DNA of 64,000 bases from Trypanosoma brucei (taxonomy: Eukaryota): the NCBI GenBank assembly GCA_000002445.1, contig CM000208.1, positions 2,496,001-2,560,000 on the forward strand, read 5' to 3'. The notes beneath the pieces were generated by a model. That model did not search any database, had not been told where the DNA came from, and saw only the letters and a program-made list of their open reading frames with translations. Each line of letters begins with the position of its first letter. Position 1 is the stretch's first letter. Below, one piece after another: positions 1 to 64,000 of this stretch. Made by a program: the position numbers and the translations under genes.

Positions 1-527
1 ACGCCGCAAAACGAGGACACTGCAAGGGTGTATAGTGTGCCCTAAGGGCCCCAGGAGATGGGCACGTGCTACCTGTCGAAAAATATCACTGCCAGTTCGC
101 TGCTTGATGTGTGGTGGCGAAGCAATATAGGAACGCAGCGCGCTCATCCATGACATGGCATACTAAGAACTAACAAAACTGTACCGTGAAATGCAAAAAA
201 AAAAAAGAAAAAAAATCTGCCAATACGAACGGTTCTTCATACACTGGAAAAGAGGAGAGTAGGAAGGTATGAACAACGCAAAGTTTCTTCACGATTTCGC
301 GACATCTCCGCACAACCACACTCTCGCCCTTAATTACCTCCACTGGCATCAAAATACGAACAAGGGGATGTGAATCAACGCTCCTATGCTCACAATGGAT
401 ATTCAACGTTATACGAGCCTGCTGGACGAGGCGTTGAATCAACTACCACACCAAACATTCTCTTTCCTATGTCTTCTCCCGCGGTTCTCCTCTCCCTTCT
501 CTGTTTTCACCGACGTGAGCGAATGGG

Positions 528-1976
528 CTACACACAGCGGCCAGAACGCGTGCGCCTCGTTTTAATGGCGGTTGATGTCGGAAATAGTTCCTCCTTAGTC
601 CATCGCTCTGGGGCGTCACCATCCACTGGTGGGTCACTTGACTGACGGAGATGCGCCTCAACTTCATCAGAGGTTAACACAAGCACCTCCTTGGTCCGAT
701 ACGAGTCACGGGTCCGTTGTGCCTCATAACGGTCATCCCCTGACTTCACCTTCACCCACCAACCGGCACCGAGGTGCCGCCCCACTACACTACCAGTTGC
801 TGTGAAATCGTAAGGTGTCCCGTCCTCCCGTAGCCCACTAATAGCCACGACCCCATCATCCTCAAACAGAACCTCAACGACGCTTGAGCCACGAGTTCCA
901 CCTCCGCTGCAGTATGAATTGTCGGCAGAGATAGAGAGCAGACCCGGCTGCTGTACAATGCACGGTGTGTCACCGGTTGGTTGATGCCCACCACACACGG
1001 CGTGAATACCACTACGGTTGAGAAACTCCACTCCACCAAGCCCCAAGTAGCGGGGACTTCCTGAAGAGGTAAGAGAGTTAACAACAACCGAGTAGGGAAC
1101 ACAGGGAAAGGGAAAAGCATACCGTCGCAGCGCCGCCCCCTCTCCACCCGCTGACCACTGTTCAAACTGCCTATTCTTGAATCTGTTCAACGTGTCAACC
1201 CACTCGTCGGCGGTTCCTTGTTGGATCATAACGTTGTGAGTTGGGGTAGACACACACTCCAATGAAGACTCTTCGTTAGGAAGAACTCCAACGTTCTCAT
1301 TGACAACAGCACCATGAACGAAAAGAACACCATCGAGAATTAACGCTATCCTCCCCCTTCTCAGGTACTCGTAGTACACACCTCCAGGAAGCGCACTATT
1401 CAGAAAACTCTGCGCCACTTCGTCATCCGACAAGGTCTGCCCACGCAGCCGTCGCAATTCCTCCCGCCGATGTTCAAAAGTTCGCGCGCCGCCCATCTTA
1501 TGGGTGAGAGCCCATTGAATCAGAGTTGTTTTACCTGTAACAGGACTTGCACTCGTCTGATGAAGAAACTGTTCGTAGGGTAGCGGATTGACTCGGTCAC
1601 TCATCTTCGCCATTACATCAGGAAATAAGAAAGCTTGCGCGGCTCTGGGAGGGAACGGGCCATTCCCCAACACTTTCATCATGGGAGAGCCGAACACCAT
1701 TTTGTTGATGTCACGGTTTCCCAGCATAAGGTGCACACGGGATGGGTATGCGTCGTGGAATGCCAGAAGTGCCTCCGCAAAGCTAATGTCGTCACCGCGA
1801 TCAAACGCATCCCCCCCGTATACAAAGTGTGACGTTGCATCCCGGAAGGAAAGAACCCCTTGATTCCACGACACCACCCTGCTTCTTTCTGCATAACGAG
1901 CAAAATATGAGAAATCACCCTCCACGTCTGTCACGTAAGCGATGCGGAGGCGTGTTCGACAGGATCGCAGCATCAA
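528..1976 (-). CDS. Metallophosphoesterase (PPP/calcineurin-like) domain protein with degenerate catalytic motifs; possible pseudophosphatase
   Basis: 482-aa ORF. PPP-family motif II is intact (GDAFDRGDD). Motif III reads LGNRDI instead of GNHE (His lost). Motif I reads TDVEGDFSY instead of GDxHG (His lost). Long C-terminal extension. Confidence 0.5.
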   Translation of the reverse strand: MMLRSCRTRLRIAYVTDVEGDFSYFARYAERSRVVSWNQGVLSFRDATSHFVYGGDAFDRGDDISFAEALLAFHDAYPSRVHLMLGNRDINKMVFGSPMMKVLGNGPFPPRAAQAFLFPDVMAKMSDRVNPLPYEQFLHQTSASPVTGKTTLIQWALTHKMGGARTFEHRREELRRLRGQTLSDDEVAQSFLNSALPGGVYYEYLRRGRIALILDGVLFVHGAVVNENVGVLPNEESSLECVSTPTHNVMIQQGTADEWVDTLNRFKNRQFEQWSAGGEGAALRRYAFPFPCVPYSVVVNSLTSSGSPRYLGLGGVEFLNRSGIHAVCGGHQPTGDTPCIVQQPGLLSISADNSYCSGGGTRGSSVVEVLFEDDGVVAISGLREDGTPYDFTATGSVVGRHLGAGWWVKVKSGDDRYEAQRTRDSYRTKEVLVLTSDEVEAHLRQSSDPPVDGDAPERWTKEELFPTSTAIKTRRTRSGRCV

Positions 1977-2459
1977 CCCTTACGACTCCTTGTCGTGGAT
2001 CCCGTATCCCTCTTTGGCACCTGGACACGCGCACGCATAGAAAAGTAGGTGGAGTAACGATGATAATAATAGTAAGGATTCACGTCGAAAAGGGAGTTGC
2101 TCACAGGAAAGGAAACAAGAAGGGAGACGTGACGCTTTCACATCCCCAGAGAATGACGGAAAACAAGAGCAAGAGAAAAAAAAGGGGGTGGATGCGGAGG
2201 ACAGAAGGGGGATTTTAGAACACAACGGCCAAAGAAATGTGAATCACAAAAAAGTGGAGGTGGGGATCCGCAAGCCTAATGCCGATTACCTATCGCAACG
2301 GCGTGATGTTTATGTCGCCACCTTCTTTCTCTAACTGACCGAACATGACACAGCGTTGGTCCAACGCCCTCCGGTCATTTACCTTTCCTTTATTCGGTGT
2401 AGTGATGCCTATAGCAACAAATGGCGGCGTTTCCATGGAGTAATTGATTCTTGGGAAGG

Positions 2460-2789
2460 CTATGCCACAACACCGTACACAGTCACCACACAATGCATGA
2501 CCTTATTTTCCGCCTTGTACACGTAACAGGCGTCACTTGTTGGATTCCACATGCATGCCGACAGGGCATGAAACCCGGCGCCGGTTTTCTGTATAATAAT
2601 GCAGTGTGCAACATATTTCCTGGGGAGCGCTGCCTCTTGCGTGAGGCGCTGCACGATGTTCTCCGTGATCGACGCAACGATTCCAGGAATCTTTTCGTGT
2701 TGATACTTCGTCACTGGTGTGAAGTACCGCTCCACTACATCCTCACATATACCCCTTGCATCATCAGCTAGAGTCAACTTCTCTTTCAT
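2460..2789 (-). CDS. Dynein light chain, Tctex-type
   Basis: 109-aa ORF. C-terminal half (CIIIQKTGAGFHALSACMWNPTSDACYVYKAENKVMHCVVTVYGVVA) matches the Tctex-1 family signature (QKNGAG..S.C.WD...D......EN....C.V..FG). Size is typical. Confidence 0.7.
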   Translation of the reverse strand: MKEKLTLADDARGICEDVVERYFTPVTKYQHEKIPGIVASITENIVQRLTQEAALPRKYVAHCIIIQKTGAGFHALSACMWNPTSDACYVYKAENKVMHCVVTVYGVVA

Positions 2790-3157
2790 TATGCTGAAAC
2801 GTTACACGGCGCGGGAAGTGGGTACAAACACGTCCTTCCTTTTTTGATTCTTTATTGGTTCCAACTCACCTCCCCCAAAAGTTGGGAATTACACTTATTG
2901 GTTGAAATTACACGTAAAGAGGCGTGAAAAGAGTTAAAGCCGAGGAGAAGCACCAACAACAGCCGCCACAATGCAAAAACAAAGCAGTTTATGTACAACA
3001 CTGCATTTCACAAGCCAGGTACCTTCCGCTCTATTCTTCTACATTTCTAAGTACACACATGAGAGGAGTGATGACGCACGAAACACATCCCCCCTCACAC
3101 ACTGGCTCGTACAGGCAGAGGTGAAACCACACATACACAAAAAAGGAAGATGCATCC

Positions 3158-4831
3158 CTACTCAGGCTCTTCCATGGATATTCTCTGCAAACAACTCTTG
3201 ATGAAGCCCGCACGGCGAGGGTCGAGATCCATGGCGGTATGGTAGTACTGCACAGCCTTTCCCGGCATCCCCATAAAGTGAACGCATTTTGCAAGAGTCA
3301 CATATAGCATTGCCTCGTCAGGGCACGCCTTCGTCATCTCCAGCAGCGCTTCACGAGCCTCGGGGTAACGTCGAAGGCGGATTAACACCTCAGCCCGTTG
3401 ATGCCGGGCCCCGAGGTTTGTTGGATGCCGCTTAATTGCACTGTCATAAATGCGAAGTGCCTCAGAGAGATTCTCCTTTGAGGTGTCGCGCCGGTGGTAT
3501 GTAGCAGCATACCGGTTCATGATGCTCGGAAGCGGATTAATTTGTATTGCCTGTTTAAAGTAGTATTGCGCTTGTGGTATGTTTTCACTTCTAAAGTACA
3601 ACTCACCCAGACCGGCGTACGCATTATAGTGATTCGAGTCAATAAGGACCGCGTTCTGAAAGGATTCATACGCGTCATGCTTGCGGTCGAGGTGAAGCAG
3701 CTCGTACCCACGTAAAGTATGGGCATAAGCAAACTCACTATCCAACTGGACGGCACGATCAAGCATACAAAGCGCCTCCTTCGACTCTTTCAGCAGACTG
3801 TAAGCATTGGCCGCAACACATAACGTCACGGGTGAAACGGGCATTTCATTAATAAGTGTCTGCGAGAGGGAACCAAGGGCCCCCGTATCCTTTCGCTGCC
3901 AGAGGGCAGTACTGTAATGCACAAGCAAAGGGTCTGCCAACCTCCATGGCGCTATTTGTCGTAACCGCGCAAACTCCTTCACTGCGTTCTCTACATCACC
4001 GTCGTGAAAATACGCCATCGCCAGCGCTCCAACTGCCCAGCTGGTACTCTGCTCAGGAAACCCCTCCTGTTGAAGCGCTGCCTGTACGTCTTTGCACATA
4101 TACATCCTCTGCATAAAAGCGATGGCGGCAAAAGGCGACAAATACTGACGAACAAAATCACGCCTCGACTGCTTGCTAGACGTACTGGGGGTCTTGCTGC
4201 GACTACAAGTGACCCCAACGGGTGCGGGCCGGCGCGGTGTTTCCTCTGCGCCGGTCGGGGCTTTCGCGGAAGAGTACATATGGCACATCTCCTCCTTTGG
4301 TGTTCCCGTTATTTTGAGATATTCCTCGTACGCCACAAAGTTAAGAGGGTCTAGTATGGCGCTTCTGGCAAACGCATCATCCCCGTTACCATGCCGACCG
4401 CGTTGGCGGCAGACGCCTAACCAGTACTGCACATCAGAACAGGTGCGATGACGGTCAAGTTCATCCAACACTCGCTCCCCCTCCGCGTACCGCTGTGACA
4501 TTGCGCACGTCACCCCAAACAAATACTGGCAGTTCCACTTAGCCGTTGCATCGGGACCGCCACTAATACTCACATTGCTGCTAGAAACGCTGTTTGATGG
4601 ACTTAGGGATGGACAGTGAGTCTGCAGAAGCCGGTAGGCGGTACCCGCATCACCACTGGTCACATAGCAGTGAGCCAGCGTGTGTAATGATTCATACGTA
4701 GGTTCCAACGAATACAGCCGCTCGGCACAGAATATTGCATTGGGATATATATAGCTAGCGAGGCTCTCCTGTATAGCCTCCTTGAGACCTTGTACAACGA
4801 GAGACTTGCGGTGGTCTCTCTGAGCTGTCAT
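3158..4831 (-). CDS. CDC27: Anaphase-promoting complex subunit CDC27/APC3 (TPR protein)
   Basis: Six-frame ORF 3158..4891. The N-terminus from internal Met (MTAQRDH..LVVQGLKEAIQESLASYIYPNAIFCAERLYSLEP..YRLLQTHCP) parallels the CDC27 N-terminus (MTVLQEP..IWQALNHYAYRDAVFLAERLYAE..YRLLKGHSC). S/T/P-rich linker, then a C-terminal TPR block (AYAGLGELYFRSENIPQAQYYFKQAIQINP). Start trimmed to ATG at 4829..4831 (rc ctgtcat, checked). Confidence 0.65.
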   Translation of the reverse strand: MTAQRDHRKSLVVQGLKEAIQESLASYIYPNAIFCAERLYSLEPTYESLHTLAHCYVTSGDAGTAYRLLQTHCPSLSPSNSVSSSNVSISGGPDATAKWNCQYLFGVTCAMSQRYAEGERVLDELDRHRTCSDVQYWLGVCRQRGRHGNGDDAFARSAILDPLNFVAYEEYLKITGTPKEEMCHMYSSAKAPTGAEETPRRPAPVGVTCSRSKTPSTSSKQSRRDFVRQYLSPFAAIAFMQRMYMCKDVQAALQQEGFPEQSTSWAVGALAMAYFHDGDVENAVKEFARLRQIAPWRLADPLLVHYSTALWQRKDTGALGSLSQTLINEMPVSPVTLCVAANAYSLLKESKEALCMLDRAVQLDSEFAYAHTLRGYELLHLDRKHDAYESFQNAVLIDSNHYNAYAGLGELYFRSENIPQAQYYFKQAIQINPLPSIMNRYAATYHRRDTSKENLSEALRIYDSAIKRHPTNLGARHQRAEVLIRLRRYPEAREALLEMTKACPDEAMLYVTLAKCVHFMGMPGKAVQYYHTAMDLDPRRAGFIKSCLQRISMEEPE

Positions 4832-5565
4832 TCTTCTGCCATAAAATGGACAATTCACAAGAAAAGATAGGGGGAAAGCGGGTAGAGGCACGCGTACACA
4901 TGCGCCTGTGTGCGTGCAATGCAGAGCAGTTTACGCGCACTGATGCTCGAGTGCGAATAAATTTCTTGCGGTGAAAAGATGAAGAAGGGTAAGAGACGAG
5001 CATGTTTCCCTAACCCACTGGAAAAGAAACACGTGCACGCCGTCTTCCAGCGAGTCCCTCCAGACAACACGACCATCATAGTCATCGTACTTCATTCTTA
5101 TAGGCTCCTTTCTATTTGCCGCTGCGCTCATTCAGCGAAGTAAATAATTTTTCACGCGCTAACATTTGAACCATGTTAGAACCTCAGGGTGTGAGGGGAA
5201 CGTAAAGCAAGTCTGTTTTTTTTTTTTTAAAGAGCACGACTGGTGCGTTTCGTACAGTCCATTTTCTACCCTTCGTTCACTCCACCTCGTCCCGAGCTCC
5301 TCCTGCTTCCACCCGCATCCCCCTACCCTCTCCTCTCTTTCCTCTTTTAGGTGACGGGGAAAAAAGTAAATAACCGCAGTGATGATGATAAAAAAATATA
5401 TTATTATCACACTGTTCAAACCTTCTCTTCCCTAATTTTCATCCAGAAACCGACGGTGACCCGCTCGAATGCAAATACAGTATCTGTGAACTGCACAGCG
5501 CGCACGTGACGCGCCCGATAGAACAGAAGAAAATAACAATTCTGTAAACAGGCTCCCTCCATCCT

Positions 5566-8500
5566 CTAACGACTTCTATTTGACTGAATACGAGTAATCT
5601 CTGAGTACCCCTGTGTATTACTCACTTGATAGAGCACGTCTGCATTACTGAACATCCCATCTTTTAGGGACACAAGCAGAAATTGAGAAGAAGGGAAGTG
5701 TTTCTGTAGCATATTACCGATCCCCTGTGTATGACTTGGGTCAAGTGCGGCATCCACCTCATCAAGGATGTACATTGGTGCTTGACGCACACGTAGGATC
5801 GCTAAAATGAGACACAAAGCAAGAAGAGAACGTTGGCCACCACTCAATTCTGAGAGTGACTCCCGCTCCTTTCCATTGAACAAGACCTTAACCTGAAGAC
5901 CAGAAAGGTGACCGTGCTCGTTCCTCTCCTCCCGAAGCACCGCTGCAGCGCCAGGTAAGCACGTAGAAAACAACTTTGAAAACACGTTGCTAACAACCTC
6001 CACCATGCGATCAAGAGCCCGCCACTTCTTGTCCTCAATGCCGAGTATGCATTGCTGGATAGCGTCTCTGTCCTCACCCAGCACCGACCGCTGTTGCACA
6101 AGCTCATCGTATTCCTTCTTGCGTTCTTCATAGAGGATCAGTGCTTTCTTGTTTAGTCGCTTGGACATGGTCGAGGCATTAACCTCGGCCTCGCGCAACT
6201 CCGCCAACGTTTCCTGCGTTCGTTCCCGGTCCTCAAAGTAAAATGGTCCGTCACGGGGGCCAAACAAGTGTTGCTTCTCCTCAATCCAGGTATTGCGCCT
6301 CTCAGCCTCGGATATGAGCTTCTGCAACTCTTCCAATGACTTTGAGATTTCACGTACGTCCACCTCCGCATTTTTCACAAATCCCTCCAGTGACGCCTTC
6401 TTCACCACCAGTTGCTGAAGCTCCTGCTGGGTCTCTTCGATTTCCTTCTCAATGTTCTGACGTTGCTCCTCCGCCCTACATCTCTTGTCCACAACCTCCT
6501 GTAGTGACTTACTCGTGCTTTCGAAGCTCTTCGAAGCCTCATCACGAGCCTTCGTCTGTTGATGTATCTGCTCGTGCACCTCCACCAGTTTCTGCTCGAT
6601 ATCCGCTGCAGTTTGCGTCATTTCCGCTTCCACTCGCTCGAACTCCGCAGACCCTGATTCTTCCTCATGCACAAGGGCTGCGCACCGCTTTTGCGCTGCA
6701 CTCAGCTGCTCTTGCAGATCCTTGCGTACCTTGTCGGAGTCTAGATTCGCATACTTCTCCAAACGAGCTCTGCGTTCCTGAAGATCGTTTAGCATCGTTG
6801 TGAGTGCCTCATACTTTTGTCGCTCCTCCTTAAGTGAAGCCTGCAGCTCTTTCGATAGTCCCTCTTCTTCGTTTTCCACAAGCTGGAGCTTATGGGTGGC
6901 TATGCTTACCGCCTCCTCCGCCTTCGCATGCTCCTGAATCAGTGACCTATGTTCCCTAAGTTGAGCGTGTAAGCCTTCAAGTTCTTTTTCACGCTTCTCC
7001 ATCGTCACCCGTAGCGCCTCTACTGGGGCCTTACGCTTTTTATAAATAAGAACATCGGCAAATACGTTGCGTATATGTTTTTTTGACCCACCCGTCATGA
7101 GCCCCTTGGGCTCTACTACCTCACCGTCAAGCGTCACAGCCTTGCAGCGCACAGCAGAGCCATATGCAAGCTCTTGCGCCAGCTCCAACGTGGAACAAAT
7201 AAAAAAATTGCCAAAAACATAATCGGCGATGACACGATGCGCCTCATCCTTGACAACAGTAAGGTCCTTTGCGACAGCAACGAAGCCATTCATGCGATTG
7301 GCCATTCGCTTAGCTTCCTCCAGTTGGGAGTCGCTTATGCTTTTCGGCTGCGTAAGTGTGTTGAGTGGGAGAAAGGCTGTACGCTGGCGCAGTCCATGGC
7401 GTATAATCCGCTCGGCGACAATGTCGCTCGTGACAACCACACGCATCAGTTGTGACTGTGCACCTACTGTTAGGGCTATTGCGTATTTTTCCTCCTGAGG
7501 TGAGACAAGCTCCACGACGCGGCCCCAAATGTACTGCTCAATACCGGCGCAAGCACGCCGGTCGTATTCCAGATCAAGGCCACGCCCACCTGAACCGCCA
7601 CCTTGAGCCGACTCGCGTAGCATCGCATCATTGGCCTTCCAGTGCTCTGCCTTCAGGCGTGCAACCTCCTCTTGGAGGGCACGTGCCTGTTCTTCCAGTG
7701 GCTTGACATTGATATACCGTTTGGTGACAGAGTCAAGACAGTCCTGCGCAGACCTCAGCTCATTTCTAAGCCTGATAACCGTCCTCTCGCGGGCCTCTGA
7801 CTTCTCGGCCACAGATTTCTGTTGGTGTTCCAATTCCCTGATACGCTCCTCTCGCCGCCGCGCTTCTGCACTACTTTTAATGACCTGTCGTTCAATATCA
7901 GCCCTCTCCTCCTCCAGGGACATGCCAGACGCGCCGGCCCGAACACCCGAACCGTTTAACTGCAGCGACCGCTTCAATTTGGCGATGTTTTCTTTCTGCT
8001 CGTGAATGTTTCGAATCAGCTTCTCCCGTTGCTCTTGATACGCCTCAAACTGCTGCGCGCGACTCTTCTGCTGCTGTTTTTCCTCTTCGAGCTTCCGGGA
8101 CGCATCAGCTAGCTTCTTCAGGACCTTATCTAACCTTTCCAACTGTGCCTCCTCACGAGCCAACTGCAACTTCAAAGTACTCTCCTCTTCATGTAGCGCC
8201 ATGGCAGCCTCGGCGGGAGCTGCAAGAGTTGACTGCAACTGCATCAAGCGCTGTGTTGTCTCATCCTCAACGGAGGGAAAACTTCGCAACTGCTCCTTAG
8301 CCGCTGCTGTGTCGGACAGTAGTGACGTCCGGCGGGTACTCAACTCCCCTCGCCGCTTCCTGTGCTCCTCGTACTCAAAAGCTATACGAAACTTCCGCAT
8401 CTCCTCAATACCCTCACTCAATTGCACATACCGCTCATACTCCTCCTGGTCCGCTTTCATTGCGCGGAGCATAGGGCCTATTTGGGTCTCTAGGTTGGCA

Positions 8501-9093
8501 TCTATTTCCTCCATCTTTTTCTCCTTACTTCGTATCAAACTCTCAGCCGTTCGGCGACGGTGATCAAATGCTTTTGTCCCCACAGCCTCTTCGATAAGAG
8601 AAAGGATGTCCTCTGACCGCATGCCAATGAGTTTGTGCACGGTTCCCTGAAGCACCATAAAATGTGGATTGTCCACATTAAGGCTTATACTCTCAAAGAA
8701 GCGCTTGACTTTGCTTTGCACAGACACCGTATTGTTCAAGAAAAATTGTTGCTTGCCGCCGAGTTTGATCTGTCGCCCAACAGTAATAGTTGGATATTCC
8801 TCACAACTGTAGCCCGGTGGTGCGGTGCGAGGGTCATCGTTGATAAATTCGATTGTCACACGCGCCGCATGAACACCCGTTGTACCGGCACGGAATATAA
8901 GCTCACGCGGGTCCTCCGCCCTGACACGCTTGAGGTTTGTGATGCCCATCACAAAGCAAATTGCGTCGAATATGTTTGACTTGCCGCTTCCATTGAGACC
9001 CGTGATGGCGTTGAAATGCGGACTCAGATCATCAATAACCTTTCGGTGGGCATACGACTTGAATCCATCTATGACAATGCTCTTCACGCGCAT
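5566..9093 (-). CDS. SMC2: Structural maintenance of chromosomes protein 2 (condensin SMC2)
   Basis: N-terminal Walker A head (MRVKSIVIDGFKSYAHRKV..FNAITGLNGSGKSNIFDAICFVMGI). Long coiled coils and a hinge (GRVVELVSPQEEKYAIALTV). C-terminal signature/Walker B (LSGGQRSLLALCLILAILRVRQAPMYILDEVDAALD..HTQGIGNML) close to SMC2 orthologues. ORF track extends 61 codons upstream; start trimmed to MRVKS ATG at 9091..9093 (checked). Confidence 0.85.
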   Translation of the reverse strand: MRVKSIVIDGFKSYAHRKVIDDLSPHFNAITGLNGSGKSNIFDAICFVMGITNLKRVRAEDPRELIFRAGTTGVHAARVTIEFINDDPRTAPPGYSCEEYPTITVGRQIKLGGKQQFFLNNTVSVQSKVKRFFESISLNVDNPHFMVLQGTVHKLIGMRSEDILSLIEEAVGTKAFDHRRRTAESLIRSKEKKMEEIDANLETQIGPMLRAMKADQEEYERYVQLSEGIEEMRKFRIAFEYEEHRKRRGELSTRRTSLLSDTAAAKEQLRSFPSVEDETTQRLMQLQSTLAAPAEAAMALHEEESTLKLQLAREEAQLERLDKVLKKLADASRKLEEEKQQQKSRAQQFEAYQEQREKLIRNIHEQKENIAKLKRSLQLNGSGVRAGASGMSLEEERADIERQVIKSSAEARRREERIRELEHQQKSVAEKSEARERTVIRLRNELRSAQDCLDSVTKRYINVKPLEEQARALQEEVARLKAEHWKANDAMLRESAQGGGSGGRGLDLEYDRRACAGIEQYIWGRVVELVSPQEEKYAIALTVGAQSQLMRVVVTSDIVAERIIRHGLRQRTAFLPLNTLTQPKSISDSQLEEAKRMANRMNGFVAVAKDLTVVKDEAHRVIADYVFGNFFICSTLELAQELAYGSAVRCKAVTLDGEVVEPKGLMTGGSKKHIRNVFADVLIYKKRKAPVEALRVTMEKREKELEGLHAQLREHRSLIQEHAKAEEAVSIATHKLQLVENEEEGLSKELQASLKEERQKYEALTTMLNDLQERRARLEKYANLDSDKVRKDLQEQLSAAQKRCAALVHEEESGSAEFERVEAEMTQTAADIEQKLVEVHEQIHQQTKARDEASKSFESTSKSLQEVVDKRCRAEEQRQNIEKEIEETQQELQQLVVKKASLEGFVKNAEVDVREISKSLEELQKLISEAERRNTWIEEKQHLFGPRDGPFYFEDRERTQETLAELREAEVNASTMSKRLNKKALILYEERKKEYDELVQQRSVLGEDRDAIQQCILGIEDKKWRALDRMVEVVSNVFSKLFSTCLPGAAAVLREERNEHGHLSGLQVKVLFNGKERESLSELSGGQRSLLALCLILAILRVRQAPMYILDEVDAALDPSHTQGIGNMLQKHFPSSQFLLVSLKDGMFSNADVLYQVSNTQGYSEITRIQSNRSR

Positions 9094-10980
9094 ACTTCGA
9101 CTGTATGTGTGTTGCGCGTACAAGAGTATGATAAATAATATAGGAAGGAAAGACAGGGATAGAGATTTGGTGGGAATCAAACGATGAAATTGGTAACACA
9201 AGGATAGGGAAGCATAGACAGACGCATGACTATGGGGTTTGGGTATTCCCGAGGCGGTGGTGAGAATTTTGTGCACTCCTGCTGAAGGATGCTACACCTC
9301 GTTGCTGCGTATTTACGTATATTTGTTGTAAGCATCTGCCGTCACACGTCAAACCATTCAATTCTTGCCCTTTAATTCTGTTATGTCACGCGAACAAACG
9401 CAAGGCGCTCCCACACACCCACTCTCATTCATATCTCTCTCCATTGCCTCATCACTTTCATTATTTTCTTGTCGCTGAGTTGGTTGGTCGGGCGTAAAGA
9501 TGAAGGTGGACTGAAATAGCAATGGTGGGAAGTTGGTGTGACTGTGCACACAACTTCCATTGAAGCGTTTCAGCATTTAGAAAAAAAGGACAAGGGGTGG
9601 GGAAAAAAAGAAAAAGTGAACTGAAGTGAAGTAACGTGAAGTAAACAAGCTGCAAACTTCAACCTGCAATACAACAACAGATGCCAGCAAACCCCGTTCT
9701 GCAATTTGTCTTTCCCACTTCATCCTAATGAACTCACCTCATTCGTCTGCCGCCGTATGACCCCGACGTTACCATCAATGTTATTGTTATCATATTATTC
9801 ACCGCCATCGGCCCCCCACCCCAACACGCCTCCCAAACTCAGTAACAGTATCGCCCGTCACACACACGAACCGCATGATACAGCAACTTTTACCCATTGG
9901 TTTTGTATTCCTTTTTGATATTTACCCCCAACCGTCGTGTTACTCGTTACCGCGGACAGAGCAAATATCACGGTAATAACAACAAAAACGAAAATGCCGA
10001 AGGTGCAAAATAAAAGGTTATTGTCGTCGTCGCCGTTTCCCCACTTTTGAGCCCCATTTTATTTTTTGTTTTGTCTTCCTCCTTTCACCTGAAGGAAGAA
10101 ACCGAATAATTAATCGAAAGAACAATAAAATTGAAAAGAAAAAAGTTTTAAAAGCGCGATTGGCATCCTTTTCTCTCCAGCACCGCGCCTGCAAACGCAC
10201 AAAAAAGGAAAAACCGAAAAAAAAACGGAATTCTGGAGAAGAAAATGTCGCTACTTTATGTGGGTCACACTTTTGCAACAGTGTAAAGCAGTAGCCCGAC
10301 ACGAAAAAGCTAACTTTAAAAAAAAAAAAGTTACCTTGATTTCCCACCTCCACTTCTACCTTCCATCATTTCCCTCCTCATAATCCTCTCATGAACACAT
10401 CCATTTCCTTTCCTGTATCTCCTCTGTGACATCATCAGTATCATTATTACTGCTACCGCCGTCGTTATAATTTAGTCTCATTTTCAGCATTTCGCTTACT
10501 CACCCGCAAGAAGGCAAATGCCGTTAGCATTGTCCGGATGAAGTGAGCTCAGGAGGGAAATCACGGAGGAACAGGAAGAGGAGGAAGCTCAGGAATGGGG
10601 AAATCAAGAGGTAAGAACAGTTTTGCAAAAACTTTAAGAAAGGATAACGGCTACCAATAATCAAAACAACACAAGCAATCGCAACTGTGGATGGTGTTCA
10701 TAAACACAAACACACAGAAAAATGAAAGAAAAAAGCAACAAAAAACTGAAAAGAAACCTGTTAACCAGCAGAATTTTTTGTTCCATACCACCACCACGTG
10801 ACCTTCGATAACGCAACACACGACCGGTGACCAGCGTGATGTGAAGAAGGTGAAAAAAGAAACCAAGCAGATGCCGAGAAGGGACACACGTATAAGTGAA
10901 GAAAAAAAAGGAGCTGAAGTGGCGTGGACAGAAGGAGATAAGGGGGGTCTCAACATTCGGTCTCCACCTAACACGCACAG

Positions 10981-12801
10981 TCAAAACGTAAGAAATGGAT
11001 GTTTCAAAAGTTCCTCAGCCTCTGGGCGCTTCTTCGGATCTCGAATAAAGCACAATTCAAGGAAGCTCATCAGTTGCGGATCCAGATTATCCGGTATCTC
11101 CGTGGGGAGACCAGTCGAGTGCGCTATCTTATACACGGCAGCCCACATAGAATTGCACTCTGGCCACGGCGGCTTCCCGGTTAGCATCTCAACTACAGTA
11201 CACCCAACCGACCAAATGTCGCTCTTCATCCCGTAACCTCCAGCCTCGCCTTTGATAACTTCGGGCGCCATCCAATATGGCGTTCCAACCATCGTTTCAC
11301 AACCATGCGTTTTACTACATACATCATCAATAGTTTTGCTGCAACCGAAGTCTGCTAGTTTAATTATACCCTCCAGTGATACCAAAACGTTGTCCCCCTT
11401 GATGTCCCGGTGCACAATGCCACAGTCGTGAAGATACTTCACTCCGCACACTATCTGAAAGGTCCACTGTCGAACAGTGGGGAGAGGAATGGTTTTGAAC
11501 TTCTTCACGAAGCCGTTGAGGGAACCTCCACTTACAAATTCCATAAATATATTGAGCGTATTTTTCTCCCTGTCTTCCTGGCATCCATGATACTGAACAA
11601 TATTTGGGTGATTAAGACGCTTCATCAGGGCAATTTCATTGCGCAACTTGTCCATTTCGCTCCTGCTGGAAATGGATCCAAGCTCGATAACTTTACAGCA
11701 TACCGTACGCCCGTTTGTAAGTAGAGCCTCATACACTGCTCCAAAACTGCCTTTTCCAACAATCTTCAGCTGCCTCCAACCCTCCAAGTCCGCATCACTG
11801 AGAAACAGACGTTCCCGCCGCACCAGTGCGGTCTTCTCACTGGGGTTACCAGAAATATCGTTACCGTGTTCTACATTAGAAACCACGTTTGGATCATTCA
11901 CATCAAAGTCGCCATTGTGGCTGCCATACATACTGCAGTCGTCGATGCTCCCCAAGGAATTCAGCGTCCCGGGGTTATTGGATGTCCTTGAATCCGACGG
12001 GAAAAGACCCTCTCCGAGCATACGCAACTTCTCGGGGTCTAAACCCTCACAGACAGACAAATCAAGGGTACCGACAAAAGTCTCTATATCCGCAACGACT
12101 GCCTTATGGATTGCCTGAGTGTGGTCATGCTCGCCGTTGATGAAAACGCCAGCAAACCAATCACCATTCGCTAACCACTCGCAACCCTTTCCATGCTTGA
12201 CGCCATCTTTGAAAGAACCCACATACTTTGCACCATCCGCCCAGACATATGTCCCATTTCCATTGGGTTTGTCATTTGCAAAATCCCCCTCGTACACGTC
12301 ACCGTTGACACTGGTAATAACCCCTTTGCCCTCCTTCACGTTGTTTACAAACGTACCCTGAAAAACAACACCATTTGCCTCTATAAGCGTACCCTGCCCG
12401 TGACGAGCGTTCGCAAACCACTCGCCTTCGTAAACGTCGCCGCCAACGTACTCCATTTTCCCCCATCCCTGCCGCATGTCGTCAACCCACTCTCCAGAAT
12501 AAGTTCCGGTTTTGTCACTTAACACTCCGAACCCGTGTTGCACACCACACCTATACTCGCCCTCGTAGCGATCACCATCAGCCCACATGTACACTCCGCG
12601 GCCGTCTATGACATCATCCAGCCATCCTCCCACATACTCGTCACCACTGACCCAACGAGCCCGGCCAAAACCAGACATCCGCCCCTCCTCATCAACAGTT
12701 CCTATATAATATCCCTCCTCAAAGTCAATGCGAGTCTGCTTCCCTTGAGGTCCATCACCCTCGCAGTCACTCACAGAACCATGAGATTCTTGTGTACTCA
12801 T
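10981..12801 (-). CDS. MORN-repeat-containing serine/threonine protein kinase (STE group-like)
   Basis: About 9 N-terminal MORN repeats (YEGEW/YVGxFxxGxxHGxG pattern). C-terminal kinase domain: GKGSFGAVY (Gly loop), HRDIKGDNVLV (catalytic loop), DFGCSK (DFG), GTPYWMAPE (APE). Start trimmed to MSTQESHG ATG at 12799..12801; the longer ORF begins 10 codons upstream in a T-rich tract. Confidence 0.8.
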   Translation of the reverse strand: MSTQESHGSVSDCEGDGPQGKQTRIDFEEGYYIGTVDEEGRMSGFGRARWVSGDEYVGGWLDDVIDGRGVYMWADGDRYEGEYRCGVQHGFGVLSDKTGTYSGEWVDDMRQGWGKMEYVGGDVYEGEWFANARHGQGTLIEANGVVFQGTFVNNVKEGKGVITSVNGDVYEGDFANDKPNGNGTYVWADGAKYVGSFKDGVKHGKGCEWLANGDWFAGVFINGEHDHTQAIHKAVVADIETFVGTLDLSVCEGLDPEKLRMLGEGLFPSDSRTSNNPGTLNSLGSIDDCSMYGSHNGDFDVNDPNVVSNVEHGNDISGNPSEKTALVRRERLFLSDADLEGWRQLKIVGKGSFGAVYEALLTNGRTVCCKVIELGSISSRSEMDKLRNEIALMKRLNHPNIVQYHGCQEDREKNTLNIFMEFVSGGSLNGFVKKFKTIPLPTVRQWTFQIVCGVKYLHDCGIVHRDIKGDNVLVSLEGIIKLADFGCSKTIDDVCSKTHGCETMVGTPYWMAPEVIKGEAGGYGMKSDIWSVGCTVVEMLTGKPPWPECNSMWAAVYKIAHSTGLPTEIPDNLDPQLMSFLELCFIRDPKKRPEAEELLKHPFLTF

Positions 12802-13958
12802 CACCAAAAAAAACAACTTCACACAAAACAAAGAATAAGCTCCTTGGCAACGCTACCACAAAAGAATAAGTACAGAATACAAAAAAAAAAGAGCGAAAAA
12901 GCTGTAGCGAAATCCACCGCAGGGCTCAATGTAAGCTAACTTCGCCCTCCCCCTCCCTCACCCTATGGCCTCAGTGTTGCCCTGTAAAACCTTCTCTGAC
13001 ACTAGTCAAGCAGAGGTAAAAACTAACCTAACCCTAACACTCTCACACAATGAAAGGAGAATCCGTGGGGAATTTGGGAAAAGGCAAAGCACACACGGTA
13101 AGCAGTCGGCACAACCCCTGGCGCAAAGAAGGCGCAACTGCACGCAAACAAGGCATTCGATTCAGTACCTTCTGTAGGATATGTGGGTTGCCATACCGTA
13201 GGCAGTTACCAGTAACAGAAACGTATGGGGAAGGAAAGAATCAAAATATAGCTAAAGCTCCTCAACGCATATATATATATATATATTACCGTTTCACAGC
13301 CAATTCATACATCACACTTAACGCTCCCTCTAAACAACGACCCCAAACAATAACATCCCCAGGTACCTCACCAACAACAACAACAACACAATTCTTAATT
13401 AGCAAATATGGCTTCAATGGAGGCAAAGGAAGAAAGGAAGGACGTACACTCCAACTGTGAGATCCCGCTCGAATCAGCTGTAGCGACGAGAGTAGTTAAC
13501 GGAAGGTCGACCCAGGGACCCACATCGCATCCCTACGCTGCCGTTAACATACCCTCAAGTGAAAATTAAAAAAAAAAATGGACCAAAAGTTGATTTCAGC
13601 AAAAGTGCGTCCGAAAGAAAGGGCACGAAACAACAAACAGAAAATAATCAGCAGCAAAATAAATACATCACATTACGTGGCTATCACTGGACACAACCAA
13701 TAGTTGGTCAGCACGTGCCAGTAGTCGATCGACAAAATACATAATAATCAGCACAGTTAGCACAGGAGAGATAATATCAGCCCTTTCACGCAACGCATTA
13801 TCCACACTCACAACACGAAACAACTACGTTGAGGACAAACGAATGGCGCCACCCAATGGCATACTCCTGCGTACATTGATCTCCACAGTGCAGCACTCAT
13901 ACGTAAAGACCTTCCAATCACAGTTTAAAAAAGAGGAAAATACCGCTTCTCAAATATT

Positions 13959-16900
13959 CTACACCTTGCGACCCGAGTGATTAACGAAGGTTGCGCGGTT
14001 AGTCGTAACATACATCGAAGGGTCCACATGACGGACCTGTACTGCAGGTTTCCCAATGGGACGAGGAGGACATTGTACCTCAGGCCTGATAAACCTGTTG
14101 CGGTATTCGCTGCTTACACCTTGCATAGAAATGCTTGACTGTTTAACAGTCGGAGCAGCCTTTGGCATATAAGGTTTGCTGGCACCGTGTGCCTTGAAAT
14201 CTCTATGCGCGGTACTCACGTACATATCAGCATCTACATGACAAGGGCAGGAATAACCAACATTAGGGGCCTTTTTCCACTTTGACACACGTACTCCGTT
14301 ACCAGTTGGTTGATCGCCCACAGCCGCAGCAGCACACTCAGTAGTAGCTGCAACAGCCGCAGCAGCACCTCCATTACTCTCCCCACTTGCGACACACTTC
14401 ATATCAGTGAAGACATCAACCTTCTTGGATGTCACACCACCATCACTTTTACCTTTCACGACCTTCTTAACAACAATAGCATCAGCTTCAGATGAAGCAG
14501 TAAAGCTATGCCTCATAGACATAACAGATTCATCACCAAAGGAAGACTCCCTACACGAACTCTTATAACAAGAAGAATCATAGCGACAATACGAATCCTT
14601 TGCAGTTGTCCTAAAGTGGCCATCATCACCACCGCGACGTGACACTTTCACAACTTCCTCACGGAGCACATCACGCTTATATGCGGCAGGGTCAATTGGC
14701 GCATACGATTCTGCAGTGGTTGAGCGGGAGTGACTGGGATCAACATGACGAGGGCCCGTTACCTCCTCTTCCTCACGGAGCACATCACGCTTATATGCGG
14801 CAGGGTCAATTGGCGCATACGATTCTGCAGTGGTTGAGCGGAAGTGACTGGGGTCAACATGACGAGGGCCCGTTACCTCCTCTTCCTCACGGAGCACATC
14901 ACGCTTATATGCGGCAGGGTCAATTGGCGCATACGATTCTGCAGTGGTTGAGCGGAAGTGACTGGGATCAACATGACGAGGGCCCGTTGCCTCCTCTTCC
15001 TCACGGAGCACATCACGCTTATATGCGGCAGGGTCAATTGGCGCATACGATTCTGCAGTGGTTGAGCGCAAGTGACTGGGATCAACATGACGAGGGCCCG
15101 TTGCCTCCTCTTCCTCACGGAGCACATCACGCTTATATGCGGCAGGGTCAATTGGCGCATACGATTCTGCAGTGGTTGAGCGGAAGTGACTGGGATCAAC
15201 ATGACGAGGGCCCGTTGCCTCCTCTTCCTCACGGAGCACATCACGCTTATATGCGGCAGGGTCAATTGGCGCATACGATTCTGCAGTGGTTGAGCGGAAG
15301 TGACTGGGATCAACATGACGAGGGCCCGTTGCCTCCTCTTCCTCACGGAGCACATCACGCTTATATGCGGCAGGGTCAATTGGCGCATACGATTCTGCAG
15401 TGGTTGAGCGGAAGTGACTGGGATCAACATGACGAGGGCCCGTTACCTCCTCTTCCTCACGGAGCACATCACGCTTATATGCGGCAGGGTCAATTGGTGC
15501 ATACGATTCTGCAGTGGTTGAGCGGAAGTGACTGGGGTCAACATGACGAGGGCCCGTTACCTCCTCTTCCTCACGGAGCACATCACGCTTATATGCGGCA
15601 GGGTCAATTGGCGCATACGATTCTGCAGTGGTTGAGCGGAAGTGACTGGGATCAACATGACGAGGGCCCGTTACCTCCTCTTCCTCACGGAGCACATCAC
15701 GCTTATATGCGGCAGGGTCAATTGGTGCATACGATTCTGCAGTGGTTGAGCGGAAGTGACTGGGATCAACATGACGAGGGCCCGTTACCTCCTCTTCCTC
15801 ACGGAGCACATCACGCTTATATGCGGCAGGGTCAATTGGTGCATACGATTCTGCAGTGGTTGAGCGGAAGTGACTGGGGTCAACATGACGAGGGCCCGTT
15901 ACCTCCTCTTCCTCACGGAGCACATCACGCTTATATGCGGCAGGGTCAATTGGTGCATACGATTCTGCAGTGGTTGAGCGGAAGTGACTGGGGTCAACAT
16001 GACGAGGGCCCGTTACCTCCTCTTCCTCACGGAGCACATCACGCTTATATGCGGCAGGGTCAATTGGCGCATACGATTCTGCAGTGGTTGAGCGGAAGTG
16101 ACTGGGATCAACATGACGAGGGCCCGTTACCTCCTCTTCCTCACGGAGCACATCACGCTTATATGCGGCAGGGTCAATTGGCGCATACGATTCTGCAGTG
16201 GTTGAGCGGAAGTGACTGGGATCAACATGACGAGGGCCCGTTACCTCCTCTTCCTCACGGAGCACATCACGCTTATATGCGGCAGGGTCAATTGGCGCAT
16301 ACGATTCTGCAGTGGTTGAGCGGAAGTGACTGGGGTCAACATGACGAGGGCCCGTTACCTCCTCTTCCTCACGGAGCACATCACGCTTATATGCGGCAGG
16401 GTCAATTGGCGCATACGATTCTGCAGTGGTTGAGCGGAAGTGACTGGGGTCAACATGACGAGGGCCCGTTACCTCCTCTTCCTCACGGAGCACATCACGC
16501 TTATATGCGGCAGGGTCAATTGGCGCATACGATTCTGCAGTGGTTGAGCGGAAGTGACTGGGGTCAACATGACGAGGGCCCGTTACCTCCTCTTCCTCAC
16601 GGAGCACATCACGCTTATATGCGGCAGGGTCAATTGGCGCATACGATTCTGCAGTGGTTGAGCGGAAGTGACTGGGGTCAACATGACGAGGGCCCGTTAC
16701 CTCCTCTTCCTCACGGAGCACATCACGCTTATATGCGGCAGGGTCAATTGGTGCATACGATTCTGCAGTGGTTGAGCGGAAGTGACTGGGGTCAACATGA
16801 CGAGGGCCCGTTACCTCCTCTTCCTCACGGAGCACATCACGCTTATATGCGGCAGGGTCAATTGGCGCATACGATTCTGCAGTGGTTGAGCGGAAGTGAC

Positions 16901-19900
16901 TGGGGTCAACATGACGAGGGCCCGTTACCTCCTCTTCCTCACGGAGCACATCACGCTTATATGCGGCAGGGTCAATTGGCGCATACGATTCTGCAGTGGT
17001 TGAGCGGAAGTGACTGGGATCAACATGACGAGGGCCCGTTACCTCCTCTTCCTCACGGAGCACATCACGCTTATATGCGGCAGGGTCAATTGGTGCATAC
17101 GATTCTGCAGTGGTTGAGCGGAAGTGACTGGGGTCAACATGACGAGGGCCCGTTACCTCCTCTTCCTCACGGAGCACATCACGCTTATATGCGGCAGGGT
17201 CAATTGGCGCATACGATTCTGCAGTGGTTGAGCGGAAGTGACTGGGATCAACATGACGAGGGCCCGTTACCTCCTCTTCCTCACGGAGCACATCACGCTT
17301 ATATGCGGCAGGGTCAATTGGCGCATACGATTCTGCAGTGGTTGAGCGGAAGTGACTGGGGTCAACATGACGAGGGCCCGTTACCTCCTCTTCCTCACGG
17401 AGCACATCACGCTTATATGCGGCAGGGTCAATTGGTGCATACGATTCTGCAGTGGTTGAGCGGAAGTGACTGGGGTCAACATGACGAGGGCCCGTTACCT
17501 CCTCTTCCTCACGGAGCACATCACGCTTATATGCGGCAGGGTCAATTGGTGCATACGATTCTGCAGTGGTTGAGCGGAAGTGACTGGGATCAACATGACG
17601 AGGGCCCGTTGCCTCCTCTTCCTCACGGAGCACATCACGCTTATATGCGGCAGGGTCAATTGGCGCATACGATTCTGCAGTGGTTGAGCGGAAGTGACTG
17701 GGATCAACATGACGAGGGCCCGTTACCTCCTCTTCCTCACGGAGCACATCACGCTTATATGCGGCAGGGTCAATTGGTGCATACGATTCTGCAGTGGTTG
17801 AGCGGAAGTGACTGGGGTCAACATGACGAGGGCCCGTTGCCTCCTCTTCCTCACGGAGCACATCACGCTTATATGCGGCAGGGTCAATTGGCGCATACGA
17901 TTCTGCAGTGGTTGAGCGGAAGTGACTGGGATCAACATGACGAGGGCCCGTTACCTCCTCTTCCTCACGGAGCACATCACGCTTATATGCGGCAGGGTCA
18001 ATTGGCGCATACGATTCTGCAGTGGTTGAGCGGAAGTGACTGGGATCAACATGACGAGGGCCCGTTACCTCCTCTTCCTCACGGAGCACATCACGCTTAT
18101 ATGCGGCAGGGTCAATTGGCGCATACGATTCTTCAGTGGTTGAGCGGAAGTGACTGGGATCAACATGACGAGGGCCCGTTACCTCCTCTTCCTCACGGAG
18201 CACATCACGCTTATATGCGGCAGGGTCAATTGGTGCATACGATTCTGCAGTGGTTGAGCGGAAGTGACTGGGATCAACATGACGAGGGCCCGTTACCTCC
18301 TCTTCCTCACGGAGCACATCACGCTTATATGCGGCAGGGTCAATTGGTGCATGCGATTCTGCAGTGGTTGAGCGGAAGTGACTGGGGTCAACATGACGAG
18401 GGCCCGTTACCTCCTCTTCCTCACGGAGCACATCACGCTTATATGCGGCAGGGTCAATTGGTGCATACGATTCTGCAGTGGTTGAGCGGAAGTGACTGGG
18501 GTCAACATGACGAGGGCCCGTTACCTCCTCTTCCTCACGGAGCACATCACGCTTATATGCGGCAGGGTCAATTGGCGCATACGATTCTGCAGTGGTTGAG
18601 CGGAAGTGACTGGGGTCAACATGACGAGGGCCCGTTACCTCCTCTTCCTCACGGAGCACATCACGCTTATATGCGGCAGGGTCAATTGGCGCATACGATT
18701 CTGCAGTGGTTGAGCGGAAGTGACTGGGGTCAACATGACGAGGGCCCGTTACCTCCTCTTCCTCACGGAGCACATCACGCTTATATGCGGCAGGGTCAAT
18801 TGGCGCATACGATTCTGCAGTGGTTGAGCGGAAGTGACTGGGGTCAACATGACGAGGGCCCGTTACCTCCTCTTCCTCACGGAGCACATCACGCTTATAT
18901 GCGGCAGGGTCAATTGGCGCATACGATTCTGCAGTGGTTGAGCGGAAGTGACTGGGATCAACATGACGAGGGCCCGTTACCTCCTCTTCCTCACGGAGCA
19001 CATCACGCTTATATGCGGCAGGGTCAATTGGTGCATACGATTCTGCAGTGGTTGAGCGGAAGTGACTGGGGTCAACATGACGAGGGCCCGTTACCTCCTC
19101 TTCCTCACGGAGCACATCACGCTTATATGCGGCAGGGTCAATTGGCGCATACGATTCTGCAGTGGTTGAGCGGAAGTGACTGGGATCAACATGACGAGGG
19201 CCCGTTACCTCCTCTTCCTCACGGAGCACATCACGCTTATATGCGGCAGGGTCAATTGGTGCATACGATTCTGCAGTGGTTGAGCGGAAGTGACTGGGGT
19301 CAACATGACGAGGGCCCGTTGCCTCCTCTTCCTCACGGAGCACATCACGCTTATATGCGGCAGGGTCAATTGGCGCATACGATTCTGCAGTGGTTGAGCG
19401 GAAGTGACTGGGATCAACATGACGAGGGCCCGTTGCCTCCTCTTCCTCACGGAGCACATCACGCTTATATGCGGCAGGGTCAATTGGTGCATACGATTCT
19501 GCAGTGGTTGAGCGGAAGTGACTGGGATCAACATGACGAGGGCCCGTTACCTCCTCTTCCTCACGGAGCACATCACGCTTATATGCGGCAGGGTCAATTG
19601 GTGCATACGATTCTGCAGTGGTTGAGCGGAAGTGACTGGGGTCAACATGACGAGGGCCCGTTACCTCCTCTTCCTCACGGAGCACATCACGCTTATATGC
19701 GGCAGGGTCAATTGGTGCATACGATTCTGCAGTGGTTGAGCGGAAGTGACTGGGGTCAACATGACGAGGGCCCGTTACCTCCTCTTCCTCACGGAGCACA
19801 TCACGCTTATATGCGGCAGGGTCAATTGGTGCATACGATTCTGCAGTGGTTGAGCGGAAGTGACTGGGATCAACATGACGAGGGCCCGTTACCTCCTCTT

Positions 19901-20276
19901 CCTCACGGAGCATATCACGCTTATATGCGGCAGGGTCAATTGGTGCATACGATTCTGCAGTGGTTGAGCGGAAGTGACTGGGATCAACATGACGAGGGCC
20001 CGTTACCTCCTCTTCCTCACGGAGCATATCACGCTTATATGCGGCAGGGTCAATTGGTGCATACGATTCTTTCATTGTGGAAAGTATTTCTTTATAATTT
20101 TGTTTATTTGCTTTTTGTTGTTTCATATAAAGGTTTTCAGTATTGTGCGGCAAACTTTTTTTTTTGTTTTTTATGTCGATGCAATCGTAGACCTCTGCTC
20201 TTTCTTTATCTCTTTGTGGATATGGTTGCGGATCATTCCACTTATAGTCTGCTTCTAATCCCTTTGTGCCAGGCAT
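13959..20276 (-). CDS. Giant repetitive protein with about 47 tandem 38-aa repeats; microtubule-associated repetitive protein (MARP)-like
   Basis: 2105-aa ORF. Short K/N-rich N-terminus, then about 47 near-identical repeats (ESYAPIDPAAYKRDVLREEEEVTGPRHVDPSHFRSTTA). About 230-aa non-repetitive C-terminal tail with degenerate repeat relics (HVDADMYVSTAHRDF, RHVDPSMYVTTNRAT). From memory, T. brucei MARP-1/2 are giant MAPs built of 38-aa repeats; name assignment is by recollection only. Confidence 0.8.
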   Translation of the reverse strand: MPGTKGLEADYKWNDPQPYPQRDKERAEVYDCIDIKNKKKSLPHNTENLYMKQQKANKQNYKEILSTMKESYAPIDPAAYKRDMLREEEEVTGPRHVDPSHFRSTTAESYAPIDPAAYKRDMLREEEEVTGPRHVDPSHFRSTTAESYAPIDPAAYKRDVLREEEEVTGPRHVDPSHFRSTTAESYAPIDPAAYKRDVLREEEEVTGPRHVDPSHFRSTTAESYAPIDPAAYKRDVLREEEEVTGPRHVDPSHFRSTTAESYAPIDPAAYKRDVLREEEEATGPRHVDPSHFRSTTAESYAPIDPAAYKRDVLREEEEATGPRHVDPSHFRSTTAESYAPIDPAAYKRDVLREEEEVTGPRHVDPSHFRSTTAESYAPIDPAAYKRDVLREEEEVTGPRHVDPSHFRSTTAESYAPIDPAAYKRDVLREEEEVTGPRHVDPSHFRSTTAESYAPIDPAAYKRDVLREEEEVTGPRHVDPSHFRSTTAESYAPIDPAAYKRDVLREEEEVTGPRHVDPSHFRSTTAESYAPIDPAAYKRDVLREEEEVTGPRHVDPSHFRSTTAESYAPIDPAAYKRDVLREEEEVTGPRHVDPSHFRSTTAESYAPIDPAAYKRDVLREEEEVTGPRHVDPSHFRSTTAESHAPIDPAAYKRDVLREEEEVTGPRHVDPSHFRSTTAESYAPIDPAAYKRDVLREEEEVTGPRHVDPSHFRSTTEESYAPIDPAAYKRDVLREEEEVTGPRHVDPSHFRSTTAESYAPIDPAAYKRDVLREEEEVTGPRHVDPSHFRSTTAESYAPIDPAAYKRDVLREEEEATGPRHVDPSHFRSTTAESYAPIDPAAYKRDVLREEEEVTGPRHVDPSHFRSTTAESYAPIDPAAYKRDVLREEEEATGPRHVDPSHFRSTTAESYAPIDPAAYKRDVLREEEEVTGPRHVDPSHFRSTTAESYAPIDPAAYKRDVLREEEEVTGPRHVDPSHFRSTTAESYAPIDPAAYKRDVLREEEEVTGPRHVDPSHFRSTTAESYAPIDPAAYKRDVLREEEEVTGPRHVDPSHFRSTTAESYAPIDPAAYKRDVLREEEEVTGPRHVDPSHFRSTTAESYAPIDPAAYKRDVLREEEEVTGPRHVDPSHFRSTTAESYAPIDPAAYKRDVLREEEEVTGPRHVDPSHFRSTTAESYAPIDPAAYKRDVLREEEEVTGPRHVDPSHFRSTTAESYAPIDPAAYKRDVLREEEEVTGPRHVDPSHFRSTTAESYAPIDPAAYKRDVLREEEEVTGPRHVDPSHFRSTTAESYAPIDPAAYKRDVLREEEEVTGPRHVDPSHFRSTTAESYAPIDPAAYKRDVLREEEEVTGPRHVDPSHFRSTTAESYAPIDPAAYKRDVLREEEEVTGPRHVDPSHFRSTTAESYAPIDPAAYKRDVLREEEEVTGPRHVDPSHFRSTTAESYAPIDPAAYKRDVLREEEEVTGPRHVDPSHFRSTTAESYAPIDPAAYKRDVLREEEEVTGPRHVDPSHFRSTTAESYAPIDPAAYKRDVLREEEEVTGPRHVDPSHFRSTTAESYAPIDPAAYKRDVLREEEEVTGPRHVDPSHFRSTTAESYAPIDPAAYKRDVLREEEEVTGPRHVDPSHFRSTTAESYAPIDPAAYKRDVLREEEEATGPRHVDPSHFRSTTAESYAPIDPAAYKRDVLREEEEATGPRHVDPSHFRSTTAESYAPIDPAAYKRDVLREEEEATGPRHVDPSHLRSTTAESYAPIDPAAYKRDVLREEEEATGPRHVDPSHFRSTTAESYAPIDPAAYKRDVLREEEEVTGPRHVDPSHFRSTTAESYAPIDPAAYKRDVLREEEEVTGPRHVDPSHSRSTTAESYAPIDPAAYKRDVLREEVVKVSRRGGDDGHFRTTAKDSYCRYDSSCYKSSCRESSFGDESVMSMRHSFTASSEADAIVVKKVVKGKSDGGVTSKKVDVFTDMKCVASGESNGGAAAAVAATTECAAAAVGDQPTGNGVRVSKWKKAPNVGYSCPCHVDADMYVSTAHRDFKAHGASKPYMPKAAPTVKQSSISMQGVSSEYRNRFIRPEVQCPPRPIGKPAVQVRHVDPSMYVTTNRATFVNHSGRKV
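14657..20069. repeat. Tandem array of about 47.5 copies of a 114-bp unit (>98% identical), coding for the 38-aa MARP-like repeat
   Basis: Exact 114-bp periodicity visible in the raw sequence (e.g. ...cacggagcacatcacgcttatatgcggcagggtcaattggcgcatacgattctgcagtggttgagcggaagtgactgggatcaacatgacgagggcccgttacctcctcttcct...). Three common variable positions only: g/a in gatcaac/ggtcaac, c/t in ggcgcatac/ggtgcatac, a/g in gttacct/gttgcct. Confidence 0.95.
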
Positions 20277-20606
20277 CCTTCCTTTGGTATTTTTGATTCC
20301 TATTTATTGTAAGTAGTTTTTACACTTATATTTCTGAAGGTAAGATGCTTCTTTTTCTTAGGTGATTTATGGATATTGAGTAGAGAAATTATATCCTGCA
20401 GAGGGGTGTGTGGTAAATTATCTTACAGCGAATATTCTAATTTTTTTTCATCATTTGGGGTTGAGTTAGCGGATATTAAGGTATACTTTTGGTGTTCAGT
20501 CATCACAGTTCCTTGTGGAAGGTGTTACTCATGCAAATACACGTGACGTTAGGCGTTTGAGAAACTGCCTCCTTTTCTACATCTACTGACTGGCAACCGC
20601 TGGTCG

Positions 20607-21179
20607 TTACATTTGGGTTCTCGCGCCACAGTTCCTTCCCGCGGACAACTGTCTTTGCACGTGGTGGTTTAAAATGGTGACATCCATAGCAGACTTTGTT
20701 GTGCGAAATCGGTCAACCATGGCATCATCTACTGTTGGTTGGTTTACTGGTTTGGACAGTTTCCCAGTTAGTGCAAAGCGGTCTACGCCGCTGAGCGTGT
20801 TTAACGGTTTGCAATGGTGCTTTGGCTTCCCATACCTGCTATCAATCAGGTATCGCTGTGTGGCGCCATAGTCTTTGCTTGTTGCCACAACTTCATCGAC
20901 TGTTGGTAGGCCGCTTCCAAATATAAGGCTCTTCCCGAGTCCACGCTGCCGCAACATCGGCCGGACAGCTGTAACACATGGGGTAGAGTAATCAGCCTTA
21001 TAAACTGAGGACGGCAGCGGAGATTGGCCGTCTACTGCGATCGTGAATTTGCCATGCGCCTCATTGATGCGTGCGTCGAACCAGTTATCTACGAGGACAC
21101 CGCTGTTGTAATGGTTGTCAAAACATGGAAGAACTCGCTTGTCCCCGGTGTGCATGCTGGCGCCTGCAACCGATTCCAC
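20607..21179 (-). CDS. Hypothetical protein (kinetoplastid-type, no recognisable domain)
   Basis: 190-aa minus-strand ORF in the same orientation as all neighbours, with balanced composition. No motif recognised. Confidence 0.4.
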   Translation of the reverse strand: MESVAGASMHTGDKRVLPCFDNHYNSGVLVDNWFDARINEAHGKFTIAVDGQSPLPSSVYKADYSTPCVTAVRPMLRQRGLGKSLIFGSGLPTVDEVVATSKDYGATQRYLIDSRYGKPKHHCKPLNTLSGVDRFALTGKLSKPVNQPTVDDAMVDRFRTTKSAMDVTILNHHVQRQLSAGRNCGARTQM

Positions 21180-21511
21180 TCACCCCAGAGCTTTGTGCTG
21201 CCTAGCACTGAGGATTCACCTAAATTACAGTGCAATCGGCTCAGTCACATGGTGTAACACGAGTGTGGTTGCGGTTCAAAGGGAATGGTGAGAGAAGAAA
21301 AAAAGTGTAAAGCCCCCGTCGAGGAGATCCCACAAGGGTGGAGAGAGGAAGGAGTGGCATGTAGCCAAACTACAGGCAAGGAATACACACTTGAGTACTA
21401 ATGCACAAGTTATAGGGAGACTTTCGTTTTTACCCTAACCCTTATCTTGGGTGTCGCAAGGGCGGAGAAAAGTTTATCCCTTTTTTGGTTCACAGCCTTT
21501 CTGTCCTTACT

Positions 21512-23074
21512 TTATTCCCCTGCCATGCTGGTTTCTTCCGGTGAGTCATTTCGATCTCGCTTTGTGGGTTTTCTTACCCCTTTGGTTTGTGTGCCTGCTT
21601 CCCCTGCAAGGAGATTTGGCAGGTGTTTGCCCACTTGCATCTTATCTCGCTTGTTTGGAGTAGCCGCAAACGCTCCATTCTTAGTTTTTTTCTGTTTTAC
21701 CTGTCTAATAACCTTCTTCGCTGCTGCATGCGCCTTCAAAGTTTCCACACGTTCTCCAAACTGATCCTCGATCTGCAATTTCGCTTGTACCTTAGCACTG
21801 GAGACCTCATCAAGGATCTTTAACACATCTTTTTCACCCACACCCTTTACCTTCCAGAGTTCTAAGGTACACTGAAGCTTTTTCTCCAGTCGTTTCACAA
21901 GGCTCACATCATTTTCCGTTATAAGTGCAACGGAGAGACCCTTCCTTCCGGCACGGGCTGTACGACCCACACGGTGTAAATAAGTAGAGGACTGCTTTGG
22001 AAGGTCATAATGTACAACAGCACCAACTGCGGGAATGTCCAAACCTCGACTGGCGATATCGGTGGCAACCAAAACGCGGGCAATGCCCAGCTTAAAGGTG
22101 GCTAAGTTATCAATTCGATGCTTCTGCGATATTATAGAGTTCAGGCTACAAACAGGAAAACCGAGGAGCTGCAAGGTAAGCCTAACAATCTCACACCGCA
22201 TACACGAGTTGGCAAAAATGATGGTTGTCTGATCCGATCCCACACTCCTGAGCGCTGCAACAAGGTAGGCTAACTTTACCATGTTGGGAATGAAGAGATA
22301 TGTTTGCCTTAGTGAGTCGGCCACAGTGTATGAAGTACCAACGGAGTTCCCACTGCCACTCGATTCGTTGTCAGACTTACGTGCTACATCTGGCATATTC
22401 ATCACAGTGTTGGTGGCGTGCACCTCGAGTTGGCCCGCAGCATCGGAGATACCAAGGCGTTCCAACCATCCTCCCTTTTCAACGCGTACAAGGTGTTGCT
22501 CCAGCGTAGCGGTGAAGAGAAGAGTGCGTCGGGTGGGGCGTGGTGGTTGTAGCAGTTCAACAACATCCGAAACATCCCCCTCCATATCATCGGTTGTGAG
22601 CCGGTCAGCCTCATCGAGCACGAGAAAGCGGAGATGTGAAAAGGCCTTGCGAGCTTCCGGAAAGGTTCCAAGAAGAAATTTGAGGCGACCAGGTGTTGCA
22701 ACAACAACATGTGGCCGACCGTGCAACACGCTCACCTGCTGCTCATGGGGTACACCACCAATGGCAAGGGCGGCACGAATATGGAGGGGGGCGCCAAGCG
22801 CTACAAATTGATCCAATATCTGGTACGCAAGCTCACGAGACGGCGTCAGCACAAGAGCGAAAACACCATAAGGGTCCTCCGCCAATATCTGGAGTAACGG
22901 AAGAACAAAAGCCGCTGTCTTACCGCTTCCAGTGGCCGCACCCCCAACAACACACTTCCCAGCGAGTATAGAAGGGATGCAAAGCTTTTGTATCGGGGTG
23001 GGATGGTGTAGCGCCATGTAAGCGCACTGCTTCGATAACCATTGGTGCACGCCCAGTGCTTCGAACTCGCTCAT
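21512..23074 (-). CDS. ATP-dependent DEAD-box RNA helicase (DDX49/Dbp8-like)
   Basis: Q-motif/motif I (PTPIQ..AATGSGKTAAFVLP), Ia (PSRELAYQI), II (LVLDEADRL), III (FTATL), VI (HRVGRTARAGRKG). N-terminal region aligns well with DDX49 (FAELGL..W....C..LG...PTP.Q..CIP.IL.G.D....A.TGSGKTAAFVLP.LQ.L.EDPYG.F.LVLTP.RELA.QI). Start trimmed to MSEFEALG ATG at 23072..23074. Confidence 0.8.
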   Translation of the reverse strand: MSEFEALGVHQWLSKQCAYMALHHPTPIQKLCIPSILAGKCVVGGAATGSGKTAAFVLPLLQILAEDPYGVFALVLTPSRELAYQILDQFVALGAPLHIRAALAIGGVPHEQQVSVLHGRPHVVVATPGRLKFLLGTFPEARKAFSHLRFLVLDEADRLTTDDMEGDVSDVVELLQPPRPTRRTLLFTATLEQHLVRVEKGGWLERLGISDAAGQLEVHATNTVMNMPDVARKSDNESSGSGNSVGTSYTVADSLRQTYLFIPNMVKLAYLVAALRSVGSDQTTIIFANSCMRCEIVRLTLQLLGFPVCSLNSIISQKHRIDNLATFKLGIARVLVATDIASRGLDIPAVGAVVHYDLPKQSSTYLHRVGRTARAGRKGLSVALITENDVSLVKRLEKKLQCTLELWKVKGVGEKDVLKILDEVSSAKVQAKLQIEDQFGERVETLKAHAAAKKVIRQVKQKKTKNGAFAATPNKRDKMQVGKHLPNLLAGEAGTQTKGVRKPTKRDRNDSPEETSMAGE

Positions 23075-24027
23075 GGCCTCTCCCTCTCCCTTTCCCTTTT
23101 TCCTCCACAACTCCTGCTGTTGCTGTTTGTTCCTTTTGGGCGCGTGGCGGAGCTCAACTCACTACCTTTTGGCGATGACCACGGTCGGTGTTGGTGAACA
23201 CAACAAACGGAATTTTTTCCTGAAAAAAAAAGAGGGAAAGAAGAAGTGAAGAGCGGAGGAACAACACACAGAGAGCCGAGATAGATATAAAAAAAAATGA
23301 CACACACGTGAGCACGCCACCAACACCATCATGGATGCCAGTGCCTTCCTGGCGTTTCTCCCCGCACTTCCGTCACACGTGCACGTACGCGTGTCTCATT
23401 GTGATATATTGTTTTTGTGGCAGTTCGCGCACGGCGGGTTCGACTGCCTCACTTTCTTCTCCCGATTACTGTCAAATTTTGTTTCGGTTGCATCCTTTGC
23501 TTCCACACACGCCTTTTCACATCTCCCCTCCTGGCCTTCTTCGGTCCTCTCACGGGGAAAACAGGTTTGTTTGGATGTTTTTCTCGCACCTCACAGATAT
23601 GGGCGGGTGCTTAGAAGTGAAAAATGCTCACGAGATCATTGGGCAGAGGATGAGAAGGGCGAACAAATGTAAAAATAGAAATAAATAAGAAAGAAAAGAT
23701 TTTGTCTTCCGAACAAACCCAGTGCAACCATCAATGCGGGGTGAGGTAGAAATAAAAGAAGGGGAAAAGAAAAATAAAAGGAACACAAATAGGAGGAAGC
23801 GAGAACGGACCTCCTTGGCAAGGCATTAGCTCACTCCCACCGGTAATGGAATCGAAACAGCAAATTACGCAAGGTCGCTTCCATACCACATGCGCCGGAC
23901 GGTTTAAAGAACCATCCGGTAAAACCTCACGTGCGCCTCCTACGCGTCCCTTTCAAGTGTGTGCCAAACCGCCGCGGTCCTTTGTATTGACCCTTATCAC
24001 ACGCACAACGTATCGCCCACTCTATGC

Positions 24028-25551
<1,524 letters not shown>

Positions 25552-25883
25552 TTATCACGGATGTATAGACGAGTGGATGGATGTTAGCGTCAGTAGGTTA
25601 GCGTCAGCGATTACCTTCTAGTGATAAAATGGAGTTGTAGAAATGGAAACGCGGAAAAGTTGACGGTGGTGGTGATGGTGGTTCCCCAGGAGCGTCCCAA
25701 AAACACACACGGAGCCACGGGAAACAACAGATAGTAATGAAGGGGTGGGTACGCCGATGAGCATCTTTAGTCCCTCCCCCGTTGCTGCCAACCATCTCTC
25801 CATCAACACTTGATGTTTGAAAACTCAAACGTTTATTGGATAAATAAACGAACGAACAAAAGAGGAAAGGGGGAGACGACGAC

Positions 25884-26864
25884 TTACTTGAAGACGCCAC
25901 GAGGCATCTTGGGACCATTCAACGGGAACGGGGTAATATCCTCGAAGTATCTCACGTGAAACTCATTGGCACGGTCTTGCACCGCTCGCACAGCACCCTG
26001 TCGACCGTTATAGAAGCCCATCACACGAACTACCAGCTCCACTTTCTCACCGCGACCCATTGGGCGCCCTTCGCTCGCCCGCATCTCACGCAATTTTGGG
26101 AGTAAATCGTTAAGGTACATGCTGGTCACTTGGTGACCGTTGTCGGTGGAGCCCTCGCTTCGGAAACCGCGATCGCCACCCTTCAGTCCTCTGTTACCAG
26201 CCGTATACGTATTCAGGATACGTTTTCCCTCGTAGGTGTAGGCAACCGCATATGTGTTACGTCGCCGCGAAACAAGGTAGAGGAAAACCATGTCACTGGT
26301 ATACCTCGGCATTTCCCCCCACATGTCAAGTTGGCTGTAATCTACTGGTCCCTGCGTCATTTCACTGTTTTTTACGAGAGAATAACCAAAACGAGTCTTG
26401 AAATAGTCTCCCCCAAGGACGCGGGGAGGAGGCACGGCTCCATCATTGCTGATTGCATGTTCACTTGTCTCTTCAGGGCAACTGCGAGCCTTCATGCGAT
26501 GCTCCTCCTCCTTTTCATACCACATACGCTCATTGAAGACGCGCTGGTGCTGCATCACATCATTCTCTGCGAGCTGCCGCATCTCCTCCCTGATCGACTC
26601 CTCGCTGCTTCGTGCTGACATATTCCGCCAATCCATCTGTGGAAGCTGCGGGGAAATAAAGGAATGAGCCTGGCCGGAAGCGTTATCAACATCTTGCTGC
26701 GTCAGTCGGTCATTAGTAGACCGAATCAGAAAATGGTTGAAATACTGTTGGCCGCCTTGTTGTGGTTTCAAAAGCATAGGAACACGACGGTACTTGTCAG
26801 GGAACATGCCAGCCCGTGGTCGGGGTTTTCCCCGACGTAAGAAGGTGACTGATTTCTGCATCAT
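25884..26864 (-). CDS. Mitochondrial ribosomal protein uS11-like (putative)
   Basis: 326-aa ORF with Arg-rich N-terminus (MMQKSVTFLRRGKPRPRAG). C-terminal region (GEKVELVVRVMGFYNGRQGAVRAVQD..FHVRYFEDITPFPLNGPKMPRGVFK) resembles the uS11 C-terminus (..V.V.G.G.GR..A.RAL...G..I..I.DVTPIPHNGCRPPK.RR). Confidence 0.5.
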   Translation of the reverse strand: MMQKSVTFLRRGKPRPRAGMFPDKYRRVPMLLKPQQGGQQYFNHFLIRSTNDRLTQQDVDNASGQAHSFISPQLPQMDWRNMSARSSEESIREEMRQLAENDVMQHQRVFNERMWYEKEEEHRMKARSCPEETSEHAISNDGAVPPPRVLGGDYFKTRFGYSLVKNSEMTQGPVDYSQLDMWGEMPRYTSDMVFLYLVSRRRNTYAVAYTYEGKRILNTYTAGNRGLKGGDRGFRSEGSTDNGHQVTSMYLNDLLPKLREMRASEGRPMGRGEKVELVVRVMGFYNGRQGAVRAVQDRANEFHVRYFEDITPFPLNGPKMPRGVFK

Positions 26865-27196
26865 TTCTGTATTGCAGTAAACGGATGCTAACCTCTACCA
26901 CAACAGTGCACAAGAAAATTGTTTACATATTTATTCAACAACCGAGATGAGGGAAGGGAAAAGAGTGTGGTTGAGTTAGACAAGGTTGAAAAATACAGAA
27001 CACAAGTGCAAACAGCGAATTCGAACACAACCAATTTGTCAGTCAAAGAGGAATTGGAGAAAAGCACATTTATACAGGCTTCCGCAAACTTCACATATAC
27101 AGAAATTAACGACAGCCCCCCCTTCGCCCCTTGGCTCCCTTGAAACTACCATATTCTCAACGAACGAGGTTCCCCTCACTAACTGGAGGAAATAAA

Positions 27197-29332
27197 CTAA
27201 ACACCGCGCAGTTGGTATTTGCCACCCATCTGCAGAATAACGCCAGCCTCATTCAGCTGGTAAACCATAGCATTCGCATCTCGACAGCCCGCTTCTTCAC
27301 ATGCGGCGAGCACTGTGCGGTGCGACAGGGCATTCACGCCCGTACGACATACCTCACCCTTGAGGGCATCAAGTATCTTCTCACGCTGAGTCATTTTTTT
27401 AGCAGCAGCACCTGTGCACGTAGGCTGCCTACGACCAAAATTATGAGAACCAAAACATCGCTTCATTAGTTCCACCGCATATCTGGCATCTTCAGCAGTA
27501 ACTTCGTGACGCAATTCGACCTTTGCGCGAGCCTCCGAGACTCGAATGAGTGCTTGAAGGAAGCGCGGAGTGACGGCCAACTCACCCATTGCAGCTTCAG
27601 CACGGCGCTGTAGGTAGTATGCTTTAAGAACATCACACGCCTCCTGTCGAAGCGAGGGATGGCAGTTATGTCGACAAAAAGCTATAAAGCGCTGAACCGT
27701 CTCAAGCGGAAGCGGGGGGCCACTAGTTTTTGCCACCGTACGGGATCCACCACCTTTTACGCACCGGTGCAACTGCAACACGTGATCCGAAAGAGAGCGG
27801 GAAGCGTCAGCCGACGGGCTCCGCATGCAAATCACAATGTCAAAGCGCGTAAATAGCGCAGGAGACAGGTTAAGGTTTGCTGGTATGGACTTTGTATCAT
27901 CGAAGCGCCCCCCTATGGGGTTTCCCGCGGTGAGAATCGCCGTATGCACAGGCACCGAAAATACCATACCAGCCTTAGCCATCGAAACAGACTCCTGTTC
28001 CATGACCTCAAGAAGGGCATTATGCTCAGGAACCCCTTTGTCAATCTCGTCAATGCATGTTATGCCGCCGTCGCCGTGCACAACAGCACCCGCCTCAAAC
28101 GAGGTTTCACCGGTTGTGGGGTCCCTCGACAGCGTTAAGGTCAAACCACACGACGAAGAAGTATGAGCACAGACGAAGGAACTGCGTGGGGCGACAGTGC
28201 AGGCCGCACGCAGCAATTGCGACTTGCCGAGACCGGGATCCCCCACAATTAGCAAATGTATGTTGCTGCGGGTGCGCTTCTTCATCGCAGTGCCTCCCAC
28301 CACAGCCAGTATAATCGCCTCTTTCACATGTTCAAGCCCAAAAATAGATGGTGCAAGTGAGCCGCACAGCATGGAGAACCATTGCGGGTTGCGGACCATT
28401 TCGTAAAAACGCCCACTCTCCTCCAACGAGTCTATCGTCTGCATGGGCCCTCGAACGGCGCTGTGCCGGCTGTTCTCGACAAAGCAGGCCCGAACAGCAA
28501 TTTGCTGCGTAGCATTCGTCCGTCCTTCCCCACGTCTTGCACACAGAACGCCGCAAACAACAACGTGCTCACCGACTGTTGCTATATTTATCCAGATACC
28601 ACGTAAATCAACAACAATCATATTGTGTATGCCACTACCCACAGTGGATCCATCGTAAGACTCAGTCTGTTCCTGTACCTTTAGCAACTGCACCTCCTCG
28701 CACTCACCCCTCTCCAGCAATGGAGCCCAATTGTAACCGCGACATCGACCACTGCAACGGCCAGGATAAACCAAGACCCCATCCTCCGTTGGCGCCTTGA
28801 CAACTGCTGCACACAAGTTACACCTGTATGTCATCTCAACGCAGGTTACTCGTGGGGGGCTCATTCGCACAACAGTGCCGCGCACAGTTACCAGCTTCCC
28901 AAGCAACGAGGCTCCCAAAGTATCAAAAGGCGTCGCGCAGCCGTCATCGCCAATTACAATGCACAGCAACCGCCATGAACCCAACTCGCCTATTTGACGG
29001 TTCTTCTGATGTTGCTGGAAATAAAGCACAGCTTTAAAGAACTCCAGTAATGGGATGACAAGCCGGGGTTGCCCTACAACGGCATTTCGCATTGGCGTCT
29101 CCATCATGTCAATGCGCAGATCAACGGTGAAGGTAAAGATTGCGAGCTTCAAACAGGGCATGTGTTCTTTGGAGGCGGAGGACGAACGTATTTGTAACGG
29201 GGCAAGAAACCCCGCAAAAAGACGCCACATTTCACCAACAGCGTCCTCATCGTACGATAAGGGCGCCAGGTGTGAGCAATGAACGGCCCAAAGCACCTTT
29301 ACCGCTTCCTGTGGAACGCCATTCATCGACAT
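27197..29332 (-). CDS. MCM8: MCM-family DNA helicase, MCM8-like
   Basis: Walker A [45 protein letters not shown]. Walker B [44 protein letters not shown] and arginine finger ALFTRFDIV. Closest to MCM8 ([42 protein letters not shown]...), less so to MCM9 or MCM2-7. N-terminal C4 zinc motif CNLC..CSGRC. Confidence 0.8.
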   Translation of the reverse strand: [711 protein letters not shown]

Positions 29333-29633
29333 CCCTTCTACATCAGAAAATGATTTGGTTGGTATTTGATATATGTGTTGTACATATCTGCATGCAGGTG
29401 CGTGTTTTTTTTAATATGCCCACGCAAACAACAGAGAGGTAACTAGCGGTACAACACTACGCCGCAAACTCTGCGTAGGCACGTAACAATTATGAAGAAA
29501 CTTTTAGCTTTTTGGCAGTACCACGCAGTAGTGGTATTGGAAACAAAACCCTCCCAAAACGCCTCTTCTCACGCAACCCAGACCCGCCACAAAACACACT
29601 GCAGGCCACCACACAAAGCGCGACGTTAAAAGC

Positions 29634-30035
29634 TCAGAGAAGATCCTTCTCCTTTAGAAGCTTAGTCAGTTGGCCACTGAGAAGCATACCCTTACAAACA
29701 TCATAGCCACCAACGAGGTCACCGTCAATGTACAACTGAGGGTACGTTGGCCAGTCGCTATATATCTTCAGTCCCTCGCACACCTCATCGTCCTCCAGAA
29801 TGTTGTAAAAGCTATACTTCACGCCTAGTTGATGCATCATATCCACCATTTTCACCGTAAACCCGCAGCGAGGCTCCTGGGGCGTGCCCGTAAGGAAAAT
29901 GACAATCCGATCCTCAGCGATAATCCTGCGTATTGCCGCCGCAAGTTCAGGTTTAACCTGATCTGGAGCACGGTTCGGTAGCGTGCAACGCAGGAAAGCG
30001 GGACTGGATGCAAAAATGCGGCGCAGCATGGGCAC
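29634..30035 (-). CDS. Monothiol glutaredoxin (1-Cys Grx, CGFT active site), likely mitochondrial
   Basis: 133-aa ORF. Mitochondrial-type presequence (MPMLRRIFASSPAFLRC). Grx fold: IVIFLTGTPQEPRCGFTVKMVDMMHQLGVKYSFYNILEDDEV...WPTYPQLYIDGDLVGGYDV, i.e. a CGFS-class monothiol Grx with Thr at position 4. Confidence 0.8.
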   Translation of the reverse strand: MPMLRRIFASSPAFLRCTLPNRAPDQVKPELAAAIRRIIAEDRIVIFLTGTPQEPRCGFTVKMVDMMHQLGVKYSFYNILEDDEVCEGLKIYSDWPTYPQLYIDGDLVGGYDVCKGMLLSGQLTKLLKEKDLL

Positions 30036-30250
30036 CTAATTCTCTGCCTTCAGGACAAATCAGTAACGAGAGAGGATCCACATGAAGGTGAAATAGAGCA
30101 GTTAAAACAGGTACTTATTCGCCCTCCGCATCAAAGAAACCGGGGCTCGTGGGGGGAGGGGGGGAAGTTATCCCATTGCAAAAGCGTTAAGCACCCAGCG
30201 GATAACCTCAACCAAATTCGGTGCCGCCAGGGGGACCGGTCGAACACTGC

Positions 30251-31288
30251 TTAACCGCTCTTCCCCAGGGCATTGCCAACAACATGAAGTGTGTTACTTT
30301 CAAACAAAAGACCAGCCGGGCTGAACTGAGGAAATAGAAAACGAGGAGGCGACGGAAATGACCTGCAGGTAACGGTACCGTTAACGCACCGCAAAAATAT
30401 AAACTTCCTCCCCAGAAGCATGGCCCACACATCTCTACCATTACTCGTCATCATCACCGTATGAACACCTAGGTTCTCACTAAAATCCCTTGCGTCAGCA
30501 CAACCACTGATGCGCTGAATCCACAATGGCCCACCGGTGTAACGCGCGTCGTGCAGGAAAACGGTACCGCAACCCGTCGCCACAGCATACAACGGGGACC
30601 CGCTTCCACCTCCCTGCACTGCCTCGAGAGGTCCAACTCCCTCCGGGATCTTCATTTGAAGTTGGGCCTCGCCGTGTGAATCAAAGGTGAATAAAGTGTC
30701 ACGCGAGGACGCGACAAACCCCCCGGCACAGAAATGAGGATATTGCTGTCGATGCAAATCCAGCTTGTCGACGTTGGGGCGCAGACTCATCTTCCACGCC
30801 GTCGCATATTCGAAGGAAGTTCCCCACATCACACCCGTCTCCCCCTTACGAACGCAAACAGCATCCGCCCCACCACCACCGTTGCCACACAAAGGCACAA
30901 CCTTGCTCACATAAACCCCCCTCTCCCACGGTTCACCAACAAATATGGTACTGCAGTCCCCACTACTACCTTTGGTATTGTCGGTAGCATACAGTGGAAC
31001 ACTGTGCAGCGTCACAGTTGAAGCTGCATCAGCGAGCGCAAGCACCGCACGGTTCCCAGAGTGGGGTACGTAACCCGCACCATCTGTTAGCAGTCGGTGA
31101 TGCTGCGGAAAAAATCTATGGACAGTGACGGCCCCACCAGAAACCGACGCCGAACATGCCTTGTCGTGTCCAACCAGCAACAGTGAGGGTTGTGAAGAGT
31201 CACGACAAAAAGATATTGCATCAACGCATACGAGCGGGAATGAGCATACAGTGGCACACGCAGGGATGGCTGTAATGTCGAGCATCAC
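30251..31288 (-). CDS. Hypothetical protein (possible beta-propeller-like)
   Basis: 345-aa minus-strand ORF consistent with the polycistron. No catalytic motif recognised. Confidence 0.45.
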   Translation of the reverse strand: MMLDITAIPACATVCSFPLVCVDAISFCRDSSQPSLLLVGHDKACSASVSGGAVTVHRFFPQHHRLLTDGAGYVPHSGNRAVLALADAASTVTLHSVPLYATDNTKGSSGDCSTIFVGEPWERGVYVSKVVPLCGNGGGGADAVCVRKGETGVMWGTSFEYATAWKMSLRPNVDKLDLHRQQYPHFCAGGFVASSRDTLFTFDSHGEAQLQMKIPEGVGPLEAVQGGGSGSPLYAVATGCGTVFLHDARYTGGPLWIQRISGCADARDFSENLGVHTVMMTSNGRDVWAMLLGRKFIFLRCVNGTVTCRSFPSPPRFLFPQFSPAGLLFESNTLHVVGNALGKSG

Positions 31289-31810
31289 CCGTCGCCATGA
31301 AGGACCACCACCTTCACGTACGGCAAATGTGCAACTAGATTCGAGAATTAGAAAAAAAAAAAAAAAGTGGCAAGCAGACTAATTTGTAGGGCACCAACGA
31401 ATGACGAGTAAAATAAACAGAAGGGAATACAACAACCGACCTCGGGGAGCGGTAACGTATTTTAAGAGGATGCACACAGGAAACCCAGACACACTTGCCA
31501 CACCGATCACCGCCAAAGTACATACGCGCATAAAGGTATGAACTGTCGTCTGTGAAAAGGCCAAATAAGAGGCCGTTCACAGAAGACTAGAGTTGTTGCA
31601 AACACCGTCAGCCACTCCAATTCAGTGCACCAGAGGAGCAAAAGCAAAAAAAACGACAACAGGCCGACATATCACTTATCGCCTGTGCGTTAAGAACAGA
31701 AATCACCATGTAACATCGCCATGGCTGAACCAAGGGGGAATTGAGAAATCAAATATGCTGAGTGACAAACAACGCCGACTGCTTCAGAGAGGAGCACAGT
31801 CCGTTATGCA

Positions 31811-32953
31811 TCACTTATTATCTCCTGGGGGCCTACCGTCTGAGTCGACGTGGTTACTGATGCGGACCCCATTGCCACCTGTGGCTGAGAGACCAACAGA
31901 AACCTTGAAACTGTCGTATAGGAGCCACTGCAAAGCTGTCAACGCTCCCGTCATCATCATACGGAGCTCAACGCCTTTCCACAGCCCACTCCACCCAAGT
32001 TCCCGAACAATCTGGACCACCTTCCTCTTGTCCGCCGCGGGCGAACCCTCTACACGCTGATTGAGCTTCGACACCACCGTGTCTGCAGGATGAGACACTG
32101 CTGCACAAAGGAAACCGGCAAGTACACCAGATATGACCGACACCAACAGCTGAACGTACTTCGGTGCGGGGTCACTAGGGGACGTTAACAAATAGCGATA
32201 CGCCAGGCGTACAATAACCTCGAAGCTGAGAAATTTGACAACGGTGTAGGGAACCTGTCGGCACCAGAGTGCCGGAAGACCCTTATAAAACCCATAGATA
32301 CCCTCACTTGAGTACACAAGCGGAAAGAAATACGACAACTCCGTATGGGCAACATTTGATGTTTGGATAATGATTTTGACAGCCTCCCAGGGTGCCAAAG
32401 CAACGTCGGCGAAGATCTCAGCTACACCGCTAGAGACGACAAAAATACCCAATTTGCTAACATAGCTGAGCACCATCGGAGATGCGGCAGATCCTTCAAG
32501 CCTTGAGCAAAACCAAAACTTCAGTAACTCATACAACAAAAATTTTAGACCACCCTGTGAGGAATAACCAAAAAAAGTAGGAACCCACCCTCTCGTAAAC
32601 ACTGAAATCGACCGAAACCAACACCCACCACAATTCCTCCACAAAGAGCGAAAACCGTCTGTCATAGAATTGTACAGTCCAACCTGCACACCACATTTTA
32701 CCAAATCAACAGGAGTCATGGACGTATGGGCCAAACCACTAATGACACCACCAAGAAAGCAACAAAAAAAATAAAATGCGGAAAACTCGACAACAACACG
32801 CCTACTCCACACGAATAAAAAAGATAAAGTAAAAAAAACAAAATAAACAAAAAACAAACGATAAGCAACATAATCACCTTCAAATGAAAATAACCGCGAC
32901 ACAACCACAAAATAGAGCCTACATTTCCCTAAAAAATCAAATCGACCTAACAT
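31811..32953 (-). CDS. Mitochondrial carrier family protein, phosphate carrier (PiC/MIR1-like); N-terminal boundary uncertain
   Basis: Strong similarity to mitochondrial phosphate carriers: GLAHTSMTPVDLVKCGVQV (cf. CGLTHTAVVPLDLVKCRMQV), GWVPTFFGYSSQG, FADVALAPWEAVKIIIQT, FYKGLPALWCRQVPYTVVKF, SHPADTVVSKLNQ, GLWKGVELRMMMTGALTALQWLLYDSFKV. The first roughly 60 codons of the six-frame ORF run through the A-rich intergenic tract adjoining the H2B array and are probably not all coding. Confidence 0.75.
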   Translation of the reverse strand: MLGRFDFLGKCRLYFVVVSRLFSFEGDYVAYRLFFVYFVFFTLSFLFVWSRRVVVEFSAFYFFCCFLGGVISGLAHTSMTPVDLVKCGVQVGLYNSMTDGFRSLWRNCGGCWFRSISVFTRGWVPTFFGYSSQGGLKFLLYELLKFWFCSRLEGSAASPMVLSYVSKLGIFVVSSGVAEIFADVALAPWEAVKIIIQTSNVAHTELSYFFPLVYSSEGIYGFYKGLPALWCRQVPYTVVKFLSFEVIVRLAYRYLLTSPSDPAPKYVQLLVSVISGVLAGFLCAAVSHPADTVVSKLNQRVEGSPAADKRKVVQIVRELGWSGLWKGVELRMMMTGALTALQWLLYDSFKVSVGLSATGGNGVRISNHVDSDGRPPGDNK

Positions 32954-33057
32954 TTACCTAAAAGAAAGGAAACAGAGGGAAAAAAATAAAACAAAAAAAA
33001 CAAAACAAAATACAAAAAAATACAAAAAATAAACAAAAACGGAGAGATTTAGGATGT

Positions 33058-33534
<477 letters not shown>

Positions 33535-33770
33535 TCAACGCACAGGTAACACGAGGGCAGCGCACGCAAGTCAAAGGGGAGAGGAAGATTATGTGACCGC
33601 ACAGCAACAGCAGCAAGCGCGGGTAACAGCTGACAGCGACTTCTTTGCCATGACACGCTGCCTTGCATAGCAGTACATAGCGCCTGCGGCCACACCGATA
33701 CATACACACTGTGAAATACGCTAGCGGTGCCAAAAGCGAATGCGAATGCCTTCATGTCAGCGCGTGGACC

Positions 33771-33791
33771 ACACGCACACACACACACACG
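33771..33791. repeat. (AC)n microsatellite (acacgcacacacacacacacacg) in the H2B intergenic spacer; present in every unit
   Basis: Seen directly. Same element about 270 nt upstream of each H2B ATG (3'UTR/intergenic part of the unit). Translates to the RRARRRRRR stretch of the spurious 182-aa ORFs. Confidence 0.9.
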
Positions 33792-33965
33792 AAAAGAACG
33801 AAGGCAGCGGCACATTCTGGCAAACAGTGAAATCTATCACCACCACAAGGAGAGGGTATGGTGGGGGGAAAATAAAAAAGAAAAGGAATATCAATGCCTC
33901 ACCTGAGGGGCACTGAGGGATCTAATGTCAAGGTGGCAAACCAAAGGTCTCCTGATGTAGGGTGT

Positions 33966-34442
<477 letters not shown>

Positions 34443-34873
34443 TCAACGCACAGGTAACACGAGGGCAGCGCACGCAAGTCAAAGGGGAGAGGAAGATTAT
34501 GTGACCGCACAGCAACAGCAGCAAGCGCGGGTAACAGCTGACAGCGACTTCTTTGCCATGACACGCTGCCTTGCATAGCAGTACATAGCGCCTGCGGCCA
34601 CACCGATACATACACACTGTGAAATGCGCTAGCGGTGCCAAAAGCGAATGCGAATGCCTTCATGTCAGCGCGTGGACCACACGCACACACACACACACGA
34701 AAAGAACGAAGGCAGCGGCACATTCTGGCAAACAGTGAAATCTATCACCACCACAAGGAGAGGGTATGGTGGGGGGAAAATAAAAAAGAAAAGGAATATC
34801 AATGCCTCACCTGAGGGGCACTGAGGGATCTAATGTCAAGGTGGCAAACCAAAGGTCTCCTGATGTAGGATGT

Positions 34874-35350
<477 letters not shown>

Positions 35351-35776
35351 TCAACGCACAGGTAACACGAGGGCAGCGCACGCAAGTCAAAGGGGAGAGG
35401 AAGATTATGTGACCGCACAGCAACAGCAGCAGGCGCGGGTAACAGCTGACAGCGACTTCTTTGCCATGACACGCTGCCTTGCATAGCAGTACATAGCGCC
35501 TGCGGCCACACCGATACATACACACTGTGAAATGCGCTAGCGGTGCCAAAAGCGAATGCGAATGCCTTCGTGTCAGCGCGTGGACCACACGCACACACAC
35601 ACACACGAAAAGAACGAAGGCAGCGGCACATTCCGGCAAACAGTGAAATCTATCACCACCACAAGGAGAGGGTATGGTGGGGGGAAAATAAAAAAGGAAT
35701 ATCAATGCCTCACCTGAGGGGCACTGAGGGATCTAATGTCAAGGTGGCAAACCAAAGGTCTCCTGATGTAGGATGT

Positions 35777-36253
<477 letters not shown>

Positions 36254-36684
36254 TCAACGCACAGGTAACACGAGGGCAGCGCACGCAAGTCAAAGGGGAG
36301 AGGAAGATTATGTGACCGCACAGCAACAGCAGCAAGTGCGGGTAACAGCTGACAGCGACTTCTTTGCCATGACACGCTGCCTTGCATAGCAGTACATAGC
36401 GCCTGCGGCCACACCGATACATACACACTGTGAAATGCGCTAGCGGTGCCAAAAGCGAATGCGAATGCCTTCATGTCAGCGCGTGGACCACACGCACACA
36501 CACACACACGAAAAGAACGAAGGCAGCGGCACATTCTGGCAAACAGTGAAATCCATCACCACCACAAGGAGAGGGTATGGTGGGGGGAAAATAAAAAAGA
36601 AAAGGAATATCAATGCCTCACCTGAGGGGCACTGAGGGATCTAATGTCAAGGTGGCAAACCAAAGGTCTCCTGATGTAGGGTGT

Positions 36685-37161
<477 letters not shown>

Positions 37162-37587
37162 TCAACGCACAGGTAACACGAGGGCAGCGCACGCAAGTCA
37201 AAGGGGAGAGGAAGATTGTGTGACCGCACAGCAACAGCAGCAAGCGCGGGTAACAGCTGACAGCGACTTCTTTGCCATGACACGCTGCCTTGCATAGCAG
37301 TACATAGCGCCTGCGGCCACACCGATACATACACACTGTGAAATGCGCTAGCGGTGCCAAAAGCGAATGCGAATGCCTTCGTGTCAGCGCGTGGACCACA
37401 CGCACACACACACACACGAAAAGAACGAAGGCAGCGGCACATTCCGGCAAACAGTGAAATCCATCACCACCACAAGGAGAGGATATGGTGGGGGGAAAAT
37501 AAAAAAGGAATATCAATGCCTCACCTGAGGGGCACTGAGGGATCTAATGTCAAGGTGGCAAACCAAAGGTCTCCTGATGTAGGGTGT

Positions 37588-38064
<477 letters not shown>

Positions 38065-38495
38065 TCAACGCACAGGTAACACGAGGGCAGCGCACGCAAG
38101 TCAAAGGGGAGAGGAAGATTATGTGACCGCACAGCAACAGCAGCAGGCGCGGGTAACAGCTGACAGCGACTTCTTTGCCATGACACGCTGCCTTGCATAG
38201 CAGTACATAGCGCCTGCGGCCACACCGATACATACACACTGTGAAATGCGCTAGCGGTGCCAAAAGCGAATGCGAATGCCTTCGTGTCAGCGCGTGGACC
38301 ACACGCACACACACACACACGAAAAGAACGAAGGCAGCGGCACATTCCGGCAAACAGTGAAATCTATCACCACCACAAGGAGAGGGTATGGTGGGGGGAA
38401 AATAAAAAAGAAAAGGAATATCAATGCCTCACCTGAGGGGCACTGAGGGATCTAATGTCAAGGTGGCAAACCAAAGGTCTCCTGATGTAGGGTGT

Positions 38496-38972
<477 letters not shown>

Positions 38973-39403
38973 TCAACGCACAGGTAACACGAGGGCAGCG
39001 CACGCAAGTCAAAGGGGAGAGGAAGATTATGTGACCGCACAGCAACAGCAGCAGGGGCGGGTAACAGCTGACAGCGACTTCTTTGCCATGACACGCTGCC
39101 TTGCATAGCAGTACATAGCGCCTGCGGCCACACCGATACATACACACTGTGAAATGCGCTAGCGGTGCCAAAAGCGAATGCGAATGCCTTCGTGTCAGCG
39201 CGTGGACCACACGCACACACACACACACGAAAAGAACGAAGGCAGCGGCACATTCCGGCAAACAGTGAAATCTATCACCACCACAAGGAGAGGATATGGT
39301 GGGGGGAAAATAAAAAAGAAAAGGAATATCAATGCCTCACCTGAGGGGCACTGAGGGATCTAATGTCAAGGTGGCAAACCAAAGGTCTCCTGATGTAGGA
39401 TGT

Positions 39404-39880
<477 letters not shown>

Positions 39881-40305
39881 TCAACGCACAGGTAACACGA
39901 GGGCAGCGCACGCAAGTCAAAGGGGAGAGGAAGATTATGTGACCGCACAGCAACAGCAGCAGGCGCGGGTAACAGCTGACAGCGACTTCTTTGCCATGAC
40001 ACGCTGCCTTGCATAGCAGTACATAGCGCCTGCGGCCACACCGATACATACACACTGTGAAATGCGCTAGCGGTGCCAAAAGCGAATGCGAATGCCTTCG
40101 TGTCAGCGCGTGGACCACACGCACACACACACACACGAAAAGAACGAAGGCAGCGGCACATTCCGGCAAACAGTGAAATCTATCACCACCACAAGGAGAG
40201 GATATGGTGGGGGAAAATAAAAAAGGAATATCAATGCCTCACCTGAGGGGCACTGAGGGATCTAATGTCAAGGTGGCAAACCAAAGGTCTCCTGATGTAG
40301 GATGT

Positions 40306-40782
<477 letters not shown>

Positions 40783-41208
40783 TCAACGCACAGGTAACAC
40801 GAGGGCAGCGCACGCAAGTCAAAGGGGAGAGGAAGATTATGTGACCGCACAGCAACAGCAGCAAGCGCGGGTAACAGCTGACAGCGACTTCTTTGCCATG
40901 ACACGCTGCCTTGCATAGCAGTACATAGCGCCTGCGGCCACACCGATACATACACACTGTGAAATGCGCTAGCGGTGCCAAAAGCGAATGCGAATGCCTT
41001 CGTGTCAGCGCGTGGACCACACGCACACACACACACACGAAAAGAACGAAGGCAGCGGCACATTCCGGCAAACAGTGAAATCTATCACCACCACAAGGAG
41101 AGGGTATGGTGGGGGGAAAATAAAAAAGGAATATCAATGCCTCACCTGAGGGGCACTGAGGGATCTAATGTCAAGGTGGCAAACCAAAGGTCTCCTGATG
41201 TAGGGTGT

Positions 41209-41685
<477 letters not shown>

Positions 41686-42116
41686 TCAACGCACAGGTAA
41701 CACGAGGGCAGCGCACGCAAGTCAAAGGGGAGAGGAAGATTGTGTGACCGCACAGCAACAGCAGCAGGCGCGGGTAACAGCTGACAGCGACTTCTTTGCC
41801 ATGACACGCTGCCTTGCATAGCAGTACATAGCGCTTGCGGCCACACCGATACATACACACTGTGAAATGCGCTAGCGGTGCCAAAAGCGAATGCGAATGC
41901 CTTCGTGTCAGCGCGTGGACCACACGCACACACACACACACGAAAAGAACGAAGGCAGCGGCACATTCCGGCAAACAGTGAAATCCATCACCACCACAAG
42001 GAGAGGGTATGGTGGGGGGAAAATAAAAAAGAAAAGGAATATCAATGCCTCACCTGAGGGGCACTGAGGGATCTAATGTCAAGGTGGCAAACCAAAGGTC
42101 TCCTGATGTAGGGTGT

Positions 42117-42593
<477 letters not shown>

Positions 42594-43024
42594 TCAACGC
42601 ACAGGTAACACGAGGGCAGCGCACGCAAGTCAAAGGGGAGAGGAAGATTATGTGACCGCACAGCAACAGCAGCAAGCGCGGGTAACAGCTGACAGCGACT
42701 TCTTTGCCATGACACGCTGCCTTGCATAGCAGTACATAGCGCCTGCGGCCACACCGATACATACACACTGTGAAATGCGCTAGCGGTGCCAAAAGCGAAT
42801 GCGAATGCCTTCGTGTCAGCGCGTGGACCACACGCACACACACACACACGAAAAGAACGAAGGCAGCGGCACATTCCGGCAAACAGTGAAATCTATCACC
42901 ACCACAAGGAGAGGGTATGGTGGGGGGAAAATAAAAAAGAAAAGGAATATCAATGCCTCACCTGAGGGGCACTGAGGGATCTAATGTCAAGGTGGCAAAC
43001 CAAAGGTCTCCTGATGTAGGATGT

Positions 43025-43501
<477 letters not shown>

Positions 43502-43927
43502 TCAACGCACAGGTAACACGAGGGCAGCGCACGCAAGTCAAAGGGGAGAGGAAGATTATGTGACCGCACAGCAACAGCAGCAGGCGCGGGTAACAGCTGA
43601 CAGCGACTTCTTTGCCATGACACGCTGCCTTGCATAGCAGTACATAGCGCCTGCGGCCACACCGATACATACACACTGTGAAATGCGCTAGCGGTGCCAA
43701 AAGCGAATGCGAATGCCTTCGTGTCAGCGCGTGGACCACACGCACACACACACACACGAAAAGAACGAAGGCAGCGGCACATTCCGGCAAACAGTGAAAT
43801 CTATCACCACCACAAGGAGAGGGTATGGTGGGGGGAAAATAAAAAAGGAATATCAATGCCTCACCTGAGGGGCACTGAGGGATCTAATGTCAAGGTGGCA
43901 AACCAAAGGTCTCCTGATGTAGGGTGT

Positions 43928-44404
<477 letters not shown>

Positions 44405-44835
44405 TCAACGCACAGGTAACACGAGGGCAGCGCACGCAAGTCAAAGGGGAGAGGAAGATTATGTGACCGCACAGCAACAGCAGCAAGCGCGGGTAACAGC
44501 TGACAGCGACTTCTTTGCCATGACACGCTGCCTTGCATAGCAGTACATAGCGCCTGCGGCCACACCGATACATACACACTGTGAAATGCGCTAGCGGTGC
44601 CAAAAGCGAATGCGAATGCCTTCGTGTCAGCGCGTGGACCACACGCACACACACACACACGAAAAGAACGAAGGCAGCGGCACATTCCGGCAAACAGTGA
44701 AATCTATCACCACCACAAGGAGAGGGTATGGTGGGGGGAAAATAAAAAAGAAAAGGAATATCAATGCCTCACCTGAGGGGCACTGAGGGATCTAATGTCA
44801 AGGTGGCAAACCAAAGGTCTCCTGATGTAGGATGT

Positions 44836-45312
<477 letters not shown>

Positions 45313-45494
45313 TCAACGCACAGGTAACACGAGGGCAGCGCACGCAAGTCAAAGGGGAGAGGAAGATTATGTGACCGCACAGCAACAGCAGCAGGCGCGG
45401 GTAACAGCTGACAGCGACTTCTTTGCCATGACACGCTGCCTTGCATAGCAGTACATGGCGCCTGCGGCCACACCGATACATACACACTGTTTGA

Positions 45495-45830
45495 TTATTT
45501 TTTTTCGTTTGATTTGTTTTGCGCATCGTAATTCTTGTTTTTTTCTGCCATTACACGTAAAATGGATCCTGTTCCTGTTATGTTATGGAGTTCTGCATGC
45601 CACAGCAGGTATGTTTTGCTGTTTTTTGCGTCGCGATCGAGGCAGAAGTAAAGAACTTTCATGAGTGTGTCTTGCTGCCTTTCGTTGATTCCTTGTAGTA
45701 CGTGTTTTATTTCACTACTGCTGGTCCCTTTGGTGTGGAGTTGACTTGATACTTCTTTTACAGCCGCTGATGTTAGTTGAGAATACGTGGTTTGCTGTAT
45801 CTGATCCAGAAGTTCTTTTAATTCTTTCAT
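45495..45830 (-). CDS. ARPC5: ARP2/3 complex subunit 5 (ARPC5/p16)-like protein
   Basis: 111-aa ORF. C-terminal two-thirds (SSSEIKHVLQGINERQQDTLMKVLYFCLDRDAKNSKTYLLWHAELHNITGTGSILRVMAEKNK) aligns with the ARPC5 C-terminus ([63 protein letters not shown]). AT-rich, A-rich codon usage. Confidence 0.55.
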   Translation of the reverse strand: MKELKELLDQIQQTTYSQLTSAAVKEVSSQLHTKGTSSSEIKHVLQGINERQQDTLMKVLYFCLDRDAKNSKTYLLWHAELHNITGTGSILRVMAEKNKNYDAQNKSNEKK

Positions 45831-46116
45831 TATTTTCTTTTTCTTAATCCGTATTTGTTGTTAGAGTCGCTTCGGCCAACCTTTGTTTCTAATTTTGTTC
45901 TATCTGATATTATTTTTTTTTCTTTGAAGCCTTTTTTCTTTCCGCCGTTGGCGGCTGGGGAGACCGATAAGTTGGTTGAAGATAAGCATGTATTCTCAGG
46001 CAAGGGAGTAAATCGTGTAATTGCGGGGCGCTTTTTGTCTTCAACTGCCCCCTGCCGTTAATTAACATCTCAGTTTTTTTTGGATGGTTATCCTGAATTA
46101 TTTATTTCTGTTCTAA

Positions 46117-46476
46117 TCATATGGTTGAGCGCCAATTGTGTGGAACTAACGGCAGATTACTGTCTTTCGTAGCTTGCCACTTTTTTTTTTGTGTGTGTGT
46201 AAAATGTTTAAGGGGCACTTTAAATGTTTTCTTCCACTTGCTTTTCTTGGTAAATGAACTTAATTCCTCGTCAAGTTTGTCAGCAACTGTTAGCAACGCT
46301 TCGATCTGCGCCGCAATTACTGCTTTGGCGAAATGAACTGTTAAACCACCTTCTGTATGTGAAGGAATCCCCGTTCTTACCCAACAGAGACAAACAGTTG
46401 ATTCCTCCACATACACCGCGACAGCATCTGCCGCTATTGCCGCTACGCTCGTACCGACGATGGATGTTATTGCCAC
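46117..46476 (-). CDS. Hypothetical small protein (weak call)
   Basis: 119-aa minus-strand ORF in an AT-rich segment. Ala-rich N-terminus, basic C-terminus. No motif recognised; could be non-coding. Confidence 0.25.
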   Translation of the reverse strand: MAITSIVGTSVAAIAADAVAVYVEESTVCLCWVRTGIPSHTEGGLTVHFAKAVIAAQIEALLTVADKLDEELSSFTKKSKWKKTFKVPLKHFTHTQKKKWQATKDSNLPLVPHNWRSTI

Positions 46477-46933
46477 ACATTCACATTAGCTCGGTCACAT
46501 ATAAACACAGCAGTCCGCAGCGTTCCCTCAGTGCGCCCGCACCAAAGGTTACAAAAGCGAGACAAGATGGCCACGTGACGCCGAACGAAAACGCCCGTCA
46601 TGTCGTGCATAAAGAGCTCGTACGTTCCACACCGATGGCATCCCCGTTGGCGTTCATTCAACTCCGACCCTAATTTTAAATCCCATTACCTCCCCACTAA
46701 TACCGTAGCCACACTCGTCACTACGGTAAGCTTATGGCAATTCGATTTTTCTAAATCTATTTATTTCTTCACCCCAGTTCCTTCCCGATAACTTAACCAC
46801 TCCCAGGAACAAAAGTTCACCCCACTTATTGATGAACAACTGCCTCCCTGAGAAAACCAAGGTGCAAATCCATTTCGACCTCCTTTTTCCCTCCCACCAC
46901 TGAAGCGAAGTTAAACAGTGCACGAATGAAACC

Positions 46934-47695
46934 TCAGCTTGCCTTCTTCTTGTTGGAAACATCAGTTTGTGATGCGTCATCTGTTGCTTTCAGTGCCTTC
47001 CTGCGCTGCTGAAGCATGTAAGTGTACATTACATAGCTCCCCGCTGGATAGACAACGGCAAGTAGGAGCAAAACAGTGTAGTACCATGAGAAGGAAAAGT
47101 TAAGGCGGTTGGGAAGCTCCACCGTCCAGGGCTTTTTCTCCCTGATGTACGGCAGAGCACTTATGAAGCAAGCAATTTCGCCCGTTATACCCATTGGATA
47201 CAAGACTGTAAATGCGGAATATCGCAACCACGTAACGGGCTTTAGCTTCACGCCCGCAAGGTTTGATGCATAAAACGTGTAGCGAATCACTTCTGCCAGT
47301 GACCACGCAACAATCATTTGGGTCGCAAAGGGGCTCATGCGCGCCGCAGTGGGGCCAATCTCCAGGGCACCGTACAACACCAAAAGCCGAGAAAGCACCT
47401 GCAGAAGCGTCGTTCCAACCGGGCTACGGACAAGGCCGAACAAGGCGTGCAAAACCTCCAGCACCGCTGCACTTTGAGACACAACGAGCAGCGGAGCAAT
47501 GAGTGAGTAAACATCAGCGAAACGGCCACCGGTACTGAGGTGCTGCACTATCTTCATGAGAATTGTGGACCATCCCGCCAGCAGCACACCATTATAGGCA
47601 AGTAAATATACTTTGGAGAGCATTAGCAGCGGATGTACAAGTGTGAGAAATGTGGTGCTACAGCTGTATAATGATAATTTCAACTTAACTACCAT
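46934..47695 (-). CDS. Very-long-chain (3R)-3-hydroxyacyl-CoA dehydratase (PTPLA/HACD/Phs1 family)
   Basis: Multi-TM protein with the PTPLA signature region (VTWLRYSAFTVLYPMGITGEIACFISALPYIRE). Start trimmed to MVVKLKL ATG at 47693..47695; the longer ORF begins in a poly-T stretch. Confidence 0.75.
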   Translation of the reverse strand: MVVKLKLSLYSCSTTFLTLVHPLLMLSKVYLLAYNGVLLAGWSTILMKIVQHLSTGGRFADVYSLIAPLLVVSQSAAVLEVLHALFGLVRSPVGTTLLQVLSRLLVLYGALEIGPTAARMSPFATQMIVAWSLAEVIRYTFYASNLAGVKLKPVTWLRYSAFTVLYPMGITGEIACFISALPYIREKKPWTVELPNRLNFSFSWYYTVLLLLAVVYPAGSYVMYTYMLQQRRKALKATDDASQTDVSNKKKAS

Positions 47696-47886
47696 ACGCC
47701 CCGATGAGAGACAAAAAAAAAAAAATAGCACCATAGCGTGGCATTGATTGTCAACGCGGGTTGGTTGAGCAATCGCTGCATAGGCTCTCAACTGCGAGGA
47801 GCTGGGGCACCTCTTGGCGAGTGCCAGGTGTCAGCAAGGGAGAATGAAACATGAAAAAGTCCAATTCACGACTCCGCTGAATTCCG

Positions 47887-48777
47887 TCAACGCCTCTTTT
47901 TCGCACAACCTGTAGCTAATCCCATATCCTCTACAAGACGCTGCCAGTCATTAGCGTTTTGCGACGCCACGTTGGCGTCTTGCTGCCGTTTTGTTTCCCG
48001 CCGTACTCGCTTCCGTTCCACATTCTGCGCCCGTCGTCTCGCACGCTCTTCCGAGGTGAGCGTTGATCTCTTACGCAACTGTTGGTAAAAGCGGCCAACA
48101 CGCACGTGCGAAAGTGGTACCTCCTCAGTGACAGCGCTAGTATCACCACCCGATGGATCCCTCTTCCCAGTAGCTAACTCACCGGCGGCACCGGCACCAT
48201 CGGTTTCCCCTACCTCTTTTGTCATCTCAACTACATCGCTGAAAGTAAGAATCACAGTGTCGCTGAGTGTCAGTCTCACCACCTTCGCCGACTCGAACCT
48301 TCCGCTGCGCGGATTAACCGCATGACACGCCACACCAGAGCGCAAAGTCGTCTCTCCCTCCGCTGCCTGTGGTTGCCACACGCGCAGTTGTTCACTGTAG
48401 GTTTCCTCCTCTACGTTGTAGCCTAATATCCATGCCTTGTAGCGGACGCGCTCCAGCGCTGTTTCAGGTTGTACCACGTCAGTGATCACGCAGCTGTACC
48501 ACATGGCGTTATCAAAATGTACTTCGTAAGGCGCAACTTTACTATAGAGGATGACAGTGTTACCATCGGCGTCAACAACCTTCGTCACGTCCTTCGTTAC
48601 TTCAATCACCTCCGACGCGTTAAGAGAAGCAACCACAGTCCTCAGTTCGGCCTTCGTTTCATCAATTAGATCGTCCACCTCTTGATCTGCCTCGTTGCTC
48701 CGTTTGAGATCAAAGGCCTCTTCCAGGTTAGCCAAGAGACCCTTGTACTCCTTGAGCAAACTCTCTCGCTCCTGCAT
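47887..48777 (-). CDS. Tudor-domain-like protein (SMN/SPF30-like fold), basic C-terminus
   Basis: Segment KVAPYEVHFDNAMWYSCVITDVV..ERVRYKAWILGYNVEEETYSEQLRVW matches the Tudor pattern (C.A.WSEDG.WY.A.I......V.F.GYGN.E.V....L). N-terminal coiled-coil-like region. C-terminal R/K-rich tail (RKRVRRETKRQQ). Start trimmed to MQERESLL ATG at 48775..48777; the 74 upstream codons are Cys/Leu-rich from a gt-rich tract. Confidence 0.4.
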   Translation of the reverse strand: MQERESLLKEYKGLLANLEEAFDLKRSNEADQEVDDLIDETKAELRTVVASLNASEVIEVTKDVTKVVDADGNTVILYSKVAPYEVHFDNAMWYSCVITDVVQPETALERVRYKAWILGYNVEEETYSEQLRVWQPQAAEGETTLRSGVACHAVNPRSGRFESAKVVRLTLSDTVILTFSDVVEMTKEVGETDGAGAAGELATGKRDPSGGDTSAVTEEVPLSHVRVGRFYQQLRKRSTLTSEERARRRAQNVERKRVRRETKRQQDANVASQNANDWQRLVEDMGLATGCAKKRR

Positions 48778-49164
48778 TAGGCAGTTGCGTCTGCACGCGT
48801 GAATGGCAGCGCACCAAGCTGTTGCCGAAATCAAAACAAATACGCACAAACAGCATAGGAGATCATAAGAAGTAAAGTGGAGCAAGATGCACCAGCACAC
48901 ACACAAAGGTGAGGCGCACAAATGTATGAAGGTGGTAGAAGCAGCAGTTGAAAGACAAAAGTCTTCTAACCTAACATCGCGATAGAATGAAACGGTCAAC
49001 AGATCACCACATTAAGGGCAACGAACAGAACATTGAAAATTTTACATCTATATCCCCTACACATCCGTGCACAGCCAACCTCCCCAAGAAAGCACGGCAA
49101 TACACTTACATGGTGGGTACGAAGCCGCGAAAAAACCACCAGTACTTTCACAAAACCTTCATGT

Positions 49165-49947
49165 CTATTCGTCATCACCACCGCTGTGCTCTTGGTTGTC
49201 ACCAAGAGCCTCTTCGTAGTCACTGTTGCCTATGTTTTCATCATCGCTCTTTTCTGCATCGGCCATATCTTCATCATCACCCTCATCCTCCTCCCTTTCC
49301 TCCTCCTCCTCCTTCTCGCGGGCGGCTCGCCTCTCGCGTTCCCGTCTGAGTTCTTCTAGAGCATTGACCAATGACTCCCGTTTCTCCTCCTTCTCGTTGG
49401 CTTTCTTCACGGACGCTTCGGTGGCTCGTGCCATAACCCTCGCAGTCTCCATAGACTTGTTGCACTCGCATATCAGAGCGGCAGTCACATTGGGAAAGTC
49501 AGGAACCTCCTGTTTTATATCTACACCACTCCTAATAAGAAACTTGACAGCATCATGTGAGCGACCGAGAACCGCCCAATGAAGCGGTGCAGCGGGGTAA
49601 CTGCTTCTTTTGCTTGGTTTAAACTGAGGTCTTAGGGTACCAGCACCACAATCTTCCACACAGCGGAACGTAAAACCAAAATTCTCTTTCGTTTCTATTA
49701 CATGCAGCGTACCCGTTGTCTCTAAAAGCTTTGCCACTTTCTGGCGATGTTTCTTCTGCAAATCCATCTGTTTCAAAAGCCCAGTCATTTCTCCAACATT
49801 GTCGTCTTCTTCGTCCTCTAGTTTCTCCTCATAAGCCTCACTGGCTTCCTCCTCTGCCTCCTCGTCCCGGAGAAAGGCGGACACAAGTTGTTTCATGCGC
49901 TGCACGTCATCATAGTACGCGGCGGTGCACAGATCCCTAGGGCGCAT
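49165..49947 (-). CDS. Ankyrin-repeat protein with highly acidic C-terminal tail
   Basis: Ankyrin consensus (APLHWAVLGRSHDAVKFLIRSGVDI). Glu/Asp-rich tails (EEEEEREEDEGDDEDMADAEKSDDE). Start trimmed to MRPRDLCTAAYY ATG at 49945..49947. Confidence 0.55.
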   Translation of the reverse strand: MRPRDLCTAAYYDDVQRMKQLVSAFLRDEEAEEEASEAYEEKLEDEEDDNVGEMTGLLKQMDLQKKHRQKVAKLLETTGTLHVIETKENFGFTFRCVEDCGAGTLRPQFKPSKRSSYPAAPLHWAVLGRSHDAVKFLIRSGVDIKQEVPDFPNVTAALICECNKSMETARVMARATEASVKKANEKEEKRESLVNALEELRRERERRAAREKEEEEEREEDEGDDEDMADAEKSDDENIGNSDYEEALGDNQEHSGGDDE

Positions 49948-50196
49948 TGTGTTCCCGCTCCACTCTACTCCCACAATTCCCTTATAAGTACCACAACGAA
50001 GAAAGAAGAAATGTATAAGGCAGCCAGTTTTGAGGGGGGAAAGAATACCCAAACAAATTACCACAAAAAGTGAGCACACTCCAAGAATGCAGCTCACGTC
50101 AGGCACACACAGCAGTAATTAGAAACCAACACAGACCGCACTACTCCAAATAAAGAGTTATCTCCATGTATACGGCACCACGACACTAACTTCACC

Positions 50197-50487
50197 TCAA
50201 GCAGGAGGGGCCCGCCGCGACGCGATCGCCCGGTGTATTTCCTCCCGCGAAGAAAGGCTTTGCGCGAGCGCCTCCCGTTGCGCAAGCATCGCCTGATAAT
50301 CCGGATTGCTCTGAAGACCATCCACACCACTATAGTCCGTCACAGTGGAGTACTGTGAGAGCACCAATATCTTAAACAGGAGACCCCCGAAGAGGATCGC
50401 ACAACAAATGTATGCGTTACGCCTTGCGCCATGGAACCCGACTACTTCCTCATACACTGTGAAGGGTTTGTAATATGCACGAGGCAT
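50197..50487 (-). CDS. Possible small single-pass membrane protein (weak call)
   Basis: 96-aa ORF with one predicted TM helix (AYICCAILFGGLLFKILVL). Same strand as the polycistron. No homologue recognised. Confidence 0.3.
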   Translation of the reverse strand: MPRAYYKPFTVYEEVVGFHGARRNAYICCAILFGGLLFKILVLSQYSTVTDYSGVDGLQSNPDYQAMLAQREALAQSLSSREEIHRAIASRRAPPA

Positions 50488-50883
50488 TTCAAGTAAATTT
50501 TCCAGCGCACAGACCTTCCCCAGGTCGGAGGACTAGAAAATAAAGAGAGTGAAAAAAAAAAGATGACTGTGCTCAGTGCTCCACATCCTTAATGTTGCCA
50601 CAGGGGGTGGAGCAATAACGGAGGAAAAGAGGTTAAGAAGGTGTACTATACCACATGCAGTCACTAGTCCTGGCACAACGAAGGTCCATAGTCTGGTAAT
50701 ACGATTGCACAGTAAATAAAAACTGTGCGGCAACTGCTATGTCTCCCGCCCTCATTGTGTTGCGGCTCCCACGATAACAAACAAACGAAACAATGCATCC
50801 AACACTACAACAGACGGGTGACGTTATGCAACAACGACAGCACTAAAAAATAGGAGAACACCAAAGCGGAGTGCATACACGTC

Positions 50884-52311
50884 TCACCATTTCAAACTAT
50901 GCACCCCACCAGTATTGAGTGTAGCCTCAAATTCACGTTGACGGTCTGTGAAGGTGCAGCTCCAAAGAGATGAACCAACCTGCTTCTCAACCTCCGCGAA
51001 AGCCGCTAGCGAAAAAGGTGGCGGTCCATCCCCCACATCGCGGTTGCTGGCCACCGACGTGCCCTCCATCCCACCACGAACTTCCATTGTAGGTTGGCTT
51101 CCAGATATATAACTAATAAATGCACTTTTTGCTGCAGCAGTGGTTTCTACATGAGACTGGGTCGTCCCGTTCCGCGCCTGCCCTCCACCGTTCAAGCAGC
51201 CCTCCGGGCATGCCATGAGCTCAATGAACGTGTACGATGCAACAGAAGCTAACTTGCGTTTAATGCCACGAACAGTGTTTTGAATTTGCTGGAACCCATA
51301 CGCCACGCAGAACACCTCACCGGGGTTGCTAGGGCTCGTAGTCAAGTGATGATTGGCATTCCTCTTCATCTCGTAGTGAATATCACGTGGAGCCAACTCT
51401 AAGCCGTGTAGCTCACACGCGGCGCGGTGCATGGCGTAACGGTGGTAACCACCACTCCCTTCCATAGTCGCAGCGAATGAACGCTTCGGTTCCTCTGGGG
51501 GAAGTATCGGCAAGGGCTCCAAATCGGAATCCAGCGGCGCCTGCCACGGAAGTGAGGGGTCCACTTCAAGCATCCAATCCAGTAACTCCTGCGTGCTCAA
51601 AACAAAGTCAGTGTACCGCTCACCACTGACAGAAGATCCATCTCTTGCTGCCTCAAGCTTACGGTCAAAGCAGGGTTGTACAGACACGTGACACATCTGT
51701 GGGATAAGTGTCTTGGAGTAGCATCCTGCAATACCCTGCGGTGACATCACTGGACATAATAAGGGCAAGATCGCTGCCCCTTGCTTCTCACAATAGCATA
51801 CCCAACCGGGGCAAGCCGAAACTATTAAGGGAAGCCTCTCGCGTTCACATCTCACTCGGCGACAGTACTCCTCCGCCGTCTTCTCAACAGAGATGCGCAA
51901 TGCCCAGTGAAGATCTGAAACATAGCGAGCGTTCAAAACAGCACGAAAAAACCCGCTTACTATATGAAAAGCCCTCTGTACATCTGTTTTAAGAAAGGCT
52001 GCGATAGAAGCGGCCGATTGATCACTAATCGTTACGAAGAACGGCCTTGTGGGATCGAGCGCACGGTCCTTCAAGAGTTCCTCACGAGATTGAGAAGTGA
52101 TAAGAATGGTCTCTGCTGTTGTCACACAACCACTGCACGCCAGACAGTCTTGGAGGGTTATCTTCACTGCTTCATTACCGGCACCGTGTCTCTTAACCGA
52201 GTCATCACTTGTCCCTCCCTGAAGCTTTGTTGGGAGTATGCACGCCTCAGATGGAGCAATGTAATCCATCCCTGCCAACATGAGTGAGGCGGAGAAATTG
52301 TTGGCCGACAT
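50884..52311 (-). CDS. NAR1: Cytosolic Fe-S cluster assembly factor NARFL/Nar1 (Fe-hydrogenase-like)
   Basis: ITLQDCLACSGCVTTAETILITSQS (Nar1 N-terminal Cys motif), SACPGWVCYCEKQ, and MCHVSVQPCFDRKLEA typical of the [FeFe]-hydrogenase-like fold. Start trimmed to MSANNFSASL ATG at 52309..52311. Confidence 0.8.
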   Translation of the reverse strand: MSANNFSASLMLAGMDYIAPSEACILPTKLQGGTSDDSVKRHGAGNEAVKITLQDCLACSGCVTTAETILITSQSREELLKDRALDPTRPFFVTISDQSAASIAAFLKTDVQRAFHIVSGFFRAVLNARYVSDLHWALRISVEKTAEEYCRRVRCERERLPLIVSACPGWVCYCEKQGAAILPLLCPVMSPQGIAGCYSKTLIPQMCHVSVQPCFDRKLEAARDGSSVSGERYTDFVLSTQELLDWMLEVDPSLPWQAPLDSDLEPLPILPPEEPKRSFAATMEGSGGYHRYAMHRAACELHGLELAPRDIHYEMKRNANHHLTTSPSNPGEVFCVAYGFQQIQNTVRGIKRKLASVASYTFIELMACPEGCLNGGGQARNGTTQSHVETTAAAKSAFISYISGSQPTMEVRGGMEGTSVASNRDVGDGPPPFSLAAFAEVEKQVGSSLWSCTFTDRQREFEATLNTGGVHSLKW

Positions 52312-53651
52312 CGCTCCGTCTGGAAGCACGAAGTAACTGTCATGTAATGAATTAAATCGAAAATAAAGAAACAGAAGATTGGAACACGCATTTTTGAAGA
52401 TAGTTGCAGCACTGTAGTAAAGAAGACAGCAACCGCCTCGCCAAAGCACGACTGAGTAATCACAGGTGGCATATGCGCAAGAGCTCCGCTAAGCAGATGC
52501 ACAGGGACGAGAAGAAGGAAAAAAAAAGTATACCGTCAGCCACATTCCTCCGCGTCAGGAAAAGGCAAACCGCCGCAAAAGGTTTTGTGGACAATAAAGG
52601 GCGTGGAAGAAACTTAAAGGCACAAAAGGGAAGAAACCGGAGGGACAACGAGTTATACATACCCGGTAAAGGAAGTTTTAGCAAACCCAGAAAACTAGAA
52701 GGCAGAAGGGGCGTCCCCTCTTCAGTGTGCTTGCTTCACTTTCACCGAGACACTTTATTACTTTTCACGGTAGCGCACACACTAACAATTCACAATATAT
52801 GTTCATATACAAAAATATATGTGGTGTTGTAAAACATGAATGACAGGCGTAGTGTCTCATCGTCCCTCCGTCAACATATTCCTCGGTGCTCTACAGCGGG
52901 AACTCGGGGCCATGATAAAAATAATGATAACCCCCTCCCCCGCCCCCTCCTTCAAAAAGGTGCAGCACAAAAATAGCAGGGTGCATATGCAACCAGTAAC
53001 ATGTTAACTCCGTAAGCACCCGAAGGAACACACACAGGTACGCATATACATGTGTACATCCAAATCAATGGGCGCACGTGCAGGTGCATGTGCGCGTATA
53101 TGAAATGTCTCCCCGTGAGGGCTAGTTGAGACATGACAAAGGGGGAACACTCAAAAATAAGCAGAGTAACAACAAATAAGAAAAAAGAAGAAACTATTGA
53201 CCCTGATTCAAACTTAAAACACGCAGCGTCACTTATTCGGTGGTGCAAATAAATATTTATTTATACGGATGGGAAATCCTATGAATAAAAAGGCACAAAC
53301 CCTACTGCGACTCACACGAAGGGCCTCATGCATGCACACCCCTTCCAACCTTAAAAATAAAAATAAAAACGATTCCTATTCATATATATATGTATATGCG
53401 CGTATGATTCTACCTGTTGATTAACATGCATAGGTATGTAAATATGTACATGATTGCATCCCTTGCCATTTTGAAGGGACATACGGGCGCGCGCGCAAGC
53501 ATACTTATACCTATACTCGCAGAAAAACACGCGCACGTAGTGGTTCTGTATTTGTGAAGCTGATGAAAAACGATTAAGGGGCTGTTACGGCTCCGAACAG
53601 ATCTTCAACAACTCCGCCAGGCCCGACACGCTCGCAGGTGGTTCAACATAT

Positions 53652-54251
53652 TCAGTTGGTGCGAGCTGCCGCCCTAACCTTTTCCAAGTGTTCCTCATAT
53701 TCCTGTAGCCGCTGCAAGAAAGCCAGGTTAAGGGAAATGCATGGCCGCTTATCCTTCACATCATTGTGCGCATCACAAAACGACATCCCCTCCGACTCCA
53801 TTAAGTACGCCACTACGATAGCGGCACTTCTGGACATGCCGCGGCGGCAGTAAACTAAAATACGGCCATTGCGAGTTGCGCCCCGAATAAATTCGAAGGC
53901 GTCCTCAAAGTGATGTACAATATCTTCATCGAGAGAATCACTCAGTGGGATGGACTTGCTCGTAACAAATGGTACAGACTCGACACGATGCATCTCCTCT
54001 GTGTCCACCAACTCGCGTGCGACGTTCAGCGTGTGTGTAATACACATCTGACGCAGTAACTTTTCATCTGCGGCATCGCGCCATGTACCAACAAAAATCC
54101 TTTCACTGATACCACTCATAGGCACGCATTTGGCAGCGCTACAAGTCTCGTTGAGCTCTTCCTCAAGCGCGCGTTCCGCGCATTGATACACAAGCTCCAG
54201 GTTAAACGCAGGAAGACAATTCTTCGACAGTCGCTCGCGAAACTTCAGCAT
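53652..54251 (-). CDS. Dual-specificity protein phosphatase (DUSP)
   Basis: Catalytic loop ILVYCRRGMSRSAAIVVAYLM (HCxxGxxRS with His->Tyr at the first position but Cys/Arg intact) and DSP fold context (ITHTLNVA). Start trimmed to MLKFRERL ATG at 54249..54251; the upstream extension translates a (TA)n microsatellite as IYIYIY. Confidence 0.7.
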   Translation of the reverse strand: MLKFRERLSKNCLPAFNLELVYQCAERALEEELNETCSAAKCVPMSGISERIFVGTWRDAADEKLLRQMCITHTLNVARELVDTEEMHRVESVPFVTSKSIPLSDSLDEDIVHHFEDAFEFIRGATRNGRILVYCRRGMSRSAAIVVAYLMESEGMSFCDAHNDVKDKRPCISLNLAFLQRLQEYEEHLEKVRAAARTN

Positions 54252-54295
54252 GCGCCCACACAGCAGAGAAAACGGATAATAATAACAATAACAAA

Positions 54296-54317
54296 TATAT
54301 ATATATATATATATATT
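54296..54317. repeat. (AT)n microsatellite, about 11 units, 45 nt upstream of the DUSP ATG
   Basis: atatatatatatatatatatat seen directly. A second (AT)9 run lies at 13269..13287. Confidence 0.9.
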
Positions 54318-55495
54318 AATGAAAAAAGAGTAAAAATAAAATGAAATAATGAAGCTTGTTGACGTTTTCAAAAAATTAAATAAAGAGTCAGGGCACTGTT
54401 CGGCGTTGTGCCTTAACACACACTGTTACTCTCGCTTGAATGCCGCTCACTTCCACTCTGTGACCAGTGGCGGGTCGTACGAAAGGCAAAGGGATGGTAC
54501 ACAAACAAGTGAATAAAATGTACCAAAGATCGTAGCAACTGGTGTGAAGCACAGTTAACGGAAAGAGTTTTCGTGTGCAATATCTTGGTGACCGCTCCTC
54601 TCGTCCAATATTTGCTCAGTCGTTACCAATCTGACCCGCCCCTAGCGAGGTTCAAACCGCGTGTACGCGCGTATGGATATGGATGCGCAGACCAAGGTGC
54701 TTTGCGCAGCTGTATTCGCTAGCTGGCCGCAGCGACGCTGCAATATACGACCGAACACTCAGAAACAGGTCCCCAATTCGCGCACAACAATAGACGATTA
54801 CGGTTGTGGTGTATATGTATGTATAAGCGTCACACAATAGACTGAAAGTAGTTTGTTAGCACCCCGCTTTTAATGAGTAAAACGCACGCACACACTGGGG
54901 CTTTCTCGGCTCTCCCTTACCACCTGCCTAGTAGATAGAGAGGGATGGAAGAGAAACCTACGTACTTCAAGGCTTTCCTCCCCGTATATTAGGCTGAGGC
55001 CTGAATCTACCAAAATCGGGATATAAAGGTTTCCCCACCTACACACTAATACACTAAAATTGCACGTTGCTTTCTCCTAATCTTTCTCCGTTTATGGTAA
55101 CGCTACACACATTAAATGGGTTCACGAGCATGGCAAACCGCGGTGTCGATGTGGCGTGGAAACGATGAAATAAGTAAGGAAAAAAAAAGAGGAATCTATA
55201 CGGCACCCCACCTTACCCAGAAGCAAACAAAGACAGCAGCTCTCGGTACGGTAATACCCGTTCAATACGTAGTGCAGTATTATTGTACACGGGCAGAGCA
55301 GCACTTCTCCCCGCCCACACACACCCAGGTTCATCACCTCTCCCTTCCGCACGAGCTGGTGCCCACCCAAAAGCTGTAAGCCAACACTGCCTGCATTTCT
55401 TTTCCCTTCATTACTATGTCGAGCCAGTGCATTTAACGACAAACTCCCTCGATACCCCGTCCAAAGTATAACGAGTAGACGCTTTCTTTGTTAAA

Positions 55496-58402
55496 TCACA
55501 CAAGCGGAATGGAAAGCTGGACACTGTCCGAAATGCAACAGGGCCAGTCACCCGCCGCAGTCCTCCTCGACATCAACTCCAGCAACTCGTCACACAGAAA
55601 GTCACCAGCAGCACTGGGAGAAGCACTCAGCAATTGAGCCTCCACATCAGCCAGCCGCCTGCCATGCCGCTCGTCTGCTGCACCAGCAACCTCCATACGA
55701 TCTTCAGAGCGGACGGCTTCACAATGCTCGCATTGGGGTACCTGAGAAGTTCGACTGAACTTACCGCAGCAAACACAGCACCACGGCGCATATTGCAGTG
55801 TTATCGTGTCAGCGGACCTCCGCGTCCCGCAGCCGTGCCGCTGGCAGTAGCCGTCCCAGCTGTTGTTCACACTCCTGCATACGACGCACTGCCAAACATG
55901 TACCTCCGTCGATGGTACAGCAGGATGCAGTGCATAACAGCGGCGGCAACACCATCCGTGCACGGCCACGTCGCCACAAACCCCGCAGGTCCACGCCTCG
56001 TGGCGATTGAACAAAACTGGATCTAGGCGATGTACCCCACAATGCATGCACACGTCGCTGCAATTCCTCTCCGGTTTAGTCTGAAGGAGAACCCCCTCAT
56101 CATCGCGGTGGTTATGACGGCCCCCGCACGCGTGGCAGTGCCAAGGCACGTCAGGAAGTAAAGGGAGAAACTGCGAGAGCATACCCATGGGCCGCTGGCA
56201 GTTTTGGCAGCTTCTGGCACTGTCTGGTGTGAGGGAATGGCAAAATGGGCAGCGCCACAGACGCCTCTCAAACGCAGCCACATCCCTAGGATGTGGGGCG
56301 GCACACGCTGGACACTCGTCTCGCAACCCCAGACGACGAAGACGAAGCCGCCACCATTCGCGGCAGTAGACACATACACAACTTGCATCCGCCTTCCCGA
56401 AACTGCACACACTGCACCACCGACGAAGCGGACTGTTCACGGCACCACAACCACATTTCCACTCAAAAAAACTTGCCGCCCAACCCGTATCGCCAGCACC
56501 ACAGTCCATACAAGTTTGAACCTTTGAATTGTTTCTGGAGACCCCCAGTTGAGAATAAGAATGGCAATAATCACACGCCCAAAGGCACGGTGTTGCGGCG
56601 CCACCGTGGGTCTTTACACACAACACTCTGTTGTCATGCTCCACAGAGAGCCCGCGAGGATGGGGATGGCTACAAGCAAAGCAGGTATCAATGTAATCCC
56701 CCGAAGAAGACACCCAAGAACAATGAGGACACGTCCATGCATGTTCGACCAAATGACGCGAAACACAAGCAGCGCACGAAACAGCCCCCAACTGGATGGG
56801 ATTCACGCATTCACAACCACAAGTCCACGAAGACGCGGCCTTCATCCCTGCCTTAAGCCCCTCTGCCTCACGCTCTAGCTGATTTAGCGAGAGCCAAGGT
56901 AGGAAGCTGGTTAAGTGCGTTAGGGGAGCGTCACAGATGGTCATACGCAGCGGTCTCCCAATCAGTAATCCCCATTTCACCAGTTCACCAGCATACTTCC
57001 CCAGGGCGGATGCAGACCGTACAACATCAAACAACGCGGAGGCTATGCGTGCGCCTAAATTCACTATTCCGTAGTGTGCCGCGCGGCGATGATGCGGATG
57101 ACCACTGGCAGCAACGTACATCTCATCTCCAACAATCTTCCGATGGCTAAGTAGCACCTCCAACTCATTCCAAATAAAGCTGCGTCGATTGTCCCGCGCC
57201 TCCGCGATGGCCTCCTCACAGAGCAGTAATTCCAACACGGCGGCCACAGTACAAACGTCCAAAAGTCCTCTCATCGGACCGAAGTGTAGCGCCTTACACT
57301 TGGCTAACATACTGCTTACACCAGCATCCCGGAGGACCCTCAACAAACTACAAGCGGCGACTGCTGCAGAATCGCATGCCGAAGATGCTCCAGCTCCACC
57401 TGAGTTTCCCCCCTCTTTGCAAAAAGAACGAAACACACTCATCATCGTTAATATGGCTTCTCGGTAGCGATCACCTTCCGCGTTGTCGTTCCTGGCGAAG
57501 ACGCATGCGTTCATGAGAATCCCCGCTGGCCGTGTCATCAACGCTGAGATGTCAGTTACCTTCCAATTCAGTTGACGGAAGAGCTTTCGAAAAGCAAACG
57601 CCGCGTACTCAAGTGTTGATGCCCACCGCTCATCACGACCCATTCCTGACTCCCGTCGCCCAGGTATTGTGAGGTAATATTCAAACACATCAACGTCATT
57701 CACCAAAGCGGTGCCACACGTAGGCATAACGAGTTCCTCACCCTCAACAGCAGCACGGAAGAACTCTGCATACTGAAGGAGTCGGCACTGCTCAGAGTAC
57801 AGCTTACGAAGCTTGCGGACCAGGACGGGTGGCATGCGCGTCACGGTGACGTCATCAGCAAGGGGTGGAAGAAGCTCCTGCAAACGTAAAACATCGGTAT
57901 AGTAGTCCCGAACAATTGCTAGAAGTTCCCGGTGAGCCTGATCAAAAGCCGATGGCTCCGCAAATGCAGGGTTGGAAGCGATTGCAAAGAACACCTGGTG
58001 CCAGTAGTGTAACCGTTCACTTGGTTCAGCTGCCCCGCCATGATCAATGGCGGCACGCCAGGTAGATGGTAGCAAAGAACGCAACGCGGAGACATCTCCT
58101 CTTATCACAACTGTCGGCGAGCTCCCCGCACTGTCACGCCACAACCAAGGCAAGTGGTCGTGGTGAACGGAGGGCACTAGGTACCTGGCGATCTCACGTC
58201 TCCTGCGCTCATCCATCAGCGCACCTCGTCGGTAGAGCAACTGAAGGAACGGAATTAGCAGGGGGCGGTTGGCATTGTTAAGCAAGGCCTCGGGTGAGTG
58301 TTGAATAGCCTCCGTACTGGTGGTGAGCGCCGTAAAGGAAAGTCCATCATCCCACAAATCGGCAGATATAACAAGTTGTAAGTCGCTTGAGGCAGCGCCC
58401 AT
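55496..58402 (-). CDS. Large protein with about 10 RanBP2-type zinc fingers and an N-terminal myristoylation motif
   Basis: C-terminal 450 aa contains repeated W-x-C-x2-C-x(10-12)-C-x2-C units (WTCPHCSW..CFAC; WACDYCHS..CMDC; WRCPFCHS..CQNC; WHCHAC..CMHC; WTCGVCGD..CRRC; WQCVVCRS..C; WCCVCCGK..CEHC etc.). Start trimmed to ATG at 58400..58402, giving MGAASSDLQ (Gly2, Ser6: N-myristoylation consensus). N-terminal 500 aa is alpha-helical without a recognised domain. Confidence 0.7.
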   Translation of the reverse strand: MGAASSDLQLVISADLWDDGLSFTALTTSTEAIQHSPEALLNNANRPLLIPFLQLLYRRGALMDERRRREIARYLVPSVHHDHLPWLWRDSAGSSPTVVIRGDVSALRSLLPSTWRAAIDHGGAAEPSERLHYWHQVFFAIASNPAFAEPSAFDQAHRELLAIVRDYYTDVLRLQELLPPLADDVTVTRMPPVLVRKLRKLYSEQCRLLQYAEFFRAAVEGEELVMPTCGTALVNDVDVFEYYLTIPGRRESGMGRDERWASTLEYAAFAFRKLFRQLNWKVTDISALMTRPAGILMNACVFARNDNAEGDRYREAILTMMSVFRSFCKEGGNSGGAGASSACDSAAVAACSLLRVLRDAGVSSMLAKCKALHFGPMRGLLDVCTVAAVLELLLCEEAIAEARDNRRSFIWNELEVLLSHRKIVGDEMYVAASGHPHHRRAAHYGIVNLGARIASALFDVVRSASALGKYAGELVKWGLLIGRPLRMTICDAPLTHLTSFLPWLSLNQLEREAEGLKAGMKAASSWTCGCECVNPIQLGAVSCAACVSRHLVEHAWTCPHCSWVSSSGDYIDTCFACSHPHPRGLSVEHDNRVLCVKTHGGAATPCLWACDYCHSYSQLGVSRNNSKVQTCMDCGAGDTGWAASFFEWKCGCGAVNSPLRRWCSVCSFGKADASCVCVYCREWWRLRLRRLGLRDECPACAAPHPRDVAAFERRLWRCPFCHSLTPDSARSCQNCQRPMGMLSQFLPLLPDVPWHCHACGGRHNHRDDEGVLLQTKPERNCSDVCMHCGVHRLDPVLFNRHEAWTCGVCGDVAVHGWCCRRCYALHPAVPSTEVHVWQCVVCRSVNNSWDGYCQRHGCGTRRSADTITLQYAPWCCVCCGKFSRTSQVPQCEHCEAVRSEDRMEVAGAADERHGRRLADVEAQLLSASPSAAGDFLCDELLELMSRRTAAGDWPCCISDSVQLSIPLV

Positions 58403-59328
58403 GCCAATCGAGTGCTTTTTCGCATATCGACACGTGGCAAATATGCGCTTTGGGACCCCTGACGGTTTCCTCAGCATGGCGCCGCTCCCATTCGTTAGTT
58501 ACGCGCAAGCGCATCGACAAAAACACAGGTAAAAACGAAAAAAAAAGAGGCACAAAAAGTTAGAATGAAGAAAAATATGATTTTTCTTTTCAGTGGAAAT
58601 AAGGAGGTTGGGAAACAGACACGCGGTGGAGGAAGGCAATATTGCAACCATGAATAACAATGGGTACACGCGGAAGGGCTTATTTCCGTTATTGACTGCC
58701 ATCAAACTGTACAAACCAACCCTGTCGACAAAGGTGGTCCTCCAATGTCTCCCCCCCCCCCTTCTCGACACTTTATTTCTTAAAACGAGAGAGAAGGTGT
58801 CAAGACGAGAAAAAAAAAGTGAGCCCTCCTTTCCAAGAAAACCAGGCAGCCAGGTTCGAAGATACAATGAGAGCTACGGACACACGGGGACATTTATGGT
58901 CCCGGAAATTCGTGGTGAAGTTACGCGTAGTCCCCCTCCCCCCGGGAGCGGGACAGAAAAAAACGTCTCCACGGAACACCGAGAGCTCCATCATTCCCCT
59001 GCACCATGGATATCGGTCACCTCCTTTCCTTCTGCTACCGTGTCCTCCCCTCCCCCCCCCCCACCCCGTCCTAAGTGGGTACCACCTCGAATTCGAAGAG
59101 AAATAACAAGAAGGAACGCGCTCTATCCAGACAGGAACAAACATAACCAATCCCTTTTCTTCACGTACGCTCACGCATGGTGAGCAATAGAACATCACCG
59201 CTTCCGGACCGAGAAATGAGCATCGTCGCTAACGTCGACCGTCCACGTCTATTCAACCAACACCTCTCACGTTACACCCCTACGCACCCACCAGTTTGTT
59301 TTTCATGGTCATCCGCACTCACTCTTCC

Positions 59329-60573
59329 CTAGTCCGAGTCGTCCCACTCACTGCGCTCCGTTGGGTTCACGTCGAGCCTCTTGTCGTAGACATACCCCGG
59401 GTCACCGGGCCGAAGGGCATTCTGCATGAAGCCCTCGTTCATTTTTGCTTTGAACTCCTGAAGGGTGATATCGTCAGCATCATTAAGGTCTACATTCTTC
59501 AAGGCCGCCTCTGGATCGCGGTAAAGAAGGCCAACATCAGCCTTATTTACCTCCGGCTCTCCAGTTTTTGCCGAAGTCATATGCTGCTCTTCCTCACCAG
59601 TGTTGTGTGCAGCGGGCGCGTTGTCTGAATATCCAATCTGCTGCTTCCAGTCAAACTGAGGTTGAAGAGGACCCTCTGGTTTAACCGTGCTGGCGTGACT
59701 CTCCACACTCTTCCGCATCAACTCTTGTAGGCGCTGAAGGTATGAACGTAATTGGGATTCGCTAACCAGCATCCCATGCGAGCGGACCAAGCGCCTGAGC
59801 AACGGTGCTATTGGGGAATTCTCATGGAGCAGGCCATCAAGTGGAATGAATCGGCGACGCGGCCTCCCATTATACGTGTAAAATATAAGAATCTCCACCG
59901 GCTGAACGCGCAGACCAATACTTTTCACGGCAACAAGTCCATCCTTCAAAGAACTTGACGGGGCGGTTTTGTCGCTTTCCCACCATCGTGAAGGGGTAAA
60001 AGAGTCGAGCACAGGTCGTTCAATAAGGTCACTAGCTAGCTCATCGGCACTAATGGAAACGCAGCCCTTCTCGTTAAGGTCCTTCACTCGACAAGATGCA
60101 AACCGTTCCAGAACAGTGCTCGGGATGTTGCTAGTTAGCATGGCGGCACTCGTGACGATAGCATCTGCATACTCGCTAACCCTGCAACCTTGTGGATACA
60201 AACTGAGTGTCACCTCACGGGCCTCCTGCACGTCATTATCGCGTTCCCCACGCAAACGCTGCCTCAGCGAAGCATAGCGTTTGGTCATATCTTGGTACCA
60301 CTGGGTACCGCTCAATGTCGCCAAACTGAGGTAATTGGAAGAGTCATCACTGCCACAACAGCTGCTGCGGGTACGCAAAACTAACTCGTGAAATGCTTTC
60401 AGAGGTTCCTCGCTGTACTTCGCGTAGAGGTGACACACAAAAACTGACAGTTCCAGTCCCAGATCAGACACAAACTGCATTTGCTGCACCGCCTGTTCCC
60501 CCTCTCCTGATTCTTGGACATGTCCAAAAGCCAAAACAAAAAAGAAGGTTGCACCCGTGCCAAATAAGAACAA
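59329..60573 (-). CDS. Conserved hypothetical protein with distinctive C-terminal motif (ITLQEFKAKMNEGF...PGDPGYVYDKRLDV)
   Basis: 414-aa minus-strand ORF. No enzyme motif recognised. True start may be internal (MQFVSDLG or MTKRYASL). Confidence 0.5.
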   Translation of the reverse strand: MFLFGTGATFFFVLAFGHVQESGEGEQAVQQMQFVSDLGLELSVFVCHLYAKYSEEPLKAFHELVLRTRSSCCGSDDSSNYLSLATLSGTQWYQDMTKRYASLRQRLRGERDNDVQEAREVTLSLYPQGCRVSEYADAIVTSAAMLTSNIPSTVLERFASCRVKDLNEKGCVSISADELASDLIERPVLDSFTPSRWWESDKTAPSSSLKDGLVAVKSIGLRVQPVEILIFYTYNGRPRRRFIPLDGLLHENSPIAPLLRRLVRSHGMLVSESQLRSYLQRLQELMRKSVESHASTVKPEGPLQPQFDWKQQIGYSDNAPAAHNTGEEEQHMTSAKTGEPEVNKADVGLLYRDPEAALKNVDLNDADDITLQEFKAKMNEGFMQNALRPGDPGYVYDKRLDVNPTERSEWDDSD

Positions 60574-60987
60574 AGACGCAGGAATATGTAAAACAAAGCG
60601 AAAAGGAAAGAAATCGAACGCCGGCCTACAAAGCAGTCACCCCGTATGCAGAACGCGACAAAACACCATTAGATCATATTTCCACGCACACACAAACACA
60701 AACACACAACAGCAGATACGGCAGAAAAGAAGTGAGAGAACGTAGGACCTACATGCAGCGTCGGTACTGAGAAACACAAGGGCACATCCAACCCCTTCCA
60801 CCTCGCCTAAGTGGGTACACACACGCCTCCACGCACCCATCACATCCTGTGGTTTACCATACAAACACGTGCAGCCCCCTTGGTCTCCATTTGTCTCTCG
60901 ACCTTTTGCTTGCACAGCGGCACCCTCAGCCGTTCACGGGCGCAGGCAACAGCTGTACACGTGTAACGCTACAGCTGAGGGCACCGT

Positions 60988-62076
60988 TTATCTTAAATTC
61001 CGTCGCGGCCGCTTCCTTCTCCGTCTCTCGTAAGTATTGTTTCCCGCACCCCGCAGTACAGGGGGGTCAAGCCACGACAACATCTTCAATCGCACCAGTT
61101 CACGCTGTCTCACACCCTCTTGGTGGCTGGCGGCCCGTCTATTCGCATCGATGCGTGCAAGCACCGTGGCGGTGCTAGATACAAGACGCAACGCCTTGGG
61201 CCGAAGCTGCGGCGGGTGGTTAACAACAAAATCAGAATTACTTAAAAATCCAGTGGTTTTAAGCGCGATACCGCTACTGTTGGCGCGCGTGCTACCGAGC
61301 CGAGACAATTCTGTTGGATCCATAGCTGCAAGCGGTGCTACGCCCCCTGCAATAGCGAAGAGCTGGGAGGTGATCCCAGTGCCAAGAAAGGCACAAAGGT
61401 TTGGACAGATGAGTGGCATCGACCGCTGGATGTATTCCAGAAAGGTTTGCTTCGCCGCTTCGAGTGTTTCTATCTCCTGACACGCTTCGAGCACACGCTG
61501 CAGCTCCTCAGGTGACAGCTCACGTCCTGTGGTAGTCGATGCGCAAGCGATGATAACAGCGGTAAGCTGCGAGGGCACCAACTCATCAAGCTGATCAATT
61601 ACCTGAGAAAGGTCCATATTGTTCTGCAGAAGCTGCACCACACGTGCATAGAGAAGACCGGAAGTAAAAAACATGGCAAGCTCTGGAAACCGCTGACTGT
61701 AGTGAGCCCGTGCGTAAACAACCGCCTTACTCTTTTCAACCTCAATGCGCAGTACAAGGTTGCTTGAGTCAATCACAAACTGATATTCGGGGTCATCCGG
61801 CGTTATCGTGTTCTTCACGTTTTCCTGCTCACTGTAGTCGCTAAGTTTCTGCAGCATACTGCTCATATGGCCAGACCGCAGCAATGCAGTTACTTCCTTC
61901 ACGCTATTGTGTCGTCTTGCATCATCATCTGACGCAATGGACTCCCCTACACCAATTGTCTCCTCCAAATAAATGTCCAGACCTTCATCTCTCCTGCTCT
62001 GGAGGTCGTCAACTCGCTCACCGAAACCATCCCATCCGGTTTCGATATAGCTCATCTTGGCCAGGCTAAGCAGCAC
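60988..62076 (-). CDS. PRP31: U4/U6 snRNP protein PRP31 (Nop-domain)
   Basis: RFPELAMFFTSGLLYARVVQLL (cf. RFPELESLVPNALDYIRTVKEL). Nop domain NLCAFLGTGITSQLFAIAGGVAPLAAMDPTELSRLG (cf. [36 protein letters not shown]) and HPPQLRPKALRLVSSTATVLARID (cf. LPPDLRRKAARLVAAKCTLAARVD). C-terminal basic RRRRKRPRR tail. Alternative start MSYIETGW at 62053..62055. Confidence 0.75.
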   Translation of the reverse strand: MLLSLAKMSYIETGWDGFGERVDDLQSRRDEGLDIYLEETIGVGESIASDDDARRHNSVKEVTALLRSGHMSSMLQKLSDYSEQENVKNTITPDDPEYQFVIDSSNLVLRIEVEKSKAVVYARAHYSQRFPELAMFFTSGLLYARVVQLLQNNMDLSQVIDQLDELVPSQLTAVIIACASTTTGRELSPEELQRVLEACQEIETLEAAKQTFLEYIQRSMPLICPNLCAFLGTGITSQLFAIAGGVAPLAAMDPTELSRLGSTRANSSGIALKTTGFLSNSDFVVNHPPQLRPKALRLVSSTATVLARIDANRRAASHQEGVRQRELVRLKMLSWLDPPVLRGAGNNTYERRRRKRPRRNLR

Positions 62077-62449
62077 AGGGGTGAGAAGTTAAAAAAAAAA
62101 ACAGAAGAGGAAGCCAAGGGTCAGCAGGAATTTATCACCATCAAAATGCAACACAAGCAGAACGTTAAACCACATAATTATAACAAAACGGTTTCAGTCC
62201 ATATTTCCTCTCACACTACTTCTCACTCCGCTTTCCCTGGTGATGCCAAGACATGCCATGGCACCCTTCGTGAAGTGCATATATTCTCCTTTTTTTCTTT
62301 TTATTTCATCCCGACTGACGACGGCGACGGTGAGAGGGAGGAAAGGAAGAGAGAAAAATGGCAATCAGTAAAGGGAAAAAAGTAAAATAAAAAGAGCGGC
62401 ACCATATGAAAAACAGAGGGCAGGGGAATGTGGAACCGCGTGGACGCGC

Positions 62450-63577
62450 CTAATAACCGTCATCCGTATCATTCCAACTACTGCCCAGCGGGTCGCCAAC
62501 ATCACTATCTCCACAAAACCCAGAGCTCCCCCAAACGCCACGAGGCCTGTGACATCTCTCGTCGTCATATGTACCTGCTGTACTCATCCCATCCGTCCGG
62601 ATACTGTTACTGCTACTAGTTTCATCTGGGTACTCATTGGCAGAAAAGTCAGCAGCATTGCTGTCGTACTCATCGTCTTTGCGATGGTCAGGATATAAGT
62701 ACAACTCAGGATCGATAGCCCCTTGCTCGTCCAGGAGAAAGTCGTCATAATTTTTTTGCAGGGCGTCGTAAAGTAACAGTTCAGCTTTATTAACGGCCAC
62801 ACTGCGGTTAGCCAGCGACTCACCAAAAGAAAGAACATAATCATGGTACGTCCCTTCGCGGTGCCGCTTTCGCTCCGACCTGAAGGCAAAATAAGGCTTC
62901 ACACAAGAGACCGCAGTTGATTCTCCATCGTCATCATCCGTTATGCGCAGATTACCAAATCCAAACACGTCATCCTCCTTCATGTTTTTGTCCCCTTCTT
63001 CTTCGTTCACTTCGCCCACAGCGTCAGCCGCTGCACCCTTGTCAAGGATATATACCGACCAGCTTCCCTCACTGTCAATCGCCACTGAATCTCCAGGACC
63101 GACTAACACATCACCAACGATAGAAGAGACCGGAACTACACCCACTTCACCCGATTTTTTCCCTACAACTTGGCAATCCATCACCAGGTTTCCCTGGGCA
63201 TCCCACACCCGCTCAACAGACAAAGCGGTATTCGAAGGCAGAACCGCAGAATTCGCCAGAGCATAAGTCTTATCATCCCCTGCTGCGCCGCACGCGCCAC
63301 GTTCGAGCAAACGAAAAAAAAGCACTCGTCGCTGACACTCATCTTCCACGCTACCCGACGCACGTGGTGTCGGCGGTGCATCCAACGCATCATTCTTCGT
63401 GTTATTAGACGCGTCGCAGCCGACCCTCACACCTCGGCTTGAATCCAGGCGCACACGCAGTAGTGGTGGGGCCACTAACTCACCACTCTCACTTGCGGTG
63501 CACCTCGAACGTTTTATGCGCATGATGATCCCCTGAGATCCTACTGTCGGAGGGAGCACACGCATAACCTCGTTCAT
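62450..63577 (-). CDS. Hypothetical protein with acidic, low-complexity C-terminal half
   Basis: 375-aa minus-strand ORF. No motif recognised. D/E/S-rich C-terminus. Confidence 0.4.
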   Translation of the reverse strand: MNEVMRVLPPTVGSQGIIMRIKRSRCTASESGELVAPPLLRVRLDSSRGVRVGCDASNNTKNDALDAPPTPRASGSVEDECQRRVLFFRLLERGACGAAGDDKTYALANSAVLPSNTALSVERVWDAQGNLVMDCQVVGKKSGEVGVVPVSSIVGDVLVGPGDSVAIDSEGSWSVYILDKGAAADAVGEVNEEEGDKNMKEDDVFGFGNLRITDDDDGESTAVSCVKPYFAFRSERKRHREGTYHDYVLSFGESLANRSVAVNKAELLLYDALQKNYDDFLLDEQGAIDPELYLYPDHRKDDEYDSNAADFSANEYPDETSSSNSIRTDGMSTAGTYDDERCHRPRGVWGSSGFCGDSDVGDPLGSSWNDTDDGY

Positions 63578-64000
63578 CTTTAAGTGTGCGACTACGCACT
63601 ACCTCACAAAGCAGTGGAAAGGGGCGGTTATGCAAGAAGGGGTGAAAAGAAGGGGGATTGGAGAAGAGAAAAAACGAAGATGCGGGGGGAAAGGCTCCTA
63701 GCGCATCGGTGGGAGAGGCACGAAATGGAAAAATTGCAGTACACATAGCAAAACGGAGATACCCACCTAACAACGGTATGGTGGTTGTGGGGAAATCTTT
63801 ATGAGCATAAACACACGCGAAAAGAAAGAAAGAGGAAAGCGATGGATTTGTTACAGCTGGAAATTGACCTCCCCGTAACCCAAGCGCCGCCCAATACAAC
63901 TGCTACTGTTCCAAGTATTTGTCTGCTTTGAATCGTGGATCCGTACGGCATATTTAATCCGCCAAGGACATGTGAATTTGAGAGCCACATACGGGGACCA

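What the first reader, a model, noticed from the sequence alone, without database searches (positions are those of the whole stretch)
13959..20276. Giant MARP-like gene: about 47 near-perfect 114-bp/38-aa tandem repeats, with degenerate relic repeats in the C-terminal tail
A 5.4-kb block of >98%-identical 114-bp units encodes ESYAPIDPAAYKRDVLREEEEVTGPRHVDPSHFRSTTA about 47 times. Only three positions vary commonly, and two of them are synonymous (gat/gac Asp, gcg/gca Ala); the third gives Val/Ala. The non-repetitive C-terminal 230 aa still carries diverged repeat relics (GHFRTTAKDSY, HVDADMYVSTAHRDF, RHVDPSMYVTTNRAT). That pattern (homogenised core, decayed edges) is the classic signature of concerted evolution by unequal exchange. 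From memory, 38-aa-repeat giant MAPs (MARP-1/2) decorate subpellicular microtubules in T. brucei. Arrays this uniform are routinely collapsed in assemblies, so the real copy number and protein size are probably larger. The sparse substitutions along the array could serve as a ruler for unequal-crossover history.
Basis: partly seen in the sequence, partly recalled or inferred. Interest (0 to 1): 0.6.

Follow-up and report, generated by a model that had tools for sequence, protein, structure and literature searches.

The report
Trypanosoma brucei MARP repeat gene
This is the long-known African-trypanosome MARP gene, a giant cytoskeletal protein built from about 47 near-identical 38-residue microtubule-binding repeats. 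It is ordinary, except that this repeat type sits where other assemblies carry the sister gene MARP-1, so the array is probably misplaced in this assembly.

Summary
Window 20276..13959 (- strand) is one 2105-aa ORF with a 69-aa N-terminus, 47 full 114-bp/38-aa units, one half unit and a 231-aa tail. Eight of 114 nucleotide positions vary among units and three vary commonly.

The flanking genes and 99.9% identity to T. equiperdum place the window on T. brucei-group chromosome 10. The gene belongs to the MARP family, described in 1988-1994. Its repeats were shown experimentally to be a microtubule-binding motif. It is also known as KHAP2/KHAP3/BBP268, and its T. cruzi homologue is antigen 36.

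I confirmed concerted evolution directly. Units differ by 1.55 nt within this array and by 3.67 nt from the T. b. gambiense array, with one array-wide fixed difference.

- The last ~95 aa are not decaying relics. They form a domain conserved across the genus.
- The repeat is the MARP-2 type, but the locus is the one that three other assemblies, and the published 3196-aa/374-kDa Tb927.10.10360, assign to MARP-1. The switch lies inside a 217-bp segment shared by both genes' upstream regions. I read this as a probable mis-join (about 0.7), so copy number and unit order here are unreliable.

Novelty: already known. Interest: low.

The parts
13959..20276 (-). Complete MARP coding sequence: 2105 aa plus stop, 237.5 kDa, pI 5.3.
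   Evidence: ORF list and translation; mass; homologues named microtubule-associated protein in T. grayi, T. theileri and T. cruzi.
20070..20276 (-). Unique N-terminal domain, 69 aa (MPGTKGLEADYKWN...STMK), basic (pI 9.2). It is the MARP-2-type N-terminus.
   Evidence: Same N-terminus, with 6 of 69 residues different, heads the MARP-2-type array of T. b. gambiense L001:3091-9825. It is unrelated to the MARP-1 N-terminus MYEKKKQQ....
14712..20069 (-). 47 full 114-bp/38-aa units, consensus ESYAPIDPAAYKRDVLREEEEVTGPRHVDPSHFRSTTA. Each unit is acidic (net charge about -3).
14655..14711 (-). Half unit (ESYAPIDPAAYKRDVLREE) where the array runs into the tail. The homology shared by MARP-1 and MARP-2 genes resumes here at PIDPAAYKRD.
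14508..14627 (-). Strongly diverged extra unit in the tail (DDGHFRTTAKDSYCRYDSSCYKSSCRESSFGDESVMSMRH).
   Evidence: Smith-Waterman score against a unit dimer is 63, versus 20.5 +/- 4.1 for shuffles (z=10.3).
13962..14255 (-). Conserved C-terminal domain (YSCPCHVDADMYVSTAHRDFKAH ... SEYRNRFIRPE ... VRHVDPSMYVTTNRATF), inside a basic tail (pI 9.5, net charge about +13).
   Evidence: Invariant residues across 6 trypanosome sequences. The terminal motif matches the repeat with z=4.3; the CPCH motif alone reaches only z=1.7. C-terminal domains are reported to bind microtubules (Affolter 1994, as cited in 10.1101/2020.10.07.330316).
14100..14141 (-). QSSISMQGVSSEYR, identical to a published MARP1/2/BBP268 phosphopeptide that responds to casein-kinase pathway perturbation.
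   Evidence: Exact string located in the window; peptide listed in PMC12222847 Table 1.
20391..20607 (-). 217-bp intergenic segment directly after the stop of the upstream 182-aa gene, ending in a polypyrimidine tract plus AG (CCCCTCTGCAG). It is duplicated upstream of both MARP genes. Within it the window switches from the MARP-1-locus context to MARP-2 sequence.
   Evidence: Alignment A2; BLAST breakpoints.
20277..20390 (-). MARP-2-specific 5' leader between the shared segment and the ATG.
   Evidence: Matches the T. b. gambiense MARP-2 contig and not the sequence found at this position in L001, L002 or L004.
20607..21155 (-). Upstream neighbour: conserved 182-aa hypothetical gene, a synteny anchor.
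   Evidence: The T. grayi homologue sits in the same position.
10981..12801 (-). Downstream neighbour: MORN-repeat protein kinase (606 aa), a synteny anchor.
   Evidence: Pfam Pkinase plus MORN; same neighbour in L001, L002, L009 and L010.

Best explanation
The feature is a MARP (microtubule-associated repetitive protein) gene of a Trypanosoma brucei-group parasite on chromosome 10. It carries the MARP-2-type 38-residue repeat.

How the protein works:
- Shown by others: the 38-aa units are themselves a microtubule-binding motif. The protein decorates the subpellicular microtubule corset and the basal body, and associates with KHARON. Joint RNAi of both MARPs slows growth about 50-fold by 120 h.
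- Reported: the basic, conserved C-terminal domain also binds microtubules.
- Inferred here: the protein is an extended, largely unfolded polyvalent strap. Tens of identical acidic units each contact the repeating tubulin lattice, the basic C-terminus anchors it, and together they stabilise or bridge corset microtubules.

How the DNA behaves: the array is kept uniform by concerted evolution, meaning unequal exchange or gene conversion between units. This is shown here by an array-wide fixed difference and by neighbouring units being more alike than units in shuffled order.

Caveat on the assembly (about 0.7 confidence): the MARP-2 leader, N-terminus and array occupy the ancestral MAP locus, where other assemblies carry MARP-1. 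The joint lies in a 217-bp sequence shared by both genes. The most likely cause is an assembly mis-join, so the copy number of 47.5 and the order of unit variants should not be trusted.
For: Anatomy.

Organism and locus:
- Neighbours are a 14-copy H2B array, a mitochondrial carrier, MCM, trypanothione-reductase-like oxidoreductase, DEAD helicase, the 182-aa gene, MORN kinase, SMC, TPR/ANAPC3, Tctex and a metallophosphoesterase.
- The upstream flank is 99.9% identical to T. equiperdum OVI.
- Several proteins are identical to T. equiperdum or T. b. gambiense proteins.

Family:
- Best hits are trypanosome 'microtubule-associated protein' entries.
- The tail is 97% identical to that of the T. b. 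gambiense MARP-1-type gene, in line with the published 95% identical C-termini.
- The unit is 19/38 identical to the MARP-1-type unit, matching the published '~50% identical'.

Function from the literature:
- PMC2289396 abstract: repeats are a novel microtubule-binding motif.
- 10.1101/2020.10.07.330316: localisation, KHARON association, RNAi phenotype.
- PMC12222847: CK1.2 substrate, and a phosphopeptide present in this ORF.

Disorder: the AF2 single-sequence model has mean pLDDT 35.6. There is no Pfam family and no PDB relative.

Concerted evolution: within-array differences 1.55 and 1.16 versus 3.67 between arrays. nt48 is fixed differently in the two arrays. Adjacent units differ by 1.24 versus 1.55 for shuffled order, p=0.005.

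Misplacement:
- T. equiperdum OVI (L004), T. equiperdum IVM-t1 (L002) and T. b. gambiense (L001) all continue from the 182-aa gene into the MARP-1 N-terminus and HVDESHFLTTT repeats.
- The window diverges from them at about 20391, at the end of the shared 217-bp segment.
- Tb927.10.10360 is published as 3196 aa and 374 kDa. That fits 75 MARP-1-type units (3198 aa, 375.1 kDa), not MARP-2-type units (about 362 kDa at that length).
- 54 MARP-2-type units give 267.9 kDa, matching BBP268/Tb927.10.10280.
- The MARP upstream of the procyclin locus is called MARP2, but no EP or GPEET repeat lies in the 14 kb downstream here.
Against: - Microtubule binding of this exact unit type was not tested here. 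The published binding experiments were done on MARP-1, so I assume the MARP-2-type unit behaves the same way.
- I could not read the body of Hemphill 1992 or Affolter 1994. The assignment of HVDESHFLTTT to MARP-1 rests on a full-text index hit in a MARP-1 paper and on the mass arithmetic.
- The AF2 run had no alignment, so low confidence is weak evidence for disorder.
- Against the mis-join sub-claim: the window is contiguous with no Ns. Its N-terminus and array consensus differ from the T. b. gambiense MARP-2 contig (97% identity, 6 of 69 residues), so it could be a distinct genuine copy. In T. grayi the syntenic locus carries MARP-2-like repeats. I never obtained a bona fide procyclin-side MARP-2 locus for comparison.
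Confidence: 0.88

Rival explanations
1. The arrangement in the window is real. In this strain an inter-locus gene conversion or double crossover, using the shared 217-bp upstream segment and the ~95%-identical C-terminal region as homology arms, replaced the MARP-1 leader, N-terminus and array at the ancestral locus with MARP-2-type sequence.
For: - The sequence is contiguous with no gaps.
- Both junctions fall in sequence shared by the paralogues, which is also where real recombination would occur.
- The window copy is not identical to the T. b. gambiense MARP-2 contig: 97% identity, a different array consensus, and nt48 fixed differently.
- Four window-specific substitutions cluster in 110 bp of the C-terminal region, at 14520, 14515, 14427 and 14410.
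- NCBI lists two TREU927 proteins with MARP-2-like identity to Ag36, of 2105 and 2257 aa.
Against: - Three other Trypanozoon assemblies have MARP-1 here.
- The published Tb927.10.10360 (3196 aa, 374 kDa) has MARP-1-type composition.
- No MARP-1-type repeat occurs anywhere in the 64 kb.
- Near-identical 5-kb arrays with shared flanks are a classic source of mis-joins.
Confidence: 0.25
2. The gene is MARP-1, as the locus identifier Tb927.10.10360 and its position would suggest.
For: Its position between the DEAD helicase/182-aa gene and the MORN kinase is the one occupied by MARP-1-type genes elsewhere and is called MARP-1 in the KHARON papers.
Against: The repeat unit is only 19/38 identical to the HVDESHFLTTT/YKPIDPSEYRQ unit found in the MARP-1 paper and at this locus in other assemblies. 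The N-terminus is unrelated to MYEKKKQQ....
Confidence: 0.04
3. The repeat array exists mainly as an immunodominant B-cell decoy antigen rather than as a structural microtubule binder.
For: MARP and its T. cruzi homologue Ag36 are used as serodiagnostic repetitive antigens.
Against: - The protein is intracellular and cytoskeletal.
- The repeats bind microtubules in vitro and in transfected mammalian cells.
- RNAi gives growth and morphology defects in culture, where there is no immune pressure.
- The core HVDPxHFRST...Y.P[IV]DP.AYKR is conserved across the genus.
Confidence: 0.07
4. The real gene is the 1885-aa ORF on the + strand (14639..20296).
For: It is a long open frame.
Against: It is open only because the unit lacks stops in that frame. 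Its product (LPHGAHHAYMRQGQLAHTILQWLSGSDWDQHDEGPLPP, repeated) has no start context, and the homologues found match the - strand product. Every other ORF of 250 aa or more in the window lies on the - strand, except one at 24223..25149 that lies inside the oxidoreductase gene.
Confidence: 0.01

Closest known systems
MARP-2 of T. brucei (Tb927.10.10280; KHAP3; BBP268)
   Same: It has the 38-aa near-identical tandem units, a short unique N-terminus and the conserved C-terminal domain. The repeat type is the one that is 50% identical to the MARP-1 unit. The N-terminus matches that of the T. b. gambiense MARP-2-type contig. A model with 54 such units gives 267.9 kDa, the published mass.
   Different: Published MARP-2 lies immediately upstream of the EP/PAG1 procyclin locus. 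This copy lies between the 182-aa gene and the MORN kinase, with no procyclin within 14 kb. It has 47.5 units (237.5 kDa), not about 54.
MARP-1 of T. brucei (Tb927.10.10360; KHAP2)
   Same: Same chromosomal position and flanking genes. Same architecture. The C-terminal tail is 97% identical.
   Different: The repeat unit is 19/38 identical, the N-terminus is unrelated and the 5' leader differs. The published size is 3196 aa and 374 kDa, against 2105 aa and 237.5 kDa here.
T. cruzi antigen 36 / MAP (GenBank M21331 family), plus the T. grayi and T. theileri MAPs
   Same: These are homologous 38-aa units (24/38 identical to T. cruzi, 26/38 to T. grayi) with the same conserved C-terminal domain. 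The T. grayi gene sits in the same synteny block.
   Different: The annotated copies are much shorter or less uniform, with interspersed degenerate units. T. cruzi has many dispersed copies.
Leishmania KHAP2
   Same: It is reported as the MARP-1 orthologue with 38-aa repeats, it is a KHARON partner on subpellicular microtubules, and it is needed for amastigote cytokinesis.
   Different: It was not recovered by my single-sequence searches. Its sequence is unresolved in the genome because of the repeats.
Tau / MAP2 / MAP4 microtubule-binding repeats (analogy only)
   Same: They are tandem units of similar length (31-38 aa) that bind the repeating microtubule surface.
   Different: There is no sequence relation and the charge is opposite (these units are acidic). 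MARP-1 binds tubulin regions other than the C-terminal tails. MARPs have tens of units rather than 3-4.

Membership tests
MARP family (T. brucei microtubule-associated repetitive proteins) | The protein consists largely of tandem, near-identical 38-aa units, about 50 or more copies. | tested here: met
   47 full units plus one half unit at exact 38-aa spacing, 98.6% mean nucleotide identity.
MARP family (T. brucei microtubule-associated repetitive proteins) | [quoted passage not shown] | tested here: met
   69-aa N-terminus and 231-aa tail. The tail is 97% identical to the tail attached to MARP-1-type repeats in T. b. gambiense.
MARP family (T. brucei microtubule-associated repetitive proteins) | Repeat units of the two paralogues are about 50% identical. 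| tested here: met
   19/38 identities between this unit and the HVDESHFLTTT-type unit.
MARP family (T. brucei microtubule-associated repetitive proteins) | Binds microtubules and decorates the subpellicular corset. | not testable with these tools
   Literature only. The published phosphopeptide QSSISMQGVSSEYR maps exactly to this ORF.
MARP-2 specifically | The repeat is the non-MARP-1 type. | tested here: met
   The MARP-1 strings HVDESHFLTTT and YKPIDPSEYRQ occur in PMC2289396 and are absent from the window. This unit is the other type. I could not see the published MARP-2 unit itself.
MARP-2 specifically | The gene lies directly upstream of the EP/PAG1 procyclin locus. | tested here: not met
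   No EP or GPEET repeat anywhere in the window. The downstream genes are MORN kinase, SMC, TPR, Tctex and a metallophosphoesterase.
MARP-1 specifically | Repeat unit MRHVDESHFLTTTHEAYKPIDPSEYRQKRTVGEEVTTD and N-terminus MYEKKKQQ... | tested here: not met
MARP-1 specifically | Position between the 182-aa gene/DEAD helicase and the MORN kinase (Tb927.10.10360). | tested here: met
   Same flanking genes as L001, L002, L004 and L009.
Concerted evolution of a tandem array | Units are more alike within an array than between orthologous arrays, with array-wide fixed differences. | tested here: met
   Differences of 1.55 and 1.16 within arrays versus 3.67 between them. nt48 is fixed C here and T in T. 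b. gambiense; nt57 and nt65 are nearly fixed. Caveat: both arrays come from assemblies of uncertain fidelity.

The most novel reading that the evidence does not exclude
The source strain genuinely carries a MARP-2-type leader, N-terminus and array at the ancestral MAP locus. It would have been installed by a conversion tract of 6 kb or more from the procyclin-side paralogue. The strain would then have two MARP-2-type genes and no MARP-1 repeat type, making it a natural paralogue replacement in an essential cytoskeletal component.
Probability: 0.15. Interest if true: 0.4.

Novelty: already known. Interest (0 to 1): 0.15.

Why it matters
There is little new biology here. MARPs and their near-identical 38-aa repeats were published in 1988-1994 and have since been studied as KHARON partners, basal-body proteins, kinase substrates and diagnostic antigens.

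The practical value is a caution. In this sequence version the array type, copy number and unit order at this locus are probably not those of the real chromosome. The following should therefore be checked against a long-read assembly:
- Any use of the array as a ruler for unequal crossover.
- Any protein mass or peptide assignment.
- Any tagging or RNAi design.
- Any MARP-1 versus MARP-2 naming based on this sequence.

Two small positive results may be useful. One is direct evidence of array-wide fixation between T. brucei subspecies. The other is that this position is the ancestral MAP locus, shared with T. grayi.

Tried and rejected
- **Exact look-up of the 2105-aa protein** in the 15-billion-protein collection: absent.
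- **Look-ups of the window's MORN kinase and 182-aa proteins**, and of my first guess at the metallophosphoesterase start: no exact record. Look-ups of P0006 (TREU927-named) and P0012 (T. congolense) also failed.
- **Reaching the procyclin-side MARP locus** in another assembly: not achieved, so I could not compare with a bona fide MARP-2 C-terminus. The T. equiperdum OVI contig ends 455 bp after the 593-aa gene.
- **Paralogue of the 182-aa gene** upstream of the other MARP locus: none found. The idea came from 20 nt of the T. b. gambiense MARP-2 contig that end in ...ATGTAA.
- **N-terminal homology** between the MARP-2 or MARP-1 N-termini and those of T. grayi or P0009: not significant (z<=0.8), so I dropped that claim.
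- **The CPCHVDADMYVSTAHRDF motif as a repeat relic**: not significant on its own (z=1.7, p=0.08). It is supported only by its likeness to the terminal motif.
- **Pfam and PDB sequence searches**: no family and no structure.
- **AF2 single-sequence model**: mean pLDDT 35.6, so no fold search was run.
- **Bacterial promoter/terminator scan**: irrelevant for a trypanosome polycistronic unit, and it found fewer sites than shuffled sequence.
- **Peptide-string search of the literature** for the MARP-2-type unit: no paper holds it.
- **Reading Hemphill 1992**: only the abstract and references were available.

Full report
**1. Observation**

Tandem Repeats Finder reports one array at 14654-20070 with period 114, 47.5 copies, 98% matches and no indels. 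It lies inside a 2105-aa ORF on the - strand, 20276..13959. Taken in register, the protein has four parts:
- A 69-aa unique N-terminus.
- 47 full 38-aa units at exact spacing.
- A half unit, ESYAPIDPAAYKRDVLREE.
- A 231-aa tail.

The consensus unit ESYAPIDPAAYKRDVLREEEEVTGPRHVDPSHFRSTTA occurs 34 times unchanged. Eight of 114 nucleotide positions vary among the 47 units. Three vary commonly: nt12 (GCA/GCG, 20:27), nt87 (GAT/GAC, 24:23) and nt65 (Val/Ala, 39:8). The rest are a V15M shared by the first two units and four singletons, all non-synonymous.

**2. Where the window comes from**

All ORFs of 250 aa or more lie on the - strand, except two + strand frames that sit inside - strand genes. 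This fits one trypanosomatid polycistronic unit.

In gene order, the neighbours are 14 tandem histone H2B genes (33.1-45.5 kb), a mitochondrial carrier, MCM, a 492-aa trypanothione-reductase-like oxidoreductase, a DEAD helicase and a 182-aa gene. Then comes the repeat gene, followed by a MORN-repeat kinase, SMC, TPR/ANAPC3, Tctex and a metallophosphoesterase.

The oxidoreductase, SMC, TPR, Tctex and metallophosphoesterase products are identical to T. equiperdum OVI proteins. The oxidoreductase is also identical in T. b. gambiense DAL972 and T. equiperdum IVM-t1. The upstream 3.6 kb is 99.9% identical to T. equiperdum OVI. The window is therefore Trypanozoon chromosome 10.

A TREU927 'putative MAP' of exactly 2105 aa is listed in Table 4 of PMC12114266. 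I infer, but cannot prove, that the window is the GenBank version of T. b. brucei TREU927.

**3. What it is**

Homologues are trypanosome proteins named 'microtubule-associated protein' (T. grayi, T. theileri, T. cruzi), a T. b. gambiense fragment, and a 440-aa T. congolense-like protein from metaclust.

[quoted passage not shown] Both are made of more than 50 near-identical 38-aa units with short unique ends. Their repeats are about 50% identical to each other and their C-termini about 95% identical (citing Schneider 1988, Hemphill 1992, Affolter 1994).

This ORF matches that architecture. Its unit is 19/38 identical to the other unit type, MRHVDESHFLTTTHEAYKPIDPSEYRQKRTVGEEVTTD, found in T. 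b. gambiense and T. equiperdum. Its tail is 97% identical to theirs.

The strings HVDESHFLTTT and YKPIDPSEYRQ occur in the full text of the MARP-1 paper PMC2289396. So the other type is MARP-1 and this one is the MARP-2 type. The MARP-2-type unit is also the one closer to other species:

| Compared with | MARP-2-type unit | MARP-1-type unit |
|---|---|---|
| T. cruzi Ag36 | 24/38 | 16/38 |
| T. grayi | 26/38 | 18/38 |
| T. congolense-like | 29/38 | 17/38 |

The family is small. phmmer of the tail against 1.84 billion representatives gave 8 hits, and those I inspected all carry the trypanosome MAP repeat or tail motifs. There is no Pfam family and no solved relative.

**4. How it works**

Shown by others:
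- The 38-aa repeats are a microtubule-binding motif in vitro and in transfected mammalian cells. They bind tubulin regions other than the C-terminal tails used by Tau and MAP2.
- The C-terminal domains bind microtubules. The proteins decorate the subpellicular corset and basal body and associate with KHARON. Joint RNAi reduces bloodstream-form numbers about 50-fold by 120 h, with some aberrant multi-flagellated cells.
- MARP2/BBP268 is a CK1.2 substrate. The phosphopeptide QSSISMQGVSSEYR is present here at 14141-14100.

Seen here:
- Units are acidic (about -3 each), while the N-terminus (pI 9.2) and tail (pI 9.5, about +13) are basic.
- The AF2 model has no confident fold (mean pLDDT 35.6 from a single sequence, which is weak evidence).

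Inferred: the protein is an extended polyvalent strap. Many identical units each contact the repeating tubulin lattice, and the conserved basic C-terminus provides a second anchor.

**5. DNA dynamics**

I compared the 47 units with the 57 MARP-2-type units of T. b. gambiense (L001:3091-9825). Mean pairwise differences are 1.55 within the window array, 1.16 within the gambiense array and 3.67 between them. nt48 is C in every unit here and T in every unit there, and nt57 and nt65 are nearly fixed differently. That is concerted evolution, demonstrated rather than assumed.

Adjacent units are more alike than units in shuffled order (1.24 versus 1.55, p=0.005). All four nt12 x nt87 combinations occur, which is consistent with local duplication plus exchange.

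**6. The tail**

The first about 40 tail residues are a strongly diverged unit (z=10.3). The terminal RHVDPSMYVTTNRATF also matches the unit (z=4.3). The CPCHVDADMYVSTAHRDF motif is not significant alone (z=1.7).

The last about 95 aa are conserved across six trypanosome sequences. The invariant residues include Y-x-C-P-C-H, Y, S-T, H, D, K-A-H and D-P-S. These are conserved functional elements derived anciently from repeat-like sequence, not eroding array edges.

**7. A conflict with other assemblies**

In T. equiperdum OVI (L004), T. equiperdum IVM-t1 (L002) and T. b. gambiense (L001), the 182-aa gene is followed by the MARP-1 leader, the MARP-1 N-terminus (MYEKKKQQ...) and MARP-1-type repeats. 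In L002 these run contiguously into the C-terminus and the MORN kinase.

In T. b. gambiense a separate contig, bounded by two 100-N gaps, carries the MARP-2 leader, N-terminus and 57 units. Its first 20 nt differ from the locus-A context.

Alignment A2 shows a 217-bp segment (window 20607-20391) that starts right after the 182-aa gene's stop and ends in CCCCTCTGCAG. This segment is shared by both MARP upstream regions. The window follows the locus-A context into the segment and leaves it on MARP-2 sequence.

Downstream, homology common to both genes resumes at PIDPAAYKRD. Window-specific substitutions cluster at 14520-14410, after which the window matches OVI.

Published figures give Tb927.10.10360 as 3196 aa and 374 kDa. 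My models compare as follows:

| Model | Length | Mass |
|---|---|---|
| 75 MARP-1-type units | 3198 aa | 375.1 kDa |
| MARP-2-type units at about 3196 aa | about 3196 aa | about 362 kDa |
| 54 MARP-2-type units | 2371 aa | 267.9 kDa |

The last row matches the mass of BBP268/Tb927.10.10280.

The MARP upstream of the procyclin EP/PAG1 locus is called MARP2, yet no procyclin repeat occurs in this window. In T. grayi the single MAP gene sits in exactly this synteny block, so this is the ancestral locus.

Taken together, I put about 0.7 on the window's array being a mis-join through shared flanks. I put about 0.15-0.25 on a genuine inter-paralogue conversion in the source strain. Either way, the copy number of 47.5 and the unit order are not dependable. 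Other representations range from 11 collapsed units (679 aa, L002) through 57 or more (T. b. gambiense, open-ended) to TREU927 entries of 4119 and 4880 aa.

**8. Verdict**

This is a correct and careful observation of a gene family known since 1988. The useful by-products are:
- The direct demonstration of array-wide fixation between subspecies.
- The recognition that the tail motifs form a conserved domain.
- The warning that this sequence version places the MARP-2-type array at the MARP-1 locus.

Noticed in passing
window 33058-45485 (- strand): Fourteen tandem histone H2B genes (112 aa each, unit about 905-908 bp). Twelve products are identical. Tandem Repeats Finder missed the array because the period exceeds 500 bp. 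GC is about 0.55 with positive AT skew across the block.
   Followed up: partly
window 14639-20296 (+ strand): A 1885-aa antisense ORF runs through the whole array because the unit has no stop codon in that frame (product LPHGAHHAYMRQGQLAHTILQWLSGSDWDQHDEGPLPP, repeated). It is a by-product of the repeat, not a gene.
   Followed up: yes
window 14180-14255 (- strand; YSCPCHVDADMYVSTAHRDFKAH): C-x-C-H followed by two more invariant histidines is conserved in all six trypanosome MAP/MARP tails aligned. It could be a metal-binding site in the microtubule-binding C-terminal domain. This is untested.
   Followed up: no
L010 (T. grayi JMRU01000067.1) 10001-11320 and flanks: The T. grayi MAP gene lies in the same gene order: glutaredoxin, MCM, a 323-aa gene, trypanothione reductase, DEAD helicase, a 187-aa gene, MAP, MORN kinase, SMC, TPR. 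The window's position is therefore the ancestral MAP locus, and the ancestral repeat resembles the MARP-2/Ag36 type. MARP-1 appears to be the derived form.
   Followed up: partly
L001 (T. b. gambiense FN554973.1) 566-11251: The DAL972 assembly has three gene calls at this locus (725, 2245 and 416 aa) separated by two 100-N gaps. A MARP-1 5' piece, a MARP-2 contig and a MARP-1 3' piece are interleaved, and two of them are annotated 'hypothetical protein, unlikely'. This looks like reference-guided placement of a MARP-2 contig inside a gap in MARP-1.
   Followed up: partly
L002 (T. equiperdum IVM-t1 CM010681.1) 15257-17296: MARP-1 is represented by only 679 aa (about 11 units). It also has a 33-bp deletion in the alanine-rich part of the tail relative to the window, OVI and T. 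b. gambiense. This is a likely example of repeat collapse in an assembly.
   Followed up: partly
window 20391-20607 (- strand): A 217-bp intergenic segment is duplicated upstream of both MARP genes and ends in a polypyrimidine tract plus AG. It is plausibly the shared trans-splicing/polyadenylation control region retained from the duplication that created the two genes.
   Followed up: partly
window 25884-26864 and 30251-31288 (- strand): Two conserved ORFs (326 and 345 aa) have no confident Pfam family. The first has only a sub-threshold Ribosomal_S11 match (18.2 bits, cut-off 25.1).
   Followed up: no
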